A DNA stretch of 64,000 nucleotides from Escherichia coli (GTDB lineage: Bacteria > Pseudomonadota > Gammaproteobacteria > Enterobacterales > Enterobacteriaceae): assembly GCF_003790525.1 (NCBI RefSeq), contig NZ_CP033635.1. The stretch is one strand, 5' to 3'. Positions 1 to 64,000 of this stretch are shown here, in pieces (within the stretch, counting starts at the first letter, position 1; each line of letters opens with the position of its first letter). The translations under genes were made by a program, and so were the position numbers. The notes below the pieces were generated by a model. The model made no database searches. It was given only the letters and a program-made list of their open reading frames with translations, and was not told where the DNA came from.

Positions 1-1
1 A

Positions 2-142
2 GAGAGCTATGAAGATGAGATGTTCAGCATCAGATACTTTAAGAAGGGCTCCGCGCATATCACATTCAGAAAACCAGAACTGGTTGATCGGCTAAATGAC
101 ATCATTGCAAAGCGTTATCCGGGACAATTATCAGCCATCTGA
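2..142 (+). CDS. 3' end of an unidentified protein-coding gene (C-terminus ...FSIRYFKKGSAHITFRKPELVDRLNDIIAKRYPGQLSAI*); N-terminus lies outside the window
   Basis: Open frame running from the window edge to TGA at 140-142; followed by a hairpin and then ileX. Not recognised as the K-12 neighbour of ileX. Confidence 0.3.
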   Translation, partial: ESYEDEMFSIRYFKKGSAHITFRKPELVDRLNDIIAKRYPGQLSAI

Positions 143-190
143 GTCAGATGGAAAAAAGCTTACCTGACCCATTACCTGACCCAATTCAAA

Positions 191-235
191 GGAAAAAGAA
201 AAAGGGTTAGCTGGTTTATTAGCTAACCCTTTGTT
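191..235 (-). terminator. Rho-independent terminator downstream of ileX, probably bidirectional
   Basis: Perfect inverted repeat aagggttagct / agctaaccctt (202-231) with an 8-nt loop; on the minus strand it is followed by a T-rich run (plus-strand ggaaaaagaaa, 191-201). Confidence 0.55.
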
Positions 236-240
236 GTGTA

Positions 241-316
241 TGGTGGCCCCTGTTGGGTTTGAACCAACGACCAAGCGATTATGAGTCGCCTGCTCTAACC
301 ACTGAGCTAAGGGGCC
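241..316 (-). tRNA. ileX: tRNA-Ile2 (anticodon CAU, lysidine-type)
   Basis: Minus-strand sequence ggccccttagctcagtggttagagcaggcgactCATaatcgc...ggggccacca: 76 nt, cloverleaf-compatible, anticodon loop cuCAUaa, encoded 3' CCA. Position next to mug/rpoD matches ileX. Confidence 0.85.
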
Positions 317-440
317 ATGGTAGCGGATTATAAAGTAACTCCGTGTCGCAATCCAGCCATTACCGCGCGCCTGCTGTTTTTATAAACAATGTATTTTCAA
401 TCCGTTATACTTTTCCTGGTGATGTTAGAAAGGAGTAAAT

Positions 441-947
441 ATGGTTGAGGATATTTTGGCTCCAGGGTTACGGGTCGTGTTTTGCGGTATCAACCCTGGG
501 CTTTCATCCGCCGGGACTGGTTTTCCCTTTGCTCATCCGGCAAATCGCTTCTGGAAGGTGATATATCAGGCCGGGTTTACCGACCGTCAGTTGAAGCCGC
601 AGGAGGCACAGCATCTGCTGGATTATCGTTGTGGCGTCACCAAACTGGTAGACCGTCCAACGGTGCAAGCCAATGAAGTTTCAAAGCAGGAGCTGCACGC
701 AGGCGGGCGTAAGCTAATTGAAAAAATAGAAGATTATCAGCCGCAGGCGTTGGCGATTCTGGGCAAACAAGCATATGAACAGGGATTCAGCCAGCGCGGT
801 GCACAGTGGGGGAAACAAACGCTCACCATTGGTTCGACGCAGATTTGGGTGCTGCCAAATCCCAGCGGTTTAAGTCGCGTTTCACTGGAGAAACTGGTTG
901 AAGCGTATCGCGAGCTGGACCAGGCGCTGGTAGTGCGTGGCTTGTGA
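441..947 (+). CDS. mug: G/U mismatch-specific DNA glycosylase
   Basis: 168-aa [23 protein letters not shown]... recognised as Mug; AGGAG Shine-Dalgarno 7 nt upstream. Confidence 0.95.
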
Positions 948-1003
948 AGTACAGTGTAACGAAGTTATGAGCGGGCCAGGCACCGCTCCTCACCGCTACT
1001 GGC

Positions 1004-1567
1004 TTATTCTTCCGCCAAACGGTCTCTGACTACCATAAGCGCAAATCCCAGCAGATTTTTCCCCTTCCAGTGAGATGGCACACCGGCATGGGGATGATCT
1101 TTTGCAAGGCCAATCCCCCAGATTTTATCCACCGGGCTGGCTTCAACCAGAATGCGAGGCTGCGTATTCAGCAGGAATGTTTTTAATGCCGAATGTTGGC
1201 TAAATTTATGGTAGTTCCCTTCGCAGACCAGATCAAAGCAGCAAGCTTGCCAGCATTGCTCGTCAAAGTTTGTCACCTGTCGCCCCAGCTTTTTGGCTTC
1301 TGCCGGGGTCGCCGCCGCCAGAATTCTGGCAAGTGTTTTACTGTCATTAAACAGCCGCGCTTTTCCCGCCATCATCCAGTGTTCTGCGGTGGCATAGGTT
1401 ATACCATCATAGGTAAAAGGCGAACCCTGCCACCACTGGCTAAAGCAAGAGGCGGTAATTTCGTGATTCGCGGCAGGTTGATGGCCCCAGAACCACAGGT
1501 ATTTCACCTTTTTCCCGGCATCGAGAGCGGAAATAAGGGCGGGGAGAGAGTAGTATCCTTGCTGCAT
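1004..1567 (-). CDS. NADAR (DUF1768) / YbiA-like N-glycosidase family protein
   Basis: 187-aa ORF with NADAR-type motifs (TAEHWMMAGKARLF; DKIWGIGL...WKGKNLLGFALMVVRDRL) resembling YbiA; AGGA SD upstream of the ATG at 1567. Not present between rpoD and mug in K-12 as I recall. Confidence 0.8.
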   Translation of the reverse strand: MQQGYYSLPALISALDAGKKVKYLWFWGHQPAANHEITASCFSQWWQGSPFTYDGITYATAEHWMMAGKARLFNDSKTLARILAAATPAEAKKLGRQVTNFDEQCWQACCFDLVCEGNYHKFSQHSALKTFLLNTQPRILVEASPVDKIWGIGLAKDHPHAGVPSHWKGKNLLGFALMVVRDRLAEE

Positions 1568-1581
1568 TGCCAGATTTCCTT

Positions 1582-1612
1582 AAAAAAAAGCCCTCACGAT
1601 GGAGGGCTTATG
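1582..1612 (-). terminator. rpoD rho-independent terminator
   Basis: Minus strand reads agccctc-atcgt-gagggct followed by TTTTTTTT, immediately after the rpoD stop. Confidence 0.75.
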
Positions 1613-1625
1613 CACATCTTTACAA

Positions 1626-3467
1626 TTAATCGTCCAGGAAGCTACGCAGCACTTCAGAACGGCTCGGGTGACGCAGTTTGCGCAGCGCCTTCGCTTCGAT
1701 CTGACGGATACGTTCGCGGGTAACGTCGAACTGTTTACCCACTTCTTCCAGCGTGTGGTCGGTGTTCATATCGATACCGAAACGCATACGCAGAACTTTC
1801 GCTTCACGCGCGGTCAGGCCAGCCAGCACGTCGTGCGTTGCCGCACGCAGGCTTTCGGTGGTCGCAGAATCCAGCGGCAGCTCGAGGGTGGTATCCTCGA
1901 TGAAATCCCCCAGATGCGAATCTTCATCATCACCGATCGGCGTTTCCATGGAGATTGGCTCTTTGGCGATCTTCAGCACTTTGCGGATCTTGTCTTCCGG
2001 CATCAGCATACGTTCAGCCAGTTCTTCCGGCGTCGGTTCACGGCCCATCTCTTGCAGCATCTGGCGAGAAATACGGTTGAGTTTGTTGATAGTCTCAATC
2101 ATATGCACCGGAATACGGATGGTGCGCGCCTGATCCGCGATAGAACGGGTGATCGCCTGACGGATCCACCAGGTTGCGTAGGTGGAGAACTTGTAACCAC
2201 GGCGGTATTCGAATTTATCAACCGCTTTCATCAGGCCGATGTTACCTTCCTGAATCAGGTCAAGGAACTGCAAGCCACGGTTGGTGTATTTCTTGGCGAT
2301 AGAAATAACCAGACGTAAGTTCGCTTCAACCATCTCTTTCTTCGCACGGCGGGCTTTTGCTTCACCGATGGACATACGACGGTTGATATCTTTAACCTGC
2401 TCGATGGTCAGGCCGGTTTCTTCTTCAATCTGCTGCAGTTTCTGCAGGGCGCGATGCACTTCTTCAGAGACATCGTGCAGTTTTTCCGACCACGGCTTGT
2501 TCATCGCAATTGCCGCGTTGAACCAGGTATCGCTGGTTTCGTTGCCGGTAAACAGGGTAATGAAGTTTTTCTTCGGCATTTTGCACTGCTCAACGCAGAG
2601 CTTCATGATCAGACGTTCTTGCGTACGAACGCGGTCCATCATGACGCGCATGCTGTTGACCAGGTAGTCAAACTGCTTCGGCACCAGGCGGAACTGTTTA
2701 AATACTTCAGACAGTTTCAGGATCTCTTCCTGAGCAGCAGCGTGACTGCGACCTTTCGCTTTGATGGTGTCACGCGTTACAACGTACTGAGCGCGCAGTT
2801 CCGCAAATTTTTCGCGAGCCAGTTCCGGGTCGATGCTGTTGTCATCATCGGCGCTGTCGTCATCGCCATCTTCTTCGTCTTCATCTTCGTCATCGTCCAG
2901 ATCTTCCTGGGAAAGCTCAGAACCGACGTGAGTGGCGGTAGGTGCCAGATCTTCTTCTGCGTTCGGGTCAACAAAGCCGGTGATCAGATCGGACAGACGC
3001 GCTTCTTCTGCTTCAACACGATCGTACTGTTCCAGCAGATAGGTGATCGCTTCCGGATATTCAGCAACGGAGCATTGAACCTGGTTGATCCCGTCTTCAA
3101 TACGCTTAGCGATGTCAATTTCGCCTTCGCGGGTCAACAGTTCAACGGTGCCCATTTCACGCATGTACATGCGTACCGGGTCAGTCGTGCGCCCGATTTC
3201 AGATTCCACGCTGGAAAGCACCTGCGCGGCGGCTTCGGCAGCATCTTCGTCCGCGGTGTTTTCAGCCAGCATCAGATCATCGGCATCCGGTGCTTCTTCC
3301 ATCACCTGAATGCCCATGTCGTTGATCATTTGGATGATGTCTTCGATCTGATCTGAATCGACGATATCTTCCGGCAGATGGTCATTGACCTCGGCATAGG
3401 TCAGATAGCCTTGCTCCTTACCACGGGTGACAAGAAGTTTCAGCTGTGACTGCGGGTTTTGCTCCAT
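1626..3467 (-). CDS. rpoD: RNA polymerase sigma-70 factor
   Basis: 613-aa ORF, full-length match to E. coli RpoD (acidic region [14 protein letters not shown]; regions 2-4). Confidence 0.98.
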
Positions 3468-3661
3468 AAGACGGTATCCACACTTATTTCATGAGGTTGG
3501 TGTTGGGCGATTGACCCGATGTCCTTCAGCTGTTAACGCTGAAATCCAACGGTTGTTTACCGCCAACGATAATTACGAGGGCGTACTTATATATTTGCCG
3601 CTGCCTCTCAGTGCGGCTGTCGGGGGCTTCCCGATCGCTCTTCGGCACTTAAGCCGTTAAA

Positions 3662-5407
3662 TCACTTTTTCGCCAGCTCCTGGTTTAATGTCCAGAGCTC
3701 CAGGCGTTCTTCGTTGCTTAAACCATGCGTGCGCTCACGAGCGATTAACTCTTCCTGGCGCAGTTCAAGCAGCGAATCAAACATATGGTTGAGTGAGTCG
3801 GTGAAGGTTTGCTCAGCAATATTCTTATCTGCTATATCGTCCCACATCGACAGTTTTTCAAGGGTGGCAGCATTATTTGTACCACGATAGTGCTCTAAAA
3901 GTTGCCCGGTGGTCAGACCTGGCTGGGAGAGACAAGTGTTGACCAGTTCTCTGAATAAGCCAAGTCCAGGGAGCTTATTTTCATCCAGATTCTCAAGCGG
4001 CGGGACCAACGTCGCTAATTCTGGATTTTGCACCAGCAACCCTATAAGTATACGCATGGTCGTGCGTTTTAGCTGCGGAACAGGGCGAGAAACGCCGCTC
4101 TCTGCCGCTTTTGGCATTAATCGTTCAAGCTGGCTGTCATCAAGTATGCCTAATTTGTTGCCTAATTCCTGACGAAGATATATTCGCAGCGTTTCGCCCG
4201 GCACTTGCGATATCAATGGCAGTGCCAGCGTACTCAAACGTGCGCGCCCGTCAGGGGTACTCAGATCAACTTGCGGCATCAGACTGTTAAACAGAAATGC
4301 GGAGAGTGGCATCGCCTGCTCCATCCGCGCTTCAAACGCTTCTTTACCTTCTTTTCGTACCAGCGTGTCAGGGTCTTCGCCATCAGGCAAAAACATAAAG
4401 CGTAGCTGACGACCGTCTGTCATGTAAGGCAGCGCCGTTTCCAGCGCTCGCCAGGCGGCATCGCGGCCTGCACGGTCGCCGTCATAACAGCAAATGACAT
4501 TGTTGGTCGCGCGGAACAACAGTTGTATGTGATCGGCAGTGGTTGACGTACCTAACGACGCAACGGCGTAATTAATGCCGTATTGCGCCAGCGCCACCAC
4601 GTCCATATAGCCTTCGACCACAAGCAGACGATTGGGTTCAGCGTTATCCTGCTGCGCTTCATAAAGACCGTAAAGCTGGCGGCCTTTATGGAAAATGTCC
4701 GTTTCCGGCGAGTTCAGGTATTTGGGGGTATCGTTGCCCAGCACGCGTCCGCCAAAACCAATCACCCGACCGCGTTTATCACGAATGGGGAACATCACCC
4801 GCTCGCGGAAACGGTCGTAACTGCGCCCCTGATCGTTAGTGACCAACATGCCCGCATCAATCAATGACTGGCGATTTTCTGGATTGCCGCCAAACCGCTT
4901 CAGGACGTTGTCCCAGCCAGGGGGGGCAAAACCAATCGCAAAGCGGGCGATAACCTCGTGGCTTAATCCGCGTTTTTCCAGATACTGGCGCGCAGACGTG
5001 GCAACAGGTTGCTGTAAAGATTGTTGGTAAAACGTATTCAGACCGTCCATCAACTGATAAAGCGTTTGTCGTTGATGGCGCTCGATCTGGCTGGGGCCGC
5101 TACCTGCTTCAAATGGCACTTCAAGATTGTGCATTGCTGCCAGCTCTTCGACCGTTTCGACGAACTCAAGCTTGTCGTAGTTCATCAGGAAGTCGATCGC
5201 GTTGCCGTGCGCGCCACATCCAAAGCAGTGGTAAAACTGTTTCTCACCGTTAACGGTGAATGATGGGGTTTTCTCGTTGTGGAATGGACAACACGCGTGG
5301 AAATTCTTGCCCTGCTTTTTCAGCTTCACACGGGCATCGATCAGATCGACGATGTCAGTGCGTGCCAGCAGATCATTAATGAATACGCGTGGGATTCGTC
5401 CAGCCAT
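3662..5407 (-). CDS. dnaG: DNA primase
   Basis: 581-aa ORF with the zinc-ribbon CCPFHNEKTPSF...CFGCGAHG and a TOPRIM domain; sits in the rpsU-dnaG-rpoD operon. Confidence 0.97.
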   Translation of the reverse strand: MAGRIPRVFINDLLARTDIVDLIDARVKLKKQGKNFHACCPFHNEKTPSFTVNGEKQFYHCFGCGAHGNAIDFLMNYDKLEFVETVEELAAMHNLEVPFEAGSGPSQIERHQRQTLYQLMDGLNTFYQQSLQQPVATSARQYLEKRGLSHEVIARFAIGFAPPGWDNVLKRFGGNPENRQSLIDAGMLVTNDQGRSYDRFRERVMFPIRDKRGRVIGFGGRVLGNDTPKYLNSPETDIFHKGRQLYGLYEAQQDNAEPNRLLVVEGYMDVVALAQYGINYAVASLGTSTTADHIQLLFRATNNVICCYDGDRAGRDAAWRALETALPYMTDGRQLRFMFLPDGEDPDTLVRKEGKEAFEARMEQAMPLSAFLFNSLMPQVDLSTPDGRARLSTLALPLISQVPGETLRIYLRQELGNKLGILDDSQLERLMPKAAESGVSRPVPQLKRTTMRILIGLLVQNPELATLVPPLENLDENKLPGLGLFRELVNTCLSQPGLTTGQLLEHYRGTNNAATLEKLSMWDDIADKNIAEQTFTDSLNHMFDSLLELRQEELIARERTHGLSNEERLELWTLNQELAKK

Positions 5408-5517
5408 AGGCCCCGATTTTTAGCAATTCATAAACGAAAATAAGCCGCGCATTCCTTTCGGAAGCACGGCCTTACAACTACAACTCGGTCTGATCGGAGA
5501 GCAACGCTCTCGGGGAA

Positions 5518-5772
<255 letters not shown>

Positions 5773-5970
5773 TCAACGCCAGCTTATTTCAAAATGGTGC
5801 GGAATTTTACTGCAATTGCTGCTGCTTTGTAAAGCACCGCGGCCTTTTTTGAAAGGGACTTTTATAAGGGTGAGGAGTATACACGAGGCTTTCTCCAGGG
5901 GCGAACAAAGTTTTACATCAACCCGCATTGGTCCTACACTGCGCGGTAATAAAGCGAGGTAAAACAAGTC

Positions 5971-6984
5971 ATGCGTGTACTGGGTATTGAAACTTCCTGC
6001 GATGAAACCGGCATCGCCATTTACGACGATGAAAAAGGTTTGTTAGCCAACCAATTGTATAGTCAGGTGAAATTGCACGCTGACTACGGCGGCGTCGTGC
6101 CTGAACTGGCCTCCCGCGATCACGTGCGTAAAACCGTACCGTTGATCCAGGAGGCGCTGAAAGAGTCTGGTTTAACGGCAAAAGACATTGATGCTGTGGC
6201 CTATACCGCAGGCCCAGGATTAGTCGGCGCACTGCTGGTTGGCGCGACCGTGGGGCGTTCTCTGGCGTTTGCCTGGGACGTTCCGGCAATCCCGGTACAC
6301 CATATGGAAGGGCATCTGTTAGCGCCGATGCTGGAAGATAACCCACCGGCATTTCCGTTTGTGGCGCTGCTGGTTTCCGGCGGTCATACGCAGTTAATCA
6401 GCGTGACTGGCATTGGTCAGTACGAGCTGCTTGGCGAGTCTATCGATGATGCTGCTGGTGAAGCGTTTGATAAAACCGCGAAGCTGCTGGGGCTGGATTA
6501 TCCTGGCGGGCCATTACTGTCGAAAATGGCGGCTCAGGGTACTGCCGGGCGCTTTGTCTTCCCGCGCCCGATGACCGACCGTCCGGGGCTGGATTTCAGC
6601 TTTTCTGGTCTGAAAACCTTCGCGGCGAACACGATTCGTGACAACGGCACCGACGACCAGACGCGTGCTGATATCGCCCGCGCCTTTGAAGATGCGGTGG
6701 TCGATACGTTGATGATTAAGTGTAAGCGAGCACTGGATCAGACGGGCTTTAAGCGACTGGTAATGGCAGGCGGCGTGAGTGCTAACCGCACGTTACGGGC
6801 GAAGCTGGCTGAAATGATGAAAAAACGCCGTGGCGAAGTGTTCTACGCGCGTCCGGAATTTTGTACTGATAACGGCGCGATGATCGCCTATGCCGGAATG
6901 GTGCGGTTTAAAGCAGGCGCGACGGCGGATCTCGGCGTTAGCGTGCGTCCGCGCTGGCCGCTGGCAGAGTTACCGGCCGCGTAA
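5971..6984 (+). CDS. tsaD: tRNA N6-adenosine threonylcarbamoyltransferase (t6A synthesis)
   Basis: 337-aa [23 protein letters not shown]...; divergent from rpsU as in E. coli. Confidence 0.95.
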
Positions 6985-7026
6985 AACTATTAGGTGCCGG
7001 AGAGTCACTTCCGGCACCGTCCTCAC

Positions 7027-8490
7027 TTAAAGCAACACCACGGGCATCCACAGTAAGCCGGTAATCACCAGCAATACGAGGAATATCAGCCCAAAAATTG
7101 CCCCCAGTCGCCAGTAATCCACCGTTGGCAGATAACCACTACCGTAGTAAATCGGGCTGGGTCCGGTGGCGTATGGCGTAAGAATGCTCCCCAGACCAAT
7201 TGCCGCGCCAACCATCAGGCAGAATACCGGCAGCGGGATTTCCGGCATCGCCAGCGCGGCGGCAATCATCATCGGCGCGAGAGCGGAGGTATACGCCGTG
7301 GCGCTGGCGAAAAAGTAGCGCAGTAGATAAAACACCACAATCAACGCCACCATCACTATCGTTGGCGAATAACCGCTTAAGCTGCCTGCTAACAGTTTGC
7401 CAAACCAGCTAATAAAACCGGTGTTGTTGAGTCCGGTAGCGAGGGTGATAAGCGAGGCCAGCCAGAAGAAAACGTTCCACGCGGCTTTATTACTGACAAT
7501 GTCGTCCCAACTGATAATGCGCAGAAGCAGCATCAGCGCCACCACGCTGTAACCGACCATCGCGGCATCGATATAATCACCGCCGAAAATCCACAGCACC
7601 AGCGCGCCTACCATCAGCCCCAGCATCCGTTTTTCACGCGAACAGAGCGGGCCCATTGCCTGCAGTTCCGTCTCTGCCCAGCGCGGCACCTGATCACCAG
7701 ACTTCAGTACCGGCGGGTACAGCACGTAAGCCAGCCAGGGAACCAGCAGAACCAGTAAAATACTGAGCGGCAACATCCCGAGGAACCAGTCGCCCCAACT
7801 CAGTGTGGCGTGAGATGCGCTTTTCATCAGGCCAATTAACAGCAAGTTAGGTGCCATCGCCGTCAGGAAAATGGCGCTGGTCACGCAGTCGGCAACAATC
7901 CCCATCCACATGATGTACGAGCCAATGCTGCGCGAACTGCTGTCGTTTGGTTGTGATTGATAGAGCGGTGGCAGGTTACGGATGATGGGATAGATAATCC
8001 CCGCACCACGCGCCGAGTTGGACGGTGTTACAGGTGCCAGGATAAGCTCGGAGAACATCACCGCATAGCCGAGAAACAGCGTGCGATGCCCCATCTTTTT
8101 CACCAGAATCAGCGCGATACGTCGCCCCAGCCCGGTTTTTTCATAGCCTGTGCCAAACATAAAGGCGGCGAAAATCAGCCAGATAACCGAATTAGAAAAA
8201 CCAGAAACCGCCCAGGAGAGGGATTTGGCGGTGAACTTAAAACCTGGCTGGGCGAGCTGCTCCGGGCTGAACAGCAGCCAGGGAGAGAGAATGGCGATAA
8301 TGGAGATACCCACCATCGCCACCACGGCACCCGGCACGGGTTCGAGGATCAGTCCAACGATCACGCCAGTAAAAACAGCAAAGTAGAGCCAGGTATGACT
8401 CTCCAGCCCTGCGGGAACCGGAATTAGAGCAATAATGGCGATGACCGCCAGCGGCGCAAGGTATCGCCACCATTCAGTGGAAGGTTTCAT
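7027..8490 (-). CDS. ttdT: L-tartrate/succinate antiporter
   Basis: 487-aa polytopic membrane protein (DASS family) immediately downstream of ttdAB. Confidence 0.9.
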   Translation of the reverse strand: MKPSTEWWRYLAPLAVIAIIALIPVPAGLESHTWLYFAVFTGVIVGLILEPVPGAVVAMVGISIIAILSPWLLFSPEQLAQPGFKFTAKSLSWAVSGFSNSVIWLIFAAFMFGTGYEKTGLGRRIALILVKKMGHRTLFLGYAVMFSELILAPVTPSNSARGAGIIYPIIRNLPPLYQSQPNDSSSRSIGSYIMWMGIVADCVTSAIFLTAMAPNLLLIGLMKSASHATLSWGDWFLGMLPLSILLVLLVPWLAYVLYPPVLKSGDQVPRWAETELQAMGPLCSREKRMLGLMVGALVLWIFGGDYIDAAMVGYSVVALMLLLRIISWDDIVSNKAAWNVFFWLASLITLATGLNNTGFISWFGKLLAGSLSGYSPTIVMVALIVVFYLLRYFFASATAYTSALAPMMIAAALAMPEIPLPVFCLMVGAAIGLGSILTPYATGPSPIYYGSGYLPTVDYWRLGAIFGLIFLVLLVITGLLWMPVVLL

Positions 8491-8537
8491 CGTGTTATGC
8501 CTGCGAAAAAGGAGAGGGGCGAGCCTCTCCGGGAGGG

Positions 8538-9143
8538 TTATTTGATGTAATGGACGTGCTCGCAGATCTCTTCCACGATGGGATCGCGGCGTTCGGCGAA
8601 CAGCTTTTTGTTTTCGGCTATCAGGTTGTTGCCGTGGGTATCAATAGAGACAATCAGCGGGCCGAACTCTTTGACCCGGCAGACCCACAGTGACTCCGGC
8701 ATCCCGAGTTCTGTCCAGTGCACTTCTTCAATCTCTTCCACCTGGGTTGCCGCCAGTACTGCGCAGCCTGCCGGGAAAATCACATGTAGCGCCTTGAATT
8801 TCTGGCAGCCTTCTTCGGTCAGCGGCCCCATTCCGCCTTTGCCGACCACCAGTTTCACGCCGGTCTGTTCGATAAATTCACGTTCAAAACTTTCCATACG
8901 CATACTGGTTGTCGGGCCGACGGATACCATCTCCCATTTGTCGCCGTTTTTGCGCACGATGGGGCCAGCGTGGAAAATCGCTTTGCCGTTGAGATCGTAA
9001 GGGATCGGACGTTTGAGTTCGATCAAGCGACGGTGACAAACGTCACGGCAGGTCACCAGCGTACCGGTCAGGTAGATCACATCGCCGACGCGAATATCTT
9101 GCAGATCTTCAGCTTTGATCGGGGTTGTCAGGATCTTTTTCAT
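8538..9143 (-). CDS. ttdB: L(+)-tartrate dehydratase beta subunit
   Basis: 201-aa ORF; its start overlaps the ttdA stop (ATGA at 9140-9143). Confidence 0.9.
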
Positions 9144-10051
9144 AACGCGCTCCGGGTGTGAGACAGATTTTCAAAGGTGAGATCGGCATGAACCAGCAGT
9201 GTGCCGCGACGATGCGCCCAGCAGCCTGTAGAAACAGCAACGCCGATGGTTGACGGATGGCGGGCGGCAGATTCGATATGTACGCCCATCACTGAACTGT
9301 TGCCAGTCAGCCCTTGTGGACCAATCCCCAGACGGTTGAGTCCTTCTTCCAGGCGTAGCTCCAGCTCTGCCGCTTTCGGATTGGGGTGGCGGCTGCCAAT
9401 CGGGCGCAAAATGGCTTTACGCGAGAGCACGGCGGCGGTTTCCACCGAGGTAGCGATGCCAACGCCCACAAGTACCGGCGGACAGGCGTTTACGGCGAGG
9501 GTGGAGATATTTTCGAAGACGAATTTCACTACGCCTTCGTAGCCTTCTGACGGCATTAACACTTTCGAGCGGCCTGGTAGCGTGCAGCCGCCGCCTGCCA
9601 TGTAAACTTCGATTTCCGCATCGTCATTGTCGGGGATGATGTCCCAGGTGACCCACGGTACACCGCTGCCGGTATTTTTGCCGGTGTTTACTTCGTCAAA
9701 AATTTCTACCGCATTGTGACGCAGTGGCGCTTTGACGGTTGCCTCTTCCACGGCTTGTTTGAGTATGCTTTGCAGCTCGCCAAGCAGTGGGAAACGGGAA
9801 CCGACCTTAACAAAAAACATGATTTCGCCGGTGTCCTGACAGGCAGGACGATTCAGGTCGATCGCTTTTTGCATGTTATCGAACATCGTGTGGTAGATGA
9901 TTTTCCCCATCGACGATGTTTCGGCATCCTTTAGCTGTTTTAGTTTGTCCACCACGTCATCGGGCATTCGGGTAGAAATCATGGCGGTAAAGTTAGCGAC
10001 AATCTCCGTCAACTTATTCACTGCCTGTTGCTTATTACTTTCGCTCATCAT
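9140..10051 (-). CDS. ttdA: L(+)-tartrate dehydratase alpha subunit
   Basis: 303-aa ORF of the fumarate-hydratase class I / tartrate-dehydratase alpha family. Confidence 0.9.
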
Positions 10052-10257
10052 GGCAACTCCAGTTTATGTATTTGTCTGGAAAAATTCACCGCCACAAACT
10101 ACCACTAAAAATGTGGTTTTATATTTTTTGCTGCCGTGAATATGTAATTCACAGTTCGTGAATCAACGCGAAAATAAGAATGAATATTGCGCCAGAGCAG
10201 GGAATGGCAATGTTTTACGAAATACACTGCGCTTATCACAACTGCGGATAATTAACG

Positions 10258-11190
10258 ATGCTGAATAGCTGGCCTTTAGCCAAAGATTTGCAGGTACTGG
10301 TAGAAATCGTCCACAGCGGGAGTTTTAGCGCCGCAGCGGCGACGCTTGGGCAGACGCCTGCATTTGTCACCAAGCGGATCCAAATCCTTGAAAATACGCT
10401 GGCAACAACGCTGCTGAACCGCTCCGCTCGCGGCGTGGCGCTGACTGAAAGTGGCCAACGTTGTTACGAGCATGCGCTGGAAATCCTCACCCAATATCAG
10501 CGACTGGTCGATGACGTCACGCAAATCAAAACGCGCCCGGAGGGGATGATTCGTATTGGTTGCAGTTTTGGTTTTGGGCGCAGCCATATTGCGCCAGCCA
10601 TTACCGAACTGATGCGCAATTATCCTGAGTTACAGGTGCATTTTGAATTGTTCGATCGGCAAATTGATTTAGTGCAGGATAATATTGATCTGGATATTCG
10701 TATTAATGACGAAATTCCTGATTATTATATTGCGCATCTGTTAACGAAAAATAAAAGAATATTATGCGCAGCACCTGAGTATCTGCAAAAATATCCGCAG
10801 CCACAATCCTTACAGGAATTAAGTCGTCATGATTGTCTGGTGACCAAAGAGCGCGATATGACCCACGGAATATGGGAGTTGGGGAACGGTCAGGAGAAAA
10901 AATCGGTGAAGGTAAGCGGGCATCTTTCCTCCAATAGCGGCGAGATAGTGTTGCAATGGGCGCTGGAGGGCAAAGGGATTATGTTGCGTTCCGAGTGGGA
11001 TGTGTTGCCGTTTCTGGAGAGTGGCAAACTGGTGCGAGTATTGCCGGAGTATGCACAAAGCGCCAATATCTGGGCTGTTTACCGGGAGCCGCTCTATCGC
11101 AGCATGAAATTACGTGTCTGCGTGGAATTTCTGGCGGCATGGTGCCAGCAACGGCTGGGCAAGCCCGACGAAGGCTATCAGGTCATGTAA
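10258..11190 (+). CDS. ttdR: LysR-family transcriptional activator of ttdAB
   Basis: 310-aa ORF with an N-terminal LysR HTH; divergent from ttdA. Confidence 0.85.
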
Positions 11191-11202
11191 ATCCACCAGA
11201 AA

Positions 11203-11820
11203 TCACTCGGGATCCTTTTCGCGCTTTCTTTTGAATTTCGTCCAGATTTTTGTCTCCTGACGACGCCACAGACGCTGGATGTTGTCATGATGACGCAGCA
11301 GGATCAGGCAAGAGAGCATCGAAACCGGGAAGGTGAATTGTGGCTTAAACCACCAGACATAAAACGGAGCAATCAGTGCACTGACAATCGCTCCCAGCGA
11401 CGAATATCCGCTCAATAGCACGGTCAGTAACCAGGTTCCCGCCATTACTCCGGTGAGATCCCAGCCAATTGGTGCGATGGCACCAAAAGCGGTAGCAACG
11501 CCTTTTCCTCCTTTAAAACCGAAGAAAACGGGCCAGATGTGTCCAAGACAGGCGGCGATGGCAATTAAGCCTAGCCAGAAGGGGCTGACACCTAATTCAT
11601 ACGCGCCCCAGACAGGCAACATTCCTTTCAGAACGTCGAAAATCAGTACTGCTACGGCTGCTCCCTTGCCACCGATACGTAACACATTGGTTGCGCCTGG
11701 ATTGCCGGAGCCGCTGGTTCGCGGATCGGGCAACCCACACAAGCGGCAAACCAGAATGGCACTGGAAATGGAGCCGCAGAGGTACGCGATGAGGATCATT
11801 CCAGGCGCGATTGCACTCAT
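11203..11820 (-). CDS. plsY: Glycerol-3-phosphate acyltransferase (acyl-phosphate dependent)
   Basis: 205-aa membrane protein [45 protein letters not shown]... Confidence 0.9.
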
Positions 11821-11924
11821 AAGCTGTTCCGTTTTGAAAATTCGTGTTCAACGATGAATCTGTGGATAATACGCACATTTCGCCGGAAGTGGTATCCGGT
11901 TAGCCAAAAAGCAGGCAGGACGTG

Positions 11925-12293
11925 ATGGATATTGTATTTATAGAGCAACTTTCGGTAATCACCACTATTGGTGTTTACGACTGGGAACAGACCATCGAAC
12001 AGAAGTTAGTGTTCGATATCGAAATGGCGTGGGATAACCGTAAAGCGGCGAAAAGTGATGATGTGGCGGATTGCCTCAGTTACGCTGACATTGCAGAAAC
12101 GGTGGTCAGCCACGTCGAGGGGGCGCGTTTTGCGCTGGTGGAACGCGTGGCTGAAGAGGTGGCGGAGCTGCTGTTAGCACGCTTCAACTCGCCGTGGGTG
12201 CGCATCAAACTTAGCAAGCCAGGTGCGGTGGCGCGAGCGGCGAATGTCGGCGTCATCATTGAGCGTGGCAATAATCTGAAAGAAAATAATTAA
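11925..12293 (+). CDS. folB: Dihydroneopterin aldolase
   Basis: ORF MDIVFIEQLSVITTIGVYDWEQT...; start placed at the second ATG (122 aa) rather than the track's 11922. Confidence 0.9.
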   Translation: MDIVFIEQLSVITTIGVYDWEQTIEQKLVFDIEMAWDNRKAAKSDDVADCLSYADIAETVVSHVEGARFALVERVAEEVAELLLARFNSPWVRIKLSKPGAVARAANVGVIIERGNNLKENN

Positions 12294-12383
12294 TTTTACA
12301 GCTGTTAAACCAAACGGTTATAACCTGGTCATACTGCAGTAGTTCGGACAAGCGGTACATTTTAATAATTTAGGGGTTTATTG

Positions 12384-13205
12384 ATGAGCGATATGCACTC
12401 GCTGCTGATAGCGGCAATATTGGGTGTGGTCGAAGGATTGACAGAATTTCTGCCGGTATCCAGCACGGGCCATATGATTATTGTCGGTCACTTGTTGGGG
12501 TTTGAGGGCGACACGGCGAAAACCTTTGAAGTCGTGATCCAGTTAGGATCAATTCTGGCAGTGGTTGTCATGTTCTGGCGACGTCTGTTTGGCCTTATTG
12601 GTATTCACTTTGGTCGCCCGTTGCAGCACGAAGGAGAAAGCAAAGGCCGTTTAACGCTGATCCACATTTTGCTGGGGATGATTCCGGCGGTGGTACTGGG
12701 GCTGTTGTTCCACGACACGATTAAATCATTGTTTAACCCGATAAATGTGATGTATGCACTGGTCGTTGGCGGTCTGTTGCTGATTGCCGCTGAATGCCTG
12801 AAGCCGAAAGAGCCGCGTGCGCCGGGTCTTGATGATATGACCTATCGTCAGGCGTTTATGATTGGCTGTTTCCAGTGTCTGGCGCTGTGGCCGGGTTTCT
12901 CTCGCTCCGGGGCGACCATTTCAGGTGGGATGCTGATGGGCGTGAGCCGTTACGCTGCTTCCGAGTTCTCGTTCCTGCTGGCGGTGCCGATGATGATGGG
13001 CGCAACGGCGCTCGATCTCTACAAAAGCTGGGGCTTCCTGACTACCGGCGATATCCCGATGTTTGCCGTTGGGTTTATCACCGCTTTTGTGGTGGCGCTG
13101 ATAGCGATTAAAACCTTCCTGCAATTGATTAAGCGCATTTCGTTTATCCCTTTCGCCATTTATCGCTTTATTGTGGCGGCTGCGGTGTATGTCGTGTTCT
13201 TTTGA
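12384..13205 (+). CDS. uppP: Undecaprenyl-diphosphate phosphatase
   Basis: [36 protein letters not shown]...; start placed at the ATG at 12384 (the track starts on the TTG at 12381). Confidence 0.9.
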
Positions 13206-13215
13206 TTGAGGAATA

Positions 13216-13255
13216 GTGTCGGATATGACGCTTGTGCGTCTTATCCGACCTGGCC
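13216..13255. repeat. REP-like palindromic element
   Basis: gtcggata...tatccgac inverted repeat with a GC-rich flank (cctggccgg) in the uppP-cca intergenic space. Confidence 0.4.
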
Positions 13256-13285
13256 GGTGTTTGCAATAAATTGAAATTCAAGTGC

Positions 13286-14524
13286 TTAATCAGGCTTTGG
13301 ACAACGTTGTTCCTTCCAGCTGGCTACCGCCGCAATCCGCCGTCGGGTCAGCTCCTCGCGAATCTCCACACCTTTAAATCCCGCTTCAACGACGGCTTTT
13401 GTCGGCACTGACTGTGCCACTTCCCAGGCTTCGCGCAACCAGCGGCCTTGCGGGTAGTCGGCTGATTCAAAACCGGTTCTGCCGCGCACATCAGCCTCGC
13501 TGGTCAGCGCCAGTTGCTCGACACGCTGCGGTTTACGCCAGGCGTCGATGGAATCAAATAGTTTGACGATGGTTTTTGGGTTCAGCATTGGGAAGGTGTG
13601 GATGAGATCGTGAAACTCAGCCACCAGTCTGGCTAAATCGCGAATTTCATTTGGCACGCGCAGACGCTGGCATAGTTGTTCCACTAACTTCACACCCGCC
13701 GGGCCATGACCATGATGACGCGGCCAAAGTTCTGGTGGCGTCAGTCCTTTACCGAGATCGTGGCATAACGTTGCGAAACGGACATCGACCTGCGGACTCA
13801 GCATCGCCGCCATTGAGAGCGTCATTAAGGTATGAATACCCGTGTCGATTTCCGGATGCCACCTGGCAGGGGCCGGAACGCCAAACAGGGCGTCAATTTC
13901 CGGGAATAAAACGCGCAGTGCGCCGCAATCGCGCAGTACCTGGAAGAACACCTGGGGATTGCGGGTAGTGAGGGCGCTTTCCGTCTCTTTCCATACCCGT
14001 TCAGGCGTCAGGTGTTCCAGTTCACCCGCGTGGGTCATCTCGCGCATCAGCGCCAGAGTTTCATCGGCAATACGAAAACCGAGGTGGGCATAACGCGCAG
14101 CAAAACGCGCTACGCGCAACACGCGTAACGGATCTTCGCCAAAAGCGGGGGAAACATGGCGCAACAGACGATTTTGCAGATCGCCCAGACCGTTGTACGG
14201 GTCGATAATCTCGCCGTTATCGTCCTGGGCCAGCGCATTAATGGTCAGATCGCGACGCTTAAGATCATCTTCCAGCGTGACATCCGGTGCGGCATAGCAG
14301 GTAAAACCGGTGTAACCGGAACCGGATTTCCGTTCGGTACGTGCCAGTGCATACTCTTCATGCGTTTGCGGATGCAGAAACACAGGAAAATCGCGGCCTA
14401 CCTGCTGGTAGCCCGCGTCGAGCATCTCCTGTGGCGTACTGCCGACCACCACCCAATCTCTGTCTTTGACCGGTAGCCCTAACAATGCATCCCGAACAGC
14501 ACCACCGACCAGATAAATCTTCAC
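13286..14524 (-). CDS. cca: tRNA nucleotidyltransferase (CCA-adding enzyme)
   Basis: 412-aa [31 protein letters not shown]... with a C-terminal HD domain. Confidence 0.92.
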
Positions 14525-14587
14525 GCCATCATCCCTTCGTCAAATACACAATTCCTAATAATAAGACAGTGCAACGAAGAAGGCGAT

Positions 14588-15208
14588 TTAGTTCATCCAG
14601 CGATCTTTGCGTTTGCGGCTTGGGATCAGGTGCGGCAGTACCAGACCGAGCAGCAAGCCAAGCCCCAGCACGCCGCCGCCATACATAAACCATTGCATGA
14701 TGATGGTGCGCTGTTTGTCATCCAGCTGTACGCTGGCGGCATCGACCTTTTTCTGCGCGACAATCAGCTCGTTTTTCAGTTTCTGATTTTCTTCTTTTAA
14801 CCCGTTGATCACGCTGTCGCTCTGCGCCACTTTTTGCTGCATTTCTGCGGTGCGCTGATTCCAGGTGTTATCGATATTGGTGAGTTTATCGGTCAGGGTT
14901 TTGACCTGATTTTCCAGATCTGGCACACGGGAGCGCAGGCTTGGCTCAGTGCTAAGTTGTTTCAACGGGATCCAGGCGGTACGGCCAGAGCTGTCTTTCA
15001 CCTGGGCATAATTGGTGTTGGCGTCAGTTTGTAATAAGGTCACTTCCTCGCCGGCGTTAACCGTGCCTACGAGGCGATAATGATCTCCCGGACCGCTACG
15101 GACCCAGGTATTCAGTTCGTCAGAAACATAGCGCGTTTCTTCAGCGTGTGAGACGGCAGTCGCGCTAAGTGCGAGTAAAGTTAATCCGATCAGGCGTAAT
15201 TTTGGCAT
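14588..15208 (-). CDS. ygiM: SH3-domain membrane protein
   Basis: 206-aa ORF with a signal peptide, SH3-like region, coiled coil and C-terminal TM helix; position between cca and ygiF matches. Confidence 0.85.
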   Translation of the reverse strand: MPKLRLIGLTLLALSATAVSHAEETRYVSDELNTWVRSGPGDHYRLVGTVNAGEEVTLLQTDANTNYAQVKDSSGRTAWIPLKQLSTEPSLRSRVPDLENQVKTLTDKLTNIDNTWNQRTAEMQQKVAQSDSVINGLKEENQKLKNELIVAQKKVDAASVQLDDKQRTIIMQWFMYGGGVLGLGLLLGLVLPHLIPSRKRKDRWMN

Positions 15209-15449
15209 CAGGCTGTCGTTATTGTCATGGAAAGTGGAACGATAGTAGTGGCATCAGTGTCGCTACGCAAAGCATTCGACATCAATCGGAATCCTCTGTG
15301 TCAGGTCTTGCCACTGCTTCAAACTTTTACGCCCGTCAAATTGCCCGTTGCATGGCAATTTGGCGCAAAATACTATCTACTGACAAAAAAGATCGCATTA
15401 AGTTCGCCGTTCATCGTCACTTATGTGACATAACCGATAAGTAAAGGCT

Positions 15450-16751
15450 ATGGCTCAGGAAATCGAATTAAAGTTTATTGTTAATCACAGTGCCGTTGAG
15501 GCGTTGCGTGACCATCTCAATACGCTGGGCGGCGAGCACCATGACCCCGTGCAGTTGCTGAATATTTACTACGAAACGCCGGATAACTGGCTGCGTGGGC
15601 ACGACATGGGCTTGCGTATTCGTGGCGAAAACGGTCGCTATGAGATGACCATGAAAGTTGCAGGAAGAGTGACAGGCGGCTTACACCAGCGCCCGGAATA
15701 TAACGTGGCGTTGAGCGAACCGATGCTCGACCTGGCGCAGTTACCGACGGAAGTCTGGCCGAACGGCGAATTGCCTACCGATCTCGCTTCCCGCGTGCAG
15801 CCGCTGTTTAGCACCGATTTTTATCGCGAAAAGTGGCTGGTAGAGGTTGATGGTAGCCAAATTGAAATCGCCCTCGACCAAGGGGAAGTGAAAGCGGGTG
15901 AATTTGCTGAACCTATCTGCGAGCTGGAACTGGAACTGCTTAGCGGCGACACGCGCGCGGTGCTGAAACTGGCGAACCAACTGGTATCGCAAACCGGATT
16001 ACGCCAGGGCAGCCTGAGCAAAGCGGCGCGTGGCTATCATCTGGCGCAGGGCAATCCGGCGCGTGAAATCAAACCGACCACCATTTTACATGTTGCGGCA
16101 AAAGCGGATGTCGAGCAGGGGCTGGAAGCGGCGCTCGAGCTGGCGTTAGCGCAATGGCAGTATCATGAAGAGCTGTGGGTACGCGGCAACGATGCGGCGA
16201 AAGAGCAGGTGCTGGCAGCCATTGGCCTGGTCCGTCATACGCTGATGCTGTTCGGTGGCATTGTGCCGCGTAAAGCGAGCACTCACTTACGTGATTTGCT
16301 GACCCAATGCGAAGCGACCATCGCTTCAGTGGTTTCTGCCGTGACGGCGGTCTATTCTACCGAAACGGCAATGGCGAAGCTGGCGTTGACCGAATGGCTG
16401 GTAAGCAAAGCCTGGCAGCCGTTTTTAGATGCCAAAGCGCAGAGTAAAATGAGCGATTCCTTCAAACGCTTTGCCGATATCCATCTTTCCCGCCATGCCG
16501 CTGAACTGAAAAGCGTTTTCTGCCAGCCGTTAGGCGATCGCTACCGTGACCAGTTGCCACGTCTGACGCGTGATATTGACTCAATACTGTTGCTGGCGGG
16601 TTACTATGATCCTGTCGTGGCTCAAGCCTGGCTGGAGAACTGGCAGGGGCTGCGTCACGCTATTGTGACCGGGCAACGCATTGAAATTGAACATTTCCGT
16701 AATGAGGCAAACAATCAGGAACCGTTCTGGTTGCACAGCGGAAAACGTTAA
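15450..16751 (+). CDS. ygiF: Inorganic triphosphatase (CYTH domain)
   Basis: 433-aa [26 protein letters not shown]... (CYTH EXEXK motif). Confidence 0.85.
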
Positions 16752-16773
16752 TCAGGCAAGGATAAAATCGCTT

Positions 16774-19614
16774 ATGAAGCCGCTCTCTTCACCGTTACAG
16801 CAGTACTGGCAGACCGTTGTTGAGCGGCTGCCAGAGCCTTTAGCCGACGAATCACTTAGCGCACAGGCGAAGTCGGTACTTACTTTCAGTGATTTTGTGC
16901 AGGACAGCGTGATTGCGCATCCAGAGTGGCTGACGGAACTGGAAAGCCAACCGCCGCAGGCCGACGAATGGCAGCATTACTCTGCATGGTGGCAGGAGGC
17001 GCTCAGTAATGTGAGTGACGAAGCCGGGTTAATGCGCGAGCTGCGGCTATTCCGGCGGCGCATTATGGTGCGCATCGCCTGGGCGCAAACGTTGGCACTG
17101 GTTACTGAAGAGAGCATATTGCTGCAGCTCAGCCATCTGGCGGAGACGCTGATTGTTGCGGCGCGTGACTGGCTGTATGACGCCTGCTGCCGCGAGTGGG
17201 GAACGCCGTGCAATGCGCAGGGCGAAGCGCAACCGCTGCTGATTTTAGGCATGGGTAAGCTGGGCGGAGGGGAACTGAATTTCTCCTCAGATATCGATCT
17301 GATTTTTGCCTGGCCGGAACATGGTTGTACGCAGGGCGGACGCCGGGAACTGGATAACGCCCAGTTTTTTACCCGCATGGGGCAGCGGCTGATTAAAGTG
17401 CTGGATCAACCAACGCAGGATGGCTTCGTCTATCGCGTGGATATGCGACTGCGTCCGTTTGGCGAAAGTGGCCCGCTGGTGCTGAGCTTTGCGGCACTGG
17501 AAGATTATTACCAGGAGCAGGGGCGCGACTGGGAGCGTTACGCGATGGTCAAGGCGCGGATTATGGGCGATAGCGAAGGCGTCTATGCTAACGAGTTGCG
17601 TGCGATGCTGCGCCCGTTTGTTTTCCGTCGTTACATCGATTTCAGCGTGATTCAGTCGCTGCGCAACATGAAAGGGATGATTGCCCGTGAAGTGCGTCGG
17701 CGCGGTTTGACCGACAACATCAAACTTGGCGCGGGTGGCATTCGTGAAATTGAATTTATCGTCCAGGTATTCCAGCTCATTCGCGGCGGGCGCGAACCGT
17801 CGCTGCAATCGCGCTCTTTACTGCCAACGCTCAGCGCCATTGCCGAGCTGCATCTGCTTTCTGAAAACGATGCTGAACAATTGCGAGTGGCGTATCTGTT
17901 CCTGCGGCGTCTGGAAAACCTGCTGCAAAGCATTAACGACGAACAAACCCAGACGCTTCCTTCTGATGAGCTTAACCGTGCGCGGCTGGCGTGGGCGATG
18001 GACTTTGCTGACTGGCAGCAACTGACTGGGGCGCTGATCGGACATATGACCAATGTGCGCCGGGTGTTTAATGAATTGATTGGCGACGACGAAAGTGAAA
18101 CTCAGGAAGAGTCGCTGTCGGAACAGTGGCGTGAGCTGTGGCAGGACGCGTTGCAGGAAGATGACACTACACCAGTGCTGGCGCATCTTAGCGAGGACGA
18201 TCGCAAACAGGTGCTGACGCTGATTGCCGATTTCCGCAAAGAGCTGGATAAGCGCACAATCGGGCCACGCGGACGTCAGGTGCTCGACCATCTGATGCCA
18301 CATCTGCTAAGAGATGTCTGTACACGTGAAGACGCTGCTGTAACGCTGTCGCGCATTACGGCCTTGCTGGTGGGGATTGTTACCCGCACCACCTATTTAG
18401 AATTGCTCAGTGAATTTCCTGCGGCGCTTAAGCATTTGATTTCTCTGTGTGCCGCATCGCCGATGATTGCCAGCCAGCTGGCGCGCTATCCGTTATTGCT
18501 GGATGAACTGCTCGATCCAAACACTCTCTACCAGCCGACGGCGACCGATGCCTACCGTGATGAACTGCGCCAGTATTTGCTGCGCGTGCCGGAAGATGAC
18601 GAAGAACAACAGCTTGAGGCGCTGCGTCAGTTCAAACAGGCGCAACTGTTACGCATTGCGGCAGCGGATATCGCCGGTACGCTACCGGTAATGAAAGTGA
18701 GCGATCACTTAACCTGGCTGGCGGAAGCTATGATAGATGCCGTCGTTCAGCAGGCGTGGGTTCAAATGGTTGCCCGCTACGGTAAACCGAATCACCTGAA
18801 CGAGCGCGAAGGGCGTGGTTTTGCGGTGGTCGGCTACGGCAAGCTGGGCGGCTGGGAGTTAGGCTACAGTTCCGATCTTGACCTGATCTTCCTCCATGAT
18901 TGCCCAATGGATGCGATGACTGACGGCGAGCGGGAAATCGACGGGCGACAGTTTTATCTGCGTCTGGCGCAACGCATTATGCATCTGTTCAGTACGCGAA
19001 CCTCTTCCGGCATTTTGTATGAAGTGGATGCTCGACTGCGTCCATCCGGGGCGGCGGGAATGCTGGTGACATCCGCAGAAGCATTTGCTGATTATCAGAA
19101 AAACGAGGCCTGGACGTGGGAACATCAGGCGCTGGTGCGTGCGCGTGTAGTGTACGGCGATCCGCAGCTCACCGCGCACTTTGACGCGGTGCGTCGCGAG
19201 ATTATGACGCTGCCGCGAGAAGGTAAAACTCTGCAAACGGAAGTGCGGGAAATGCGCGAGAAAATGCGCGCTCATCTCGGTAATAAACATCGCGATCGCT
19301 TTGATATCAAAGCCGATGAAGGCGGAATTACCGATATCGAATTTATTACCCAATATCTGGTGTTGCGCTACGCTCATGAAAAACCGAAGTTAACGCGCTG
19401 GTCAGACAACGTACGTATTCTGGAACTGCTGGCGCAAAACGACATTATGGAAGAGCAGGAAGCGATGGCGCTGACCCGTGCTTACACTACGCTGCGCGAT
19501 GAACTTCATCATCTGGCATTACAGGAATTGCCGGGCCATGTGCCGGAGGATTGCTTCACCGCAGAGCGTGAACAGGTGCGGGTAAGCTGGCAGAAGTGGC
19601 TGGTGGAAGAATGA
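16774..19614 (+). CDS. glnE: Glutamine synthetase adenylyltransferase / adenylyl-removing enzyme
   Basis: 946-aa product starting [13 protein letters not shown]... at the ATG at 16774; the track's 977-aa form starts inside ygiF and is rejected. Confidence 0.95.
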
Positions 19615-19661
19615 AGTATGGTATTATCGCGCGCAAATTTTGAATCTCTCAGGAGACAGGA

Positions 19662-21095
19662 ATGAAAGTAACGCTGCCAGAGTTTGAACGTGCAGGAGTG
19701 ATGGTGGTTGGTGATGTGATGCTGGATCGTTACTGGTACGGTCCCACCAGCCGTATCTCGCCGGAAGCGCCGGTGCCCGTGGTTAAAGTGAATACCATCG
19801 AAGAACGTCCGGGCGGCGCGGCTAACGTGGCGATGAATATCGCTTCTCTCGGTGCTAATGCACGCCTGGTCGGGTTGACGGGCATTGACGATGCAGCGCG
19901 CGCGCTGAGTAAATCTCTGGCCGACGTCAACGTCAAATGCGACTTCGTTTCTGTACCGACGCATCCGACTATCACCAAATTACGGGTGCTTTCCCGCAAC
20001 CAACAGCTGATTCGTCTGGATTTTGAAGAAGGTTTCGAAGGTGTTGATCCGCAACCGCTGCACGAACGGATTAATCAGGCGCTGAGTTCGATTGGCGCGC
20101 TGGTGCTTTCTGACTACGCCAAAGGTGCGCTGGCAAGCGTACAGCAGATGATCCAACTGGCGCGTAAAGCGGGTGTTCCGGTGCTGATTGATCCAAAAGG
20201 TACCGATTTTGAGCGCTACCGCGGCGCTACGCTGTTAACGCCGAATCTCTCGGAATTTGAAGCTGTTGTCGGTAAATGTAAGACCGAAGAAGAGATTGTT
20301 GAGCGCGGCATGAAACTAATTGCCGATTACGAACTCTCGGCTCTGTTAGTGACCCGTTCCGAACAGGGTATGTCGCTGCTGCAACCGGGTAAAGCGCCGC
20401 TGCATATGCCAACCCAGGCGCAGGAAGTGTATGACGTTACCGGTGCGGGCGACACGGTGATTGGCGTCCTGGCGGCAACGCTGGCAGCGGGTAATTCGCT
20501 GGAAGAAGCCTGCTTCTTTGCCAATGCGGCGGCTGGTGTGGTGGTCGGCAAACTGGGGACATCCACGGTTTCGCCGATCGAGCTGGAAAACGCAGTACGT
20601 GGACGTGCAGATACCGGCTTTGGCGTGATGACCGAAGAGGAACTGAAGCTTGCTGTAGCGGCAGCGCGTAAACGCGGTGAAAAAGTGGTGATGACCAATG
20701 GCGTCTTTGACATCCTGCACGCCGGACACGTCTCTTATCTGGCAAATGCCCGCAAACTGGGTGACCGTTTGATTGTCGCCGTCAACAGCGATGCCTCCAC
20801 CAAACGGCTGAAAGGGGATTCCCGCCCCGTTAACCCGCTTGAACAGCGTATGATTGTGCTGGGCGCACTGGAAGCGGTCGACTGGGTGGTGTCGTTTGAA
20901 GAAGACACGCCGCAGCGCTTGATCGCCGGGATCCTGCCAGACCTGCTGGTGAAAGGCGGCGATTATAAACCAGAAGAGATTGCCGGGAGTAAAGAAGTCT
21001 GGGCCAATGGTGGCGAAGTGCTGGTGCTCAACTTTGAAGACGGTTGCTCGACCACTAACATTATCAAGAAGATCCAACAGGATAAAAAAGGCTAA
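19662..21095 (+). CDS. hldE: Bifunctional D-beta-D-heptose 7-phosphate kinase / heptose 1-phosphate adenylyltransferase
   Basis: 477-aa [31 protein letters not shown]... Confidence 0.95.
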
Positions 21096-21139
21096 CCGGA
21101 AAGCGCTTCACAGTTCTCGCGTTGTGCCGGATAGACCTA

Positions 21140-21168
21140 TTGACGCTGTTGTTTTTTCAACCTAAAGT
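21140..21168 (+). promoter_or_regulatory. Sigma-70 promoter of Sib antisense RNA, copy 1
   Basis: TTGACG (21140-21145), 17-bp spacer, TAAAGT (21163-21168). Confidence 0.55.
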
Positions 21169-21174
21169 AAAGGA

Positions 21175-21323
21175 ACAAGGGTAAGGGAGGATTTCTCCCC
21201 CCTCTGATGAGTTGTTAGTAAGTCGGGAAACTTAACAGTAACAACACAACCAGTATGATGACGAACTTCATCATAACCCTTTCCTTCTATAAGGCCCCTT
21301 CCTCGGGAGGGGCTTTCCCGTTT
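21175..21323 (+). ncRNA. sibD: Sib-type antisense RNA (antitoxin of a type I toxin-antitoxin pair), copy 1; ends approximate
   Basis: Plus-strand transcript predicted from the promoter above; fully complementary to the ibs ORF and its RBS; ends at the hairpin ccccttcc-tcgg-gagggg (21295-21312) followed by a U-rich stretch. Confidence 0.5.
21215..21274 (-). CDS. ibsD: Ibs-family type I toxin, 19 aa (MMKFVIILVVLLLLSFPTY)
   Basis: Minus strand: ATGATGAAGTTCGTCATCATACTGGTTGTGTTGTTACTGTTAAGTTTCCCGACTTACTAA, with a GGAAAGGG SD upstream. Confidence 0.7.
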   Translation of the reverse strand: MMKFVIILVVLLLLSFPTY

Positions 21324-21515
21324 CAGCCCCTTGCTGACTCCCCGATTGTTGATGAGCGCCAGACCCCGCGCAATGCTTTCTCTTATGCAGTTTTCTCTTC
21401 CCCGAGTCGGCTCGCAAAACGCTGTAACAACCTGATCATTTGTACTTTTTAGCAGAACGCAGATATAAAAAATCCCCGGCTTTTTGGGCCAGGGATATGT
21501 GTTAATGAAACCTTC

Positions 21516-21544
21516 TTGACGCTGTTGTTTTTTCAACCTAAAGT
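21516..21544 (+). promoter_or_regulatory. Sigma-70 promoter of Sib antisense RNA, copy 2
   Basis: TTGACG (21516-21521), 17-bp spacer, TAAAGT (21539-21544). Confidence 0.55.
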
Positions 21545-21550
21545 AAAGGA

Positions 21551-21700
21551 ACAAGGGTGAGGGAGGATTTCTCCCCCCTCTGATTGGCTGTTAATAAGTG
21601 GCGAAACTTACAAGTAACAACACAATCAGTATGATGACGAGCTTCATCATAACCCTTTCCTTCTGTAAGGCCCCTTCCTCGGGAGGGGCTTTCCCGTTTC
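21551..21700 (+). ncRNA. sibE: Sib-type antisense RNA, copy 2; ends approximate
   Basis: Same architecture as copy 1, with the terminator hairpin at ~21671-21688. Confidence 0.5.
21591..21650 (-). CDS. ibsE: Ibs-family type I toxin, 19 aa (MMKLVIILIVLLLVSFATY)
   Basis: Minus strand: ATGATGAAGCTCGTCATCATACTGATTGTGTTGTTACTTGTAAGTTTCGCCACTTATTAA. Confidence 0.7.
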   Translation of the reverse strand: MMKLVIILIVLLLVSFATY

Positions 21701-21888
21701 AGCCCTTTGCTGACTCCCCGATTGTTGATGAGCGCCGGACCCCGCGCAACGCTTTCCCTGAGGCAGTTTTGCCTTCCCCGAGCGGTCACGCAAAACGTTG
21801 CAACGACCTGATCATTTGCAGTTTTTAGCGGAACGCAGATATAAAAAATCCCCGGCTTTTTGTGCCAGGGATGTTCATAGCTGAAAAT

Positions 21889-23550
21889 TTATTCTACGTT
21901 TTCGGCGACGGGAGTTGTTGAGGTTAAGGGTGAAGTCAATGCAGCCAGTGAGCCGCCTGAAACGCCAATTTCATTGAGCAAGGAGTCAATCAGCGGTGCC
22001 TGTGTGCGGTAAGAAAGGGCGGCAGACAATGCCTGTTCTGCCAGGTTTCCGCCACTAACGCTGCCTGATGCCGCATCCCCCGCAGCACCACCTCGGTTTA
22101 ATCCATCGACCTGAATAATCTTAATGCCGTCAATGGACTTCATCGGCTCAACGGATTTCTCTATTACTGCAGGTAACGACTGTAATAGCGCCAGTTTGAA
22201 TTTAAGGCTGGTTTGCTCGTCAGAAAGTACGTTGATAGCGTCGTTCAGCGCACGTTGCGCTTCTGCTTCCGCCAGGCCTTTTTTGCGTGTTGCTTCGGCT
22301 AACTCAACGATCGCCGCCGCCTGCATCTCTGCGGCTTCTTTCTCTGCTTTCGCCCGCACGGTCAGTTCAACCGCTTTGGTTTCTGCATCCTGCGCGGCAG
22401 CGATTAGGGCAACTTGTTTAGCACGATCGGCTTCTGCGGTCTGGCGAGTGGTTTCTACGTTTTGCTGGGCGCTTACCGCTTCTGCAAGTGCAAGGTTGGC
22501 ACGCGCTTCCGCTTGTGACTGCTGTTCCGATTTGGCGGCAATAGCGATCGATTTCGTCTGGTTGGCGATTTCGGTGACCTGCTGTTGTTCGATCTCTTTA
22601 ATGCGAACTTCACGTTCAGCTTCAACTTTTCTTGAGCGGACGGCCTGTTCGCGGTCGATTTCTGTTTCCTGAATCTGTCGTTCAGCCAGAATTCGCGTCT
22701 GCTCTGCTTCACGACGACGTTCAGCTTCAAAAGCCGCAATTTTCGCATTCTGCTCAGCGGTACGGGTTTTAACCTGCTGCTCCTGCTCAAGCGTCATAAA
22801 CGCTTCTTGTTGTTCAATCTCCAACTTGCGCGAAAGTGCATCACGGTTTTTCTCACGCACCGCAACTTCTACATCCTGTTCAACTTCGTTACGTTCGCGA
22901 CGACGGCGCTCCGTCTCCTGCGTCAGCTTGGTTAAACCTTCGGCGTCAAAGGCGTTGTTAGGATTGAAATGTTCTTTCGACGTCTGGTTAAAGTTGGTAA
23001 GTGAAACGCTTTCCAGTTCCAGGCCGTTTTTCGACAGATCTTCAGCAACGGTATTTTGTACGCCCTGCACGAAGTTCTCGCGGGTATCCTGTAACTCATG
23101 CATGGTCATTTGCGCAGCTGTTGCACGGAGGGCATCGACAAATTTATCTTCAACCAACATACGTAAGTCTTCAGGCGACAGGGTGCGTTGCCCCAGCGTC
23201 TGGGCAGCGGTGGCGATCCCTTCTACTGAAGGTTTTACCCGCACAAAGAAAGCGACAACGACATCGACGCGCATACGATCTTTCGTAATCAGGCTATCAA
23301 TGGTTGAGCGGCTGACTTCCAGCTTCAGAGTATTCATATTGATGGGGATTATTTCATGGAAGATCGGCATCACGATTGCGCCACCGCTCATTACCACTTT
23401 TTGCCCACCTAAACCAGTACGAACAAAAGCTTGCTCTGCCGAAGCGCGACGATAGAGCCTGGCGAAAATAATTCCAATAATAAACAGAATGCATACGGCA
23501 ATAATCGCGGTAAACATCCAGGAGGGCACAGAATTAACAATATCATCCAT
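21889..23550 (-). CDS. yqiK: SPFH/flotillin-like membrane protein
   Basis: 553-aa ORF with an N-terminal TM helix, band-7 domain and long coiled-coil, E/Q/A-rich region. Confidence 0.85.
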   Translation of the reverse strand: MDDIVNSVPSWMFTAIIAVCILFIIGIIFARLYRRASAEQAFVRTGLGGQKVVMSGGAIVMPIFHEIIPINMNTLKLEVSRSTIDSLITKDRMRVDVVVAFFVRVKPSVEGIATAAQTLGQRTLSPEDLRMLVEDKFVDALRATAAQMTMHELQDTRENFVQGVQNTVAEDLSKNGLELESVSLTNFNQTSKEHFNPNNAFDAEGLTKLTQETERRRRERNEVEQDVEVAVREKNRDALSRKLEIEQQEAFMTLEQEQQVKTRTAEQNAKIAAFEAERRREAEQTRILAERQIQETEIDREQAVRSRKVEAEREVRIKEIEQQQVTEIANQTKSIAIAAKSEQQSQAEARANLALAEAVSAQQNVETTRQTAEADRAKQVALIAAAQDAETKAVELTVRAKAEKEAAEMQAAAIVELAEATRKKGLAEAEAQRALNDAINVLSDEQTSLKFKLALLQSLPAVIEKSVEPMKSIDGIKIIQVDGLNRGGAAGDAASGSVSGGNLAEQALSAALSYRTQAPLIDSLLNEIGVSGGSLAALTSPLTSTTPVAENVE

Positions 23551-23576
23551 TATTAAATTTCCTTTTGATTAATAAA

Positions 23577-24206
23577 TTACAATATTTGGGGCCAGGGATT
23601 GTTTTCCGCCAAATATCGAGTTGCAGAAAGTCGGCAAATAATTAACACTTTGTCTCCTTTAGTGAAAATTTTTCCTTCTTCAGGCTCCAGTAGTAAATAA
23701 TGTATTTGGCCAAATTGATCGGTGAGTTTTCCTTCGCAGGGATTACCTGAAGTGGCTTGATGACCGGTAATTAACGCCATGCTACCAATATATTCTTCTT
23801 CTGTAATAGCTGAGCTATGATCGCGTGGAATCCAGGGCGCAACTATTTTACCGGTATAATGCACCGCAATAATCGTAAACAGTAAACTGACAGGAACCAC
23901 AAACAGGTTCGAGAGTGGTGATTGCCAGACCATGATGCAGGTATGCTGCAACAGGATGCCAATAAGACCAAAAAAACCAGCCAGTAAGCAAAGAACGACG
24001 AGAGCTGGCAATCTTCCGATATTGAGATAATGAAGTGCCTGGCTAATATGACCTGTGGTTATGGAATCATAATGGTCAAGATGTGCATCAAGTGCACCGG
24101 AGAGCATGTGACCGCAGATAAGCGCAAAAATTTCTAAAAGGCCGATCAACAGTACAAAGGAAATAGCGAAAAGATAAGGGGTGTTATAGTCGGCGAATAA
24201 AATCAT
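23577..24206 (-). CDS. yqiJ: NfeD-like inner-membrane protein, partner of YqiK
   Basis: 209-aa polytopic ORF directly upstream of yqiK. Confidence 0.85.
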
Positions 24207-24474
24207 ATGTCACTCCAATGTCCATTTAGTGACGCAATATTTACTTTGGGATAGTTTCCTTGCTTACATTTGTCTTTGCTAATAATAACACATGTTGGAG
24301 AAGTTCTGGAAGAGAAAGTCTTTTAATATGGTTTTTTATTTTTCACTAAAAAGTGTGATCGGGGACAATATATTTACGCACGTTATGTTTAAAGGCACTA
24401 CACTGATTGGGGAATACTGAAATCAGAAAAAGCATATGGCCTTAAAAGGTATGCGATAACCGGAGGATGTGCTT

Positions 24475-24675
24475 ATGGATCATAGTCTTAATTCTTTAAA
24501 TAATTTCGATTTCCTGGCGCGTAGTTTTGCCAGAATGCACGCAGAAGGTCGCCCGGTCGATATTCTGGCCGTTACTGGTAACATGGATGAAGAACATAGA
24601 ACCTGGTTTTGCGCACGTTATGCCTGGTATTGCCAACAAATGATGCAAACCAGAGAACTTGAATTAGAACACTGA
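24475..24675 (+). CDS. glgS: GlgS (surface composition regulator)
   Basis: 66-aa product [74 protein letters not shown] at 24463-24468. Confidence 0.85.
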
Positions 24676-24709
24676 TATTACGGGCCGTCTGGCCCGTTTT
24701 TGTGTTGCT

Positions 24710-25009
24710 TTATTCTGCTTTATCAATAGGCGGGATAGCCGGAGGAGATTGAAGATCTGCTACCGAATTATTGCGCGCTTCCAGTTCACTGATGCGCTGC
24801 TCCAGTAACGCCAGTTTTTCACGAGTCCGTAACAGGACTTGCGTCTGAACGTCGAATTCTTCGCGGCTTACCAGATCGAGACGTGTCAGCTGCGCTTGTA
24901 GGGTTTGGCGGATTTTTTTCTCCACATCTTCCCCGAACTCCCTGATTCCTTTAGGCATTGATTCGTGAACCTGGCGAGCGATTTGCTCAATTTTTTTCGG
25001 GTCAATCAT
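24710..25009 (-). CDS. ubiK: Ubiquinone biosynthesis accessory factor UbiK
   Basis: [39 protein letters not shown]... (coiled coil); start chosen at the ATG at 25009 with a GGAA SD. Confidence 0.8.
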
Positions 25010-25124
25010 TGTAGTTTCCCTGTACTGATAGGTGTTGAGTGCCATTGTAGTGCGATAAGAGTAAGTCATAAACCAGAATTATGTGAAGCTATGCGTTGCT
25101 GCCGCTAATCATTAGCGTTATAGT

Positions 25125-25375
25125 GAATCCGCTTATTCTCAGGGCGGGGCGAAATTCCCCACCGGCGGTAAATCAACTCAGTTGAAAGCCCGCGAGCGCT
25201 TTGGGTGCGAACTCAAAGGACAGCAGATCCGGTGTAATTCCGGGGCCGACGGTTAGAGTCCGGATGGGAGAGAGTAACGATTCTGTCGGGCATGGACCCG
25301 CTCACGTTATTTTGGCTATATGCCGCCACTCCTAAGACTGCCCTGATTCTGGTAACCATAATTTTAGTAAGGTTT
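25125..25375 (+). ncRNA. FMN riboswitch (RFN element) in the ribB leader
   Basis: Conserved RFN segments agggcggggcgaaattccccaccggcggta ... ccggggccgacggttagagtccggatgggagaga directly upstream of ribB. Confidence 0.8.
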
Positions 25376-25382
25376 TTTTACC

Positions 25383-26036
25383 ATGAATCAGACGCTACTT
25401 TCCTCTTTTGGTACGCCTTTCGAACGTGTTGAAAATGCACTGGCTGCGCTGCGTGAAGGACGCGGTGTAATGGTGCTTGATGATGAAGACCGTGAAAACG
25501 AAGGCGATATGATCTTCCCGGCAGAAACCATGACCGTTGAGCAGATGGCGCTGACCATTCGCCACGGTAGCGGTATTGTTTGCCTGTGCATTACTGAAGA
25601 TCGCCGTAAACAACTCGATCTGCCAATGATGGTAGAAAATAACACCAGCGCCTATGGCACCGGTTTTACCGTGACCATTGAAGCGGCTGAAGGTGTGACT
25701 ACCGGTGTTTCTGCCGCTGACCGTATTACGACCGTTCGCGCAGCGATTGCCGATGACGCAAAACCTTCTGATCTGAATCGCCCGGGCCACGTTTTCCCAC
25801 TTCGCGCGCAGGCAGGTGGAGTACTGACGCGTGGCGGCCATACTGAAGCAACTATTGATCTAATGACGCTGGCAGGCTTTAAACCGGCTGGTGTGCTGTG
25901 TGAGCTGACTAATGACGATGGCACGATGGCGCGTGCACCAGAGTGCATTGAGTTTGCCAATAAACACAATATGGCGCTCGTGACTATTGAAGACCTGGTG
26001 GCATACCGTCAGGCACATGAGCGTAAAGCCAGCTGA
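25383..26036 (+). CDS. ribB: 3,4-dihydroxy-2-butanone 4-phosphate synthase
   Basis: 217-aa [45 protein letters not shown]... Confidence 0.95.
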
Positions 26037-26068
26037 AAACCGCTGCTTAATTTACTGCCTTAATCAAG

Positions 26069-26105
26069 AAACCGAAGTTGTAGCAGGCTTCGGTTTTTAT
26101 TTTTC
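26069..26105 (+). terminator. ribB rho-independent terminator
   Basis: gaaaccgaag-(loop)-cttcggttt followed by a T run. Confidence 0.6.
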
Positions 26106-26297
26106 CCTGCTATGCAAGATGTTAATTCCGCTTCTCTTTCTATGAGAAAATTTCATTAATATCAGGCATTCTTTTTCATTATGATCAAAATCATATAATT
26201 GTTCCGTTATTATGCGACCATATGAATATATCCGAAAAAGGATATGTGAAATTTATGCGCTAAATGTTTAGTATTGTTAAATATTAAGGGTAAAAGG

Positions 26298-26468
26298 ATG
26301 TTTATCGCCTGGTACTGGATTGTATTGATTGCTCTTGTTGTTGTGGGTTATTTCCTGCATTTGAAACGTTATTGTCGGGCGTTTCGCCAGGACAGAGACG
26401 CACTGCTTGAAGCGCGGAACAAATACTTAAACAGTACGAGAGAAGAGACAGCCGAAAAGGTAGAATAA
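26298..26468 (+). CDS. Small single-pass membrane protein (56 aa), function unknown
   Basis: ORF MFIAWYWIVLIALVVVGYFLHLKRYCRAFRQDRDALLEARNKYLNSTREETAEKVE with an AAGGG SD about 8 nt upstream. Confidence 0.4.
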   Translation: MFIAWYWIVLIALVVVGYFLHLKRYCRAFRQDRDALLEARNKYLNSTREETAEKVE

Positions 26469-26525
26469 GGCTTTAGTGAAGCTGGCAGAAGTTGTCCATG
26501 CGCTGGACAACTTCTGATGTTGCTT

Positions 26526-27299
26526 TTAACCAATTCCCGCCGTTTGTAGCAGCACTAAACTGAATCCCATCACTGACATTCCACATAGTACGCCATAGCT
26601 GGGGTTATTATTAGGGTCAATCTCTTTGGCGAGCGGCATTAATTCATCAACCGAGAGCGCTACCATAATTCCTGCAACCGCCGCCATGATTGCCGCCATG
26701 ACCACCGGGGAAATCATGCTACCGAGGATTAACCACGCCAGCACACCACCAAGAATTTCTGCCAGTCCAGAAATCCCCGCCCAAAGAATCGCGGTGCGTT
26801 TAGACCCCGTTGCCGCGTAAACCGGGCCTGCAACCGCCAGACCTTCAGGAATATTGTGTAACGCAACGGCCAGTGCGATGCCAAAGCCCAGCTCCAGGTT
26901 GCTGCTCGCCGTGACAAAGGTGGCAATCCCTTCCGGGAAGTTATGCAGACTGATGCCGAGAGTGAGCAGAATGGCTGTGCGCTTGATCGATTTTGGCAAC
27001 GGCTGCACCGATTTTTGCATTAAATCCTGCGGATGCGCATGTGGCAACATGCGGTCCAGGCCAAAATAGCCAAGCAGACCGAAGATAAACATTCCATAAC
27101 CCAACACAGGTGACATTCCTTCGGCGGCTAATGCGGCAGGAAGCATTTCCATTAATGAGATGAGCAACATGATCCCCGCCGCAAATCCTAGCGAAAACGC
27201 CAGTAAGCGGTTCGAGGGTTTTTGCCCGAGAACGCCGAGAAACGCGCCAATAAACGTGGCTGCCCCCGCCAGTATGGTCAGAATGAGAGGTACTGACAT
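26526..27299 (-). CDS. zupT: Zinc transporter, ZIP family
   Basis: 257-aa product starting [22 protein letters not shown]... (track ORF is 14 codons longer). Confidence 0.9.
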
Positions 27300-27414
27300 C
27301 GACAACTCCTTATAAATCTTCACCTTCAGGCAGATCGTCAAAATAACTGATGATCATCATCATTGTTATCCGGGTTCTTACTCCGCCGAACAAGCGTATT
27401 GTGAGGATATCAAA

Positions 27415-28230
27415 ATGACACCTTTAGTTAAGGATATCATCATGTCTTCAACACGTATGCCAGCATTGTTTTTAGGTCACGGTAGTCCGATGAACGTGCT
27501 GGAAGATAATTTGTATACCCGCAGCTGGCAGACGTTGGGGATGACATTGCCACGCCCGCAAGCAATAGTGGTGGTTTCGGCTCACTGGTTTACCCGTGGA
27601 ACAGGAGTGACCGCGATGGAGACGCCGCCCACGATTCATGACTTTGGTGGCTTCCCGCAGGCGCTGTACGATACGCATTATCCTGCTCCGGGTTCACCTG
27701 CGCTGGCACAGCATCTGGTTGAGCTGTTAGCGCCGGTCCCTGTGACGCTGGATAAAGAAGCCTGGGGCTTCGACCACGGCTCGTGGGGCGTACTGATTAA
27801 GATGTATCCTGACGCCGATATCCCGATGGTGCAGTTGAGTATCGACAGTAGCAAACCTGCCGCCTGGCATTTCGAAATGGGGCGCAAACTCGCGGCGCTG
27901 CGTGATGAAGGGATAATGTTGGTCGCCAGTGGCAACGTGGTGCATAACCTGCGTACAGTGAAGTGGCACGGTGATAGTTCACCGTATCCGTGGGCGACGT
28001 CGTTTAATGAGTATGTGAAAGCGAATCTGACGTGGCAAGGGCCGGTGGAACAACATCCTCTGGTGAATTATCTCGACCATGAAGGTGGCGCGTTATCGAA
28101 CCCAACGCCAGAGCACTATCTGCCGTTGTTGTATGTCTTAGGTGCGTGGGATGGGCAGGAGCCAATTACCATTCCGGTCGATGGTATAGAAATGGGCAGT
28201 TTAAGTATGCTGTCGGTGCAGATAGGTTAA
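27415..28230 (+). CDS. ygiD: Extradiol ring-cleavage dioxygenase (4,5-DOPA dioxygenase-like)
   Basis: 271-aa ORF ...LFLGHGSPMNVLEDN...; an alternative start at MSSTRMPAL (27442) is possible. Confidence 0.85.
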   Translation: MTPLVKDIIMSSTRMPALFLGHGSPMNVLEDNLYTRSWQTLGMTLPRPQAIVVVSAHWFTRGTGVTAMETPPTIHDFGGFPQALYDTHYPAPGSPALAQHLVELLAPVPVTLDKEAWGFDHGSWGVLIKMYPDADIPMVQLSIDSSKPAAWHFEMGRKLAALRDEGIMLVASGNVVHNLRTVKWHGDSSPYPWATSFNEYVKANLTWQGPVEQHPLVNYLDHEGGALSNPTPEHYLPLLYVLGAWDGQEPITIPVDGIEMGSLSMLSVQIG

Positions 28231-28237
28231 TAAAAGA

Positions 28238-28266
28238 ACCCGAAGCCAGAATGACTGGCTTCGGGT
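28238..28266. terminator. Bidirectional hairpin terminator between ygiD and dsbI
   Basis: acccgaagccag-aatgac-tggcttcgggt. Confidence 0.5.
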
Positions 28267-28275
28267 GTTGCTGAG

Positions 28276-28947
28276 TTAGCCTCTGATGATTTTAAGTGCC
28301 CATGCGCCACTCATAATGACCAGCAGCACCAGACACATACCAAAAGCCAGCATACAAGCCTGAGCCATATTCATAAAATGCCATGGTGGTAGCAGATACC
28401 AGCCTTCAGATTGCTGATACATTTCCACAAACCACTGTTGCGTGCTGCTCAGTGTGACGCCATCAGGAACGATTGGTGCGTCATAGCCACAATCCCCGGT
28501 AGGCTTGAACCAATTTGGTGCCCACTGTGCCAGCGGCAGGTTAAAGGGAAAAGTTGGATCGGTAGAGCAACCCTGTACGCCAAACAGTGAATCGGGATCC
28601 GGATTATGTACTGCATGGTGGATATCGTTCAGTTTGAGCGAAAACTTCAGTCCCAAAATGCTGCCGTAAAATGCCATCACGCAGCCAATTAGCTTTAGGA
28701 TGATGTTCTTTGGGTTGATCGCTGCAACCAATCCTCCAATAACCATCACAAACATGGCGTAGCGAATGTATACACATTGCTCACAGGGTGCCATGTAGAG
28801 ATAGATCTGGAAGAAAGAGTGCGCCAGGATAATTAACGCGCCCATCGCAACGGCCATTAACAACCACAACAAGCGTTGCTCCTGCCATCTGACCAGTGTG
28901 TCAACTGGTGATGTGCGAAGATCTTTCCACATTCCCTTAATACCCAT
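28276..28947 (-). CDS. dsbI: DsbB-like membrane disulfide oxidoreductase
   Basis: 223-aa polytopic ORF with paired cysteines (CEQC; C...C in the periplasmic loop); last gene of the assT operon. Confidence 0.85.
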
Positions 28948-28961
28948 AGCCTGTTTCCCTG

Positions 28962-29630
28962 TTATTTGCTTGCTAACTCACGGATAAGGTCTGCCATCGC
29001 GTCGATGGATTTGATGCTCTTGGTGTAGATCAAGTACTTACCATTAACGACATAGGCTGGAACCCCCTGGATTTTGGCGACATCATAAGAGGCTTTCCAT
29101 TTTTCCAGTGTTTCTTGAACCGCTGGTTCTTTCAGTGCCGCTTCAAAATCCGCCTGACTCATACCTGCGGCATCCAGACCGGTTTTGATAAAAGCAGCCG
29201 GATCTTTACCGTCAGACCAGCGTTCTTTTTTGTCGTGATAAGCCACGTAGTAGGCAAACTTGGCTTTCTTAAACTGAGAGTTAGCATCAAATAAGGAAAT
29301 GCCTGCTGCTTTATCTTTATTGATCAAGACCGCAAAGACTTCGCTTGCTTGTTTGCCGTATTCACCTTTGGTTTCCAGATGGAACGGCGTGAAAGCAACG
29401 ATATCTTTCACTTTTTCCGATACCGGACCGGTAACCGCTTTGTCGTACTTGTAACAGAACGGGCAGGCGTAGCTGAATACCTTAATCAGCGTTTTGTCTG
29501 CATTCGGAATAGGTTTTTCCAGAACCATGTAATCCGTGCCTTCGGTAAATGCAGAAGCGGTAAATGAAACAGCCAAAGCTGCGGTAAGCAGTATGCTTTT
29601 AAATAGTGATGAGATCCCTAATTTCGACAT
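28962..29630 (-). CDS. dsbL: DsbA-like periplasmic thiol:disulfide oxidoreductase
   Basis: 222-aa ORF with a signal peptide and CPFC active site ([10 protein letters not shown]). Confidence 0.85.
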
Positions 29631-29647
29631 TTTTATTCCCTTCTTAA

Positions 29648-31444
29648 TTATTTGAACATCTGTTGTGGACGGACTAACAATGCACGATAGTGAGTCTGAT
29701 TGGGTTTATCTGACAGCACGTCGATTTCCACTTTCACTTCTTTGGTTTTGTAATCGATTTCGTTCAACTTACCGACGGTTGGCTGCCCGACATCGAACAA
29801 ATGAATAGAACCACCGAAGCCAAACATGGTGTTACGGTCGGCTTGATATTCAATGATGGAGGTGATTGGGCTATAGAAATCGTAGCCACGTTCTTTACCG
29901 TATTCCCACACTTGCTGAACGGTGCCTTTCTTCTCATCAATCTTATATTCCACAAAGCGGGAATATTTCATGGTTGGTAAGGCAGGTTGTTCCAGATGAC
30001 GACCATCGCCATTATCAAAAATGGTGAGCGTTCCTTTGCTGGAAATCCAGGCGGTATGCTGGGTGTAGGTAAAGTCGAAGTCTGAGTTTTCGCACAGGCC
30101 ATTTTCGTTACAGGTAATTGGCTTACCGTTAGCATCAACCGGTTTCAGCAGCTTGCTGGCCAGCGGTTTTTCCCAACCTTTAGAGGGTGCAAGGATCCAT
30201 TTCACTTGCTTATCACGACCAATCTTCACAACACCCTGGTGACGAGAAGAGAGAATAATTGAGTCATCTTTTGCGTCATAAGCGATGGAATTAACGTGCG
30301 CCCAGTTACGGCCTGGCCCTACACCCAGAGCGTCGCCGAACGGTGTATCTGGTTCCAGTTTTGCCTGTTGTCCTGCATGGGCAAGGTCAACGTTAACGCA
30401 AACTGCACCTGCATCCAGCGCGCCGAGCAGTGCATCGCGTTTCGGATCGAGGATCTTCGTCAGATCCCATACATCTACAACGCGACCAGATTTATCGACT
30501 TCGAGGATATGGTCACGAATGGTGGTGACGTGTACGCCGTCATCGCGACGATAGTTACTCTTACCTACGCGCAACAGTACCGTGCCATTTGGCGTCTCAA
30601 TGGATTCATGAGTAGCGTCAGCAAATCCGCGCGGTAGTTTGTGATCTTCGAGCACCTGCCCCATCATGTCGAACTCGTACCAGTGCTGACCTTGTACAGC
30701 GGTAAAGGTGCCGCGTGGCGTTTCGCGGATACCCATCAGATAACCACGTTTGTTAATGTTGCGGTCACGACCATCGTAGAAGGTGTTTTGATCCAACCAC
30801 CAGCGGTATTCGCCTTCCGTATCGACGATAAAGGTGAATGGCGCGATATCAAAAGGGAGTGCGCCAGTTGCCGGACCCGCATCAAGGATACCGGCATTTT
30901 TATCTTTCTCACCATGCCAGTGGAGATCGGAACCTTGGGCGGTAAAGGTGTGGGTATTAACCAGATAGAGGCGATCTTCAAAACCCGGTGCGACTTTAAT
31001 AACTTTGGTCTGTTGTAAATCGGAGATAGAGCGGTTATCCATGTAATTATTGACGATGGCCGAAGTGTGCACCACATAATCATCTTTCATGACCTTGCCG
31101 TTTTCTTTCCACTCAACGGTCACTTTGTTAGCAAATTTCTGATAAAGACCAAAAATCGGTACACCATCGTAAGTTTTTAGTGATTCCTGACCCACGGGAT
31201 AGCTGATTTCTACGCCTTTTTCGCCCTTCCCATGGACGGTAACTCTGACGTCAGAAATAACATGGCTATCTAAGTCAACCAAAGCGGTCAGTGGTGCATT
31301 GCCGTAGGGATCGACAATGACCGCACCCAGTTGCCCGGCAGGCGGCGCTGGTTTAAAACCCGCAGCCATCACCCCCGATGCTGACAAACCCAGGGTTATC
31401 GCCACAGTTCCGGCTACGAGTGTTTTTCTATATTTATCAAACAT
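29648..31444 (-). CDS. assT: Periplasmic arylsulfate sulfotransferase
   Basis: 598-aa ORF with a signal peptide; recognised as AssT by family resemblance and by the dsbL-dsbI partners. Confidence 0.88.
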   Translation of the reverse strand: MFDKYRKTLVAGTVAITLGLSASGVMAAGFKPAPPAGQLGAVIVDPYGNAPLTALVDLDSHVISDVRVTVHGKGEKGVEISYPVGQESLKTYDGVPIFGLYQKFANKVTVEWKENGKVMKDDYVVHTSAIVNNYMDNRSISDLQQTKVIKVAPGFEDRLYLVNTHTFTAQGSDLHWHGEKDKNAGILDAGPATGALPFDIAPFTFIVDTEGEYRWWLDQNTFYDGRDRNINKRGYLMGIRETPRGTFTAVQGQHWYEFDMMGQVLEDHKLPRGFADATHESIETPNGTVLLRVGKSNYRRDDGVHVTTIRDHILEVDKSGRVVDVWDLTKILDPKRDALLGALDAGAVCVNVDLAHAGQQAKLEPDTPFGDALGVGPGRNWAHVNSIAYDAKDDSIILSSRHQGVVKIGRDKQVKWILAPSKGWEKPLASKLLKPVDANGKPITCNENGLCENSDFDFTYTQHTAWISSKGTLTIFDNGDGRHLEQPALPTMKYSRFVEYKIDEKKGTVQQVWEYGKERGYDFYSPITSIIEYQADRNTMFGFGGSIHLFDVGQPTVGKLNEIDYKTKEVKVEIDVLSDKPNQTHYRALLVRPQQMFK

Positions 31445-31894
31445 GGATATATCTCCTTATATAACGCAAATATATAATAATGATGAATATCGACTGTTGA
31501 GAGGGTGCTAATAAATTCGTTACGTGAATATGAATATTAATTCAATAAAGAGTGAGAATGCTTTTGTGTTTCTTTTAAATATGTTGTTATTCGGTGAAAC
31601 AAATATTTATGTTTAATGGATAGTAGGGGGGCAATATATCAATCACAATGTTCAATACTGTGTAGTGTGATCCCTGCAACATTGTTTTTTAATTATTAAA
31701 TTTAAATCTGGTGAGATAAAAGTAAAGTATTTAAATAATATCAAATAGTTATGTTGTGATGTATTCACTTACTTTAATTACAATATCGCTTGCATATGAC
31801 GATTTAACATTAAATTGAGTATTAATGTTAAATAAAGGTTGGATATGTATGTGTTTATATATTGATGGGAATTATGAATGGTGGATTATAAGAG
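31445..31894 (-). promoter_or_regulatory. AT-rich upstream/promoter region of the assT operon
   Basis: About 450 bp of strongly AT-rich non-coding DNA with no ORF of 60 codons or more; typical of a horizontally acquired, nucleoid-protein-silenced promoter. Confidence 0.4.
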
Positions 31895-31917
31895 ATTGCC
31901 CCGCTTATCGGGGCAAT
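31895..31917 (-). terminator. Hairpin downstream of ygiC (possible terminator, weak U tract)
   Basis: attgccccg-cttat-cggggcaat perfect stem. Confidence 0.4.
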
Positions 31918-31928
31918 ATTAAGCTGTA

Positions 31929-33089
31929 TTACTCAACAAAAATATGCGGATAAAACCGAGACATATCCTGGGTGATCAATGCACGGTCTTCACGAATGCC
32001 AATTCCGGCAGGTTGATCGTTCACCAGCCAGCTACCAATCAGCATATAGCTGTCGCCGAATTTCGGTAACGGGTGGAATTGCTGAACAATCATCCCTTCT
32101 TCGCCATACGGACCTTCCGCTGCTTCAATGGTTTTGCCGTTCTCAATGATCGACACGTTTGCGCCTTCACGGGAGAAGATCGGTTTAACCACATATTTTT
32201 CCATTTGCGGATGATCATCTTCCGCAAAATAAGCGGGCAGCAGGTTCGGGTGATTCGGGAACATCTCCCACAGTAGCGGTAGAAGCGCTTTGTTGGAGAT
32301 AATGCTCTTCCACGCCGGTTCCAGCCAGCGTACGCCTGCATCCTCCAGCTTGGTGGAGAACATCTCACGCAACATAAATTCCCACGGATACAGCTTGAAC
32401 AGGTTGGAAATCACCTGATCCTGTAAATCCGTGAACTGACCTTTTTCACCTAACCCGATATCGTCGATGTAGAGGAACTCGGTAGCGATTTCAGCTTCCG
32501 TCGCGCAGTCCTGCAAATACTGAATGGTTCCGCGATCTTCCACCGTGTCGCGACAGCAGGTGAGATGCAGCAACTGGAAGCCATACTGTTCACGCAGCTC
32601 AACGAAGCGATCGATCAGCTTTTCTTGCAAACTGTTAAACTGGTCGCTGCCCTCCGGCAAGTTACCGGCGTTAAGCTGATCTTCCAGCCAGATCCACTGA
32701 AAGAACGCCGCCTCGTATAGTGACGTTGGCGTATCGGCGTTATTTTCCAGAAGCTTAGGTTCGCCAGTGCCATCCCACGCCAGATCAAGACGCGAATAAA
32801 GCGATGGCTGGTGCGTCAGCCATGACTGGCGCACAAAACTCCAGGTGTGTTTTGGTATGCGGAATTTGGTCATCAGCTCATCGCTGGCGATCACTTTTTC
32901 CACCACTTTCAGGCACATCTGGTGCAGTTCGGCGGTGACTTCTTCCAGCTTTTCAACCTGAGCGAGGGTCAACTTGTAGTAAGCATCTTCACACCAGTAC
33001 GGCTCGCCGTACATGGTGTGAAAATTGAAACCGTATTCGTGGGCTTTTTCGCGCCAGTCCGGGCGCTCGGTAATACTGACTCTTTCCAT
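31929..33089 (-). CDS. ygiC: Glutathionylspermidine-synthase-like ATP-grasp protein
   Basis: 386-aa [35 protein letters not shown]... Confidence 0.9.
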
Positions 33090-33094
33090 CGGTA

Positions 33095-33766
33095 TCAGCC
33101 ACCCATTGAACGAGAAGAGGTGCCGGTTGCGCTACGCTGCATAGTGCTTTGTTTGGCAACAGATTCACCAAAACCGCCACGGGTAACGGTAGTGGTGGTC
33201 GCCGGTTTTGGTGCCATTGCCGTCTTCGGTACGGTCATGGTGCGGCCTGGCTGGGCTGCGCCATAGTTTTTACCCGTCGCGTCGGTATATTTACCGTAAG
33301 CCGGGCTGGCCGGGTTTTTCGAGGAGAACAGCGGCTGCTGTGCAAATCCCGCGCCGCCGCCCATCAGACGCCCCATCATGTAACCGGCCATCAGCGGCAT
33401 CCAGAAACTTCCGCTGGATTGCTGGGCCTGCGCCTGGTTTTCTGGTGCCATACCAGCCTGGGCTGGTGCCTGCTGGCACTGACCTTCACCAAATTCAGCA
33501 ACACAGTCTTCACGGGTGGCGTATTTCGGCGCAGTACGTTCGGCTTCTTTCAGCGCATTGTTGTACGCGGTGGTACATTCGGCGCTTTTGCCTGGGTTTG
33601 CAGCTGAACAGTCGTCAGCATTTTGATAGAGAGACACTGTTTCATCACTCTTTTCACAGCCAGCCAGCATAAAAACAGTGGCAACCGCGAGAGCGACTGG
33701 TGTCAGATGGCGTGCGCTCCAGTTTTTGCGGAACGATGCGTGGCGTATGGATTTTGTCCGTTTCAT
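33095..33766 (-). CDS. ygiB: DUF1190 lipoprotein-like protein
   Basis: Product starting [37 protein letters not shown]...; part of the tolC-ygiBC operon. Confidence 0.85.
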
Positions 33767-33913
33767 TTTTGTCTTCCGGGACCAGTGGTAAATACCCATC
33801 AGAATAGAGGATGGCTGGTCGAAATTGAAGCGAGAAGGGGGAAGAATGCGGCAGATAACCCGTATCTTTACGTTGCCTTACGTTCAGACGGGGCCGAAGC
33901 CCCGTCGTCGTCA

Positions 33914-35395
33914 TCAGTTACGGAAAGGGTTATGACCGTTACTGGTGGTAGTGCGTGCGGATGTTTGCTGAACGACGGGTGCCGGGCTATCAGGCGCATA
34001 ACCATCAGCAATAGCATTCTGTTCCGGCGTTTGCGGGGCAACGTTTTCCGGATTAGTGGAAACCGGTTTGCTCAGCGCATTGTTCAGTGCCAGAAGATCC
34101 TGCTCGTTCAACGTACCCAGAGCTGATTTAATATTCAACTGGTTAATCAGGTAGTTATAACGCGCATTTGCCAGCTCTTGCTTGGCGTTGTACAGCGTGG
34201 TGGTCGCATCCAACACATCAACAATGGTACGCGTACCGACCGAGTAACCCGCTTCCATCGCGTCTAATGAGCTTTGAGCGGAAACTACGGCTTGTTTGTA
34301 GGCGTTAATGCTACTGATAGAAGCATTAATGTTGTTGAAGGAGGAACGTACGGTTTGTACGACGCTACGATGCGCGCTTTCCAGTTGCTCGCTGGCACCA
34401 ACAAAGTTGTACTGGGCCTGTTTCACCTGCGAGTTAACCATTCCGCCCTGATAAATCGGCAGCGAGAAGCTCAGGCCAACTTTGTTCTGGCCCATATTGC
34501 TATCGTCATACTGGGTACCAGCGGCACCACGGGTTTTCGAACCGCTATAAGAGGTGTCAGAAATCCCGGTAGAAGCCGTTAAATCCAGAGTCGGTAAGTG
34601 ACCATCCTGCGCCTGGCGAATTTGCTCGCGCGCCAGGTCCTGGCTCAAGCGCGCCTGTAACAACGACAGGTTGCGTTTTTCGGCTTCTTTCAGCAGCGTG
34701 TTAACCGGCTGTGGTTTGTCGGTTTTAAAGTTTTCGACATTCAGCGCCGCCAGTTCCGGATAGTAGTTACCGGTGATCTGGCGCAGCTGCTCTACCGCGT
34801 TATCAAGGTTATTACGTGCGGTCACTTCGTTCGCCAGCACGGTATCGTACTGTGCGCGGGCGTTCTGCACGTCAGTGATCGCTACCAGGCCCACGTTAAA
34901 ACGTTGGGTGGTTTGATCTAATTGACGGTAGATCGCTTCTTTTTGCGCCTGTGTATAGGAAAGAACGTCAATAGCATTCAACACGTTGAAATAAGCGGTC
35001 GCGGTGTTGAGGATCAAAGTTTGTTGATCGGTCTGATACGTGACGTCCTGAATCCCAGCTGCTTTTTCCTGCAGCGTTAACGCACGCCATTTCGACATAT
35101 CAAAAATGGATTGAGTTAACTGCAGGGACGCACTGGTCGCGTTAGAGTTGATGCCGTTCGCGTCGCGGTAGCCGTTGCTATAGGTGTAATCTGCACCTAA
35201 ACCTAGCTGTGGCAGTAATGGACTGCGCGCTTCATTAATTTTTTCAAAGGCAGCATCACGATCGGCGGCAGACTTACGCAATTCCGGGTTACTAAGGCGT
35301 GCTTGCTGATAAACTTGCATCAGGTTCTCGGCCTGGCTCAACGAACTGAAACCAGAAAGGCTCAGGCCGATAAGAATGGGGAGCAATTTCTTCAT
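33914..35395 (-). CDS. tolC: Outer-membrane efflux channel
   Basis: 493-aa product MKKLLPILIGLSLSGFSSLSQAENLMQVYQQARLSNPELRKS...; start at the ATG at 35395. Confidence 0.95.
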   Translation of the reverse strand: MKKLLPILIGLSLSGFSSLSQAENLMQVYQQARLSNPELRKSAADRDAAFEKINEARSPLLPQLGLGADYTYSNGYRDANGINSNATSASLQLTQSIFDMSKWRALTLQEKAAGIQDVTYQTDQQTLILNTATAYFNVLNAIDVLSYTQAQKEAIYRQLDQTTQRFNVGLVAITDVQNARAQYDTVLANEVTARNNLDNAVEQLRQITGNYYPELAALNVENFKTDKPQPVNTLLKEAEKRNLSLLQARLSQDLAREQIRQAQDGHLPTLDLTASTGISDTSYSGSKTRGAAGTQYDDSNMGQNKVGLSFSLPIYQGGMVNSQVKQAQYNFVGASEQLESAHRSVVQTVRSSFNNINASISSINAYKQAVVSAQSSLDAMEAGYSVGTRTIVDVLDATTTLYNAKQELANARYNYLINQLNIKSALGTLNEQDLLALNNALSKPVSTNPENVAPQTPEQNAIADGYAPDSPAPVVQQTSARTTTSNGHNPFRN

Positions 35396-35599
35396 TTGCA
35401 TTCCTTGTGGTGAAGCAGTATTTAGCGCGATCAAACTGTAAAATTATTGCGGATTCTAGCAGAAGCCGCTACCGCAAAAGGTTGGCGTTACGTGCCATAG
35501 GGCGTTAATGTGCCTCAATTTAACACATGACTGCTCAAACGGCAGTCAAACGTCGCTGAAATTCACATTTAATTCACTATTAGTGCCAGGACATTAACA

Positions 35600-36229
35600 A
35601 TGCTTAAGCCAGACAACCTGCCCGTTACATTTGGCAAAAACGATGTAGAAATTATTGCACGAGAAACACTTTATCGCGGCTTTTTTTCATTAGATCTTTA
35701 TAGATTTCGTCATCGTCTATTCAACGGGCAAATGAGTCATGAGGTACGGCGGGAAATTTTTGAGCGCGGTCACGCCGCAGTCTTGCTACCCTTTGACCCA
35801 GTACGTGATGAAGTTGTGCTGATTGAGCAGATTCGAATTGCCGCGTACGACACTAGCGAAACCCCCTGGCTACTGGAGATGGTTGCCGGGATGATTGAAG
35901 AGGGTGAAAGTGTGGAAGATGTTGCCCGTCGCGAAGCGATTGAAGAGGCGGGGCTGATAGTCAAACGGACCAAACCGGTGTTAAGTTTCCTGGCAAGCCC
36001 GGGGGGCACCAGTGAGCGTTCGTCAATTATGGTGGGCGAAGTGGACGCCACGACCGCAAGCGGTATTCACGGTCTGGCTGATGAAAACGAAGATATTCGC
36101 GTTCATGTGGTAAGCCGGGAACAGGCATACCAGTGGGTAGAAGAGGGGAAAATCGACAACGCAGCGTCGGTCATCGCTTTGCAATGGCTGCAGCTGCATC
36201 ATCAAGCGTTAAAAAATGAGTGGGCATAA
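35600..36229 (+). CDS. nudF: ADP-ribose pyrophosphatase (Nudix)
   Basis: 209-aa ORF with the Nudix box [22 protein letters not shown]. Confidence 0.9.
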
Positions 36230-36652
36230 ATGAAGCGTTACACACCTGACTTTCCTGAAATGATGCGCCTGTGCGAGATGAACTTTTCACAATTGCGCCG
36301 TTTGTTACCGCGCAATGACGCACCCGGCGAAACTGTAAGCTATCAGGTGGCAAACGCACAATATCGGCTGACGATTGTGGAATCGACCCGATACACTACC
36401 CTGGTGACAATAGAACAGACTGCGCCCGCGATCAGTTACTGGAGCCTTCCGTCAATGACGGTGCGTCTGTATCATGACGCGATGGTGGCTGAAGTGTGTT
36501 CAAGCCAGCAGATTTTTCGCTTCAAAGCGCGGTATGATTATCCTAATAAAAAGTTGCATCAACGCGACGAAAAGCATCAAATTAATCAGTTTTTAGCGGA
36601 CTGGTTGCGATACTGTTTAGCACATGGAGCGATGGCGATTCCGGTTTATTAG
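36230..36652 (+). CDS. yqiB: DUF1249 protein
   Basis: 140-aa ORF starting immediately after the nudF stop (coupled). Confidence 0.8.
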
Positions 36653-36676
36653 CGTCGTGAAACCTAAGGACACCAT

Positions 36677-37504
36677 TTGGAAAGCCTGTTAACCCTTCCT
36701 CTGGCTGGTGAGGCCAGAGTCAGGATTTTACAAATTACCGACACTCACCTGTTTGCACAAAAGCACGAAGCCCTGTTAGGGGTAAACACCTGGGAAAGCT
36801 ACCAGGCGGTGCTGGAGGCGATTCGGCCACACCAGCACGAATTCGACCTGATTGTCGCGACAGGTGATTTAGCGCAGGATCAATCCTCTGCGGCCTATCA
36901 GCATTTCGCTGAAGGCATCGCAAGTTTTCGTGCGCCCTGCGTCTGGCTGCCGGGCAACCACGATTTCCAGCCCGCGATGTACAGCGCGTTACAGGATGCG
37001 GGTATCTCCCCGGCGAAGCGGGTGTTTATTGGTGAGCAATGGCAAATCCTGTTGCTGGATAGCCAGGTGTTTGGCGTGCCGCACGGTGAGCTGAGCGAGT
37101 TTCAGCTTGAGTGGCTGGAACGTAAACTGGCCGATGCGCCAGAACGCCATACGTTGCTGCTGCTGCATCATCATCCGCTACCTGCGGGTTGTAGTTGGCT
37201 TGATCAACACAGCCTGCGTAACGCGGGCGAACTGGATACCGTGCTGGCGAAGTTTCCGCACGTCAAATACTTGCTGTGCGGTCATATTCATCAGGAGCTG
37301 GATCTCGACTGGAACGGTCGCCGCTTGCTGGCAACGCCGTCGACCTGTGTGCAGTTTAAGCCGCACTGTTCTAACTTTACGCTGGACACCATCGCGCCCG
37401 GCTGGCGTACTCTCGAGTTACATGCTGATGGCACGCTGACCACCGAGGTGCATCGCCTGGCGGACGCACGCTTCCAACCTGATACCGCTTCAGAAGGCTA
37501 CTGA
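36677..37504 (+). CDS. cpdA: 3',5'-cyclic AMP phosphodiesterase
   Basis: 275-aa ORF with metallophosphatase motifs (GDLAQD, GNHD); TTG start. Confidence 0.9.
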
Positions 37505-38085
37505 TGTCTACGCTTCTTTATTTACACGGTTTCAACAGCTCGCCGCGCTCTGCAAAAGCGAGCTTGTTAAAAAACTGGTTGGCGGAACATCACCCTGACG
37601 TAGAGATGATCATTCCGCAGTTGCCGCCGTATCCTTCCGATGCGGCAGAACTGCTGGAATCCATTGTCCTGGAACATGGCGGCGATTCGCTGGGTATTGT
37701 CGGTTCGTCACTGGGGGGATATTACGCCACCTGGTTGTCGCAATGTTTTATGCTGCCCGCAGTGGTGGTAAACCCGGCGGTGCGCCCGTTTGAACTGCTG
37801 ACGGACTATCTCGGTCAGAACGAGAACCCCTACACCGGGCAGCAATATGTGCTAGAGTCACGCCATATTTACGATCTCAAAGTCATGCAGATTGACCCGC
37901 TGGAAGCGCCGGATTTGATCTGGCTGCTGCAACAGACGGGAGATGAAGTGCTGGATTACCGCCAGGCGGTGGCGTACTACGCTTCCTGCCGCCAGACTGT
38001 CATAGAAGGCGGCAACCACGCATTCACGGGCTTCGAAGATTATTTCAACCCGATCGTCGATTTTCTTGGTCTGCACCATCTCTGA
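37504..38085 (+). CDS. yqiA: Esterase YqiA
   Basis: 193-aa [22 protein letters not shown]... (alpha/beta hydrolase). Confidence 0.85.
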
Positions 38086-38110
38086 CGATCAACTCGAATT
38101 GCTAACTTAA

Positions 38111-40006
<1,896 letters not shown>

Positions 40007-40024
40007 TAATCCTCCCGCCAGAAG

Positions 40025-40058
40025 AATAAAACATAGCCCGGTATACAAGTGTATACCG
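40025..40058 (+). terminator. parE rho-independent terminator
   Basis: agcccggtatac-aagt-gtataccgggct followed by TTTTTT. Confidence 0.75.
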
Positions 40059-40069
40059 GGCTTTTTTGA

Positions 40070-42211
40070 TCAAAATTCCATTTTCACCGTGAATTGCACT
40101 TCACGAGGATCGCCAATCTGGTTGCCCAGATTATTTGTGGCGATGGAAGAGGTGTAATACGTTTTATCAAACAGGTTTTTGACGTTTAATTGCAGTGTGA
40201 CCGGATACTGCAATTTCATTTTGTATGCGGCGAAGGCATCGGCAACGAAATAGCCTGGCAGATAATAGTCAGCCCCATTGGTTGCCGAACGACGGCTTAC
40301 GCCATGTCCACCACCGCCAAACGTCAGTGTGTTATTGCCAGGCATGTTATGAATGTCATAAGTCAGGAATAGCGAACCGGTATGACGAGGAACATTCGGC
40401 AATGGTTTCCCTGCATAATCAGGATCCTCCAGAACCTTAGCATCGGTATAGCCGTAGCTGGCAATGATATTAATGTTTTCAGTTAATGCTCCCGCAAGGT
40501 CGACTTCTACCCCTCTTGAACGAACACGGCCTGCCGTTTTGGCAATGGTTTCATCACCAACACTTTCGGTATACAACACATTACGTTTATGGATATCAAA
40601 CAGCGCAATATCTGCGGTGATACCATCGAATAGCTCGAATTTTGCCCCGACTTCGTAAGCATTAGATGATTCCGGTGGAAGATCGCCAATGTAGCTGGCA
40701 ATTGACGACTGCGGCATAAATGTTTGCGAATAATTGGCAAATAAGGATACCGATGGCGTCAGTTTGTAGACTAACCCCAGTTTGGGAGTCCATTGTTCAT
40801 CGCGGCTGTCAGTATTGACATTAAAAGGACGGCCTTTACCCGCATACTGCGTGTAATACTGATAGCGGATCCCGGCGACGGCAATCCAGTTATCGGTCAG
40901 ATAGAGTGCGTCCTGTGCATACGCTGAGTAGCTCTCCTGTTTGATCGTCTGATCACTGTCCGACGCCGAAACCGTTGTACATTTGCTGGTATTACCATAA
41001 ACAGGGTTGTAGATATTGAAATCTTTAGCTTTTTTACAGCGAATCATATCTGTACGCAGAAGATCATAATATTCATATGACACCCCACCCAGAATCTCAT
41101 TATAGAATCCGGCAATATCAACATTCCCTTGCAGATCCGCACGAGTAGCATGCATACGCTGGGTAGATCCCTGAGTTGCATCAACACGCCGTGTCAGTGT
41201 TCCTGTCGTTGCATCATACGCGGTAACACGCGCCTGATTATCGCTGTATTTATCCTGGCTGTAGCTGTAATCAAAGCGCGCTGTCCACTGGCTATTGAGA
41301 TGATATTCTGCGTTGAGTTGCGCCAGATCGGACTTTCCATCTGTAATATTAAACGGTTCGTCAAAACGTATTTTTCGATCAACGTTTACGGGCTGTTTCG
41401 TCGTAAGGTCGAAAATCGTTCCACGATCGAACGGAGTTTTATAGTCCCGATGGGAATAGAGCATAGTTACTGTTGCATTATCACCAAACCAGGTGAGTGA
41501 CGGGGCAATAAATGTACTGCGCTCTTTACCGAAGTTTCGCCAGTAATCTTCATCCTGCACTTCCCCGGTAAGGCGATACGCCAGCTGAGTGCCTTCAATG
41601 GGACCTGTGATATCAAGTTGCCCAGTGCCGCCACCAAAACTGGAGGAGGTGGCTGAAACCGAACCATGGAATGTTTTTTCCGGGCGCTTGGTCACGACGT
41701 TAATCAGTCCACCAGGATCGAGAATGCCATACAGCGTGGAGGCCGGACCTTTTAGCACTTCCACACGTTCTGTGGCGGCGTTGAAACTGCGAGGAAGTAC
41801 AGTTCGCAGGCCGTTGGTCATGATGGAGCCATCCCGGTTAGCACCAAACCCACGACGTACAAAGGCGTCCTGAGTTCCGCCTAATGTATTGGTCTGTACC
41901 ACGTTACTGACGTTATAAAGCGCTTCATCCAGCGTCGTCGCATTCTGATTTTCCAGAACCTGATCGCTAACAGTATTGACCACCTGCGGGATATCCAGCA
42001 TCGGCATATCGGTTAATGTCGCCGTGGAAGTGCTCAGAGGTTGATAACCATCGGTTGCCTCAGTTGCGGTATTTGCATCTGCTGTAACAGTGATTGTTTC
42101 GCCATCTTTGGTCGTTACAGAGTCTGTTGCATGAATCATCGGTGCCGCAAAAAGCAGTGAAAAGAGCGCCCGACCTTTGAGTCCTGAGAATGAAGGTGTG
42201 AACATAGCCAT
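40070..42211 (-). CDS. TonB-dependent outer-membrane siderophore receptor (accessory)
   Basis: 713-aa ORF with a signal peptide, TonB box ETITVTA, plug and beta-barrel, and a C-terminal aromatic residue (MEF). Confidence 0.85.
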   Translation of the reverse strand: MAMFTPSFSGLKGRALFSLLFAAPMIHATDSVTTKDGETITVTADANTATEATDGYQPLSTSTATLTDMPMLDIPQVVNTVSDQVLENQNATTLDEALYNVSNVVQTNTLGGTQDAFVRRGFGANRDGSIMTNGLRTVLPRSFNAATERVEVLKGPASTLYGILDPGGLINVVTKRPEKTFHGSVSATSSSFGGGTGQLDITGPIEGTQLAYRLTGEVQDEDYWRNFGKERSTFIAPSLTWFGDNATVTMLYSHRDYKTPFDRGTIFDLTTKQPVNVDRKIRFDEPFNITDGKSDLAQLNAEYHLNSQWTARFDYSYSQDKYSDNQARVTAYDATTGTLTRRVDATQGSTQRMHATRADLQGNVDIAGFYNEILGGVSYEYYDLLRTDMIRCKKAKDFNIYNPVYGNTSKCTTVSASDSDQTIKQESYSAYAQDALYLTDNWIAVAGIRYQYYTQYAGKGRPFNVNTDSRDEQWTPKLGLVYKLTPSVSLFANYSQTFMPQSSIASYIGDLPPESSNAYEVGAKFELFDGITADIALFDIHKRNVLYTESVGDETIAKTAGRVRSRGVEVDLAGALTENINIIASYGYTDAKVLEDPDYAGKPLPNVPRHTGSLFLTYDIHNMPGNNTLTFGGGGHGVSRRSATNGADYYLPGYFVADAFAAYKMKLQYPVTLQLNVKNLFDKTYYTSSIATNNLGNQIGDPREVQFTVKMEF

Positions 42212-42311
42212 TTAGTCTGTTATCCCAAAAACTCGCGGATTGTCGCGAGTGAAAATTGTTTCTTATTGCTCACTAAGCACTATCCGTTTGTTATTTCGCC
42301 ATCGGATATGT

Positions 42312-42330
42312 AATTGAGAATCATTCAATC
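42312..42330. promoter_or_regulatory. Candidate Fur box in the divergent receptor/ABC promoter region
   Basis: aattGAGAATCATTCaatc partially matches the GATAATGATAATCATTATC consensus (about 12 of 19). Confidence 0.25.
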
Positions 42331-42584
42331 ACGCAGTAATGTAGTAGTAAATGAGAAATAACAAAAAATTGCTACATGTGTTTTTATGAAAAGTTTATAC
42401 AATTTGATTGCTTTTAATTTATTGATATTTAATGGTTTTGTTTTTATGTGCAAAAATATTTTACCTGTTATTTACCTTGTTTTTGTGTGGCTTTTAACTG
42501 CTTGACTACTACATTTTGTGGCGTCAAACTCTCAAAGGAGAATGAGTTTTATTTTTGTTTGTCTTTGATTAAGTTGGCGTACAC

Positions 42585-43394
42585 GTGGCACATAACGCAA
42601 AAGGGCAGGGGCTGATCCTCGACAATGTTTCTGCCGGGTATCACAAGAAAATCATTGTTGATGGTGTTTCTTTCTCCGTTCCCACAGAAAAAATGACCGT
42701 TCTGGTTGGGGCAAACGGCTGTGGAAAGTCGACGCTGCTCAGCACCATTGCTCGTATCTTGCAACCCATGGGCGGTTCGATATTGCTGGATGGTAAAGCG
42801 ATTCACGAGCAACCAACGAAAGCGTTATCCCGTAGACTTGGGATCTTGCCGCAGTCGCCATTATTGCCGGAGGGCTTAACCGTTTATGAACTGGTGTCGC
42901 GTGGGCGTTTTCCCTGGCAGAATTTCATTCGTCAATGGAGCGACGCCGATGAGCTGGCGGTAGAAGAGGCCCTGAAATTAACGGGTACGCAGGAGTTTGC
43001 ACATTTACCTGTTGAAAAACTCTCTGGTGGGCAGCGCCAGCGTTGCTGGATTGCGATGGTGTTGGCGCAAAAGACGCCTTATATCCTGCTGGATGAACCC
43101 ACAACCTGGCTTGATTTACGTTATCAGGTTGAAATTCTTGAGTTATTACATGATTTAACGCGTCATCACGGGCGTACAGTCGTCGTGGTGTTGCATGATC
43201 TGAATTTTGCCGTCAATTATGGCGATACGTTGATATTTTTACGCCAGGGGAAAGTGGTGCGTGTGTTGAATGAGGGGGAGCATTGCACGCCTGAGCTGGT
43301 AAAAGCGGTCTTTGACGTTGATGTTCACGCATCAATAAATCCTCTGACGGGAAAGCCGTTCTTCATGCCGTTTCGTGGTGTAGAAAAAGTATGA
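42585..43394 (+). CDS. ABC transporter ATP-binding protein (FecE/FepC-like)
   Basis: Walker A GANGCGKST, signature LSGGQRQR, Walker B ILLDEP; GTG start with a weak SD. Confidence 0.85.
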   Translation: MAHNAKGQGLILDNVSAGYHKKIIVDGVSFSVPTEKMTVLVGANGCGKSTLLSTIARILQPMGGSILLDGKAIHEQPTKALSRRLGILPQSPLLPEGLTVYELVSRGRFPWQNFIRQWSDADELAVEEALKLTGTQEFAHLPVEKLSGGQRQRCWIAMVLAQKTPYILLDEPTTWLDLRYQVEILELLHDLTRHHGRTVVVVLHDLNFAVNYGDTLIFLRQGKVVRVLNEGEHCTPELVKAVFDVDVHASINPLTGKPFFMPFRGVEKV

Positions 43395-44374
43395 TGCGCA
43401 CAGGGCTGGTTACTGTAATTTTCCTCGCCTTACTGCTGGTGGGATGCGTGGTATATCCAGGGATTGGTGCCCGATTTATTGCACCACAAACGGTGTTGCA
43501 GGCATTTCTTCATTTTGATCCGCAAAACTTCGATCACAACGTAATTGTAAGACTCCGTTTGCCGCGTTTAGCGGCAGCATTGCTTACCGGTGCTTCTCTT
43601 GGAGTTGCTGGTGCTTTGTTGCAGGCTGTCATTCGTAACCCATTGGGGGAGCCACATATTTTAGGCTTAAATGCCGGAGCCGCTCTTGCTGTCGTTGCTG
43701 CCAGTGCGCTTGGGCTGGCCTTTCCGGTTGGACGCCCACTGCTGGCATCTACGGGCGGCGCGTTATTGTTCCTGTTGATATTGCTGCTTTCCTCCGCAGG
43801 GCGTTCAGGGTTAACGCCAATGAAAGTTACTTTATGCGGCGTGGCGCTATCGGCGTTCGTGTCCTCAATAACGGCTGCAATCCTGATTCTTGACGAACAA
43901 ACACTGCTGGCGATGCGGACATGGCTAGCAGGTGATTTAGCGGGGCAGGATTGGGCGACGCTGGGTACGTCCGCCTGGTTTTCTCTGGGGGGATTTGTGT
44001 TAGCCCTTTACCTTGCACCCTCCCTTAACATGTTGGCACTGGGCGATCGCATGGCGCAGGGGCTGGGCGTCTCTGTATTCCGCACGCGAACATTCACCCT
44101 GCTTGCGATCGCGTTGCTCTGTGGCGCAGCCGTATCGATTGCTGGCCCCATTGGTTTTGTCGGCCTGCTAGTACCGCAGATTGTCCGGCGTCTGGTATCA
44201 GCGGATCTGCGCGTTCTGCTCCCTCTTTCAGCTTGTGTCGGCGCACTTTTGTTATTACTGGCAGATATTATTGCCCGTACGCTTTTCACACCCCATGAGT
44301 TAGCGACCGGTGTCATGACGGCGTTAGTTGGTGCGCCTGTTTTTGTCATTATGGCGACGAGGATGTTCAAATGA
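43391..44374 (+). CDS. ABC transporter permease, FecCD family
   Basis: 327-aa polytopic ORF; start overlaps the ATPase stop. Confidence 0.85.
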   Translation: MMRTGLVTVIFLALLLVGCVVYPGIGARFIAPQTVLQAFLHFDPQNFDHNVIVRLRLPRLAAALLTGASLGVAGALLQAVIRNPLGEPHILGLNAGAALAVVAASALGLAFPVGRPLLASTGGALLFLLILLLSSAGRSGLTPMKVTLCGVALSAFVSSITAAILILDEQTLLAMRTWLAGDLAGQDWATLGTSAWFSLGGFVLALYLAPSLNMLALGDRMAQGLGVSVFRTRTFTLLAIALLCGAAVSIAGPIGFVGLLVPQIVRRLVSADLRVLLPLSACVGALLLLLADIIARTLFTPHELATGVMTALVGAPVFVIMATRMFK

Positions 44375-45420
44375 GTCGGATAATGAACGTCGGGCTACGC
44401 CCACTACGTGTTGGTAAGTTTTCGACACTGGTACGCCCTAAAAATCTGCTGTTGCTTGGTGGGCTGTTCCTGCTTGCGGTTGGAATACTGATATTCGGTC
44501 TGATGCAGGGTTCTTTCTCTGTTCCGGCATCGGAAGTAGGACGAGCGTTGTTTGCTCCAGAAAACGTAAGCACAGACGCACGTTATATTGTGCAGGATAT
44601 TCGCTTGCCGAGAGTCATCATGGCATTGCTATGCGGGGCCATGTTAGGTATGGCAGGGGCCGCAATGCAATCCATTGCACGTAACGGCCTTGCCGATCCT
44701 GGTTTAATCGGCGTCAAAGAAGGATGTAGCGTGGCTGTGCTGTGGCTGATTTTCCAGTTTCCAATGCTGGGAATGTTCTGGCGTCCAGTGGCTGGTCTTG
44801 CTGGTGGCCTGTTGGTGGCTTTAATCGTGATTTTTTGTGCGCGCGATATTTCCCGCCCGCGATTTGTTCTGATTGGTATTGGTGTTTCCTGGTTTTTCGC
44901 CGCCGGTATCGGTGTATTTATGACCACTGCAGATGTTCGAGATGTACAAACTGCATTGATGTGGTTATCGGGAAGCCTGCATGCAGCTAACTGGATGTTA
45001 GTCGCTATTTCAGCCTGTTGGATGTTGCCAGCCGCTCTTTTATTGCTGTTCACCGCCAGGACGGCGGATATCGCTCTGCTTGGTCATCAGGTTGCAACCG
45101 GGTTAGGGGTGAATAGTTCTCGTCTGGCGTTGTTACGTGTCGCTGCACCCATAATCCTGACAGCCGTCTGCGTTTCGTGTGTTGGTAACATCGGTTTTGT
45201 CGGATTGATAGCACCCCATATATCACGTTTTATTCTACGTGGCGGGCAGACGACATTACTGCTGGGGAGCGCGGTATCGGGGGCGTTGTTAGTTATTCTG
45301 GCGGATAGCATTGGTCGTTTGGCTTTTTTGCCTTTGCAACTGCCTGCCGGAATCATTATCTCACTGATTGGTGGACCATTTTTTTTGCTACTGCTCTGGC
45401 AGCGCAGGAACAGTTTTTAA
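44371..45420 (+). CDS. ABC transporter permease, FecCD family
   Basis: 349-aa polytopic ORF; overlaps the upstream permease by 4 nt. Confidence 0.85.
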   Translation: MSRIMNVGLRPLRVGKFSTLVRPKNLLLLGGLFLLAVGILIFGLMQGSFSVPASEVGRALFAPENVSTDARYIVQDIRLPRVIMALLCGAMLGMAGAAMQSIARNGLADPGLIGVKEGCSVAVLWLIFQFPMLGMFWRPVAGLAGGLLVALIVIFCARDISRPRFVLIGIGVSWFFAAGIGVFMTTADVRDVQTALMWLSGSLHAANWMLVAISACWMLPAALLLLFTARTADIALLGHQVATGLGVNSSRLALLRVAAPIILTAVCVSCVGNIGFVGLIAPHISRFILRGGQTTLLLGSAVSGALLVILADSIGRLAFLPLQLPAGIIISLIGGPFFLLLLWQRRNSF

Positions 45421-45430
45421 CGGGAGTTAT

Positions 45431-46378
45431 ATGCGTTTATTTTTTTCTCTGCTGATACTGTTGTCATTTTTTTCCCGTGCAACAGAACCTGTTCAGGTAT
45501 TTACTGATGATTTAGGGCGCAAAGTCACTGTTCCTGCTCATCCAAAGAGAATTGTCTCTTTACACGATCTTGATATCACTATTCCTCTGATTGAGCTCGG
45601 TGTACCTCCTGTCGCCAGCCACGGGCGAACTCGGCCTGACGGTAGCCATTTCATTCGATCTGGCGCGTTATTGACAGGTGTCGACTTTGATAATTCATCG
45701 ATCGCCTTTATTGGTACCGCTGATATTGATATTGAAGCGATTGTGGCGGCAAAGCCTGACCTGATCATCACAGAACCGACCCGTAATACGCCCATTGAAC
45801 AACTTGAAAAAATTGCGCCCACGGTGAGCATTGATCATCTCAAAGGGGGCGCGCCAGAAATCTATCGCAAGCTGGCAGAACTTACAGGAACGCAGTCGCA
45901 GCTGGCGATACTTGAACGCCGCTATCAGGCACAAATCAATGCGCTGAAGGCGACGCTGGACAGCCAAAAAATAACGGTATCGGTGATTCAGGCAAACCAG
46001 GGAAAAATTAATGTGATGCATAGCTATCATTCGCTGGGGCGGGTATTACGCGATGCTGGTTTTCGTTTTCCGCCGCTGATTGAGAGCATTCCTGAAGGTG
46101 GGCGAATGGATGTGAGCGCGGAGCGTTTACCTGAACTGGATGCCGATTTTGTTTTTGCAACCTGGCGCGGTGACACCGGTGGTAAACCTCAGGATGAGCT
46201 GGCAGCAATGGAAAAAGTCATGCCGGGATGGTGTCAGTTTCTGACTGCCTGTCGTTCCGGGCGTTATGTGCTGATTTCTCGTGAAGAGGCGATTTCTAAC
46301 TCCTTTGCATCTCTGGGGCTGATGGCTGCGCAGATACAATCACAAATTGCAGGGCGACCTCTACCGGAGGATAAATGA
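45431..46378 (+). CDS. Periplasmic substrate-binding protein (FecB/FepB-like, cluster A)
   Basis: Product starting MRLFFSLLILLSFFSRA (signal peptide) at the ATG at 45431, with a GGGAG SD. Confidence 0.8.
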   Translation: MRLFFSLLILLSFFSRATEPVQVFTDDLGRKVTVPAHPKRIVSLHDLDITIPLIELGVPPVASHGRTRPDGSHFIRSGALLTGVDFDNSSIAFIGTADIDIEAIVAAKPDLIITEPTRNTPIEQLEKIAPTVSIDHLKGGAPEIYRKLAELTGTQSQLAILERRYQAQINALKATLDSQKITVSVIQANQGKINVMHSYHSLGRVLRDAGFRFPPLIESIPEGGRMDVSAERLPELDADFVFATWRGDTGGKPQDELAAMEKVMPGWCQFLTACRSGRYVLISREEAISNSFASLGLMAAQIQSQIAGRPLPEDK

Positions 46379-47262
46379 TCCAGAAAGATAAAGCGCGGGT
46401 TGATATTTTTGGTGAGCGTTTTCGCACTCGCGCGAGTCAGTTAACGCCTGGGTTAAGAGTTGTCGCCAGCTACATTAATGAGCATCGTGAAGTGGTACTC
46501 GAGCAAACGGCGATGGAAATTGCGGCCACGTTGAACACTTCCGATGCCACAGTTATCAGGGCTATACAGGCCCTGGGGTTTGCCGGGCTGCGTGATCTGA
46601 AACGCACTCTGGAACAGTGGCTTGGTCCAGCCCTTAGTTCCAGCGAAAAGATGTCTACGACGGTGAGTAACTTGACGAGCGATGTTAACACCGCAATCGA
46701 CTTTGTTCTTGAAGGGCATTTGTATACCTGTAATGTCCTGTCAGAGCCTGAAAACCGCCACGCGCTTGCGCAAGCTGTAGCGTTGTTGGTGCAGGCACGG
46801 CAAGTCGCTATTTTTGGCATTGGCGCTTCGGGTATCCTGGCGGACTATACCGCACGACTATTCAACCGCATAGGTTTGCCTGCCACGGCACTAAACCGTA
46901 CGGGTATTGGCCTTGCCGAGCAACTGATCGCGCTTCAACGTGGCGATGTTCTGATCATGATGGCGCAAAAATCTGCGCACCGGGAAGGGCTGACAACGCT
47001 TCGTGAGGCGAGGCGGCTGGGGATCCCTGTTATTTTGCTGACAAACGCGCTGGATTCACGTTTTAGCAAAGACGCCAGTATCGTGATTCATGTTCCGCGC
47101 GGGGATGAAAAAGGGAAAACGCCGCTACATGGTACGGTATTGTTGTGTCTGGAAATGATTGTCTGGTCGGTAGCTTCCGCAGTGCCGCAGCGTGCGGTTA
47201 AAACCATTAAGCGAATTAACGATTTCCATCGAGGACTGAAAACGGGAAGAAAGAATGGCTAA
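46375..47262 (+). CDS. RpiR/MurR-family transcriptional regulator (HTH plus SIS domain)
   Basis: 295-aa ORF with an N-terminal HTH (TAMEIAATLNTSDATVIRAIQALGFAGLRDLK) and a SIS phosphosugar-binding fold (IFGIGASGILA); overlaps the binding-protein stop. Confidence 0.8.
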   Translation: MIQKDKARVDIFGERFRTRASQLTPGLRVVASYINEHREVVLEQTAMEIAATLNTSDATVIRAIQALGFAGLRDLKRTLEQWLGPALSSSEKMSTTVSNLTSDVNTAIDFVLEGHLYTCNVLSEPENRHALAQAVALLVQARQVAIFGIGASGILADYTARLFNRIGLPATALNRTGIGLAEQLIALQRGDVLIMMAQKSAHREGLTTLREARRLGIPVILLTNALDSRFSKDASIVIHVPRGDEKGKTPLHGTVLLCLEMIVWSVASAVPQRAVKTIKRINDFHRGLKTGRKNG

Positions 47263-47306
47263 TCTGGGCTGAGACCGGTAGCAACACCGGCCTCTTTTCA
47301 GGAATG

Positions 47307-47621
47307 TTAAATCCCCGGTTGCAGGATGCGGATATTCATCTCCAGCACATCGCCTTTTACGGCCTCGCTGTACGCTTTCATGTGCGGGGTCTGCAAGTGC
47401 GCTTCAAGATGCGCGATGCTTTCCCACTGCTCAATCATCACGATAGAATCCGGTGCCATAGACTGGAAACTCACGCCAGCAGCGCAATCCACCATTGGCG
47501 CATAGCCGTGGCAACCTTCTTCTTTCAGTACGGTTGGAACGATTTTAGCAAACTGATCCAACACTGCCTGACGGTGATGTTGACCAGGACGAGTACGGAT
47601 TTCTGCGATTACTGTAATCAT
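47307..47621 (-). CDS. ygiN: Quinol monooxygenase
   Basis: 104-aa ORF MITVIAEIRTRPGQHHRQAVLDQF... (ABM domain). Confidence 0.9.
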   Translation of the reverse strand: MITVIAEIRTRPGQHHRQAVLDQFAKIVPTVLKEEGCHGYAPMVDCAAGVSFQSMAPDSIVMIEQWESIAHLEAHLQTPHMKAYSEAVKGDVLEMNIRILQPGI

Positions 47622-47651
47622 GGTTAACTCCTTCTAAAGCCAGAGCTCTAG

Positions 47652-48233
47652 TTAACCAAAAATTTCCACAAGATGCTTGCGATATTCTTCAGTATAGCGG
47701 GGAACATCAGGCATTTTTATCACGTCATTAGCGATAAATGTCGGCAGCGGTTCCATGCCAAGGAATTGGTTTGCTTTATGAAACGGCAGGTACACACCGT
47801 CAACACCAACGCCGTGGAAGAACTGATCTTTTTCGGTGAAGGCTTCCATTGGTGCGTTCCAGGTCAGAGAAAGCATATATTTTTTGCCCTGTACCAGGCC
47901 GCCGGAGCCGTATTTTTTCGACGGATCTTTGCGGGTACGACCATCGCTGGCATACAGCGTCCCGTGACCTTCGGTGAATACATCATCAATGTATTTTTTC
48001 ACTGTCCACGGCGCGCCCATCCACCAGCCTGGCATCTGCCAGATCACCACATCAGCCCAGAGAAAGTTTTGTACTTCCGCTTTGACATCGTAGTCGCTGT
48101 CGGCGCGAACGATGCGGACATCATGCCCGAGGTCGCGCAGTGTGCCATCCGCGACTTCGGTCAGGGTGTCGTTCAGTTGACCATTGGAGTGGGCGAATTT
48201 TTTCGCGCCGTTGATAATCAGGATGTTGCTCAT
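47652..48233 (-). CDS. mdaB: NADPH:quinone oxidoreductase
   Basis: 193-aa ORF MSNILIINGAKKFAHSNGQLNDTL... Confidence 0.9.
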   Translation of the reverse strand: MSNILIINGAKKFAHSNGQLNDTLTEVADGTLRDLGHDVRIVRADSDYDVKAEVQNFLWADVVIWQMPGWWMGAPWTVKKYIDDVFTEGHGTLYASDGRTRKDPSKKYGSGGLVQGKKYMLSLTWNAPMEAFTEKDQFFHGVGVDGVYLPFHKANQFLGMEPLPTFIANDVIKMPDVPRYTEEYRKHLVEIFG

Positions 48234-48342
48234 TTTTTAACCTTAAGGTGAGACGTTTGCCGACTATAGTACGTCACAGAGCGGTACGGTGAAATTAGCA
48301 AAATGTGCAAAGTCTTTTGCGAATTTAGCAAAAGTCTTACCC

Positions 48343-49692
48343 TTACCAGCTTACTTTCGCCTCAAATCCACCTTGTTCCGCATTCCCAAACTCAACATTC
48401 ATGTCATGCAGCTTGGCGATTCGCTGGACAATTGAAAGCCCAAGTCCACTGCCGGTAGCGGTTTGTCCGGGTGGGCGATAGAAGCGTTCGCCAATTCTCG
48501 CCAGTGCCTCTGGCGTCACACCGGGGCCGTTATCCTTCACGATGAAATTATCGGCATTCAGCGTGACGTCCACCACGCAGCCCTGTGGACTGTAGCGCAC
48601 GGCGTTATCCAGAAGGTTTCGTACCAACAAACTTAGCAACAGCGGTTGTCCGGTGCGTTTGATGCCGTGGGCATTGAGTGTCAGTCGCACGTCAATTTTC
48701 GCCTGCTGCGCCGTGTGGTAAATATCCATCACCGACGATTGCAGGAGATCTTCAAGCGGGATCTCCGCGACGTCCTGAAGGTTATCCAGTGAGTCCAGCC
48801 GCGATAGCGTGAGCAGTTGATCAACCAGACGAGTAGCGCGATCGATCCCGGAATGTAATTGGAGCAGCGCTTTTTTCCGCGCCTGCGGATCATCGTCAGA
48901 GAGCTGAGCAACTTCGGTTTGCACTTTCAGCGCCGTTAACGGGCTACGAAGTTCGTGAGCTGCGTCGGAGGTAAAGCGTCGTTCACGAACCATCATCGCA
49001 TGTGTGCGGGCGAACAGTTGATTCAACGACTCAACCAGTGGGCGCACTTCGCTGGGTACGCCCGTCGCGTTTAGTGGTTTTTCCGAGTCTGGGTCACGCA
49101 TACGTAGTGCCAGCGCCAGTTTGTTCAGCGGCGCGAGTTCACGACCCAGTAGTACCATCATGATGATTAACATAATCGGCAGTGCGACCAGCCACGGGAT
49201 CAATTGTCCGGCAACAATCGCCAGCGCCATGTCTTCACGGTATTCCCATTCCTGACCAACAACAATGCGATATTTGCCATCAGGTGAGGTCATCCAGACA
49301 AAACGCCATTGATCTTTATCGCCCACCAGTTGCCCGTCAGCAAAACCTTCTCGTTGATAGCTATAAGGAATATCTTCTCCATTATCGCCATCGTTAAGGA
49401 CCATTCTGCCGTCGTGGGTAAAGATGGCAAAGGTCAGCGCATCGTCATCAACATGACCGTGTTTTAATTTATTTGGCGTCTGTGCCATGCGATCCGCCGC
49501 GTTGATTTCGTTGAGATCGAGCGTACTTAACCGTTTGGCAAACAGCATCAGTTGGGTGTCGAACAACTCATCGACGTTATCCGTTGTTTGTTTCCAGGCG
49601 ACAAAGCTGGAAAGCAGCCAGGTCACCGAGGCCAGAATTAAAAAGATTAGCGTTAGCCTGACTCGCAGACTAAGACGTTGGGTAAATTTCAT
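48343..49692 (-). CDS. qseC: Sensor histidine kinase QseC
   Basis: 449-aa ORF with two TM helices, an H-box ([12 protein letters not shown]) and an ATPase domain. Confidence 0.9.
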
Positions 49693-50348
49693 TTCTCACC
49701 TAATGTGTAGCCAATACCATGAACGGTACGAATAAAATCACTGCCGAGTTTGCGTCGCAGATGATGCACATGCACTTCAACGGCATTACTGGTGACCTCT
49801 TCGTCCCAGGTATACAGTTTCTCTTCAATCAGTTTGCGCGGCAGTACCCGACCAGCGTTACGCATCAGTAATTCCAGCAGGGCAAATTCTTTTGGCTTCA
49901 GCGTTAAGGGTTCGCCAGCCAGCGTGGCGATACGTTTGCCGGGGTCGAGCATGACGTTGCCGTGGCGCAGCTCGTTGCTGGCCTGGCCGTTGGTTCGGCG
50001 CATCAGAGCTTCCAGCCTGGCGGCGACTTCTATCAACGCAAAAGGTTTACACAGATAATCGTCAGCTCCCAGACGCAGCCCTTCTACACGTTCCGCCAGC
50101 GCATCGCGCGCGGTCAGGATCAAAACCGGCTCACGCTGACCTTTTTCTCGCCATTCGCGCAAAATATCGCGACCATCCATGCCCGGTAAGGTTAAATCCA
50201 GGATCACCGCATCATAAGGTGCGCTATATAGCGCCTCTTTTCCCTGACGACCTTGTGTAAACCAGTCGACGCTAAAACCCATTTTACTAAGGCCCGTTTT
50301 GATGCCGTCGCCAATCAGCATGTCATCTTCTATCAGTAAAATTCGCAT
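49689..50348 (-). CDS. qseB: Response regulator QseB (OmpR family)
   Basis: 219-aa [18 protein letters not shown]...; overlaps the qseC start. Confidence 0.9.
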
Positions 50349-50499
50349 TTTTTCATCCCTGCGATAACCGTATTTGCTGCCAGTAAACCGTGTTGTAACG
50401 CGCTCTGTACAGCATTAAATTTTATTTTTTTCCCTTAAGAAGTTGTTAAGGACTATCTTGTTAAATGCTCGGAAACAGACATTAAAGGGAGTAATAAAC

Positions 50500-50892
50500 A
50501 TGAAAAAATACGCAGCAGTAATCGCAGTAATGGCCCTGTGCAGTGCACCGGTTATGGCAGCAGAGCAGGGAGGTTTTTCTGGCCCATCGGCAACGCAAAG
50601 TCAGGCCGGAGGATTCCAGGGGCCGAATGGCAGCGTAACGACTATAGAAAGCGCAAAATCCCTGCGTGACGACACCTGGGTAACCCTGCGCGGCAATATC
50701 GTTGAACGCATCTCTGACGATCTCTACGTGTTCAAAGATGCCAGCGGTACTATCAATGTTGATATCGACCACAAACGCTGGAACGGCATGACGGTGACGC
50801 CGAAAGATACGGTTGAGATTCAGGGTGAAGTCGATAAAGACTGGAATTCTGTTGAAATTGACGTCAAACAGATCCGCAAAGTAAATCCGTAA
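50500..50892 (+). CDS. ygiW: OB-fold periplasmic stress protein (BOF family)
   Basis: 130-aa product MKKYAAVIAVMALCSAPVMA...; ATG at 50500 with an AAGGGA SD. Confidence 0.85.
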   Translation: MKKYAAVIAVMALCSAPVMAAEQGGFSGPSATQSQAGGFQGPNGSVTTIESAKSLRDDTWVTLRGNIVERISDDLYVFKDASGTINVDIDHKRWNGMTVTPKDTVEIQGEVDKDWNSVEIDVKQIRKVNP

Positions 50893-50944
50893 TTGTTACC
50901 GCTCCCGGGACACGTTCCCGGGAATAATTTCGCAGGGAGGCAAA

Positions 50945-51427
50945 ATGACAAACCTGACACTGGATGTAAATATTATCGATTTCCCATCAATCCCTGTGGC
51001 GATGTTGCCGCACCGCTGTAGCCCTGAGTTGCTCAACTACAGTGTGGCGAAATTTATCATGTGGCGTAAAGAGACGGGGCTTTCTCCTGTTAACCAAAGC
51101 CAGACTTTTGGCGTCGCCTGGGACGACCCTGCCACCACCGCACCAGAAGCGTTTCGCTTTGATATCTGCGGCAGCGTTAGCGAACCGATCCCCGATAATC
51201 GTTATGGCGTAAGTAATGGTGAACTTACCGGTGGACGTTATGCTGTGGCCCGCCATGTTGGCGAGCTGGACGATATTTCACACACGATATGGGGCATCAT
51301 TCGCCACTGGCTTCCGGCAAGCGGCGAAAAAATGCGCAAGGCCCCGATCCTGTTTCACTACACCAATCTTGCCGAAGGGATGACAGAGCAGCGACTGGAA
51401 ACAGATGTTTATGTGCCGTTGGCGTGA
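50945..51427 (+). CDS. ygiV: GyrI-like domain protein
   Basis: 160-aa ORF MTNLTLDVNIIDFPSIPVAML... Confidence 0.8.
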   Translation: MTNLTLDVNIIDFPSIPVAMLPHRCSPELLNYSVAKFIMWRKETGLSPVNQSQTFGVAWDDPATTAPEAFRFDICGSVSEPIPDNRYGVSNGELTGGRYAVARHVGELDDISHTIWGIIRHWLPASGEKMRKAPILFHYTNLAEGMTEQRLETDVYVPLA

Positions 51428-51535
51428 TGAAGAATCTTTACCGGAGTGTGAGCCAAATCACTCGCGATAAGTTTGAGCGAACAATGCCACAGGCGTATTG
51501 TTGTTGGGCTTATAATTTCTCCGGTAAGGAATACC

Positions 51536-53143
51536 ATGTATACGCGAAATTTATTATGGCTGGTCAGCCTGGTAAGTGCGGCTCCTCTCTACGCTGCTGA
51601 CGTTCCCGCCAACACACCGCTCGCCCCGCAACAAGTCTTTCGTTACAACAATCATAGCGACCCAGGCACGCTCGACCCGCAAAAGGTGGAGGAGAATACT
51701 GCCGCGCAGATTGTGCTGGATCTGTTTGAAGGTCTGGTATGGATGGACGGTGAAGGCCAGGTGCAGCCCGCTCAGGCTGAACGCTGGGAGATACTGGACG
51801 GCGGCAAGCGCTATATTTTCCATCTGCGTAGCGGTTTGCAGTGGTCAGACGGTCAGCCTCTGACGGCAGAGGATTTTGTCCTCGGCTGGCAGCGCGCGGT
51901 TGACCCGAAAACGGCAAGCCCTTTTGCTGGCTATCTGGCACAGGCGCACATTAACAATGCCGCGGCTATTGTTGCGGGTAAAGCAGATGTTACATCGCTG
52001 GGTGTCAAAGCGACGGATGATCGTACTCTTGAAGTTACGCTTGAGCAGCCAGTTCCTTGGTTCACGACGATGCTCGCCTGGCCGACGCTGTTCCCGGTTC
52101 CTCATCATGTCATCGCTAAACATGGCGATAGCTGGAGTAAGCCAGAGAACATGGTTTACAACGGTGCCTTTGTGCTTGATCAGTGGGTAGTTAACGAAAA
52201 GATTACTGCACGCAAAAATCCAAAGTACCGCGATGCGCAACATACAGTATTGCAACAGGTTGAGTATCTGGCGCTGGATAATTCGGTCACCGGCTATAAC
52301 CGCTATCGCGCGGGAGAGGTCGATCTCACCTGGGTTCCGGCGCAGCAAATTCCCGCCATTGAAAAATCACTGCCTGGCGAGCTACGAATTATTCCGCGTC
52401 TGAACAGCGAATATTACAACTTCAACCTTGAGAAACCGCCATTTAACGATGTGCGGGTGCGTCGGGCGCTATATCTTACGGTTGATCGACAGCTTATTGC
52501 GCAAAAGGTACTGGGGTTGAGAACGCCCGCAACTACGCTGACGCCGCCAGAGGTAAAAGGCTTTAGCGCGACGACGTTCGATGAACTGCAAAAGCCGCTG
52601 AGTGAGCGCGTCGCGATGGCAAAAGCCTTGTTGAAACAGGCGGGATACGACGCCTCTCATCCGCTTCGCTTTGAGCTGTTCTACAACAAGTACGATCTGC
52701 ATGAAAAGACCGCGATAGCGTTGTCTTCCGAATGGAAAAAATGGCTGGGTGCACAGGTGACGCTGCGCACAATGGAGTGGAAAACTTATCTTGATGCCCG
52801 ACGAGCCGGTGATTTCATGTTGTCTCGGCAGTCGTGGGATGCGACGTACAATGATGCCTCCACCTTTCTGAACACGCTTAAGAGCGATAGCGAGGAAAAT
52901 GTCGGCCACTGGAAAAACGCGCAGTATGACGCCTTACTAAACCAGGCGGCACAAACGGCTGATGCAACAAAGCGTAATGCGTTGTATCAGCAGGCAGAAG
53001 TGATCATCAACCAGCAGGCACCGCTCATTCCTGTCTATTATCAGCCGTTAATCAAACTGCTTAAACCCTACGTTGGCGGTTTTCCGCTGCATAATCCCCA
53101 GGATTATGTCTACAGCAAAGAGTTGTATATCAAGGCACATTGA
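51536..53143 (+). CDS. ygiS: Periplasmic solute-binding protein, family 5 (OppA-like)
   Basis: Product starting MYTRNLLWLVSLVSAAPLYA at the ATG at 51536, with a TAAGGA SD. Confidence 0.85.
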   Translation: MYTRNLLWLVSLVSAAPLYAADVPANTPLAPQQVFRYNNHSDPGTLDPQKVEENTAAQIVLDLFEGLVWMDGEGQVQPAQAERWEILDGGKRYIFHLRSGLQWSDGQPLTAEDFVLGWQRAVDPKTASPFAGYLAQAHINNAAAIVAGKADVTSLGVKATDDRTLEVTLEQPVPWFTTMLAWPTLFPVPHHVIAKHGDSWSKPENMVYNGAFVLDQWVVNEKITARKNPKYRDAQHTVLQQVEYLALDNSVTGYNRYRAGEVDLTWVPAQQIPAIEKSLPGELRIIPRLNSEYYNFNLEKPPFNDVRVRRALYLTVDRQLIAQKVLGLRTPATTLTPPEVKGFSATTFDELQKPLSERVAMAKALLKQAGYDASHPLRFELFYNKYDLHEKTAIALSSEWKKWLGAQVTLRTMEWKTYLDARRAGDFMLSRQSWDATYNDASTFLNTLKSDSEENVGHWKNAQYDALLNQAAQTADATKRNALYQQAEVIINQQAPLIPVYYQPLIKLLKPYVGGFPLHNPQDYVYSKELYIKAH

Positions 53144-53280
53144 TGTCTTTATCGCCGTCGGAGCACGTCCGGCGGCGCTATTCACGCTGATCTCCTGTGA
53201 CTCGACGCGGCAGATAATGTAGTATCTCCGGCAATATTGCCCCTTTGAAGGCTGGCGAATAAGTTGAGGAATCAGAATTA

Positions 53281-55539
53281 ATGAGCGATATGGCAGAGCG
53301 CCTTGCGCTACATGAATTTACGGAAAACGCCTACTTAAACTACTCCATGTACGTGATCATGGACCGTGCGTTGCCGTTTATTGGTGATGGTCTGAAACCC
53401 GTTCAGCGGCGCATTGTGTATGCGATGTCTGAACTGGGTCTGAATGCCAGTGCCAAATTTAAAAAATCGGCCCGTACCGTCGGTGACGTACTGGGTAAAT
53501 ACCATCCGCACGGCGATATTGCCTGTTATGGAGCGATGGTCCTGATGGCGCAGCCGTTCTCTTACCGTTATCCGCTGGTTGATGGTCAGGGGAACTGGGG
53601 CGCGCCGGACGATCCGAAATCGTTCGCGGCAATGCGTTACACCGAATCCCGGTTATCGAAATATTCTGAGTTGCTATTAAGCGAGCTTGGACAGGGGACG
53701 GCTGACTGGGTGCCAAACTTCGACGGCACCTTACAGGAGCCGAAAATGCTGCCAGCCCGCCTGCCGAACATTTTGCTTAACGGCACCACCGGTATTGCCG
53801 TCGGCATGGCGACCGATATTCCACCGCATAACCTGCGTGAAGTGGCTCAGGCGGCAATCGCATTAATCGACCAGCCGAAAACCACGCTCGATCAGCTGCT
53901 GGATATCGTGCAGGGGCCGGATTATCCGACTGAAGCGGAAATTATCACTTCGCGCGCCGAGATTCGTAAAATCTACGAGAACGGACGTGGTTCAGTGCGT
54001 ATGCGCGCGGTTTGGAAGAAAGAAGATGGCGCGGTGGTTATTAGCGCATTGCCGCATCAGGTTTCAGGTGCGCGCGTACTGGAGCAAATTGCTGCGCAAA
54101 TGCGCAACAAAAAGCTGCCGATGGTTGACGATCTGCGCGATGAATCTGACCACGAGAACCCGACCCGTCTGGTGATTGTGCCGCGTTCCAACCGCGTGGA
54201 TATGGATCAGGTGATGAACCACCTCTTCGCTACCACCGATCTGGAAAAGAGCTATCGCATTAACCTCAATATGATCGGTCTGGATGGTCGTCCGGCGGTG
54301 AAAAACCTGCTGGAAATCCTCTCCGAATGGCTGGTGTTCCGCCGCGATACCGTGCGCCGCCGACTGAACTATCGTCTGGAGAAAGTCCTCAAGCGCCTGC
54401 ATATCCTCGAAGGTTTGCTGGTGGCGTTTCTCAATATCGACGAAGTGATTGAGATCATTCGTAATGAAGATGAACCGAAACCGGCGCTGATGTCGCGGTT
54501 TGGCCTTACGGAAACCCAGGCGGAAGCGATCCTCGAACTGAAACTGCGTCATCTTGCCAAACTGGAAGAGATGAAGATTCGCGGTGAGCAGAGTGAGCTG
54601 GAAAAAGAGCGCGACCAGTTGCAGGGCATTTTGGCTTCCGAGCGTAAAATGAATAACCTGCTGAAGAAAGAACTGCAGGCAGACGCGCAAGCCTACGGTG
54701 ACGAACGTCGTTCGCCGTTGCAGGAACGCGAAGAAGCGAAAGCGATGAGCGAGCACGACATGCTGCCGTCTGAACCTGTCACCATTGTGCTGTCGCAGAT
54801 GGGCTGGGTACGCAGCGCTAAAGGCCATGATATCGACGCGCCGGGCCTGAATTATAAAGCGGGCGATAGCTTCAAAGCGGCGGTGAAAGGTAAGAGCAAC
54901 CAACCGGTAGTGTTTGTTGATTCCACCGGTCGTAGCTATGCCATCGACCCGATTACGCTGCCGTCGGCGCGTGGTCAGGGCGAACCGCTCACCGGCAAAT
55001 TAACGTTGCCGCCTGGAGCGACCGTTGACCATATGCTGATGGAAAGCGACGATCAGAAACTGCTGATGGCTTCCGATGCGGGTTACGGTTTCGTCTGCAC
55101 CTTTAACGATCTGGTGGCGCGTAACCGTGCAGGTAAGGCTTTGATCACCTTACCGGAAAATGCCCATGTTATGCCGCCGGTGGTGATTGAGGATGCTTCC
55201 GATATGCTGCTGGCAATCACTCAGGCAGGCCGTATGTTGATGTTCCCGGTAAGCGATCTGCCGCAGTTGTCGAAGGGCAAAGGCAATAAGATTATCAACA
55301 TTCCGTCGGCAGAAGCCGCGCGTGGCGAGGATGGTCTGGCGCAACTGTACGTTCTACCACCGCAAAGCACGCTGACCATTCATGTTGGGAAACGCAAAAT
55401 TAAACTGCGTCCGGAAGAGCTACAGAAAGTCACTGGCGAACGTGGACGCCGCGGTACGTTGATGCGCGGTTTGCAGCGTATCGATCGTGTTGAGATCGAC
55501 TCTCCTCGCCGTGCCAGCAGCGGTGATAGCGAAGAGTAA
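53281..55539 (+). CDS. parC: DNA topoisomerase IV subunit A, carrying S80I and E84G in the QRDR
   Basis: 752-aa ORF; codon 80 is ATT (53518-53520) and codon 84 is GGA (53530-53532), giving [13 protein letters not shown]. Confidence 0.97.
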
Positions 55540-55545
55540 TATGCC

Positions 55546-55610
55546 GGGGAGGGCGCTGTTTCCTCCCGCTTGCAAGGAACGCCGGATGAAACGTTAAGTC
55601 GTCATCCGGC
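55546..55610. repeat. Two hairpins after parC (terminator and/or REP-like element)
   Basis: gggagg...cctccc, then gccggatga-(12-nt loop)-tcatccggc. Confidence 0.35.
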
Positions 55611-55772
55611 AGCGTATTCAACCCCCGGAAACGATAAAAATTCCCTTGAAACCGTTGTTTATTCATGCGTTGCGATTAACAATACGCTTTTCCAGAGAGC
55701 TGCTTTTAACAATGCCCTAACCTGATTTCAGGTGACGTACAATGCCAGTCTCTCAGACCTTCAGAGGGTGTT

Positions 55773-56510
55773 ATGCTATATATCTTTCGTCTTATTATTA
55801 CCGTGATTTACAGCATTTTAGTCTGTGTATTCGGCTCCATTTACTGCCTTTTCAGCCCGCGTAATCCGAAACATGTGGCCACCTTTGGGCATATGTTTGG
55901 CCGTCTTGCGCCGCTGTTCGGCCTGAAAGTGGAGTGCCGCAAACCTGCAGACGCTGAAAGTTACGGCAATGCTATCTATATCGCTAACCACCAGAACAAC
56001 TATGACATGGTGACAGCATCGAACATTGTGCAACCGCCGACGGTAACGGTAGGTAAAAAGAGCTTGCTGTGGATCCCCTTCTTCGGGCAGTTGTACTGGT
56101 TAACCGGTAACTTATTGATCGACAGAAACAATCGCACTAAAGCTCACGGCACTATTGCGGAAGTCGTGAATCACTTCAAAAAACGCCGTATTTCCATCTG
56201 GATGTTCCCGGAAGGAACCCGCAGCCGTGGTCGCGGCCTGCTACCGTTCAAGACCGGGGCATTTCACGCGGCAATTGCGGCGGGCGTCCCGATTATTCCC
56301 GTGTGCGTCTCTACAACTTCGAATAAGATTAATCTTAATCGGCTACACAACGGTCTGGTGATTGTCGAAATGCTGCCGCCAATTGACGTCAGTCAGTATG
56401 GCAAAGATCAGGTTCGCGAGTTGGCTGCCCATTGTCGTTCGATAATGGAACAAAAAATCGCTGAGCTCGATAAAGAAGTCGCAGAGCGCGAAGCCGCCGG
56501 AAAAGTTTAA
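55773..56510 (+). CDS. plsC: 1-acyl-sn-glycerol-3-phosphate acyltransferase
   Basis: 245-aa ORF with the acyltransferase motifs NHQNNYD and FPEGTRS. Confidence 0.9.
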   Translation: MLYIFRLIITVIYSILVCVFGSIYCLFSPRNPKHVATFGHMFGRLAPLFGLKVECRKPADAESYGNAIYIANHQNNYDMVTASNIVQPPTVTVGKKSLLWIPFFGQLYWLTGNLLIDRNNRTKAHGTIAEVVNHFKKRRISIWMFPEGTRSRGRGLLPFKTGAFHAAIAAGVPIIPVCVSTTSNKINLNRLHNGLVIVEMLPPIDVSQYGKDQVRELAAHCRSIMEQKIAELDKEVAEREAAGKV

Positions 56511-56584
56511 GTCGGCAATCTGTATTTTTGCGGGGAACACTTTCCTGCACGGTATTACTTTAGCCAGTTTTACATGGAGCAAAT

Positions 56585-57997
56585 ATGTCACTCAGTCGGC
56601 GTCAGTTCATTCAGGCATCGGGGATTGCACTTTGTGCAGGCGCTGTTCCCCTGAAGGCCAGCGCAGCCGGGCAACAGCAACCGCTACCCGTTCCGCCGCT
56701 GCTTGAATCTCGCCGTGGGCAACCGCTGTTTATGACTGTACAACGTGCGCACTGGTCATTTACGCCAGGGACACGCGCGTCGGTTTGGGGAATCAATGGT
56801 CGTTACCTGGGGCCGACTATCCGCGTCTGGAAGGGCGACGATGTTAAGCTTATTTACAGCAACCGCCTGACAGAAAATGTCTCAATGACGGTGGCCGGGC
56901 TACAGGTACCTGGCCCGCTGATGGGCGGTCCGGCACGGATGATGTCGCCAAACGCTGACTGGGCACCCGTACTGCCTATTCGCCAGAACGCAGCTACTCT
57001 GTGGTATCACGCCAATACTCCCAACCGCACGGCTCAGCAGGTCTATAACGGCCTTGCCGGAATGTGGCTGGTGGAAGATGAAGTCAGCAAGTCGCTGCCT
57101 ATCCCCAACCATTATGGTGTGGATGATTTTCCGGTCATTATTCAGGATAAACGGCTGGATAACTTTGGTACGCCAGAATACAACGAACCGGGAAGCGGCG
57201 GCTTTGTTGGCGATACGCTGCTGGTTAACGGTGTACAAAGCCCGTACGTTGAAGTCTCGCGTGGCTGGGTGCGCTTGCGTCTGTTGAACGCGTCGAACTC
57301 TCGTCGCTATCAACTACAGATGAGCGATGGTCGCCCGTTACATGTGATTTCTGGCGATCAGGGATTCCTGCCCGCTCCTGTATCGGTGAAGCAACTTTCG
57401 CTGGCACCGGGCGAGCGTCGTGAGATTCTGGTGGATATGAGCAACGGTGATGAAGTGTCGATCACCTGTGGTGAAGCGGCGAGCATTGTTGATCGTATTC
57501 GCGGCTTCTTTGAGCCATCCAGTATTCTGGTTTCTACCCTGGTGCTAACGCTGCGCCCAACCGGCCTTCTGCCGCTGGTCACAGACAGTCTTCCGATGCG
57601 CTTGCTGCCAACTGAAATTATGGCCGGTTCGCCGATTCGAAGTCGTGATATCAGTCTGGGTGATGACCCGGGGATTAATGGGCAGTTGTGGGACGTCAAC
57701 CGTATTGATGTTACTGCGCAGCAAGGAACGTGGGAACGCTGGACGGTACGCGCGGACGAGCCGCAAGCGTTCCATATTGAAGGCGTGATGTTCCAGATCC
57801 GTAACGTGAATGGTGCGATGCCGTTCCCGGAAGACAGAGGCTGGAAAGATACCGTTTGGGTTGACGGACAAGTGGAGCTGCTGGTTTATTTCGGTCAGCC
57901 TTCCTGGGCGCACTTCCCGTTCTACTTCAACAGTCAGACGCTGGAAATGGCGGACCGTGGTTCGATTGGGCAACTGTTGGTCAATCCGGTACCGTAA
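56585..57997 (+). CDS. ftsP: Cell division protein FtsP (multicopper-oxidase fold, Tat-exported)
   Basis: 470-aa ORF MSLSRRQFIQASGIALCAGAVPLKASA... (twin-arginine signal). Confidence 0.92.
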   Translation: MSLSRRQFIQASGIALCAGAVPLKASAAGQQQPLPVPPLLESRRGQPLFMTVQRAHWSFTPGTRASVWGINGRYLGPTIRVWKGDDVKLIYSNRLTENVSMTVAGLQVPGPLMGGPARMMSPNADWAPVLPIRQNAATLWYHANTPNRTAQQVYNGLAGMWLVEDEVSKSLPIPNHYGVDDFPVIIQDKRLDNFGTPEYNEPGSGGFVGDTLLVNGVQSPYVEVSRGWVRLRLLNASNSRRYQLQMSDGRPLHVISGDQGFLPAPVSVKQLSLAPGERREILVDMSNGDEVSITCGEAASIVDRIRGFFEPSSILVSTLVLTLRPTGLLPLVTDSLPMRLLPTEIMAGSPIRSRDISLGDDPGINGQLWDVNRIDVTAQQGTWERWTVRADEPQAFHIEGVMFQIRNVNGAMPFPEDRGWKDTVWVDGQVELLVYFGQPSWAHFPFYFNSQTLEMADRGSIGQLLVNPVP

Positions 57998-58005
57998 TGG
58001 ACCAA

Positions 58006-58037
58006 TTCAATGCCCCACAGAGTGGTGGGGCATTGAA
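58006..58037. terminator. Bidirectional hairpin between ftsP and the TRAP operon
   Basis: caatgccccac-(loop)-gtggggcattg, an 11-bp perfect stem. Confidence 0.45.
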
Positions 58038-58067
58038 AATTACTCAGTATGCAGTCTTCATTGTGTA

Positions 58068-59414
58068 TCAGGTCGAAAATAATCCTGGCAGCATCAGACT
58101 AAGCTGCGGGAAATAACAAATAATTGCCATTACTACAAACAATGCCAGAAACATCGGCAGTAATGGTTTTATTGCCCTGTCGATACTGACCTTACCAATG
58201 CTGCAACCAACAAACAGAATGGTGCCAACGGGTGGTGTACAAAGGCCAATGGTCAAGTTGAACACCATAATAATACCGAAGTGGATGGGATCTATTCCCA
58301 GATGCTGAGCGATCGGCAGGAAAATAGGCGTAAATATCAGGATCGCCGGTGTGATATCCATAAAGGTACCGACGATCAACAGAATGATATTGATGATAAA
58401 CAGAATAACCCATTTGTTATCCGAAACACTGGTAATCAGTTCGTTGATCAACTCAGGAACATCAGCATTCGTCATGGCCCATGACATCCCCATCGAGCAG
58501 CCTACCAGTAACAGAACAATTGAACTGGTTACTACCGAATCTAACAGAATATCATTGAGCTTCTTAAAAGTGATTTCCCGGTAAATCATCGCCAGGGCTA
58601 AACTATAAATTACCGCAATTGCCGATGCTTCCGTGGGCGTGAATACCCCTGCGATAATACCGCCAATAATGATAAAAATAAGCATCAGGCTGGGAATTGA
58701 TTCGCGGAATACCTGCAAAAATTGATGAAAATTGATACGTTCGGCCACCGGATAATGGTTACGTCGCGCATAAAGTGCCGCCACAAACATTAAAGCAGCA
58801 GCGGTGAGAATGCCTGGCAAGTATCCGGCTAAGAACAACGCAGCAACAGAAGTCCCGCCACTGGCGAGGGAATAAACAATCAACACATTGCTCGGTGGGA
58901 TCATCAGGCCAATGGGGGCAGAGGCAATATTAACCGCTGCTGAAAACGCCGGATCATAGCCCTCTTTTTCTTGCAGTGGTGACATAATTCCACCTACCGC
59001 GGCGGCTGACGCAACGGCTGAACCTGAAATCGCACCAAACAGCGTATTCGCGAGGATATTACAATGAGCCAGTGAGCCAGGAAGACGCCCAACTAATGCT
59101 TGCGCTAGGTTAACCAGTCGTCTGGCTATACCACCGGTATTCATAATGTTTCCGGCTAACACGAAGAAGGGAATGGCTAATAGCGTAAAGCCATCCAGCC
59201 CCACAGTCATCTTTTGCGAAATCACAGAAATGGCGGCATCGGGTGGTAAGGCAGTAATAATAGATAACAGCGAAGAAAGACCAATCGCAAAAGTAATTGG
59301 CACACCGATTGCCAGCATGACGGCAAAACTGCCAAATAAAATTAAGACGGGGTAGATATATTCAAAGTCCATATTTCCCTCGTTAATGAAAATTCCGTTT
59401 ACGATAGTTGTCAA
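58068..59414 (-). CDS. TRAP transporter large permease (DctM family)
   Basis: 448-aa polytopic ORF; the true start may be the internal MDFEYIYP. Confidence 0.85.
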   Translation of the reverse strand: MTTIVNGIFINEGNMDFEYIYPVLILFGSFAVMLAIGVPITFAIGLSSLLSIITALPPDAAISVISQKMTVGLDGFTLLAIPFFVLAGNIMNTGGIARRLVNLAQALVGRLPGSLAHCNILANTLFGAISGSAVASAAAVGGIMSPLQEKEGYDPAFSAAVNIASAPIGLMIPPSNVLIVYSLASGGTSVAALFLAGYLPGILTAAALMFVAALYARRNHYPVAERINFHQFLQVFRESIPSLMLIFIIIGGIIAGVFTPTEASAIAVIYSLALAMIYREITFKKLNDILLDSVVTSSIVLLLVGCSMGMSWAMTNADVPELINELITSVSDNKWVILFIINIILLIVGTFMDITPAILIFTPIFLPIAQHLGIDPIHFGIIMVFNLTIGLCTPPVGTILFVGCSIGKVSIDRAIKPLLPMFLALFVVMAIICYFPQLSLMLPGLFST

Positions 59415-59865
59415 TAATATTCATTACTGAATACCAGACCAGAATAAGTCCACTGACAGGCATAACCCAATATACTTTATCCATTGGCCATTTTAATACT
59501 GGAGAGATTTGTCCAACATGTTGTGCTTTTTCAACAACAATATTCCCGCCATAGATCATGAAAATAACCGCAAAGACCGTAATAATAATTTGGATAAAAC
59601 TGTCAAGCGTCAGAACAGATGCAGCCGGAAGTTTTTGAGCCAACAAATCAATGGCCAGATGTTTTTTTAACCCCGCAGTATATACACCGCCAAGTAAAAT
59701 CATCCACATAAATAAAATCTGGGTGAACTCATCAAGCACAGTGCTGGGAGCGTTAAAAATAAAACGTGCAATAACTTGCTAGGTTACGCAGAACACCATA
59801 ATGGCGAGAATAATGCAGCAACATCCGGCAAGGATCTTATTAAGAATATGAGTGAGTGTTCGCAT
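59383..59865 (-). pseudogene. TRAP transporter small permease (DctQ family) interrupted by an in-frame TAG at codon 29
   Basis: ATG at 59865 with a GGAAG SD, giving MRTLTHILNKILAGCCCIILAIMVFCVT, then TAG (59781-59779), then the frame continues QVIARFIFNAPSTVLDEFTQILFMWMILLGG... to 59383. Confidence 0.6.
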
Positions 59866-59906
59866 AAGTCTTCCATGAAAAGGCAGGAATTACCTGCCCA
59901 TTAGGG

Positions 59907-60890
59907 TTACATACTTTCTACTAGCTCAAGGTTTTTGGCTGATTGTGCATCTTTCGCCTTGAATTCATCGTATAACGGTTTGACGCGTTCTTTGAAAGCG
60001 GATTTATCAACATCAACAACTGTTGCGTTCATCCCTTTCATTTTGTCGTAGGCTTCTTTTTCAGCCGCAGGCCAGATGACGTCCTTCATCTGCATCATGG
60101 ACTCATCGGCTGCTTTTAATAATGCCGTGCGCTCTTTATCACCAAGTTTATTCAACACGTTGGTGCTGATAATTAACACATCAGGTACCATGGTGTGTTC
60201 ATCACGTGAATAGACTTTTGCGACTTCGGCGTGACGCATATCGGAATAGACAACGGTATTGTTCTCTCCGCCATCAACCACTCCTTGCTGAAGTGCGGTG
60301 TAGAGTTCGCCTTGCGCCATCGGGGTAGCGACACCACCGAGTGCTTTCATCATTGCAATGGCGCTGGGGCTTTGTTGAACCCTGATTTTCATTCCCGCTA
60401 AATCTTCAGGTTTTGTAATCGGTTTATTGGAATAAAAACTTCTCGCACCGCCGTCATAGTACGTAATACCAACAAAACCTTTGCTTTCTGATGAATTAAG
60501 TATTTTTTTACCTAAATCACTTTGCAGAACACGATAATAGTGATCACGGTCGCGGAATAAGAACGGCAGACTGAAAAGGCTGTAATCTGGAGCAAATGAT
60601 TCTAGTGATGCGGCATTAACCTTAACCATCTGTAATGCACCGGAGTTCATTAATTCCAGTGATTCACGCTCATTACCTAATGTTGCATTTGGGTAAATGC
60701 GAATAACTAATTCACCATTAGAATACTCTTTGGTTTTATCCGCTAAATAGCTTAATGCTTTATGGACAGCATGGCTTTTATCCTGATTATGACTCAGTTT
60801 TAATGTTGTTTTTGCCAGTGTGGTATTAGATATTAATAAACAACTGGTTAACAGCATAAGCGATGCCGTCAGAGGACGAAGTGCTTTCAT
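59907..60890 (-). CDS. TRAP transporter periplasmic solute-binding protein (DctP family)
   Basis: 327-aa ORF with a signal peptide and DctP-type fold. Confidence 0.85.
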   Translation of the reverse strand: MKALRPLTASLMLLTSCLLISNTTLAKTTLKLSHNQDKSHAVHKALSYLADKTKEYSNGELVIRIYPNATLGNERESLELMNSGALQMVKVNAASLESFAPDYSLFSLPFLFRDRDHYYRVLQSDLGKKILNSSESKGFVGITYYDGGARSFYSNKPITKPEDLAGMKIRVQQSPSAIAMMKALGGVATPMAQGELYTALQQGVVDGGENNTVVYSDMRHAEVAKVYSRDEHTMVPDVLIISTNVLNKLGDKERTALLKAADESMMQMKDVIWPAAEKEAYDKMKGMNATVVDVDKSAFKERVKPLYDEFKAKDAQSAKNLELVESM

Positions 60891-60962
60891 ATCCTGCTCC
60901 TGGTTAATATAACAGAAACGATAAATACAGCGCTTTTCTATCGTTATAATAAAAAGTAGTGA

Positions 60963-61973
60963 TTAATTCTCTGCCAGATAATGGAATATTCCTGCCGGAA
61001 CCGGAATACCTTCCTGTTGGCATTTTTCTTTGTAGTGTATTTGCGGATCGTTCGGCGCTAACACTTTTTCGACACCGGGAGCCGGTTTAACGGCATGCAG
61101 CTCCGTGACCATTTTCGCCATGGTTTTTGCAAAAACAGGATTGCCGAGCTTTTTCGGATCGATGGCAATAACCAAACTTGCCAGCTTACGCATCTTGTCA
61201 TAATCACCATACATGCGAACAATATGGTTGCCAAAATTCGCATTCATCAGCACGCCAGTCAGTGCATCAATAGCCAGTGCAATGCCTGAACCTTTGTGTT
61301 GGCCGAAAGGTAGCAGGTTTTCAATCTTATACGGATCAGTGGTGCCATAACCGTTTTTATCTATCGCCAGCCCTTCACCAATATGTTTTCCGGTTTCCTT
61401 TGCATGAAGTATTTTGCCGAAAGCCGTGGCACTGGTCGCCATATCAACAATCATCGGATGGCTGTTTTCCACCGGGAAACCAAAGGCGATGGGGTTAGTT
61501 CCCAAAAAGCGCTCGGCGCCGCCATGGGGAGCCACACAGGTATCGGTTTGCGTCATTACGATAGCAACCAACCCTTTGTTGGTGATCATCTCTGCAAAAT
61601 AAGATAACGCACCACAGTGAGACGTGTTTTTAACGCTAACAAAACCGAGGCCCTCTTGCTGGGCCAGTTTAATAGCGTGCTCAGTGGCGCTAATTAATGC
61701 GGAATGCCCCATTCCGTCGTCAGAGTCGAGAATGGCCACTGACGGTGAAATTTGCTCAATGCTAAACTGCGGGGCTTTATTTAACCCTCCGGCAGCAAGG
61801 CGGGTGCAATAATGTTCGACACGCATAACACCATGTGAATGCACACCTGTAATATCGGCATGTACTAAAACATCTGTCACCTGTTGTGTGGTGTCGGTAT
61901 CCAGCCCGGCGGTATGTAATTTGTGGTGCACCAGTGATTTTAAATTTTCTTCACTGACATAAACAGTTGTCAT
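60963..61973 (-). CDS. Ldh_2-family (malate/L-lactate/sulfolactate type) NAD(P)-dependent dehydrogenase, YiaK-like
   Basis: 336-aa ORF ...HGVMRVEHY...GHSA...HKGSGIA... Confidence 0.8.
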   Translation of the reverse strand: MTTVYVSEENLKSLVHHKLHTAGLDTDTTQQVTDVLVHADITGVHSHGVMRVEHYCTRLAAGGLNKAPQFSIEQISPSVAILDSDDGMGHSALISATEHAIKLAQQEGLGFVSVKNTSHCGALSYFAEMITNKGLVAIVMTQTDTCVAPHGGAERFLGTNPIAFGFPVENSHPMIVDMATSATAFGKILHAKETGKHIGEGLAIDKNGYGTTDPYKIENLLPFGQHKGSGIALAIDALTGVLMNANFGNHIVRMYGDYDKMRKLASLVIAIDPKKLGNPVFAKTMAKMVTELHAVKPAPGVEKVLAPNDPQIHYKEKCQQEGIPVPAGIFHYLAEN

Positions 61974-61983
61974 ATTTGTTCCC

Positions 61984-63000
61984 TTAAAAAGTGATCACAC
62001 CCTTGACCATATTTTTATTTTCTACAACGTTACGCTGGTAATCTTCGCCAACACTAAAGAAATTGAACGCCTGGTTTTTCATTAAATTTTCGTGAATTTT
62101 ATTGCTGCGCATCAGTTCAATCACCAACGCAAAATCTTCCCGTGTGGCATTGCGGCTGCTGAGTAACGTTGTCTCTTTTTTATGGAAGGTCGGATCGTCA
62201 ATAACAAGTTCACCAATGTACAAACCGATGAAAACAATTTTGCCGCCATGACGAATAAGATTTACATCATGACTCATTGAAGCTTTATTTCCCGTCGCAT
62301 CCAGTACTACGCAAGCCAGTTCGCCTCCAAATACTTCACTAAGCGCGGCAATAAAACCTTCCTGTGTTGGGTCGAAGACATTAATTGCCAGATGATCCAC
62401 AACGTGCTGGCGACGTTGACAGTCAATATCAGCAACAACAACATGCGCCCCTTTAGCCCTGGCGATGGCTGCGGTAGCCAAACCGATTGGCCCAGCACCA
62501 ATCACCAGTACGTTTTGTTCAGCCTTGATCTCTGCCCGACGAACGGCATGTGCACCAATGGCGAAACATTCAACCAATGCTCCGGCACTGTCGCTGACCT
62601 CGTCAGGGAGAGGCACAAGGTTGTCTTCACGTACCGCAAGGTACTCACTAAAACCCCCATCCTGATGCACGCCATACAGCGAAACACGTTCGCAGCAGTT
62701 CGTTTTCTCTTCCCGACAGGCTGCGCACTCGCCACACGGAATGCATGGGATGACGGAATAGCGCTGGCCTGATTGTGCTGTTTGGCACTGGCTGCCTCGC
62801 GAAACCGCTTCGGCGCATATTTCATGACCTAATACACGTGGGTAGCTAAAAAAAGGCTGTCTGCCGGCAAAAGCGTGAATATCAGTACCACAAATACCCA
62901 CAGCTTTGATTTTTAACAGCACTTCATTATCTGCTGGTGTGGGAATATCCTTTTCCACATATTCCATAACGCCAGGCTGCTGACAAATTAATGTTTTCAT
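61984..63000 (-). CDS. Zinc-dependent medium-chain alcohol/polyol dehydrogenase
   Basis: 338-aa ORF with GHE, CxxC...C zinc sites and a GAGPIG NAD-binding motif. Confidence 0.8.
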   Translation of the reverse strand: MKTLICQQPGVMEYVEKDIPTPADNEVLLKIKAVGICGTDIHAFAGRQPFFSYPRVLGHEICAEAVSRGSQCQTAQSGQRYSVIPCIPCGECAACREEKTNCCERVSLYGVHQDGGFSEYLAVREDNLVPLPDEVSDSAGALVECFAIGAHAVRRAEIKAEQNVLVIGAGPIGLATAAIARAKGAHVVVADIDCQRRQHVVDHLAINVFDPTQEGFIAALSEVFGGELACVVLDATGNKASMSHDVNLIRHGGKIVFIGLYIGELVIDDPTFHKKETTLLSSRNATREDFALVIELMRSNKIHENLMKNQAFNFFSVGEDYQRNVVENKNMVKGVITF

Positions 63001-64000
63001 TTCTGCTCATCCGATAATAATTGGCTGATGGTGGCCTTGATGCCTTTGTTTTTTATATTCGCAAAGGCGATTTTTATTTCATTTATAAATGGCTGATGGT
63101 TGCTTAAATCACCAAATATGGCGCTAAGGTGCAGTAATGCGAGCGCCTGTTGCCATGCGTCTTGTTGTTCCTTTATTAGCGCCTGAAATTGGTCATTCAT
63201 TGGATCAGCGGCAGACTGGCTTTTCTCAACAGCATCAATGACATAATGCAACCAACCAGCAATGAGCAGTGACAGAACAGCATTGTTTTGCTTTTGCTGA
63301 TGCAATTTCAGCCAGGGCGTCAGCGCTCGCTGGGGAAGCTTTTGTGAACCGTCCATGGCTATTTGCCCGGTACGGTGTGCAACGTTACGGTTGCTAAAGC
63401 GTTCAATTAACAGGTCGGCGTATTCCTGGATGTTGATATTTAAGTCTGGATTAAGTGTTCGGGCTTGTTCATTAATCATCAGTTGGTGGGTAATGGAACG
63501 AAAATTAGCGTCTTCCATGCATTGCCAGATAAACTCATAGCCTGCCAGCGAGCCGTTATAAGCCAGAAATGAATGGCTACCATTTAACATGCGTAACTTC
63601 ATCTCTTCATAAGGCTGAACATTGCTGACAAACATCGCGCCGGCTTTATCCCATTGTGGTCGTCCGCGCACAAAATTATCTTCGATCACCCACTGACGAA
63701 ATGATTCGCAGACGATCCCGCAGGGATCGGCATAACCGGTTTTCGTTTCCAGTAAGGCGAATTGCGATTCAGTCATTGCCGGAACAATGCGATCTACCAT
63801 CGTGCCTGGAAATGAGACATTTTCTTCGATCCACTGAGCCAGGGGCTGGTCCAGTTGTCGGGCAAAACCGAGAACGGCATTGCGCGTCAGATGCCCATTG
63901 TCTGGCAAGTTGTCACAGGAGAGCACACTAAAAGCGGCGAGTCCTGTCGCTTTACGTTGTTGCAAAGCACAGACGATCACGCCAATAGCTGACAGAGGCG
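62997..64000 (-). CDS. Mannitol-dehydrogenase-family oxidoreductase (mannonate/fructuronate reductase-like), N-terminus outside the window
   Basis: The frame stays open to the window edge; the C-terminal 330 or so residues are of mannitol-DH type; overlaps the Zn-ADH start by 4 nt. Confidence 0.75.
   Translation of the reverse strand, partial: PLSAIGVIVCALQQRKATGLAAFSVLSCDNLPDNGHLTRNAVLGFARQLDQPLAQWIEENVSFPGTMVDRIVPAMTESQFALLETKTGYADPCGIVCESFRQWVIEDNFVRGRPQWDKAGAMFVSNVQPYEEMKLRMLNGSHSFLAYNGSLAGYEFIWQCMEDANFRSITHQLMINEQARTLNPDLNINIQEYADLLIERFSNRNVAHRTGQIAMDGSQKLPQRALTPWLKLHQQKQNNAVLSLLIAGWLHYVIDAVEKSQSAADPMNDQFQALIKEQQDAWQQALALLHLSAIFGDLSNHQPFINEIKIAFANIKNKGIKATISQLLSDEQK

Follow-up and report, generated by a model that had tools for sequence, protein, structure and literature searches.

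The first 287 bp of the window, by which we mean the whole 64-kb (64,000-nucleotide) stretch of Escherichia coli DNA analyzed here, are very probably the tRNA-proximal end of a CP4-type integrative island that was inserted in ileX by site-specific recombination. For annotation, positions 1 to 287 would thus be an island end (att site), and ileX a rebuilt hybrid tRNA gene rather than core backbone. The features concerned are collected in Table 1.

Table 1. Features identified at the start of the window
Feature	Positions	Strand	Basis and remarks
DUF4942 gene, final 46 codons and stop	1-142	+	Pfam PF13708, E = 2.5e-14 (fragment); RefSeq annotation of identical DNA
Tandem 12-bp repeat TTACCTGACCCA x2, candidate arm-type sites	160-183	+	Repeat search and conservation
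Island-borne terminator hairpin for the rebuilt ileX	201-232	-	12-nt arms, 100% complementary; minus-strand stem followed by TTCTTTTTCC
ileX, complete hybrid tRNA-Ile2 (CAU)	241-316	-	ARAGORN; Rfam, 72 bits
Island-derived 3' part of ileX, att repeat, tRNA positions 30-76	241-287	-	Alignments with the second copy
Block identical in both repeat copies, tRNA positions 30-49	268-287	-	20 bp; alignment of the copies
Native chromosomal 5' part of ileX, tRNA positions 1-29	288-316	-	Identical to K-12 and SMS-3-5

A DUF4942 gene end and ileX at the start of the window

The plus-strand reading frame that is open at the window edge runs for 46 codons to a stop codon at positions 140-142. The 46-residue fragment matched profile positions 151-189 of the 190 positions in the Pfam DUF4942 model, which makes it the C-terminus of such a protein. 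The complete gene, present in the closely related genome of isolate CS5L, encodes 281 amino acids (PF13708, E = 7.6e-69), and DUF4942 is the usual final gene in CP4-type E. coli islands. The K-12 gene convergent with ileX is nfeF (yqjH), which stops 53 bp from the tRNA; the gene at window positions 1-142 is not nfeF/yqjH.

ARAGORN detected a single tRNA gene in the window, on the minus strand with the anticodon CAU. The program labeled it Met, a label given to any CAU anticodon. The Rfam tRNA model scored 72 bits over positions 244-316. Since all bases from 288 to 316 (the 5' 29 nt) are identical to those of K-12 ileX, the overall identity to that gene is 72/76 and the RefSeq label on identical DNA is tRNA-Ile, we identified the gene as ileX, encoding the lysidine-dependent tRNA-Ile2. 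A 47-aa minus-strand open reading frame (131-274) and promoter-like hits at 127-154 and 383-411 were regarded as chance occurrences.

These results agree with the original prediction in placing the 3' end of tRNA-Ile2 at position 241, facing the low-coordinate side, and in recognizing that the gene ending at 142 was not the K-12 neighbor of ileX. An island on the 3' side of ileX had also been anticipated, and the repeat and integrase gene described below bear this out; the expectation that the island begins just outside the window did not hold, however, as its last 240-287 bases lie inside.

Organization of the island in the closest relatives

Window positions 1-1000 are 100% identical to two complete genomes, those of the chicken isolates CS5L and EC17CM2. 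Over 25 kb, the scores of both genomes against the window were consistent with one mismatch, and direct comparison with CS5L located one SNP in 21 kb, at position 10381. The window ends at position 1, and the integrase end of the island is known from close relatives only, neither of which is identical to the window. In these relatives, the DNA to the left of position 1 is the island, whose far end has an intact integrase gene adjoining nfeF. The original prediction had suggested looking for an integrase and for a direct repeat of the ileX 3' end; the repeat turned up as well, with nfeF on one side and the integrase gene on the other.

In CS5L, the att repeat copies stand 67,256 bp apart. The island of EC17CM2 spans ~49 kb, has both ends as in CS5L and carries partly different cargo; it encodes the same integrase protein (WP_047928884.1). 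A third strain with the same ileX junction, Z1323HEC0067, carries genes for a LifA-like toxin and Cah as cargo instead. Thus, the island ends are conserved, and the cargo between them is mosaic and strain-dependent.

In CS5L, the genes before DUF4942 encode DUF957, DUF5983, CbtA/YeeU, DUF987, RadC, antirestriction, DUF932 and GTPase proteins, and CP4-type genes occupy the 20 kb to the left of position 1. The terminal module (GTPase, DUF932, antirestriction, RadC, DUF987 and YeeU/CbtA) is present in the RefSeq annotation of CS5L, EC17CM2 and Z1323HEC0067, and its GTPase was confirmed by Pfam. Farther left in CS5L lie dynamin/RdcB/patatin genes and a type I restriction-modification (R-M) system, and the cargo further includes a DMSO-reductase-like operon, genes for raffinose/sucrose and galactan utilization, and many IS elements. 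At the far end, the gene row reads YfjJ-like, YfjI, AlpA-family, two hypothetical genes for which a Pfam search returned no match, and a 438-aa tyrosine integrase; the intact integrase gene is followed by nfeF-nfeR-aer, the normal K-12 neighborhood.

Beside the type I R-M system, the genes for a GTPase, a dynamin-family protein, an RdcB-family protein and a patatin-like phospholipase stand in a row (CS5L L001, 6986-12441), and the island of EC17CM2 additionally carries genes for McrBC and a phosphoethanolamine transferase. These genes are possibly defense or resistance cargo.

Attachment repeats and the crossover interval

The second copy of the repeat, at L002 2723-2769 in CS5L, is 47 bp long, is identical to the window copy at 43/47 positions and has a K-12-type T arm. 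Reading from the nfeF stop codon toward the integrase gene, the native ileX terminator comes first, followed by TGGTGGCCCCTGCTGGACTTGAACCAGCGACCAAGCGATTATGAGTC, which corresponds to K-12-type tRNA positions 76 down to 30; the tRNA similarity of this fragment stops beyond position 30. The native 3' 47 nt of ileX therefore stand 197 bp from the integrase start codon, 49-67 kb away beside nfeF.

The two copies differ at window positions 253, 257, 258 and 267, equivalent to tRNA positions 64, 60, 59 and 50. In the T stem, the 50:64 difference is compensatory, turning a C-G pair into a U-A pair; the other two differences, at 59 and 60, fall within the T loop. Because ileX has the island-type T arm and the copy beside nfeF the native one, and because homology ends at 287, the crossover lies within the block that is identical in the two copies. 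This block contains the anticodon loop (279-285), including the anticodon (281-283). By analogy with other tRNA-targeting integrases, strand exchange most likely occurred in the anticodon loop itself. A natural T-arm polymorphism was thus sufficient to map the crossover to tRNA positions 30-49, with no experiment needed.

SMS-3-5 and seven other genomes share the backbone of the window over ~24.8 kb (positions 228 to 25,000) and are free of the island; the "100.0%" match recorded for SMS-3-5 and others from position 228 is a rounded value. In all eight genomes, ileX stands directly beside nfeF and has a K-12-type T arm, constituting a precise empty site, and the empty-site flank of this group is identical to the nfeF-side flank in CS5L. 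To judge from these alignments, the SMS-3-5 group and CS5L are a clean before-and-after pair. The idea that the island-type T arm was native to the lineage of the window was refuted by direct alignment, which gave a K-12-type T arm in SMS-3-5.

Terminator and recurrence of the hybrid tRNA gene

Because the island supplies the 3' 47 nt together with a terminator, ileX is still a complete tRNA gene. On the tRNA strand, a T-rich run follows the island-borne hairpin, which may in addition act as the plus-strand terminator of the DUF4942 gene. The native hairpin, AAAGGCTGACGA/TCGTCAGCCTTT, has been replaced at ileX and retained beside nfeF.

When one genome per species was scanned for exact matches, the island-type 47-mer was found at 62 loci in ~50 Enterobacterales species, from genera that include Kluyvera, Kosakonia, Pluralibacter, Atlantibacter, Edwardsiella, Dickeya and Lonsdalea. 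At 54 of these 62 loci, the identity extends through the 29-nt 5' half and hence covers all 76 nt, and most of these 54 loci have a mug homologue adjoining the tRNA. The presence of the same 76-nt gene in many genera provides strong indirect evidence that the hybrid ileX is functional, and it suggests that the att copy of the island was shaped in hosts with an identical tRNA-Ile2 gene.

Comparison of the island terminator (190-240) with the ileX-nfeF spacer of K-12 (L003, 3175-3227) revealed shared AAAGAAAAAGG and CCTTT flanks, a similarity beyond what a hairpin requires. The terminator copies in other genera share a GAGAAATCGTC loop. The att arm of the island may have been derived from an ileX locus including its downstream terminator.

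The integrase and its neighbors

The integrase (WP_047928884.1), whose sequence is identical in three strains, has an Arm-DNA-bind_3 domain at residues 5-97 (PF13356, E = 1.4e-14) and a Phage_integrase catalytic domain (PF00589, E = 1.4e-10); its match to Phage_int_M, the central (core-binding) domain, was weak, at 23.5 bits, below the Pfam cut-off of 27. R269, K296, R367, H390 and Y400 are invariant when the protein is aligned with IntA and the IntB remnant of K-12 and with two homologues. The histidine of the HxxR motif is represented by Arg364 throughout the lineage of this integrase; being conserved within the lineage, this substitution is probably tolerated.

The protein is only distantly related to the integrases of K-12, with 24% identity to IntA, 21% to IntB and ~24% to IntF (the catalytic part alone). 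Its score against the NCBIfam model PRK09692 was 79.8 bits, compared with a cut-off of 434, and it is not an ortholog of IntA or IntF. On these alignments, we place the integrase in a separate lineage within the P4-type family. The 75-aa AlpA-family protein matched Phage_AlpA (PF05930, E = 4e-13). YfjI (DUF3987), encoded near the integrase gene, matched PF13148 (E = 5e-85) and is 43% identical to YfjI of K-12 CP4-57. No NCBIfam equivalog was found for the integrase, AlpA, YfjI or the Gp2-like protein.

Tandem repeats as candidate arm-type sites

A second tandem pair of TTACCTGACCCA lies 47-70 bp upstream of the integrase start codon. When up to one mismatch was allowed, only four copies of TTACCTGACCCA were found in 91 kb, where 0.25 and 0.10 were expected by chance. 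In a reconstructed attP, the TTACCTGACCCA pairs would flank the core in the same orientation.

Around the integrase-side pair, the sequence drifts in Enterobacter sp. Bisph1, Escherichia sp. ESNIH1 and Kluyvera ascorbata, but the pair itself is conserved. As in CS5L, these three genomes have the integrase gene (85% identical) 197 bp from a tRNA fragment that lacks the 5' part. On the tRNA side, the order of tRNA 3' half, hairpin and GGGTCAGGTAA repeat is shared by the window and eight other taxa; the GGGTCAGGTAA repeat is in tandem in the window and five taxa, and one complete copy is present in Pluralibacter, Citrobacter and Kluyvera sichuanensis. Chimaeribacter coloradensis has an integrase with 57% identity, encoded 189 bp from the tRNA fragment, and its tandem motif is different, reading TTACATCACCCA/CTACATCACCTG in the tRNA-side arm and TTACGTCACCTG/CTACATCACCCA in the integrase-side arm. 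Within a genome, the arm motif is the same at both ends, and it differs between integrase lineages.

The TTACCTGACCCA repeat is probably an arm-type binding site. Because the motif changes with the integrase lineage and matches at both ends, its binder would be a protein encoded by the island, most likely through the N-terminal domain of the integrase; AlpA/Xis or a host factor could be the binder instead. Arm repeats that change with the integrase lineage offer a ready-made hypothesis for how these integrases recognize their arm sites.

Other loci bear short tandem repeats of other sequence. In Pseudocitrobacter, Edwardsiella, Kosakonia, Kluyvera and Atlantibacter (L012, L020, L053, L055 and L066), a tRNA-Ile2 3' end is accompanied by a CAAGG...CCTT hairpin and by such repeats, with the sequences CCGGGGATAT, TAGGATACC and CAGGATATT. 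This arrangement suggests sister island lineages at tRNA-Ile2 with other arm-site specificities.

Strain ET761 (NZ_CP100914.1; L074, 3980-4076) carries two islands in tandem. Downstream of the DUF4942 gene of one island come 21 bp and TTACCTGACCCA x2, joined without a gap to the integrase gene of the other; the hairpin and tRNA core are missing from this junction, as are 128 bp of the integrase-side arm. This structure fits a deletion through recombination between two 24-bp arm-repeat pairs.

Model of integration and alternative explanations

Under the proposed mechanism, the circular form of the island would carry an attP in which a copy of tRNA-Ile2 positions 30-76 precedes a terminator of the island's own, and the P4-type tyrosine integrase of the island would recombine this attP with chromosomal ileX. 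Strands would be exchanged within tRNA positions 30-49, leaving a gene composed of the native 5' 29 nt, the island 3' 47 nt and the island terminator; the native 3' 47 nt and native terminator would be displaced to the nfeF side. The tandem TTACCTGACCCA pairs in both att arms would likely be bridged to the core by the N-terminal domain of the integrase, and the AlpA-family gene product would likely serve as the excision factor.

Integration of this kind might have been followed by decay, such that the island at ileX is now an immobile remnant spread in E. coli only vertically or through homologous recombination in its flanks, which we regard as possible but rather doubtful. The cargo is rich in IS elements, group II introns and pseudogenes; at the annotation level, the 49-67 kb hold no relaxase, coupling protein or type IV secretion genes, and no phage-packaging genes are annotated; in ET761, two islands have become joined at the arm repeats and the core is gone; and a literature search combining ileX with excision found no relevant study. 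Immobility is harder to reconcile with the intact integrase open reading frame, whose product is the same in three strains, and with the presence of AlpA. Both att copies and both arm pairs are intact as well, near-identical 25-kb flank backbones occur with and without the island, and the integrase and att module recurs across several genera.

A broader proposal is that the ileX-specific integrase and att module (the integrase with Arg for the HxxR His, the tandem TTACCTGACCCA and the tRNA 3' half with its terminator) is still active and acts as an Enterobacterales-wide docking platform that swaps cargos, from LEE, tellurite resistance and LAA to sugar utilization and defense, with sister arm-site specificities represented by TAGGATACC, CAGGATATT, CCGGGGATAT and TACATCACC. 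Judged on sequence comparison, this proposal is quite possible, if still short of probable.

The remaining explanations fare far worse. That the DNA on the DUF4942 side is ancestral backbone deleted in K-12 and most strains, with no insertion at ileX, is almost certainly wrong: it accounts for the bare strain difference at the locus and nothing more, and it is already contradicted by the duplicated tRNA 3' half flanking a region with an integrase at one end, by the hybrid tRNA with a T arm foreign to E. coli, by the precise empty junction in 91% of genomes and by cargo that differs among strains behind the same ends. It is extremely unlikely that the element is a prophage at tRNA-Ile2, such as one related to phage 186; phage 186 is listed as integrating at ileY/ileX, its attB (PMC3448106), but no capsid, tail, terminase or lysis genes are annotated in the 49-67 kb, and the gene set (AlpA, YfjI, GTPase, DUF932, antirestriction, RadC, YeeU/CbtA and DUF4942) is of the CP4-57/CP4-6 type. 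We give next to no credence to a coincidental position beside ileX reached by IS-mediated or homologous recombination, since, despite the many IS elements within the island, its boundaries fall exactly at the ends of the 47-bp tRNA repeat and not at IS ends, and the 197-bp spacing between the integrase gene and the tRNA fragment is the same in other genera.

Comparison with known elements

The site-specific integration of an island, which we favor, has several known parallels. With catalytic and arm-binding domains in its integrase, a direct repeat accompanying an intact tRNA and a precise empty site, the element fits the class of tRNA-integrated islands that have a P4-type integrase. A P4-like satellite, an ICE and a 186-type prophage were each rejected on annotated gene content.

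In CP4-6 of K-12, at thrW, an intact tRNA likewise adjoins the end with toxin/antitoxin, RadC, antirestriction, DUF932 and GTPase genes, and the integrase gene is distal with its 5' end outward; CP4-6 differs in its tRNA, in its integrase (IntF, ~24% identical over the catalytic part) and in having no terminal DUF4942 gene. CP4-57 of K-12, at ssrA, shares the module of int, AlpA, YfjI and YfjJ-like genes (YfjI being 43% identical), the P4-type arm-binding integrase family and an end with a YeeU/CbtA-type toxin, whereas its integrase gene adjoins the target gene and IntA is only 24% identical. The AlpA proteins have weak BLAST similarity (31% over 29 aa), and both match PF05930.

Satellite phage P4 at leuX is the prototype of the P4-type integrase family, whose members have an N-terminal arm-binding domain. 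Its attP contains the 3' part of the tRNA gene between repeated arm sites, and the tRNA is regenerated upon integration. The island resembles P4 in each of these respects: an arm-binding tyrosine integrase, a reconstructed attP with a tRNA 3' part and repeated candidate arm sites, and a regenerated tRNA. Unlike P4, it spans 49-67 kb, uses another tRNA and has no annotated capsid-redirecting or regulatory genes, with no Psu, Sid or Delta genes among the annotated products of the CS5L and EC17CM2 islands; the P4-like IntB remnant of K-12 is 21% identical to the island integrase. Phage 186, of the P2 family, has the same target tRNA species but is a complete temperate phage, whereas the island has no annotated phage structural genes.

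Insertion at ileX is nothing unusual in E. coli and has been documented before. The tellurite-resistance island TRI-2 occupies ileX with 12-bp direct repeats in O145:H28 (RM13514) and O145:H25 strains (PMC9144400), LEE lies at ileX in O156:H8 aEPEC (PMC5359238), LAA modules have been found there (PMC5539235, PMC7545054) and an integrative element at ileX has been described in O145:H28 (PMC7067040). These islands are similar to the present one in inserting downstream of or within ileX and in being large and mosaic with flanking direct repeats, and the integrative element is likewise defined by an integrase; the likeness is one of architecture. In contrast to LEE or tellurite-resistance genes, the cargo of CS5L and EC17CM2 is metabolic or defensive (galactan, raffinose/sucrose, DMSO-reductase-like, type I R-M and McrBC). 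The published repeats are 12-bp direct repeats, whereas here a 47-bp tRNA repeat is accompanied by separate 12-bp arm repeats. The island is thus a further example of a tRNA-targeted element at a site also used by LEE, tellurite-resistance and LAA modules; added here are the 47-bp repeat, the crossover interval at tRNA positions 30-49, the terminator supplied by the island and the arm repeats that change with the integrase lineage.

Distribution in E. coli and additional observations

An intact K-12-type ileX-nfeF junction, corresponding to the empty site and counted with a 401-nt K-12 junction query, was found in 4,955 of 5,426 complete E. coli genomes (91%). The DUF4942-ileX-mug junction of the window was present in 361 out of 5,426 genomes, and the island integrase gene in 455 out of 5,426. 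A 161-nt chimeric query matched 5,128 at a coverage of at least 80%, an inflated number in that the alignments run through the partly similar island terminator.

The best match to the chimeric query, and the sole one above 97.5% identity among the matches listed, was strain MS20654 (NZ_CP082083.1, 3537769-3538529; tRNA at 369-444 of L073). This strain has an empty ileX-nfeF site with the native terminator, and its tRNA gene carries all four island-type T-arm bases. The allele looks like the footprint of a lost island; a plain reversal of the crossover would not have left it, and either the island would have to have been lost through recombination within the terminal 12 bp or the allele brought in from elsewhere.

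Farther into the window, a gene encoding a 187-aa NADAR-family protein (PF08719, E = 1e-53) lies at 1004-1567 on the minus strand, between mug and rpoD, where K-12 has only a 78-bp spacer. It was found in 62 of the 5,426 complete E. coli genomes, SMS-3-5 included, always at one chromosomal place, and seems to be a small insertion of restricted lineage distribution that lacks an obvious mobility gene. The single SNP relative to CS5L falls in ttdR (10258-11190, plus strand): the window has a C at position 10381 and encodes an intact 310-aa TtdR, and CS5L has a T. A CAG-to-TAG change would account for the internal stop in ttdR of CS5L, which RefSeq lists as a pseudogene.

Follow-up and report, generated by a model that had tools for sequence, protein, structure and literature searches.

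A sigma-70-linked NADAR-family gene between rpoD and mug in Escherichia coli and its probable role as a nucleic-acid ADP-ribosyl glycohydrolase

In a 64,000-nucleotide stretch of Escherichia coli DNA (hereafter, the window; RefSeq assembly GCF_003790525.1, contig NZ_CP033635.1), the interval between rpoD and mug contains an intact gene of the NADAR family. Based on its observed identity, domain, fold, residues, synteny and selection, this gene very probably encodes a functional stand-alone NADAR glycohydrolase that acts on guanine-linked and probably on cytosine-linked ADP-ribose; it probably serves a protective role and is probably expressed at a low level by transcriptional read-through. By every criterion that we applied to the sequence, it and the published 'sigma-70-linked NADAR' are one gene, which is therefore already known. 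In roughly 1% of E. coli, the enteropathogenic (EPEC) prototype E2348/69 among them, this enzyme is retained where the rpsU-dnaG-rpoD operon ends. Our comparisons add that an old slot and its terminator are common across Enterobacteriaceae, that homologous replacement of the rpoD-mug spacer seems to carry the cassette from genus to genus, and that a link to mug is without comparative support; the residual interest lies in the physiological substrate, the terminator-coupled arrangement and the presence/absence polymorphism.

Identity, layout and expression of the gene

The NADAR gene shares the direction of rpoD and is opposed to (convergent with) mug. The window ORFs on the minus strand follow the order dnaG, rpoD and NADAR, with rpsU located upstream of dnaG in the RefSeq annotation of identical SMS-3-5 DNA. 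The features of the region are as follows.

1004..1567, minus strand: coding sequence of the stand-alone ('sigma-70-linked') NADAR-family ADP-ribosyl glycohydrolase, 187 aa (intact ORF; ATG at 1567, TAA at 1004-1006)
1626..3467, minus strand: rpoD (sigma-70), last gene of the rpsU-dnaG-rpoD operon and upstream neighbour (ORF; RefSeq annotation of identical DNA in SC516 and SMS-3-5)
441..947, plus strand: mug (G/U mismatch-specific DNA glycosylase), convergent downstream neighbour (ORF; RefSeq annotation)
1577..1581, minus strand: Shine-Dalgarno-like AAGGA, 9 nt upstream of the NADAR ATG (read from the sequence)
1582..1609, minus strand: rpoD intrinsic-terminator-like hairpin (8-bp stem, 6-nt loop) followed by 8 T (terminator scan)
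969..988, strand not applicable: G+C-rich inverted repeat GAGCGG-N8-CCGCTC in the NADAR/mug spacer (read from the sequence)
981..1000, strand not applicable: 10-bp tandem duplication (CACCGCTCCT / CACCGCTACT) in the NADAR/mug spacer (repeat search)
941..1625, strand not applicable: segment differing from K-12, i.e., the whole rpoD-mug intergenic region (alignment to W3110)
241-316: tRNA with anticodon CAT, tRNA-Ile (ileX) in RefSeq

Reading along the minus strand, the rpoD stop codon is followed by the hairpin, the T-run, the AAGGA motif and the NADAR ATG, and the AAGGA motif is unchanged in the E2348/69, Salmonella-assembly and Escherichia-like (L092) loci. On the other side, the stop codons of NADAR and mug are separated by 56 nt (948..1003), a spacer with a folding energy of -20.1 kcal/mol. 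The inverted repeat within it (969..988) has a T-run on neither strand, and the terminator scan reported nothing there, whereas the 10-bp repeat is present as a single copy in E2348/69 (a 10-bp gap in the alignment). When the interval was searched against Rfam for structured RNA, the sole match was the tRNA (244-316).

A preliminary description of this DNA, whose interval of 1004-1612 comprises the coding sequence, the leader and the terminator hairpin, had proposed a 187-aa NADAR ORF lying between the rpoD terminator and mug, which is what the ORF at 1004-1567 and its match to Pfam PF08719 show. It had also noted an intrinsic-terminator-like hairpin ahead of the gene and downstream of rpoD, on which terminator scan, sequence and folding agree. 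The layout that it gave is correct, and only its distances needed revision: 15 nt from hairpin to gene and 57 bp from gene to mug were measured as 14 nt and 56 nt.

The window protein is identical at 185 of 187 positions to WP_001183948.1 of EPEC O127:H6 E2348/69 (genes 99.3% identical), which Table S1 of Cihlova et al. 2024 (Toxins 16:208; PMC11125620) gives as the 'bacterial stand-alone' NADAR for E. coli. The EPEC gene occupies the same slot, co-oriented with rpsU-dnaG-rpoD and immediately after it, and differs by two substitutions (T78I, C105R) and by the 10-bp spacer difference toward mug. The purified EPEC protein strips ADP-ribose from guanosine in single-stranded DNA (ssDNA) and is inactive on thymidine-ADP-ribose (PMC11125620). 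The preliminary description had mentioned that some NADAR enzymes are reported to remove ADP-ribose from DNA bases, and this has thus been demonstrated for a 99%-identical protein. In E. coli, DarT1 toxicity is rescued by the EPEC protein only in part and more weakly than by the cognate antitoxin (PMC11125620), an observation that counts against our main explanation. A protein named 'EcNADAR', grouped with Streptomyces coelicolor SCO5665, removes both guanine-ADP-ribose and cytosine-ADP-ribose from ssDNA and single-stranded RNA (Mikolcevic et al. 2026, PMC12945103), and from its cloning reference we infer that this is the EPEC protein.

The gene is described as 'integrated into' the conserved operon in PMC11125620, where the terminator hairpin and the neighbouring mug are unmentioned. 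On the minus strand, the hairpin reads AAGCCCTC-CATCGT-GAGGGCTT (1609..1588; folding energy -12.9 kcal/mol), and its run of 8 T (1589..1582) ends 14 nt before the NADAR ATG, so that it looks like an efficient terminator. A hairpin with a T-run is present at the equivalent site in all seven of the other NADAR loci that span the rpoD-NADAR gap; six of them have the GCCCTC...GAGGGC stem in common, and the stem sequence of Citrobacter youngae differs. The scan, which reached as far as position 2000, found no sigma-70-like promoter in the 58-nt gap that separates the NADAR start codon from the rpoD stop, nor any further upstream on the minus strand within its range. A sigma-70 promoter belonging to the NADAR gene was rejected on these grounds, and an unrecognised or alternative-sigma promoter is possible.

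Because the hairpin is kept in every carrier locus spanning the gap, low-level or conditional read-through of the rpoD terminator is plausibly the simplest model for expression of the NADAR gene, and such dependence fits the sequence since the gap contains no promoter-like site. This model is in line with the preliminary description, which had considered that expression may depend on read-through, and would refine the published wording of a gene integrated into the operon. The position of an 8-T terminator 14 nt upstream of a gene for which a promoter-like site was not found also counts against the main explanation. A more elaborate version, which we consider speculative and rather improbable, is that the hairpin is a point of regulated read-through tying a nucleic-acid de-ADP-ribosylase to an operon of translation, replication and transcription-initiator genes, providing immunity coupled to housekeeping against base-ADP-ribosylating toxins of phages or competitors and maintained by balancing selection in a minority of E. 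coli. It draws some plausibility from the persistence of the slot, the hairpin and strong purifying selection in at least five named genera.

Domain, fold and substrate of the protein

The check for a NADAR domain that the preliminary description had proposed was positive in two model collections, with a concordant predicted fold. The protein matches Pfam PF08719 (NADAR, DUF1768; E=1.3e-53) over residues 31-184 and model positions 7-162 of 163, and scores 162.5 bits against the cut-off of 73.7 for NCBIfam TIGR02464, an equivalog_domain model with broad coverage of the NADAR core. The AlphaFold model, built on 54 orthologues (pLDDT 94.3, pTM 0.90), has a YbiA-like alpha-helical core fold. Using Foldseek, the only significant PDB matches were 8BAU (E=1.2e-10, TM 0.75) and 2B3W (E=3.6e-8, TM 0.70/0.78). 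The former, the NADAR protein of Phytophthora nicotianae solved with ADP-ribose (Schuller et al. 2023, PMC11543638), is the nearest of the solved structures (phmmer E=3.7e-16); it is eukaryotic and 30% identical, and shares all of its named residues except R93 with the window protein.

In the alignment to 8BAU, E62, K69, R96, W106, E142, D147 and W150 of the window protein correspond to E43, K50, R79, W89, E125, D130 and W133 of the Phytophthora enzyme, for which residue roles are taken from Schuller et al. 2023 (PMC11543638). The single replaced residue is R93, which contacts a phosphate of ADP-ribose and aligns with Cys110. The aligned residues are invariant in the 54 orthologues, apart from C110, and with R96 nearly invariant. 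Mapped via the Streptomyces canus orthologue, W53, W71, E87, K117, E167 and D172 of SCO5665 correspond to W27, W45, E62, K92, E142 and D147, all of which are invariant throughout the 54-sequence alignment. Purifying selection on the gene is strong: dN/dS is 0.065-0.078 (~0.07) in comparisons with three other genera.

In our main explanation, the enzyme hydrolyses the N-glycosidic bond between ADP-ribose and a nucleobase in single-stranded DNA and RNA and so restores the unmodified base. Guanine is the substrate base demonstrated for the 99%-identical protein, and cytosine is probably another for the window protein. Catalysis is predicted to depend on the conserved Glu62, Lys69 and Glu142, with ADP-ribose held by Arg96, Trp106, Asp147 and Trp150, and with Trp27 and Trp45 apparently placed to contact the base. 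The replacement of the R93 contact by Cys110 counts against this explanation, as does the passing of the TIGR02464 cut-off, which makes a metabolite substrate possible.

Such a substrate is central to an alternative that we regard as unlikely, in which the protein performs metabolite damage control of the YbiA type by destroying excess reactive riboflavin intermediates (5-amino-6-ribosylamino-uracil phosphate and its precursor), with activity on nucleic acids as a side reaction. The TIGR02464 model is titled 'riboflavin biosynthesis intermediates N-glycosidase', its score here is 162.5 bits against the cut-off of 73.7, and several RefSeq annotations call the gene ybiA on that basis. Frelin and colleagues in 2015 reportedly described riboflavin activity for E. 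coli YbiA and its plant homologues, as cited by NADAR papers. However, identity to K-12 YbiA is only ~29%, and YbiA has no counterpart to the N-terminal extension of the window protein. NAD and ADP-ribose genes recur beside orthologues of the window protein, with no riboflavin gene among the annotated recurrent families, and activity on ADP-ribosylated DNA was shown directly for the 99%-identical protein (PMC11125620). K-12 YbiA, too, cleaves guanine-ADP-ribose (PMC11125620).

K-12 YbiA (PDB 2B3W) and the window protein have in common the core fold (TM 0.70/0.78) and the Glu that defines the subfamily in the scheme of de Souza and Aravind. YbiA is shorter (PDB chain of 168 residues) and occupies a different locus, and the window protein has ~47 additional N-terminal residues that form their own helix and strand in the alignment and model. 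YbiA belongs to the LexA-controlled dinG-ybiB operon and gives no rescue of DarT1 toxicity (PMC11125620). In length, extension and dinG-ybiB context, the window gene differs from an orthologue of K-12 ybiA. RefSeq labels for the NADAR gene are inconsistent, with some reading 'ybiA: riboflavin biosynthesis intermediates N-glycosidase', and the ybiA/riboflavin label is probably misleading for the stand-alone NADAR subfamily.

Outside Enterobacteriaceae, the orthologue group is strikingly well conserved, at 55-65% identity, in Bacteroidota, Streptomyces and others (57-61% for the Streptomyces orthologues). Neighbouring ORFs were clustered in 80 species-representative orthologue loci, and the recurrent families in Bacteroidota were the following.

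NrtR-like Nudix regulator: 22 loci
RNA 2'-phosphotransferase KptA/Tpt1: 22 loci
ADP-ribosylglycohydrolase: 20 loci
PRPP synthetase: 17 loci
NAMPT-type phosphoribosyltransferase: 14 loci
metallophosphatase: 14 loci
TIGR02452 macro-like protein: 11 loci

Riboflavin genes were absent from the annotated recurrent neighbour families, and this neighbourhood of NAD and ADP-ribose genes speaks for ADP-ribose chemistry rather than riboflavin metabolism. It is also from this context that the name of the NADAR family derives.

The rpoD-mug slot across Enterobacteriaceae and in E. coli

The synteny comparison suggested by the preliminary description revealed the rpoD-NADAR-mug order, hairpin included, in eight further Enterobacteriaceae loci, with a NADAR identity to the window protein of 64%-96%. 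Values below are amino-acid identities to the window proteins; in the loci without full rpoD, the partial rpoD stretches that are present match at 100%.

Escherichia-like contig (L092): NADAR 94%, Mug 98.8%, RpoD 100%
Assembly labelled Salmonella enterica (L003): NADAR 96%, Mug 86%, RpoD 97.6%
Superficieibacter (L006): NADAR 80%, Mug 76%, RpoD 94%
Citrobacter sp. R56 (L014; partial locus that starts inside the NADAR gene and was checked on the NADAR-mug side): NADAR 77%, Mug 86%, full rpoD not covered
Further assembly (L093): NADAR 75%, Mug 86%, RpoD 96%
Intestinirhabdus alba (L008): NADAR 74%, Mug 85%, RpoD 96%
Further assembly (L094): NADAR 69%, Mug 76%, full rpoD not covered
Citrobacter youngae (L016): NADAR 64%, Mug 84%, RpoD 97%

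In Superficieibacter, NADAR diverges to the same extent as the flanks (nucleotide identity of 75% for NADAR and 71% for mug). In the Salmonella assembly, NADAR has ~94% nucleotide identity to E. coli and a dS of 0.25, compared to 72-83% and 1.77 for mug, and in C. youngae (NADAR 64%, mug 76%) the gene is a distant allele resembling Serratia sequences. Simple vertical inheritance fits Superficieibacter and is contradicted by the Salmonella assembly and C. youngae. Because the Salmonella-assembly NADAR is far closer to E. coli than is mug, the comparison indicates that the NADAR cassette passed between Escherichia and the Salmonella assembly at a later time. The slot is thus old in Enterobacteriaceae, with a content that was probably lost in most E. 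coli and is now and then replaced.

These loci also bear on an alternative that is very unlikely in our view, namely that NADAR is a functional partner of Mug on related exocyclic-amine adducts (ADP-ribosyl-cytosine and -guanine for one, ethenocytosine and uracil for the other), with their adjacency reflecting a shared repair pathway. Mug removes N4-adducted cytosines, and the two genes adjoin each other in 9/9 NADAR-bearing Enterobacteriaceae loci, window included. Members of the NADAR family also remove ADP-ribose from cytidine (PMC12945103). The slot accounts for this adjacency, however, since rpoD adjoins mug in K-12 even without a NADAR gene, and the convergent orientation makes co-transcription impossible. 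Outside Enterobacteriaceae, tblastn (80 orthologue loci) detected a Mug/UDG or RpoD homologue within 4 kb in 0/75 loci. In E2348/69, mug is a pseudogene (premature stop) and NADAR is intact, and the dS values in the Salmonella assembly (NADAR 0.25, mug 1.77) indicate separate histories. The preliminary description had left the mug link unproven; the comparative evidence (0/75 loci, the E2348/69 pseudogene) now argues against it.

Within E. coli, the NADAR gene was found in 62/5,426 complete genomes (1.1%), each time with both flanks and always in this slot; the carriers include SMS-3-5 and E2348/69. Among the 60 carriers listed, none has an O157:H7 label, and the site is empty in both genomes with an O157:H7 label among the sampled rows, which disagrees with a remark in PMC11125620. 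The alignment to K-12 (W3110) shows an empty site, as the preliminary description had suggested: the gene is absent, and a 78-bp unrelated sequence separates rpoD from mug. Homology between the window and W3110 stops within the last two mug codons and right after the rpoD stop. A candidate remnant of the left arm of the hairpin in the K-12 spacer (GGCCCTCTG vs AGCCCTCCA) is too short to tell from chance.

The segment (941..1625) has no direct or inverted terminal repeats of a mobile element flanking it, its G+C content (51.7%) is similar to that of the flanks, and plasmid and phage records contain no homologue with >60% identity; the insertion of a mobile element was rejected on these three grounds. 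Because marks of a mobile element are lacking, allelic replacement is favoured, and the polymorphism resembles a pair of alternative alleles, each comprising the entire intergenic region, that would be swapped via the conserved flanks. In addition, a second Escherichia allele lineage exists, and the two lineages are 94% identical.

Proposed role and toxin-linked relatives

The most likely role of the enzyme is to protect or repair nucleic acids hit by base-targeting ADP-ribosyltransferase toxins, which may come from phages, competitors or endogenous systems. Its transcription would be at a low level, probably via read-through of the conserved rpoD terminator. Neither the window ORFs nor the RefSeq annotation of identical DNA place an ADP-ribosyltransferase gene next to the NADAR gene, and because no toxin gene is adjacent, it is not a dedicated antitoxin.

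Glu142 occupies the position at which DarT1-linked antitoxins have Asp; Glu marks the YbiA-type and stand-alone families, Asp the DarT1-linked antitoxins and His the phage NADARs (PMC11543638). DarG1 of E. coli C7, another member of the superfamily with this chemistry of guanine de-ADP-ribosylation, is encoded next to DarT1 and has an Asp (D171) for the Glu as well as a basic, DNA-binding N-terminal extension (PMC11543638, PMC11125620). It gives full rescue of DarT1 toxicity and does not remove cytidine-ADP-ribose (PMC11125620, PMC12945103). The window gene differs from darG1 in that DarT1 is not adjacent and Glu142 stands in place of Asp, and from the anti-phage NADARs, which are defined by DS32_2 or PDC-M42C together with adjacent partner genes.

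That the gene is part of a toxin-antitoxin or anti-phage system (DarTG1-like, YarT-YbiA-like, or PADLOC PDC-M42 or DS32) whose partner is elsewhere is the least credible of the alternatives, even with a match to the PADLOC model PDC-M42C (135.5 bits), a weak match to NCBIfam DS32_2 and the partial rescue of DarT1 toxicity by the EPEC protein (PMC11125620), given that rpoD and mug flank the gene and neither a transferase nor any other defence gene adjoins it, that Glu142 is of the YbiA/stand-alone type and not the Asp of DarT1-linked antitoxins, that DS32_2 scores 31.3 bits, far under its cut-off of 240, and that the PDC-M42C match is restricted to the generic NADAR domain.

In the four-family scheme, SCO5665 is assigned to the 'NADAR' family together with the E. 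coli protein (PMC12945103). The genomic contexts differ, and SCO5665 is paired in its genome with the endogenous transferase ScARP (PMC12945103) and the E. coli gene is without a known partner of that kind. SCO5665 strips ADP-ribose from guanine and cytosine in both DNA and RNA (PMC12945103), and its named residues are all conserved in the window protein.

Allelic divergence of the NADAR gene and a mug pseudogene in E2348/69

A second NADAR allele lineage was identified in an Escherichia background (contig L092, 4001-4564), encoding a protein 94% identical to the window NADAR, whereas the flanking proteins of the same contig are 98.8% (Mug) and 100% (RpoD) identical to those of the window, showing that the NADAR gene has diverged beyond its flanks within the genus. 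The Serratia silvae orthologue (63% identical; locus L015, 38-3192) lies in a location other than the rpoD-mug interval, with an Rhs-family toxin gene and a small candidate immunity gene situated about 800 nt upstream of it. At the rpoD-NADAR-mug locus of the EPEC prototype E2348/69, mug (L011, 1948-2454) is a pseudogene in which Gln122 is replaced by a TAG stop codon, and the adjoining NADAR gene is intact.

Occurrence in O157:H7 and annotation

The sigma-70-linked NADAR was reported from STEC O157:H7 (Cihlova et al. 2024, PMC11125620). Among the matches listed in our search of complete E. coli genomes, 0 of 60 NADAR carriers bore the O157:H7 label, and the O157:H7-labelled E. coli genomes that we sampled have a K-12-type empty site without the NADAR gene. 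RefSeq naming of DNA identical to window 1004-1567 is inconsistent between records: most use 'NADAR family protein', and newer ones use 'ybiA: riboflavin biosynthesis intermediates N-glycosidase'. The window gene is not orthologous to ybiA.

Variable sequence at ileX and beyond mug

Two features lie at the start of the window:
241-316, minus strand, ileX tRNA
20-142, ORF, terminal part of a DUF4942-domain gene

Past the 3' terminus of ileX, window 1-240 does not carry nfeF, the gene found at this position in K-12, SC516, and SMS-3-5; it holds the end of the DUF4942-domain gene instead. Because this DUF4942-end sequence is multicopy in many E. coli (up to six copies per genome), the window start probably marks the boundary of an island inserted at ileX.

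Two relatives with the rpoD-NADAR-mug arrangement carry a small phage-like block just past mug:
L003 6600-10564, assembly labelled Salmonella enterica
L006 6500-10483, Superficieibacter

Both blocks encode a major capsid E protein, a head decoration protein, AlpA, and a Nu1-type small terminase, resembling a capsid-forming phage satellite, and they probably also lie at the ileX tRNA. Among three Intestinirhabdus alba assemblies (L008, L009, and L010; about 6300-10564), the content past mug is wholly different despite their belonging to one species, comprising P2-like tail genes, IS elements with a GmrSD-like gene, or lysis genes (one assembly each). In this species, the flank beyond mug is an integration hotspot.

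What the first reader, a model, noticed from the sequence alone, without database searches (positions are those of the whole stretch)
21135..21886. Tandem Sib/Ibs type I toxin-antitoxin repeats hidden under spurious long ORFs
Two ~376 bp near-identical units each carry a strong plus-strand sigma-70 promoter and, on the minus strand, a 19-codon hydrophobic ORF with its own SD (MMKFVIILVVLLLLSFPTY and MMKLVIILIVLLLVSFATY). This is the Ibs toxin / Sib antisense-RNA arrangement known between yqiK and hldE in E. coli. The six-frame track instead reports 130-, 83-, 65- and 76-aa ORFs here, which are artefacts of the repeat. The two toxin copies differ at 4 of 19 residues, so they have diverged.
Basis: partly seen in the sequence, partly recalled or inferred. 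Interest (0 to 1): 0.55.

Follow-up and report, generated by a model that had tools for sequence, protein, structure and literature searches.

The report
Known E. coli sibE/ibsE and sibD/ibsD toxin-antitoxin pairs

Summary
Window 21135-21886 holds two head-to-tail 376-bp units that are 335/376 (89%) identical with no gaps. Each unit matches Rfam RF00113 (SIB_RNA) on the + strand at 142 and 144 bits, against a gathering score of 56. Each also carries an intact 19-codon hydrophobic ORF with a Shine-Dalgarno sequence on the - strand.

The window is E. coli, differing from strain SMS-3-5 at 3 positions over about 42 kb. The repeats sit between hldE and yqiK, where K-12 MG1655 annotates sibE/ibsE and sibD/ibsD. 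RefSeq calls both peptides 'type I toxin-antitoxin system Ibs family toxin' (WP_001387082.1, WP_100249717.1). Each differs from its K-12 counterpart by one residue (IbsE L4F, IbsD A18T).

The 130-, 83-, 65- and 76-aa ORFs are not conserved. They shrink, shift or vanish in other strains, whereas the 19-codon ibs ORF is intact in all 18 copies across 10 loci. The two long ORFs scanned against Pfam gave no significant hit, and none of the four hit NCBIfam.

The mechanism is taken from K-12 experiments and was not tested here. A constitutive Sib RNA of about 145 nt, fully antisense to the ibs mRNA, represses synthesis of a membrane-depolarising peptide.

Verdict: interpretation supported, already known, low interest. 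Strain-level details are minor: a rarer sibD allele, and a single-base difference between the two copies in the TRD2 recognition region.

The parts
21135..21510 (.). Repeat unit 1, the sibE/ibsE module next to hldE
   Evidence: Direct repeat with 376-bp spacing. 89.1% identical to unit 2. Aligns with the K-12 sibE unit.
21511..21886 (.). Repeat unit 2, the sibD/ibsD module next to yqiK
   Evidence: Its toxin ends in ...IVLLLVSFA-Y like K-12 IbsD.
21140..21168 (+). sibE promoter, TTGACG-17-TAAAGT
   Evidence: Promoter scan. It corresponds to positions 1-29 of the Rfam SIB model. The sib minimal promoter is published in PMC12956327.
21175..21318 (+). SibE antitoxin RNA, about 144 nt, starting with +1 A at 21175. 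The terminator hairpin is at 21291-21316.
   Evidence: Rfam RF00113, 142.2 bits. Ends transferred from the K-12 sibE annotation, measured from the ibsE ORF. +1 A confirmed. Predicted fold -51.8 kcal/mol, z = -3.4, with a terminal hairpin.
21215..21274 (-). ibsE, 19 codons plus stop: MMKFVIILVVLLLLSFPTY
   Evidence: Translation. Identical to WP_001387082.1, annotated as an Ibs family toxin. One residue (L4F) differs from K-12 IbsE.
21277..21286 (-). Shine-Dalgarno region of ibsE, AAGGAAAGGG, 2 nt before the ATG
   Evidence: Read from the sequence.
21337..21373 (-). Inferred ibsE promoter (TTGCGC-17-AACAAT) and mRNA start at about 21337
   Evidence: Carried over from the primer-extension-mapped ibsD start in K-12 (PMC2943612). 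Hexamers verified in the window. This part is an inference.
21472..21496 (-). Terminator-like hairpin followed by a T-run. It is an internal copy of the yqiK terminator, lying between the ibsD and ibsE modules.
   Evidence: Terminator scan. One mismatch to the copy at 21848-21872.
21516..21544 (+). sibD promoter, TTGACG-17-TAAAGT
   Evidence: Identical to the unit 1 promoter over 35 bp.
21551..21695 (+). SibD antitoxin RNA, about 145 nt, starting with +1 A at 21551. The terminator hairpin is at 21667-21692.
   Evidence: Rfam RF00113, 144.4 bits. 5' end ACAAGGGTGAGGG and 3' end GGGAGGGGCTTTCCC match the SibD primers in PMC2943612 and the K-12 annotation. Predicted fold -57.4 kcal/mol, z = -4.8.
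21591..21650 (-). ibsD, 19 codons plus stop: MMKLVIILIVLLLVSFATY
   Evidence: Translation. Identical to WP_100249717.1, annotated as an Ibs family toxin. One residue (A18T) differs from K-12 IbsD.
21653..21662 (-). Shine-Dalgarno region of ibsD, AAGGAAAGGG
   Evidence: Read from the sequence.
21713..21749 (-). ibsD promoter (TTGCGC-17-AACAAT) and mRNA start at about 21713. The mRNA runs to about 21553.
   Evidence: The published ibsD +1 sequence TCAGCAGGGGGCTG and the 3' primer AAGGGTGAGGG (PMC2943612) map here. The window reads TCAGCAAAGGGCTG.
21848..21872 (-). Intrinsic terminator of yqiK (stop codon ends at 21889), included in the repeat unit
   Evidence: Terminator scan. yqiK ORF at 21889-23550 on the - strand.

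Best explanation
The region holds two tandem copies of the E. coli Sib/Ibs type I toxin-antitoxin module: sibE/ibsE next to hldE and sibD/ibsD next to yqiK.

In each unit a sigma-70 promoter on the + strand drives a structured Sib RNA of about 145 nt that ends at an intrinsic terminator. On the opposite strand a weaker promoter drives an ibs mRNA of about 160 nt. Its 5' UTR, Shine-Dalgarno sequence and 19-codon ORF lie almost entirely inside the Sib transcription unit.

Sib pairs with its own ibs mRNA through two recognition regions. TRD1 lies within the ORF and TRD2 lies over the translation initiation region. Pairing blocks translation and leads to mRNA decay, so the hydrophobic Ibs peptide is not made. 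When Ibs is made, it inserts in the inner membrane, depolarises it and lowers ATP.

The anatomy, the homology and the synteny are shown here. Transcription, repression and toxicity are inferred from published K-12 and Salmonella experiments. The long ORFs are chance open frames across non-coding or antisense sequence.
For: - RNA family: Rfam SIB_RNA at 142 and 144 bits against a gathering score of 56, full model length, both units.
- Occurrence: 5425 of 5426 complete E. coli genomes match the region, and the features annotated beneath the match are Ibs family toxins.
- Synteny: the order is glnE-hldE-ibsE-ibsD-yqiK-yqiJ, as in K-12, where sibD (b4447), ibsD (b4664), sibE (b4611) and ibsE (b4666) are annotated.
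- Toxins: the peptides are identical to RefSeq WP_001387082.1 and WP_100249717.1. Each is one residue from its K-12 counterpart.
- Promoter, +1 A and terminator: all present. The published sibD 5' and 3' ends and the ibsD start site map onto the window.
- Specificity: differences between the two units cluster in the published recognition regions. TRD1 differs at 4 of 22 positions and TRD2 at 1. This fits cognate-only repression as described in PMC2943612.
- ORF conservation: the 19-codon ORF is intact in 18 of 18 copies across 10 loci, while the long ORFs vary.
- Published function: Ibs overexpression is lethal and is repressed by Sib (PMC2943612 introduction). Sib RNAs start with +1 A and are NAD-capped from a 35-bp promoter (PMC12956327). 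Salmonella IbsA from the same yqiK-rfaE (hldE) intergenic region is a 19-aa toxin that inhibits FoF1 ATP synthase, and its 65-aa annotation was shown to be wrong (bioRxiv 10.1101/2025.05.26.656083).
Against: Nothing in the sequence argues against it. The limits are these:
- No expression or toxicity data exist for this strain.
- K-12 labels IbsD only a 'putative toxic peptide'.
- NCBIfam gave no Ibs model hit for the peptides padded to 23 aa. That library therefore provided no independent HMM test of membership for the peptide.
- The ibsE promoter and start site are assigned only by homology to ibsD.
Confidence: 0.96

Rival explanations
1. One or more of the long ORFs (130, 83, 76 or 65 aa) is a real protein-coding gene, and the short ORFs are incidental.
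For: The frames are open in the window. The 130- and 83-aa frames are also open in three other strains: A5, 258E and O157:H7.
Against: - In K-12, a BL21 derivative, PK5086 and MS20674, frameshifts cut the 130-aa frame to 76 aa. The 83-aa frame becomes 67 or 47 aa in K-12 and MS20674.
- The 130-aa frame crosses the unit junction, so it cannot exist in single-unit strains.
- NCBIfam gave no hit for any of the four. The two scanned against Pfam (130 and 76 aa) gave no significant hit; the best was E = 0.008 to a herpesvirus family.
- Neither RefSeq nor the K-12 annotation calls them.
- They overlap the Sib RNA, terminator hairpins and promoters.
- In Salmonella the analogous 65-aa annotation was disproved experimentally.
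Confidence: 0.01
2. The modules are decaying relics, with sequence homologous to sib/ibs but no longer a working toxin-antitoxin pair in this strain.
For: About a third of sampled E. coli genomes have lost one of the two units (9 of 30 evenly spaced rows), so one copy is dispensable. The physiological role of chromosomal type I systems remains debated.
Against: - Both units keep every functional element: the Sib promoter (35 of 35 positions identical between units), +1 A, the folded RNA with its terminator, the ibs promoter hexamers, the Shine-Dalgarno sequence, the start codon, 19 codons and the stop codon.
- The ibs ORF is intact in 18 of 18 copies examined.
- The amino-acid changes are conservative and hydrophobic.
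Confidence: 0.03

Closest known systems
E. coli K-12 sibE/ibsE (b4611/b4666) and sibD/ibsD (b4447/b4664), described by Fozo et al. 2008 as cited in PMC2943612
   Same: Same intergenic region (hldE-yqiK), same order and orientation, and the same tandem period (376 bp here, 375-376 bp in K-12). RNA length, promoter, terminator and the 19-aa toxins also match. The 793-bp region is 92.9% identical to K-12.
   Different: - IbsE carries L4F and IbsD carries A18T.
- The sibD TRD1 region reads GTGGCGAAACTTACAAG here against GCTGCGAAACTTACGAG in K-12.
- The sibE TRD2 region reads CCTTCTATAAGG here against CCTTATACAAGG in K-12.
- The sibE -10 hexamer is TAAAGT here against TAGAGT in K-12.
- All of these are allelic differences. 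The sibE alleles also occur in O157:H7, A5 and 536.
E. coli SMS-3-5 and CREC-544 chromosomes
   Same: CREC-544 is 100% identical over the 793-bp locus. SMS-3-5 differs from the window at 3 positions after window position 300, over about 42 kb. Both Ibs proteins are annotated there.
   Different: None at the locus. RefSeq annotates only the ibs coding sequences in these records, not the Sib RNAs.
Salmonella Typhimurium sibA/ibsA in the yqiK-rfaE intergenic region (bioRxiv 10.1101/2025.05.26.656083)
   Same: Same genomic neighbourhood, a 19-aa toxin, a cis-antisense Sib RNA, and a history of a misleading longer ORF annotation.
   Different: It is a single copy rather than a tandem pair. The reported FoF1 target and the dependence on His3 were shown for Salmonella IbsA, and the peptides here have Lys at position 3.
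Other tandemly repeated type I systems such as ldr/rdl of E. coli
   Same: A small hydrophobic toxin, a cis-encoded antisense RNA, and tandem duplication within one intergenic region (PMC2887945).
   Different: The Ldr toxin family is unrelated (35 aa), and the antisense RNA overlaps the 5' UTR rather than the whole ORF.

Membership tests
Sib RNA (Rfam RF00113, SIB_RNA) | Covariance-model score above the curated gathering threshold over the full model | tested here: met
   142.2 and 144.4 bits against a gathering score of 56, model positions 1-147 of 147, + strand. Reverse-strand matches reach only 30-31 bits.
Sib RNA (Rfam RF00113, SIB_RNA) | Own sigma-70 promoter, defined +1, RNA of about 140 nt ending at an intrinsic terminator | tested here: met
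   At sequence level: TTGACG-17-TAAAGT, +1 A, a terminal 11-bp hairpin, and a length of 144-145 nt by transfer from the K-12 annotation. Actual transcription was not tested.
Sib RNA (Rfam RF00113, SIB_RNA) | Fully antisense to an ibs ORF including its translation initiation region | tested here: met
   Sib spans 21175-21318 and 21551-21695. These contain the ibs ORFs at 21215-21274 and 21591-21650, together with their Shine-Dalgarno sequences.
Sib RNA (Rfam RF00113, SIB_RNA) | Orthologous position to K-12 sibD/sibE (hldE-yqiK intergenic region) | tested here: met
   The order glnE-hldE-[unit 1]-[unit 2]-yqiK-yqiJ is identical to K-12.
Ibs toxin family | ORF of 18-19 codons encoding a highly hydrophobic peptide with a Shine-Dalgarno sequence | tested here: met
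   MMKFVIILVVLLLLSFPTY and MMKLVIILIVLLLVSFATY, each preceded by AAGGAAAGGG.
Ibs toxin family | Sequence identity or near-identity to characterised Ibs proteins | tested here: met
   18 of 19 residues identical to K-12 IbsE and to K-12 IbsD. Exact matches to WP_001387082.1 and WP_100249717.1, both named Ibs family toxin.
Ibs toxin family | Match to a curated protein HMM | tested here: inconclusive
   NCBIfam returned no Ibs model for the peptides padded to 23 aa. The peptides are too short for the Pfam tool (30 aa minimum) and for the cluster look-up (20 aa minimum).
Ibs toxin family | Overexpression is toxic and depolarises the membrane | not testable with these tools
   Known for K-12 Ibs proteins (PMC2943612) and for Salmonella IbsA. 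Not measured for these alleles.
Type I toxin-antitoxin system | The antisense RNA represses synthesis of its cognate toxin | not testable with these tools
   Perfect cis complementarity is shown by the sequence. Repression itself is inferred from K-12 SibC/ibsC and SibD/ibsD experiments.

The most novel reading that the evidence does not exclude
In this lineage the two modules may not be fully independent of each other. SibD and SibE differ by a single base (G at 21665, A at 21289) in the single-stranded TRD2 seed. SibD could therefore pair with the ibsE translation initiation region over about 55 nt, interrupted only by one G-U wobble, and so cross-protect against IbsE. TRD1 keeps 4 mismatches in 22 positions. 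The rarer sibD allele also changes three TRD1 positions and gives IbsD A18T. If cross-repression occurs, one antitoxin would back up the other, which might help explain why about a third of strains tolerate losing one unit. The single-base TRD2 difference is also seen in O157:H7, A5 and 258E, so it would be a general E. coli feature and not specific to this window.
Probability: 0.15. Interest if true: 0.2.

Novelty: already known. Interest (0 to 1): 0.07.

Why it matters
It matters little for discovery. These are textbook chromosomal type I toxin-antitoxin loci, annotated in K-12 and present in essentially every E. coli genome.

The practical value is as a check on annotation. 19-codon toxin genes and their antisense RNAs are invisible to ORF tracks with a length cut-off, and spurious long frames can stand in their place. 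That same error was made, and corrected by experiment, for the Salmonella locus.

RefSeq records for the closest strains annotate the ibs coding sequences but not the Sib RNAs.

Tried and rejected
- NCBIfam scan of the two peptides (padded to 23 aa) and the four long ORFs. No Ibs model was hit. There was one weak, irrelevant hit (RC1041 family, E = 0.05) and nothing for the long ORFs.
- Pfam scans of the 130-aa and 76-aa ORFs. There were no hits apart from a meaningless E = 0.008 match to a herpesvirus glycoprotein family. The 83- and 65-aa ORFs were not scanned against Pfam.
- The founding paper (Fozo et al. 2008, PMID 18710431, PMC2597788) is not held in the library. What it showed is cited through PMC2943612, PMC2887945 and the 2025 preprint.
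It was not pursued.
- A permissive Rfam scan of 21000-22000 found nothing else credible. The mir-7, GadY and NsiR1 matches lie far below their gathering scores, at E = 0.2-0.8.
- I considered whether the 150 bp between the Sib terminator and the internal hairpin hides another gene. It holds the ibs promoter, K-12 annotates nothing there, and no RNA family matches it.
- I ran no further search on the long ORFs, because the comparison between strains already settles the question.

Full report
**What is in the sequence**

Window 21096-21888 is the intergenic region between hldE and yqiK. hldE is on the + strand, with a 477-aa ORF ending at 21095. yqiK is on the - strand, with a 553-aa ORF ending at 21889.

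The region contains one family of direct repeats with start-to-start spacing of 376 bp. Taken as full units, 21135-21510 and 21511-21886 are identical at 335 of 376 positions (89.1%) with no gaps. Similarity stops at both outer edges.

Each unit has these elements:
- A TTGACG-17-TAAAGT promoter-like site on the + strand.
- An A at the expected transcription start, 21175 or 21551.
- A 19-codon ORF on the - strand, MMKFVIILVVLLLLSFPTY or MMKLVIILIVLLLVSFATY, preceded by AAGGAAAGGGTT.

The 19-aa ORFs are not listed, because the lister's minimum is 20 aa. The only correction is that 'near-identical' overstates 89%.

**What it is**

A scan of the whole window against Rfam gives two matches to RF00113 (SIB_RNA, an antitoxin RNA). 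They lie at 21140-21289 and 21516-21665 on the + strand and score 142.2 and 144.4 bits against a gathering score of 56, over the whole model.

A megablast of the 793-bp region against 5,426 complete E. coli genomes finds it in 5,425 of them. The features annotated beneath the match are 'ibsE' and 'type I toxin-antitoxin system Ibs family toxin'. Strain CREC-544 is 100% identical over the locus, and there the gene order is glnE-hldE-ibsE-ibs-yqiK-yqiJ. SMS-3-5 differs from the window at 3 positions after position 300, over about 42 kb. The window therefore comes from SMS-3-5 or a very close relative.

In the reference K-12 MG1655 record the same place carries sibE (b4611) with ibsE (b4666) next to hldE, and sibD (b4447) with ibsD (b4664) next to yqiK. 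Unit 1 is therefore sibE/ibsE and unit 2 is sibD/ibsD.

The peptides equal WP_001387082.1 and WP_100249717.1. Each differs from K-12 IbsE (MMKLVIILVVLLLLSFPTY) or K-12 IbsD (MMKLVIILIVLLLVSFAAY) by one residue.

**Anatomy in window coordinates**

RNA ends were transferred from the K-12 annotation by distance from the ibs ORFs. This gives SibE at 21175-21318 and SibD at 21551-21695. The SibD ends agree with the published SibD primers, 5' ACAAGGGTGAGGG and 3' GGGAGGGGCTTTCCC (PMC2943612).

Both RNAs are predicted to fold into a closed multi-stem structure followed by an 11-bp terminator hairpin. The energies are -51.8 and -57.4 kcal/mol, with z-scores of -3.4 and -4.8 against shuffled sequences.

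The ibsD mRNA start mapped by primer extension in K-12 (TCAGCAGGGGGCTG) corresponds to 21713 on the - strand. Upstream of it lies TTGCGC-17-AACAAT, and the in-vitro 3' end corresponds to about 21553. The same elements lie 376 bp to the left for ibsE. That assignment is an inference by homology.

Sib and the ibs mRNA therefore overlap almost end to end.

Each unit also carries a hairpin followed by a T-run on the - strand, at 21872-21848 and 21496-21472. The outer one is the yqiK terminator, so the duplicated segment ran from the Sib promoter to the yqiK terminator.

**The long ORFs**

I compared ten loci: the window, K-12, 536, A5, 258E, O157:H7, a BL21 derivative, PK5086, MS20674 and ampC_0069. 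The 19-codon ibs ORF is intact in all 18 copies.
- The 130-aa frame is 130 aa in four loci, 76 aa in four, and absent in the single-unit strains.
- The 83-aa frame becomes 67 or 47 aa in K-12 and MS20674.
- The + strand frames vary between 59, 65 and 76 aa.

None of the four has an NCBIfam match, and the 130- and 76-aa ORFs, the two scanned against Pfam, have no significant match. Neither RefSeq nor the K-12 annotation calls them.

A close precedent exists. The single ibs gene in the same intergenic region of Salmonella was annotated as a 65-aa protein, and start-codon mutagenesis and Western blots showed that it makes only the 19-aa peptide (bioRxiv 10.1101/2025.05.26.656083).

**How it works**

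This section rests on published work and was not tested here.
- E. coli K-12 has five Sib RNAs of about 140 nt. Each is encoded opposite an ibs gene for an 18-19-aa hydrophobic peptide. Overexpression of that peptide damages the envelope and is lethal, and constitutive Sib expression represses the toxicity (PMC2943612 introduction, citing Fozo et al. 2008).
- Repression is specific to the cognate pair. It works through two independent recognition domains. TRD1 pairs inside the ORF and TRD2 pairs over the translation initiation region, and repression leads to mRNA degradation.
- SibC, SibD and SibE start with +1 A, and a large share of their transcripts are NAD-capped. [quoted passage not shown]
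- Salmonella IbsA binds the a and b subunits of Fo and blocks proton translocation, which lowers ATP.

In the window, the differences between the two units fall where this model predicts. Twelve of the 41 differences lie in the Sib RNA. Four are in the 22-nt TRD1 segment (AGTCGGGAAACTTAACAGTAAC versus AGTGGCGAAACTTACAAGTAAC) and one is in TRD2 (CCTTCTATAAGG versus CCTTCTGTAAGG). The 35-bp promoters are identical.

**Strain-level details**

- The exact allele combination is uncommon. Only 30 of 5,428 matching records are at least 99% identical to the window over the locus.
- The sibD unit carries a TRD1 allele and the A18T toxin that I otherwise saw only in the single-unit strain ampC_0069.
- The sibE TRD2 allele is shared with O157:H7, A5, 258E and, apart from a 1-nt deletion in its Shine-Dalgarno region, 536. 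It differs from sibD by one base, whereas K-12 has three differences.
- That leaves open some cross-pairing of SibD with the ibsE initiation region, interrupted only by a G-U wobble. This is speculation, and I rate it at about 0.15.
- About 9 of 30 evenly sampled genomes have only one unit. The surviving toxin can be E-type, as in 536, or D-type, as in ampC_0069. This is what unequal crossing-over between tandem repeats would produce.
- Variation in ibs copy number between strains is already documented (PMC2887945).

**Verdict**

The locus is already known and already annotated, and interest is low. What remains untested here is wet-lab only: transcription, toxicity and cognate specificity of these particular alleles.

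Noticed in passing
window 1004-1567 (- strand): A 187-aa ORF between mug and rpoD is annotated as a 'NADAR family protein' in matching genomes. The segment is covered at 80% or more in only 62 of 5,426 complete E. coli genomes, SMS-3-5 among them. CREC-544 lacks it. It is a rare accessory gene wedged next to rpoD.
   Followed up: partly
window 21096-21888, compared with L003 (strain 536) and L013 (strain ampC_0069): Copy number at this locus varies between strains. About 9 of 30 evenly spaced genome hits have a single unit. The survivor is E-type in 536 and D-type (the same A18T allele as the window) in ampC_0069, which suggests independent deletions by unequal crossing-over.
   Followed up: partly
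L003 (E. coli 536), Shine-Dalgarno region of its single ibs gene: Strain 536 has a 1-nt deletion in the Shine-Dalgarno / TRD2 segment (CCCTTTCTTCT instead of CCCTTTCCTTCT). This would weaken the ibs ribosome-binding site.
   Followed up: no
window 21472-21496 and 21848-21872 (- strand): The yqiK intrinsic terminator is part of the duplicated unit. A second copy therefore sits between the ibsD and ibsE modules, where it could insulate ibsE from read-through.
   Followed up: partly
window 25131-25279 (+ strand): FMN riboswitch (RF00050, 120.9 bits) upstream of ribB, as annotated in the matching genomes.
   Followed up: no
window 241-316 (- strand): A tRNA with anticodon CAT. ARAGORN calls it tRNA-Met, but RefSeq annotates the orthologue as tRNA-Ile. 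That fits a lysidine-modified ileX-type tRNA, which is my reading from general knowledge and was not tested.
   Followed up: partly
window 59383-59865 (- strand): The TRAP transporter small-permease gene has an in-frame stop at codon 29. CREC-544 annotates the orthologue as a pseudogene with an internal stop.
   Followed up: partly
about window 40100-47300, and about 49300-52500 (coordinates converted from the CREC-544 annotation, not checked base by base): Two gene clusters lie among core genes and look like accessory genes. The first is a siderophore uptake cluster between ygiN and parE: a TonB-dependent receptor, FecCD permeases, an ATPase, a binding protein and a MurR/RpiR regulator. The second is an aryl-sulfate sulfotransferase-dsbL-dsbI cluster between ygiC and ygiD.
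   Followed up: no
RefSeq records NZ_CP024826.1 and NC_010498.1 at the locus: The RefSeq annotation of these records lists the two ibs coding sequences but no ncRNA feature for SibD or SibE. The K-12 reference record lists both RNAs.
   Followed up: yes

Follow-up and report, generated by a model that had tools for sequence, protein, structure and literature searches.

The 34-bp gap between glgS and ubiK in an Escherichia coli genome as a very probably ancestral vacant site of the Yqi-like fimbrial operon

In the stretch of 64,000 nucleotides analysed here as a whole (the window), the convergent genes glgS and ubiK (yqiC) are separated by a few tens of nucleotides, and this raises the question of whether a fimbrial operon that other E. 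coli strains carry at this position was lost from this genome or had never arrived there. A preliminary description of this DNA had placed the ygiL-yqiGHI chaperone-usher cluster of K-12, with an IS insertion, between ubiK and glgS, and had offered two explanations for its absence: either the site is empty ancestrally, or the cluster was cleanly deleted. This layout is the one present in NC_000913.3, where the order is ribB, ubiK (b3042), ygiL, yqiG split by IS2I (insC5/insD5), yqiH, yqiI, glgS (b3049), yqiJ and yqiK. As 6.6 kb comprising ygiL-yqiG::IS2-yqiH-yqiI lie between ubiK and glgS, the two genes are not adjacent in K-12, and the synteny comparison leaves the proposed difference between the two genomes standing. 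With respect to the K-12 Yqi-like pi-class chaperone-usher locus, the window shares the chromosomal position but is without all four fimbrial genes, and it represents the vacant allele of a known variable locus. The features of the region are collected in Table 1.

Table 1. Features at and around the glgS-ubiK junction, in window coordinates
Feature	Position	Strand	Evidence
yqiK	21889-23550	-	ORF, tblastn; conserved backbone, glgS side
yqiJ	23577-24206	-	ORF, tblastn; conserved backbone, glgS side
glgS, cell surface composition regulator, 66 aa	24475-24675	+	ORF; NCBIfam equivalog; same annotation in matching RefSeq genomes
glgS-side flank (3' end of glgS and hairpin), operon haplotypes divergent	24647-24706	+	identity profile
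34-bp gap between convergent glgS and ubiK; vacant site of the K-12-type ygiL-yqiGHI ("Yqi-like") operon	24676-24709		
Predicted intrinsic terminator of glgS	24680-24707	+	terminator scan, RNA folding, alignment with outgroups
72-bp segment present in window and outgroups, absent in K-12-type strains	24707-24778	-	BLAST breakpoints; DNA alignment
ubiK (yqiC), 99 aa, ancestral-type allele	24710-25009	-	ORF; NCBIfam equivalog; tail compared with outgroups
ubiK-side flank, operon haplotypes divergent	24779-24898	-	60-bp identity profile
FMN riboswitch	25131-25279	+	Rfam RF00050, 120.9 bits; conserved backbone, ubiK side
ribB	25383-26036	+	ORF, tblastn; conserved backbone, ubiK side
Second vacant fimbrial site, ribB to yqiD	26035-26179		ST131 annotation; breakpoints

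The stop codon of glgS (TGA) occupies positions 24673-24675 and that of ubiK positions 24710-24712 (TTA on the plus strand, TAA on the minus strand), leaving exactly 34 bp, tattacgggccgtctggcccgtttttgtgttgct, between the two genes. Both gene products were recognized by their NCBIfam equivalogs, GlgS by NF002793 with 148.3 bits (cutoff 105) and UbiK by NF047835 with 150.7 bits (cutoff 100). When the K-12 proteins YgiL, YqiG, YqiH, and YqiI were used as tblastn queries, no homologues were detected in the whole 64-kb window (E<=1e-5); positions 24676-24790 contain no sequence remnants of ygiL or yqiI, and neither a scar nor an IS remnant is present in the sequence of the junction. The spacing of 34 bp without a fimbrial operon, as described before, is thus fixed by the two stop codons and by the tblastn result. 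Over 22 kb around the site, the window matches E. coli SMS-3-5, as well as a group of similar genomes, at about 100% identity.

The gap contains little besides the predicted terminator hairpin of glgS. The terminator scan located a hairpin at 24680-24697, with a 7-bp stem, of which 6 pairs are G-C, and a 4-nt loop, followed by TTTTTGTGTT, and folding of the RNA gave -19.2 kcal/mol for the plus strand (z = -4.3 vs shuffled sequence) and -17.1 kcal/mol for the minus strand (z = -3.9). On the plus strand the G+C-rich stem-loop directly precedes a U run, as is characteristic of an intrinsic terminator, and termination of glgS is predicted there. On the ubiK strand UAAUAU and not a U run follows the hairpin, and no intrinsic terminator is predicted for ubiK on this strand. 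The arrangement therefore resembles a hairpin terminator shared between convergent genes in that the hairpin fills the gap and has its T run on the glgS strand, but differs from it in the missing U run on the ubiK strand; that ubiK transcripts might also end at this hairpin can at most be supposed, and the sequence by itself does not argue for two-way termination. In DNA alignments the hairpin is matched in each of the four outgroups compared, namely E. albertii, a divergent Escherichia (locus L002), Citrobacter, and Salmonella, and in K-12 it is kept beside glgS. A promoter scan of 24200-25400 found nothing.

The difference between the window and the operon carriers extends beyond the intergenic gap. 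In BLAST comparisons with K-12 and with a B1 strain (O121:H19), homology runs from ribB up to window position 24779, which lies inside ubiK just past the codons for ...SELE, and picks up again three bases beyond the stop codon of ubiK, at 24706. The 72 bp in between (24707-24778) span UbiK codons 78-99, the stop codon, and 3 nt, and their counterpart in K-12 is a block of 6,637 bp including IS2 (locus L001, 4072-10708), or about 5.3 kb without IS2. Because the left breakpoint falls inside ubiK, the two haplotypes encode different UbiK C-termini: the window differs from the carriers in the last 22 ubiK codons, its 72 bp encoding the family-typical C-terminus (…PPAIPPID…), whereas K-12 UbiK ends in NRSTEIKKQPDPETLPPTL. 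A (K/S)PAPAIPP(V/I)D-type motif closes UbiK across Escherichia, Salmonella, Citrobacter, Enterobacter, Kosakonia, and others, as it does in the window, and E. fergusonii UbiK also has a tail of the ancestral type. In the DNA alignment the 72 bp of the window align with E. albertii, the divergent Escherichia, Citrobacter, and Salmonella, whereas the K-12 and B1 tails do not. Among the named matches of a protein search with K-12 UbiK, the K-12-type form was found only in E. coli and Shigella.

In order to place these two forms, species genomes of GTDB were scanned with UbiK, which yielded at least 80 loci; those listed do not include E. fergusonii, E. marmotae, or E. ruysiae. Among the loci listed, glgS, wherever present, lies directly downstream of ubiK in convergent orientation, and neither ygiL-yqiGHI nor any other fimbrial genes were found between the two. 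The gap measures a few tens of bp in E. albertii (L009), in the divergent Escherichia, which is about 90% identical to the window at the nucleotide level, in eight Citrobacter loci, and in S. enterica arizonae (L021), and up to about 250 bp in Superficieibacter, Pseudocitrobacter, Raoultella, and Klebsiella, where both genes are likewise adjacent. The window locus thus unites what marks an empty-site allele: ubiK and glgS adjacent without chaperone-usher genes, synteny with the outgroups, and a junction homologous to theirs. With the outgroup synteny, the aligned hairpin, and the 72 bp of ancestral ubiK 3' sequence, the first of the two explanations offered before gains support, and the 34-bp gap is very probably the ancestral, never-filled arrangement, ygiL-yqiGHI being a later addition in some E. 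coli lineages. We infer, in other words, that the operon was gained and not lost.

The identity profile in 60-bp bins revealed a divergence spike on either side of the breakpoints. In the 120 bp next to the ubiK breakpoint (24779-24898) the window is 83-87% identical to K-12 and the B1 strain and in the next 480 bp 98-100%, whereas in the 60 bp next to the glgS breakpoint (24647-24706) it is 80% identical, in the next bin 96.7%, and in later bins 98-100%. The empty-site allele of ST131 is 98% identical to the window in the bins nearest to the breakpoints. Over the ubiK-side 120 bp the identity to window-type E. coli is 84-87% for the K-12-type sequence and 89-90% for E. albertii and the divergent Escherichia; in its first 111 bp ubiK does not vary among the E. 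coli compared (100% identity), save for one mismatch in the B1 strain. The absence of the fimbrial cluster noted in the earlier description stands, but the difference from K-12 is not a clean intergenic indel, since the left breakpoint is inside ubiK and the K-12-type flanks look imported.

These profiles bear on the other explanation, a precise excision by which an ancestor of the window would have lost a K-12-type ygiL-yqiGHI island. Such an event would suit a junction without scar or IS remnant, but it would have left behind the K-12-type tail NRSTEIKKQPDPETLPPTL and flanks diverged by 13-20%, whereas the window has an outgroup-like tail and flanks 98% identical to those of other empty-site E. 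coli. A clean deletion can be rejected because removal of the K-12-type island could not regenerate the 72-bp segment. The only real deletion encountered at the junction, in E. coli BS-01 (NZ_CP172816.1), is small and imprecise, and an excision origin of the window allele is extremely improbable. As an observation of its own, the rare BS-01 deletion (locus L084, 3036-3085) removed part of the ubiK tail and left an 88-aa UbiK-family ORF 2 bp from glgS. The window was also considered as a deletion derivative of the K-12-type yqi island and rejected as such, as it displays the outgroup-type tail and no island sequence.

The distribution of both states was determined in 5,426 complete E. coli genomes, counts being genomes with a match to the respective query. 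The empty junction, probed with 151 bp across the window junction, was found in 2,060 genomes (38%) and K-12 yqiG-yqiH-yqiI in 3,362, and since the two counts add up to 5,422 of the 5,426 genomes, the locus is a near-clean two-state polymorphism. The K-12 ubiK tail together with the spacer before ygiL also matched 3,362 genomes, and because both queries match the same number, the K-12-type tail is suggested to travel with the operon, although equal counts compare set sizes and do not prove that the genomes are the same. Read in this way as set sizes, not membership, the equality also suggests that no genome has the K-12-type tail while lacking the operon, as would be the case after a clean deletion. 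To the 151 bp of the window, the empty junction is 100% identical in O157:H7, 95.9% in ST131, and 95.4% in ST95, and O145:H28 also belongs to this group.

The operon itself comes in two haplotypes, about 1,574 genomes being at least 99% identical to K-12 over yqiGHI and about 1,711 about 94.5% identical (K-12 locus L001 vs B1 locus L082), and the YqiI proteins of these two loci share 92.7% identity. This divergence exceeds that expected between phylogroups A and B1, for which diversifying selection or two imports are possible reasons, and a single recent gain does not explain an identity of about 94.5%.

A published survey described Yqi and Yqi-like as related types that are restricted to particular clades and exclude each other (Wurpel et al., 2013; PMC3559732). 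According to Table S2 of that survey, all 8 phylogroup A and all 7 B1 strains are positive for Yqi-like, IAI39 is positive for a Yqi-like usher with an asterisk, and both types are scored negative in SMS-3-5 as well as in the strains of O157:H7 and O55:H7. The main text ties Yqi-like to phylogroups A, B1, D, and E (Wurpel et al., 2013), but its assignment to group E was not retained here, as both Table S2 and the O157:H7 locus of the present analysis are negative.

The empty allele occurs in phylogroups B2 and E, in the own lineage of the window, and in every outgroup examined, and this distribution has to be weighed against the possibility that the lineage once had the operon and that recombination with an empty-site donor restored an allele of ancestral type. 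IAI39 is now presumably placed in the same phylogroup (F) as SMS-3-5, and because it nevertheless carries a Yqi-like usher, the Yqi-like allele can move between lineages. This co-occurrence of both states within what we take to be one phylogroup would fit such a secondary loss, and also an excision; the sharp divergence shifts at both flanks indicate that the locus recombines, and the 151-bp junction of the window is fully identical to that of O157:H7, a member of another phylogroup. However, an allelic replacement needs two events where none is required, and the window flanks show no mosaic boundary within about 1 kb when compared with other empty-site strains. A secondary loss by replacement is therefore improbable, if less so than a clean deletion, and a site that was never filled is the preferred reading.

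For the carriers, an arrival of the operon by recombination from a diverged donor is probable because their flanks are only 80-87% identical to the window and then 98-100%. The island has a G+C content of 40% and its flanks of 46-51%. At the boundaries of the K-12-type insert, no integrase, tRNA, or direct repeats were found in the K-12 and B1 loci, and the only mobile element in the K-12 locus is the IS2 inside yqiG, the B1 locus having none. Insertion of the K-12-type block as a mobile element was consequently discarded, as its boundaries consist of graded homology without repeats, integrase, or tRNA, and the boundary pattern points to homologous recombination. We infer from these patterns both how the operon was acquired and what kind of donor it came from. 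The operon, which is found mainly in phylogroups A and B1 and in Shigella, would have entered as a low-G+C block through homologous recombination with DNA of a diverged Escherichia-like donor, which would be unsampled and would already have had the operon between ubiK and glgS. One crossover would have fallen within ubiK, about 190 bp from its end, and the other about 60 bp into the glgS side, and carriers would thereby also have obtained a foreign UbiK C-terminus, whereas the window strain would have kept the original allele with its family-typical UbiK tail.

Taken together, we consider it somewhat more probable than its contrary that ubiK is dimorphic at its C-terminus, tracking the operon as closely as the genome counts show, and that an allelic replacement of about 5.5 kb into A, B1, and Shigella, from an Escherichia-like donor more distant than E. 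albertii, brought in the last 63 or so ubiK codons together with the 3' end of glgS and left the window untouched. Outside E. coli and Shigella, no donor with the operon between ubiK and glgS was found in the UbiK scan among the at least 80 loci listed.

Across Enterobacterales UbiK is hypervariable, rich in Pro and Ala, and of low complexity in its last 15-60 residues (C-termini in loci L002-L081), the protein ranging from 86 to 133 aa in these loci while its first 75 or so residues are highly conserved. In the Logan assemblies SRR33454298 (L087, 152-846) and ERR3179213 (L088, 235-929), an enterobacterium whose DNA is 77-82% identical to E. coli has a UbiK ending in ...NRSTVTVVKDDQETLPPTL; this tail (...ETLPPTL) is related to the K-12-type tail, and no other such relative was encountered outside E. 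coli and Shigella. The ubiK-glgS distance in this enterobacterium is 191 bp and its locus contains no fimbrial genes, so that its tail without an operon hints at the relatives of the donor. At the locus of P0022, a distant relative from the protein search with K-12 UbiK, neither DNA similarity to the K-12 spacer nor fimbrial genes were found.

Beyond the ribB-ubiK pair, about 1.3 kb from the ubiK-glgS site, there is a second fimbrial site. In ST131, a 5.5-kb chaperone-usher operon, the ExPEC Yqi (EA/I) operon, occupies the interval from ribB to yqiD in place of the 145 bp found at 26035-26179 of the window, where ribB-yqiD-zupT are contiguous, as in K-12. The layout of this ST131 operon matches the ExPEC adhesin I/Yqi cluster described for B2 strains (Antao et al., 2009; PMC2771359). 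The ST131 operon is related to the K-12 genes, with 37-60% protein identity, and is absent in the window. An equation of the "yqi" of that study with K-12 ygiL-yqiGHI was rejected, given the ribB-yqiD site and this level of identity. The EA/I-type operon was found at ribB-yqiD in 994 genomes, including ST131. The window and O157:H7 possess neither the Yqi-like nor the EA/I operon, and this doubly empty state occurs in at least 1,066 genomes (2,060 - 994).

In some Citrobacter, Enterobacter, Lelliottia, Pseudocitrobacter, and Klebsiella, a Yqi-like chaperone-usher operon lies directly beside ribB (loci L010, L015, L019, L022, L023, L025, L028-L030, L054, L073, and L075, at about 3300-8900), with 31-50% protein identity to K-12 Yqi. 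Because other genera carry Yqi-like operons at the position of the EA/I operon of B2, the ribB-side fimbrial site is suggested to be the older one.

As the vacancy of this site in SMS-3-5 is already on record, both types being scored negative in Table S2 (Wurpel et al., 2013; PMC3559732), the empty site of the window is ordinary, already-known variation of the pan-genome. Mildly new are only the breakpoint inside ubiK, the C-terminal dimorphism of UbiK, and the signature of a recombinational import. The K-12 reference would carry the derived UbiK C-terminus and about 38% of the complete E. coli genomes, together with the outgroups examined, the ancestral form, and both fimbrial sites flanking ribB-ubiK are vacant in at least about 20% of the genomes. 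Although of small importance overall, the UbiK tail forms and the doubly vacant sites may help annotators and researchers working on UbiK.

Around the junction, the order of yqiK and yqiJ is the same in K-12, O157:H7, ST131, and E. albertii. In the 3' part of yqiK (22007-22126), the window is 73-78% identical to K-12 and the B1 strain, for which E. albertii and the divergent Escherichia reach 86-92%, and this segment looks like a short mosaic patch in which K-12-type strains are again the outliers. Between hldE and yqiK, two tandem Sib antitoxin RNAs (21140-21289 and 21516-21665; Rfam RF00113, 142 and 144 bits) have their counterpart in K-12 in the type I toxin-antitoxin pair sibD/ibsD and sibE/ibsE. 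Another presence/absence polymorphism lies about 4 kb from the ubiK-glgS site, as dsbI and dsbL, together with assT for an aryl-sulfate sulfotransferase, come after ygiD in the window (28276-31444) and in ST131, whereas they are absent in K-12 and O157:H7, where ygiD is directly followed by ygiC.

Follow-up and report, generated by a model that had tools for sequence, protein, structure and literature searches.

The open reading frame (ORF) at 26298-26468 of the window, by which is meant the whole stretch of 64,000 nucleotides of Escherichia coli DNA that was analysed, is almost certainly yqiD (b4756) and a real gene, as judged from its match to the K-12 locus and its conservation. The explanation that best accounts for the data overall, to which we would give a probability of roughly 85%, is that YqiD is a genuine, translated small inner-membrane protein that is encoded by an autonomous unit and may act on a partner.

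yqiD is already known: it is named, it is annotated in RefSeq, and it has been shown to be translated since 2018. The initial annotation, in which the ORF was not recognised as a named K-12 protein, was wrong on this point, as the K-12 counterpart is b4756 (YP_009518818.1; RefSeq protein name YqiD) and the window protein is identical, at 56/56 residues, to the K-12 sequence printed in PMC6001520. The same 56-aa sequence was placed at MG1655 3183381-3183551 by VanOrsdel 2018 (Proteomics 18:1700064; PMC6001520), where YqiD is one of 36 small ORFs detected by immunoblotting via a chromosomal SPA tag, and one of 13 that had previously been positive in the tetracycline ribosome profiling of Nakahigashi 2016. 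Ribosome profiling and an epitope-tag fusion had both been suggested as checks in the initial annotation, and both have a positive outcome in these published K-12 data. YqiD-SPA was detected from aerated LB cultures (VanOrsdel 2018, PMC6001520), and expression of yqiD is therefore not strictly anaerobic. In the searchable literature no experiment on the function, localisation, topology or partner of YqiD was found.

In K-12, yqiD occupies the same locus, 3' of ribB and convergent with zupT, and the window is collinear with K-12 3183326-3183836. Across these 511 bp there are 5 nucleotide differences, 2 of which are synonymous changes in the ORF, leaving the protein unchanged. A megablast search with 26040-26530 (5,426 complete E. 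coli genomes) found the ORF labelled "yqiD: protein YqiD" throughout, and strain FDAARGOS_497 matched the region at 100%. As a discovery yqiD matters little, being one of many validated small membrane proteins of E. coli; it does illustrate that genuine small genes can be recognised by reading raw sequence. The features of the locus are collected in Table 1.

Table 1. Coordinates of features at and around yqiD in the window
Feature	Position	Strand	Remarks
ribB intrinsic terminator	26067..26098	+	hairpin of 13 pairs, then T-run; splits ribB from the yqiD unit
Predicted FNR site of Myers 2013, TTGATCATAATGAA	26175..26188	-	9/10 to TTGAT-N4-ATCAA; at FNR ChIP-seq peak
Perfect palindrome TATGAT-N4-ATCATA (TGA-N6-TCA core, CRP/FNR-type)	26180..26195	.	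upstream edge of conserved yqiD unit; binding protein putative
Conserved promoter + leader block	26196..26297	+	holds candidate -10 region 26219-26227 and SD 26286-26290
yqiD coding sequence	26298..26468	+	56 aa + stop; RefSeq 'protein YqiD' WP_000469266.1
Transmembrane (TM) helix, codons 2-22	26301-26363	+	within yqiD; predicted from sequence
Conserved cytoplasmic motif, codons 23-41	26364-26420	+	within yqiD; from dN/dS and predicted topology
Variable tail, codons 42-56	26421-26465	+	within yqiD; dN/dS about 1
Hairpin common to the convergent yqiD and zupT transcripts	26486..26516	.	13-pair stem; candidate bidirectional terminator
zupT (ZIP-family divalent metal transporter)	26526..27299	-	convergent neighbour of yqiD; given as context, same system not implied

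The yqiD frame and selection on its product

The 56-codon ORF is present exactly as the initial annotation described it, running from the ATG at 26298-26300 to the TAA at 26466-26468 and encoding MFIAWYWIVLIALVVVGYFLHLKRYCRAFRQDRDALLEARNKYLNSTREETAEKVE. The plausible Shine-Dalgarno (SD) sequence that had been noted can be identified as AAGGG, 7 nt 5' of the ATG, and the location that had been given, an AT-rich interval between ribB and zupT that begins after the ribB terminator, is borne out by the terminator hairpin, 3' of which lies the AT-rich spacer holding yqiD. An in-frame TTG at 26274, which would give a protein of 64 aa, was considered as an alternative start. Alignment of the upstream regions indicates that its frame is not kept in other genera and is out of frame in most relatives, and the ATG at 26298 is therefore taken as the start of yqiD, as in RefSeq. 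The length of the ORF alone is within what chance produces, with 71 ORFs of at least 20 aa overlapping the surrounding 4 kb.

In a comparison of E. coli, Salmonella, Citrobacter and one more distant relative, dN/dS over codons 1-41 of yqiD is 0.04-0.21, with dS at 1.1-2.4 and hence near saturation, while over codons 42-54 dN/dS is about 1. By these ratios codons 1-41 are under strong purifying selection and the last ~15 codons drift. The conserved stretch consists of the TM helix and the motif KRYCRAFRQDRDALLEAR. When all six frames were compared as a control, the annotated one had a pN/pS of 0.165 and no stops, whereas pN/pS is at least 1.2 in four of the five other frames; the fifth, an antisense frame that shares wobble positions with yqiD, has a low pN/pS yet is full of stops. 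All five alternative frames contain between 25 and 45 stop-containing codon pairs each. Intact YqiD ORFs, of 51-74 aa, were found in 39 species, a count drawn from one genome per species. The conservation and Ka/Ks analysis that the initial annotation had proposed thus comes out in favour of the gene, and the intact frame in 39 species, the pN/pS control and the published immunoblot together establish yqiD as real.

Alignment of 18-22 homologues reveals two conserved blocks, an N-terminal cap (M-F-I-A-W-Y-W) and residues 23-36 (K-R-Y-C-R/K-A-F-R-Q-D-R-D-A-L), within which A28 and R30 are retained without exception, down to the most distant members. In the middle of the helix only hydrophobic character is conserved, and the ~15 C-terminal residues vary. 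Functional constraint on YqiD is thereby narrowed to residues 1-41 and especially to residues 23-36.

The Kyte-Doolittle mean over 19 residues reaches its maximum, 2.43, at residues 2-20, and the tail that follows the helix contains 9 K/R and 7 D/E, in keeping with the single hydrophobic helix and basic/acidic tail reported earlier. No charged residue precedes the helix, and four K/R lie within ten residues C-terminal to it; under the positive-inside rule this uncharged N-terminus and positively charged flank make it very likely that YqiD has an N-out/C-in topology with a cytoplasmic tail of 34 residues. The near-invariant segment K23-L36 (KRYCRAFRQDRDAL) would then lie at the cytoplasmic face of the membrane, and the ~15 residues at the C-terminus would be free to vary. 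With AF2 on the family alignment, YqiD is modelled as a single continuous helix over residues 2-55, the pLDDT being 85-89 for the TM part and 53-72 for the tail. Conservation around this helix shows no single conserved face (conservation moment, p = 0.42-0.74), and the notion of a conserved helical face acting as a packing interface was rejected, as there is no helical periodicity in the conservation. By its size and its one predicted TM helix YqiD falls within the class of small bitopic inner-membrane proteins, that is, those with fewer than about 60 aa and a single predicted TM helix.

Family, alleles and the neighbouring zupT gene

A word-indexed sequence search yielded 108 YqiD-family sequences. 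When 1.84 billion representatives were searched exhaustively with a profile, 24 matches emerged, nearly all of them YqiD-like sequences or fragments of such, and no distant YqiD superfamily was found. The members belong to Escherichia, Citrobacter, Salmonella, Intestinirhabdus, Kosakonia, Phytobacter and Pseudocitrobacter, along with one "Enterobacter sp."; on these searches the family is restricted to eight enterobacterial genera. Scans of YqiD against Pfam and NCBIfam gave nothing above threshold. The match to DUF2621 (E=8e-4, 19.8 bits against a cut-off of 27.7) is driven by the TM segment, as are sub-threshold matches to DUF4381, DUF6526 and NF038143, and none of these is taken as membership. 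A profile search of solved structures produced nothing significant, with UPF0335/GapR at E=0.03. Several Salmonella and Citrobacter homologues carry the NCBI/UniRef source label 'DUF4051', which conveys no function, and the 18 YqiD members searched against a copy of Pfam-A gave no match to DUF4051.

Within E. coli, one of two yqiD alleles is present in about 5425/5426 complete genomes, making yqiD effectively a core gene, and frameshifted alleles are not common. Allele A, the K-12-like form, is carried by about 4,431 genomes and allele B by about 994, among them Nissle 1917 and APEC O2:K1, where its product is annotated only as "hypothetical protein". The two proteins share 66-69% amino-acid identity. 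An estimate of dS between the alleles, ~1.8, comes from just 28 synonymous sites and is hence noisy. Comparison of the loci (window 26189-26543; L007 3873-4236; L012 10413-16106) indicates that the divergence covers promoter, ORF and terminator, over 26189-26543, and ends at the 3' end of zupT; the stem of the common hairpin differs in sequence between the alleles, with pairing kept in both. Allele B is linked to an opposite-strand fimbrial operon of ~5.5 kb inserted between ribB and yqiD. This linkage, and the sharp boundary of the divergence at the 3' end of zupT, suggest that the allele B cassette was imported by recombination. A rare E. coli variant, P0013, joins an N-terminal half of the allele B type (IVLLAGG...CKAFRH) to a tail of the allele A type (EARNKYLNSTREETAEKVE), a mosaic that implies recombination inside the 171-bp gene itself.

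The ribB-ygiD neighbourhood is an insertion hotspot, in which fimbrial operons and assT-dsbL-dsbI are found at different points according to lineage. The window is not K-12: dsbI (28276-28947) adjoins ygiD where K-12 has ygiC, and in the matching strain FDAARGOS_497 dsbL lies beyond dsbI. The fimbrial genes ygiL-yqiGHI, which stand beside ubiK in K-12, are absent from the window.

Adjacency gives weak support to the idea that YqiD serves ZupT as a dedicated accessory or regulatory protein, for example one that tunes Fe2+/Zn2+ uptake on an anaerobic FNR signal; this we regard as unlikely. zupT lies tail-to-tail with yqiD in 37 of the 39 species, the gap ranging from -17 to +75 nt, while ribB is found upstream in just 24, having been displaced elsewhere by a fimbrial operon or by assT-dsbL-dsbI. 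The two convergent genes also have the terminator hairpin in common. ZupT is said to transport Fe2+, a finding attributed to Grass et al. in 2005, and an anaerobic signal would fit with Fe2+ being the prevalent form of iron when oxygen is absent and with the regulation of feoABC by FNR. Against this, insertions would seldom strike a spacer that measures 75 nt at most, and adjacency among such close genera is to be expected anyway. The genes are convergent and hence not co-transcribed, and an identical ZupT protein (WP_001295627.1) stands beside both YqiD alleles in spite of their divergence. Homologues of ZupT, as members of the ZIP family, are moreover far more widespread than YqiD.

Strict co-occurrence of the two genes was not observed. 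A Pseudocitrobacter metagenome-assembled genome (MAG) has an intact yqiD at a locus without zupT and ygiD (assT ... yqiD-like ... ygiC; L054 3001-3156), and in Kosakonia oryziphila yqiD is intact beside a zupT reduced to a fragment of 72 aa, next to which is a remnant of an IS transposase (L047 533-1033); in both cases the view is that of the locus. The guess that yqiD regulates its neighbour, made in the initial annotation, is thus drawn from adjacency and faces two counter-examples.

One further sequence, P0124, is a protein of 125 aa in which ZupT residues 1-71 are fused in frame to a YqiD-like C-terminus. It is known from one short-read contig of 2,029 bp (L013 1499-1876, with the junction at ~1706-1725), on which the normal convergent 3' end of zupT then follows. 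Such an arrangement could have arisen from an inversion that broke within yqiD and zupT alike, or from a chimeric read. For this reason, and because it is confined to a single contig and cuts ZupT short, P0124 was rejected as Rosetta-stone evidence.

The upstream block and a candidate link to FNR

Conservation upstream of yqiD sets in abruptly at the palindrome in Escherichia, Salmonella, Citrobacter and Intestinirhabdus. From there to the ATG, identity between genera is 69-88%, against 26-58% for the 100 nt upstream. The candidate -10 region reads TATATG/TATAGT in relatives. In Kosakonia and Phytobacter the sequence upstream of the homologue is a different one and lacks the palindrome. The gene that lies upstream varies, being ribB in E. 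coli allele A and Citrobacter, the opposite-strand fimbrial operon in allele B and assT-dsbL-dsbI in Salmonella; as the operon stands between ribB and yqiD in allele B, yqiD must be independent of read-through from ribB. On this comparison of genomes yqiD travels as a self-contained unit of palindrome, promoter, leader, ORF and terminator. The unit would comprise a CRP/FNR-type palindrome, a weak sigma70 promoter, a conserved leader of ~70 nt, the SD, the ORF and the hairpin in common with zupT. The cloned upstream region of yqiD has been reported to drive a GFP reporter, the output of which is altered by natural variants (bioRxiv 10.1101/2025.06.10.658842). A simple sigma70 scan gave one weak site, at 26156-26185; this is no more than chance would give, and the site, being 5' of the conserved block, is probably irrelevant.

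Published ChIP data place FNR at this block. Myers 2013 (PMC3688515) reported an FNR peak centred at 3181647 (U00096.2), described as "5' of zupT/ribB" and found with ChIP-chip as well as by three ChIP-seq algorithms, along with a sigma70 peak at 3181649 with values of 395 aerobically and 1002 anaerobically (adjusted p 7e-83), that is, 2.5-fold higher occupancy without oxygen. In Table S6 of that study TTGATCATAATGAA is listed at 3181683 and marked as at an FNR ChIP-seq peak. This sequence occurs once in the window, overlapping the palindrome, and its match was used to fix the offset between U00096.2 and window coordinates. The peak centres then map to ~26224 for FNR and ~26222 for sigma70, some 75 nt before the start codon of yqiD (74 nt in the case of FNR), and FNR is thus bound in vivo at the yqiD promoter region of K-12. 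The target of the FNR peak was given by Myers 2013 (PMC3688515) as "Unknown"; yqiD was not an annotated gene in 2013. An FNR peak accompanied by an anaerobically stronger sigma70 peak some 75 nt 5' of the ATG points to yqiD as an FNR-activated target, and suggests that it is the gene to which these orphan peaks belong, a link that to our knowledge has not been made before. FNR thus probably activates yqiD when oxygen is scarce, with the proviso that the ChIP data carry no strand information. An orphan FNR and sigma70 peak of 2013 thereby gains a plausible target gene, and the lead supplies a concrete condition under which the function of YqiD might be sought.

The sequence motifs themselves are less specific. 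Conservation of the left half of the TTGATCATAATGAA site is confined to E. coli allele A. The palindrome matches the FNR consensus at 8/10 positions (26181-26194), and the CRP consensus is equally close (8/10). FNR-like matches with up to 2 mismatches number 49 in the window, against 35 expected by chance. The palindrome would be at -41.5 to -42.5, a class II position, only if transcription were to start at ~26229-26230. Comparison by eye of the palindrome and leader with consensus sequences for Fur, Zur, PhoP, IHF, ArgR and the LacI family, which is no formal test, produced none that was convincing. The ArcA ChIP supplements list no ArcA peak at the region upstream of yqiD.

Other signals are found nearby. 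A weaker FNR peak at ribB itself, at 3182480, was called by one algorithm only (Myers 2013, PMC3688515), and ribB and yqiC are among the operons that the same study tabulates as differing in expression with and without oxygen, with values of 0.46 and 0.42, from which no direction is read here. Upstream of ribB there is an FMN riboswitch at ~25131-25279, which is annotated in the matching RefSeq record (L001 1592-1740). In the divergent zupT-ygiD promoter region two overlapping FNR-like matches, CTGATGATCATCAT and ATGATCATCATCAT, occupy 27347-27363 with 2 mismatches each; they are probably due to chance, as no ChIP peak is listed there.

The degree of conservation in the leader raises the question of whether the transcript rather than the peptide is what matters, as a regulatory or dual-function RNA or through convergent interference with the 3' end of zupT, the peptide being secondary. 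The block of ~115 nt between palindrome and ATG is 69-88% conserved while synonymous sites in the ORF are saturated, and the leader carries conserved ATGTT(T/A)A repeats. Nevertheless, such a role is very unlikely to be the main one. Protein-level selection is clear in the annotated frame, YqiD protein reaches detectable levels, and the common hairpin should stop both transcripts. A conserved RNA fold in the leader was sought and rejected, the energy being weak (-3.9 kcal/mol) and covariation almost absent (compensatory change at only 2 pairs). The repeats lie within 26262-26304, at 26264-26270, 26274-26280 and, across the start codon, 26298-26304; their period is 10 nt, against 11 nt in the PhoP box. 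A small palindrome is also present in the leader, as TTTAACGTTAAA in most genera and as ATTTA-TGCGC-TAAAT in E. coli allele A.

Proposed mode of action

By analogy with other small bitopic proteins, YqiD seems rather likely to act through a membrane partner. It would most likely bind a larger inner-membrane protein via its helix and the juxtamembrane motif, tuning the activity or stability of that protein; ZupT is one candidate partner among many. The small bitopic modulators of E. coli include AcrZ, MgtS, MgrB and PmrR, which act on AcrB, MgtA, PhoQ and LpxT, respectively, and CydX and CydH/YnhF are subunits of cytochrome bd. Like YqiD, the small bitopic modulators are proteins of fewer than 60 aa with one TM helix, encoded by their own small transcription unit under a global regulator, which for YqiD would be FNR. 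They have no sequence similarity to YqiD, such that the likeness is one of functional class only, and the long conserved charged cytoplasmic segment is a feature of YqiD. MntS differs from YqiD in that it is no TM protein and is regulated by MntR, and there is no sequence similarity between the two. The MntS/MntP system (PMC4361602) is nonetheless a precedent for a small protein that influences transition-metal transport in E. coli. ynhF, like the yqiD region, has an FNR ChIP peak in the data of Myers 2013 (PMC3688515).

A fuller scheme, which must be considered doubtful, would have FNR-activated YqiD bind ZupT, or another anaerobic transporter or respiratory complex, via KRYCRAFRQDRDAL and so retune metal uptake on the shift to anaerobiosis, the protein being a lineage-restricted regulator that arose in the ribB-zupT spacer of some Enterobacteriaceae. 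We infer membrane insertion, topology, control by FNR and action through a partner with a confidence that falls in that order, and a link to ZupT is speculation.

The small size of YqiD, its single hydrophobic helix and its long conserved leader would also suit a membrane-perturbing peptide similar to type I toxins. Such peptides, for example Ibs, Ldr and Hok, are unlike YqiD with its charged tail of 34 residues and its invariant motif. yqiD is, moreover, a single-copy core gene at a fixed position, where neither an antisense RNA gene nor a repeated locus is evident, and detection of the tagged protein is easy in cells that grow normally; a toxin-like role is thus highly improbable. ORFs of 20-60 codons often arise by chance in this region, but the likelihood that yqiD is a functionless frame of this kind is negligible, given the published detection of its product, the retention of the frame across the 39 species and nearly every complete E. 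coli genome, and a combination of low pN/pS and zero stops that is unique to the yqiD frame.
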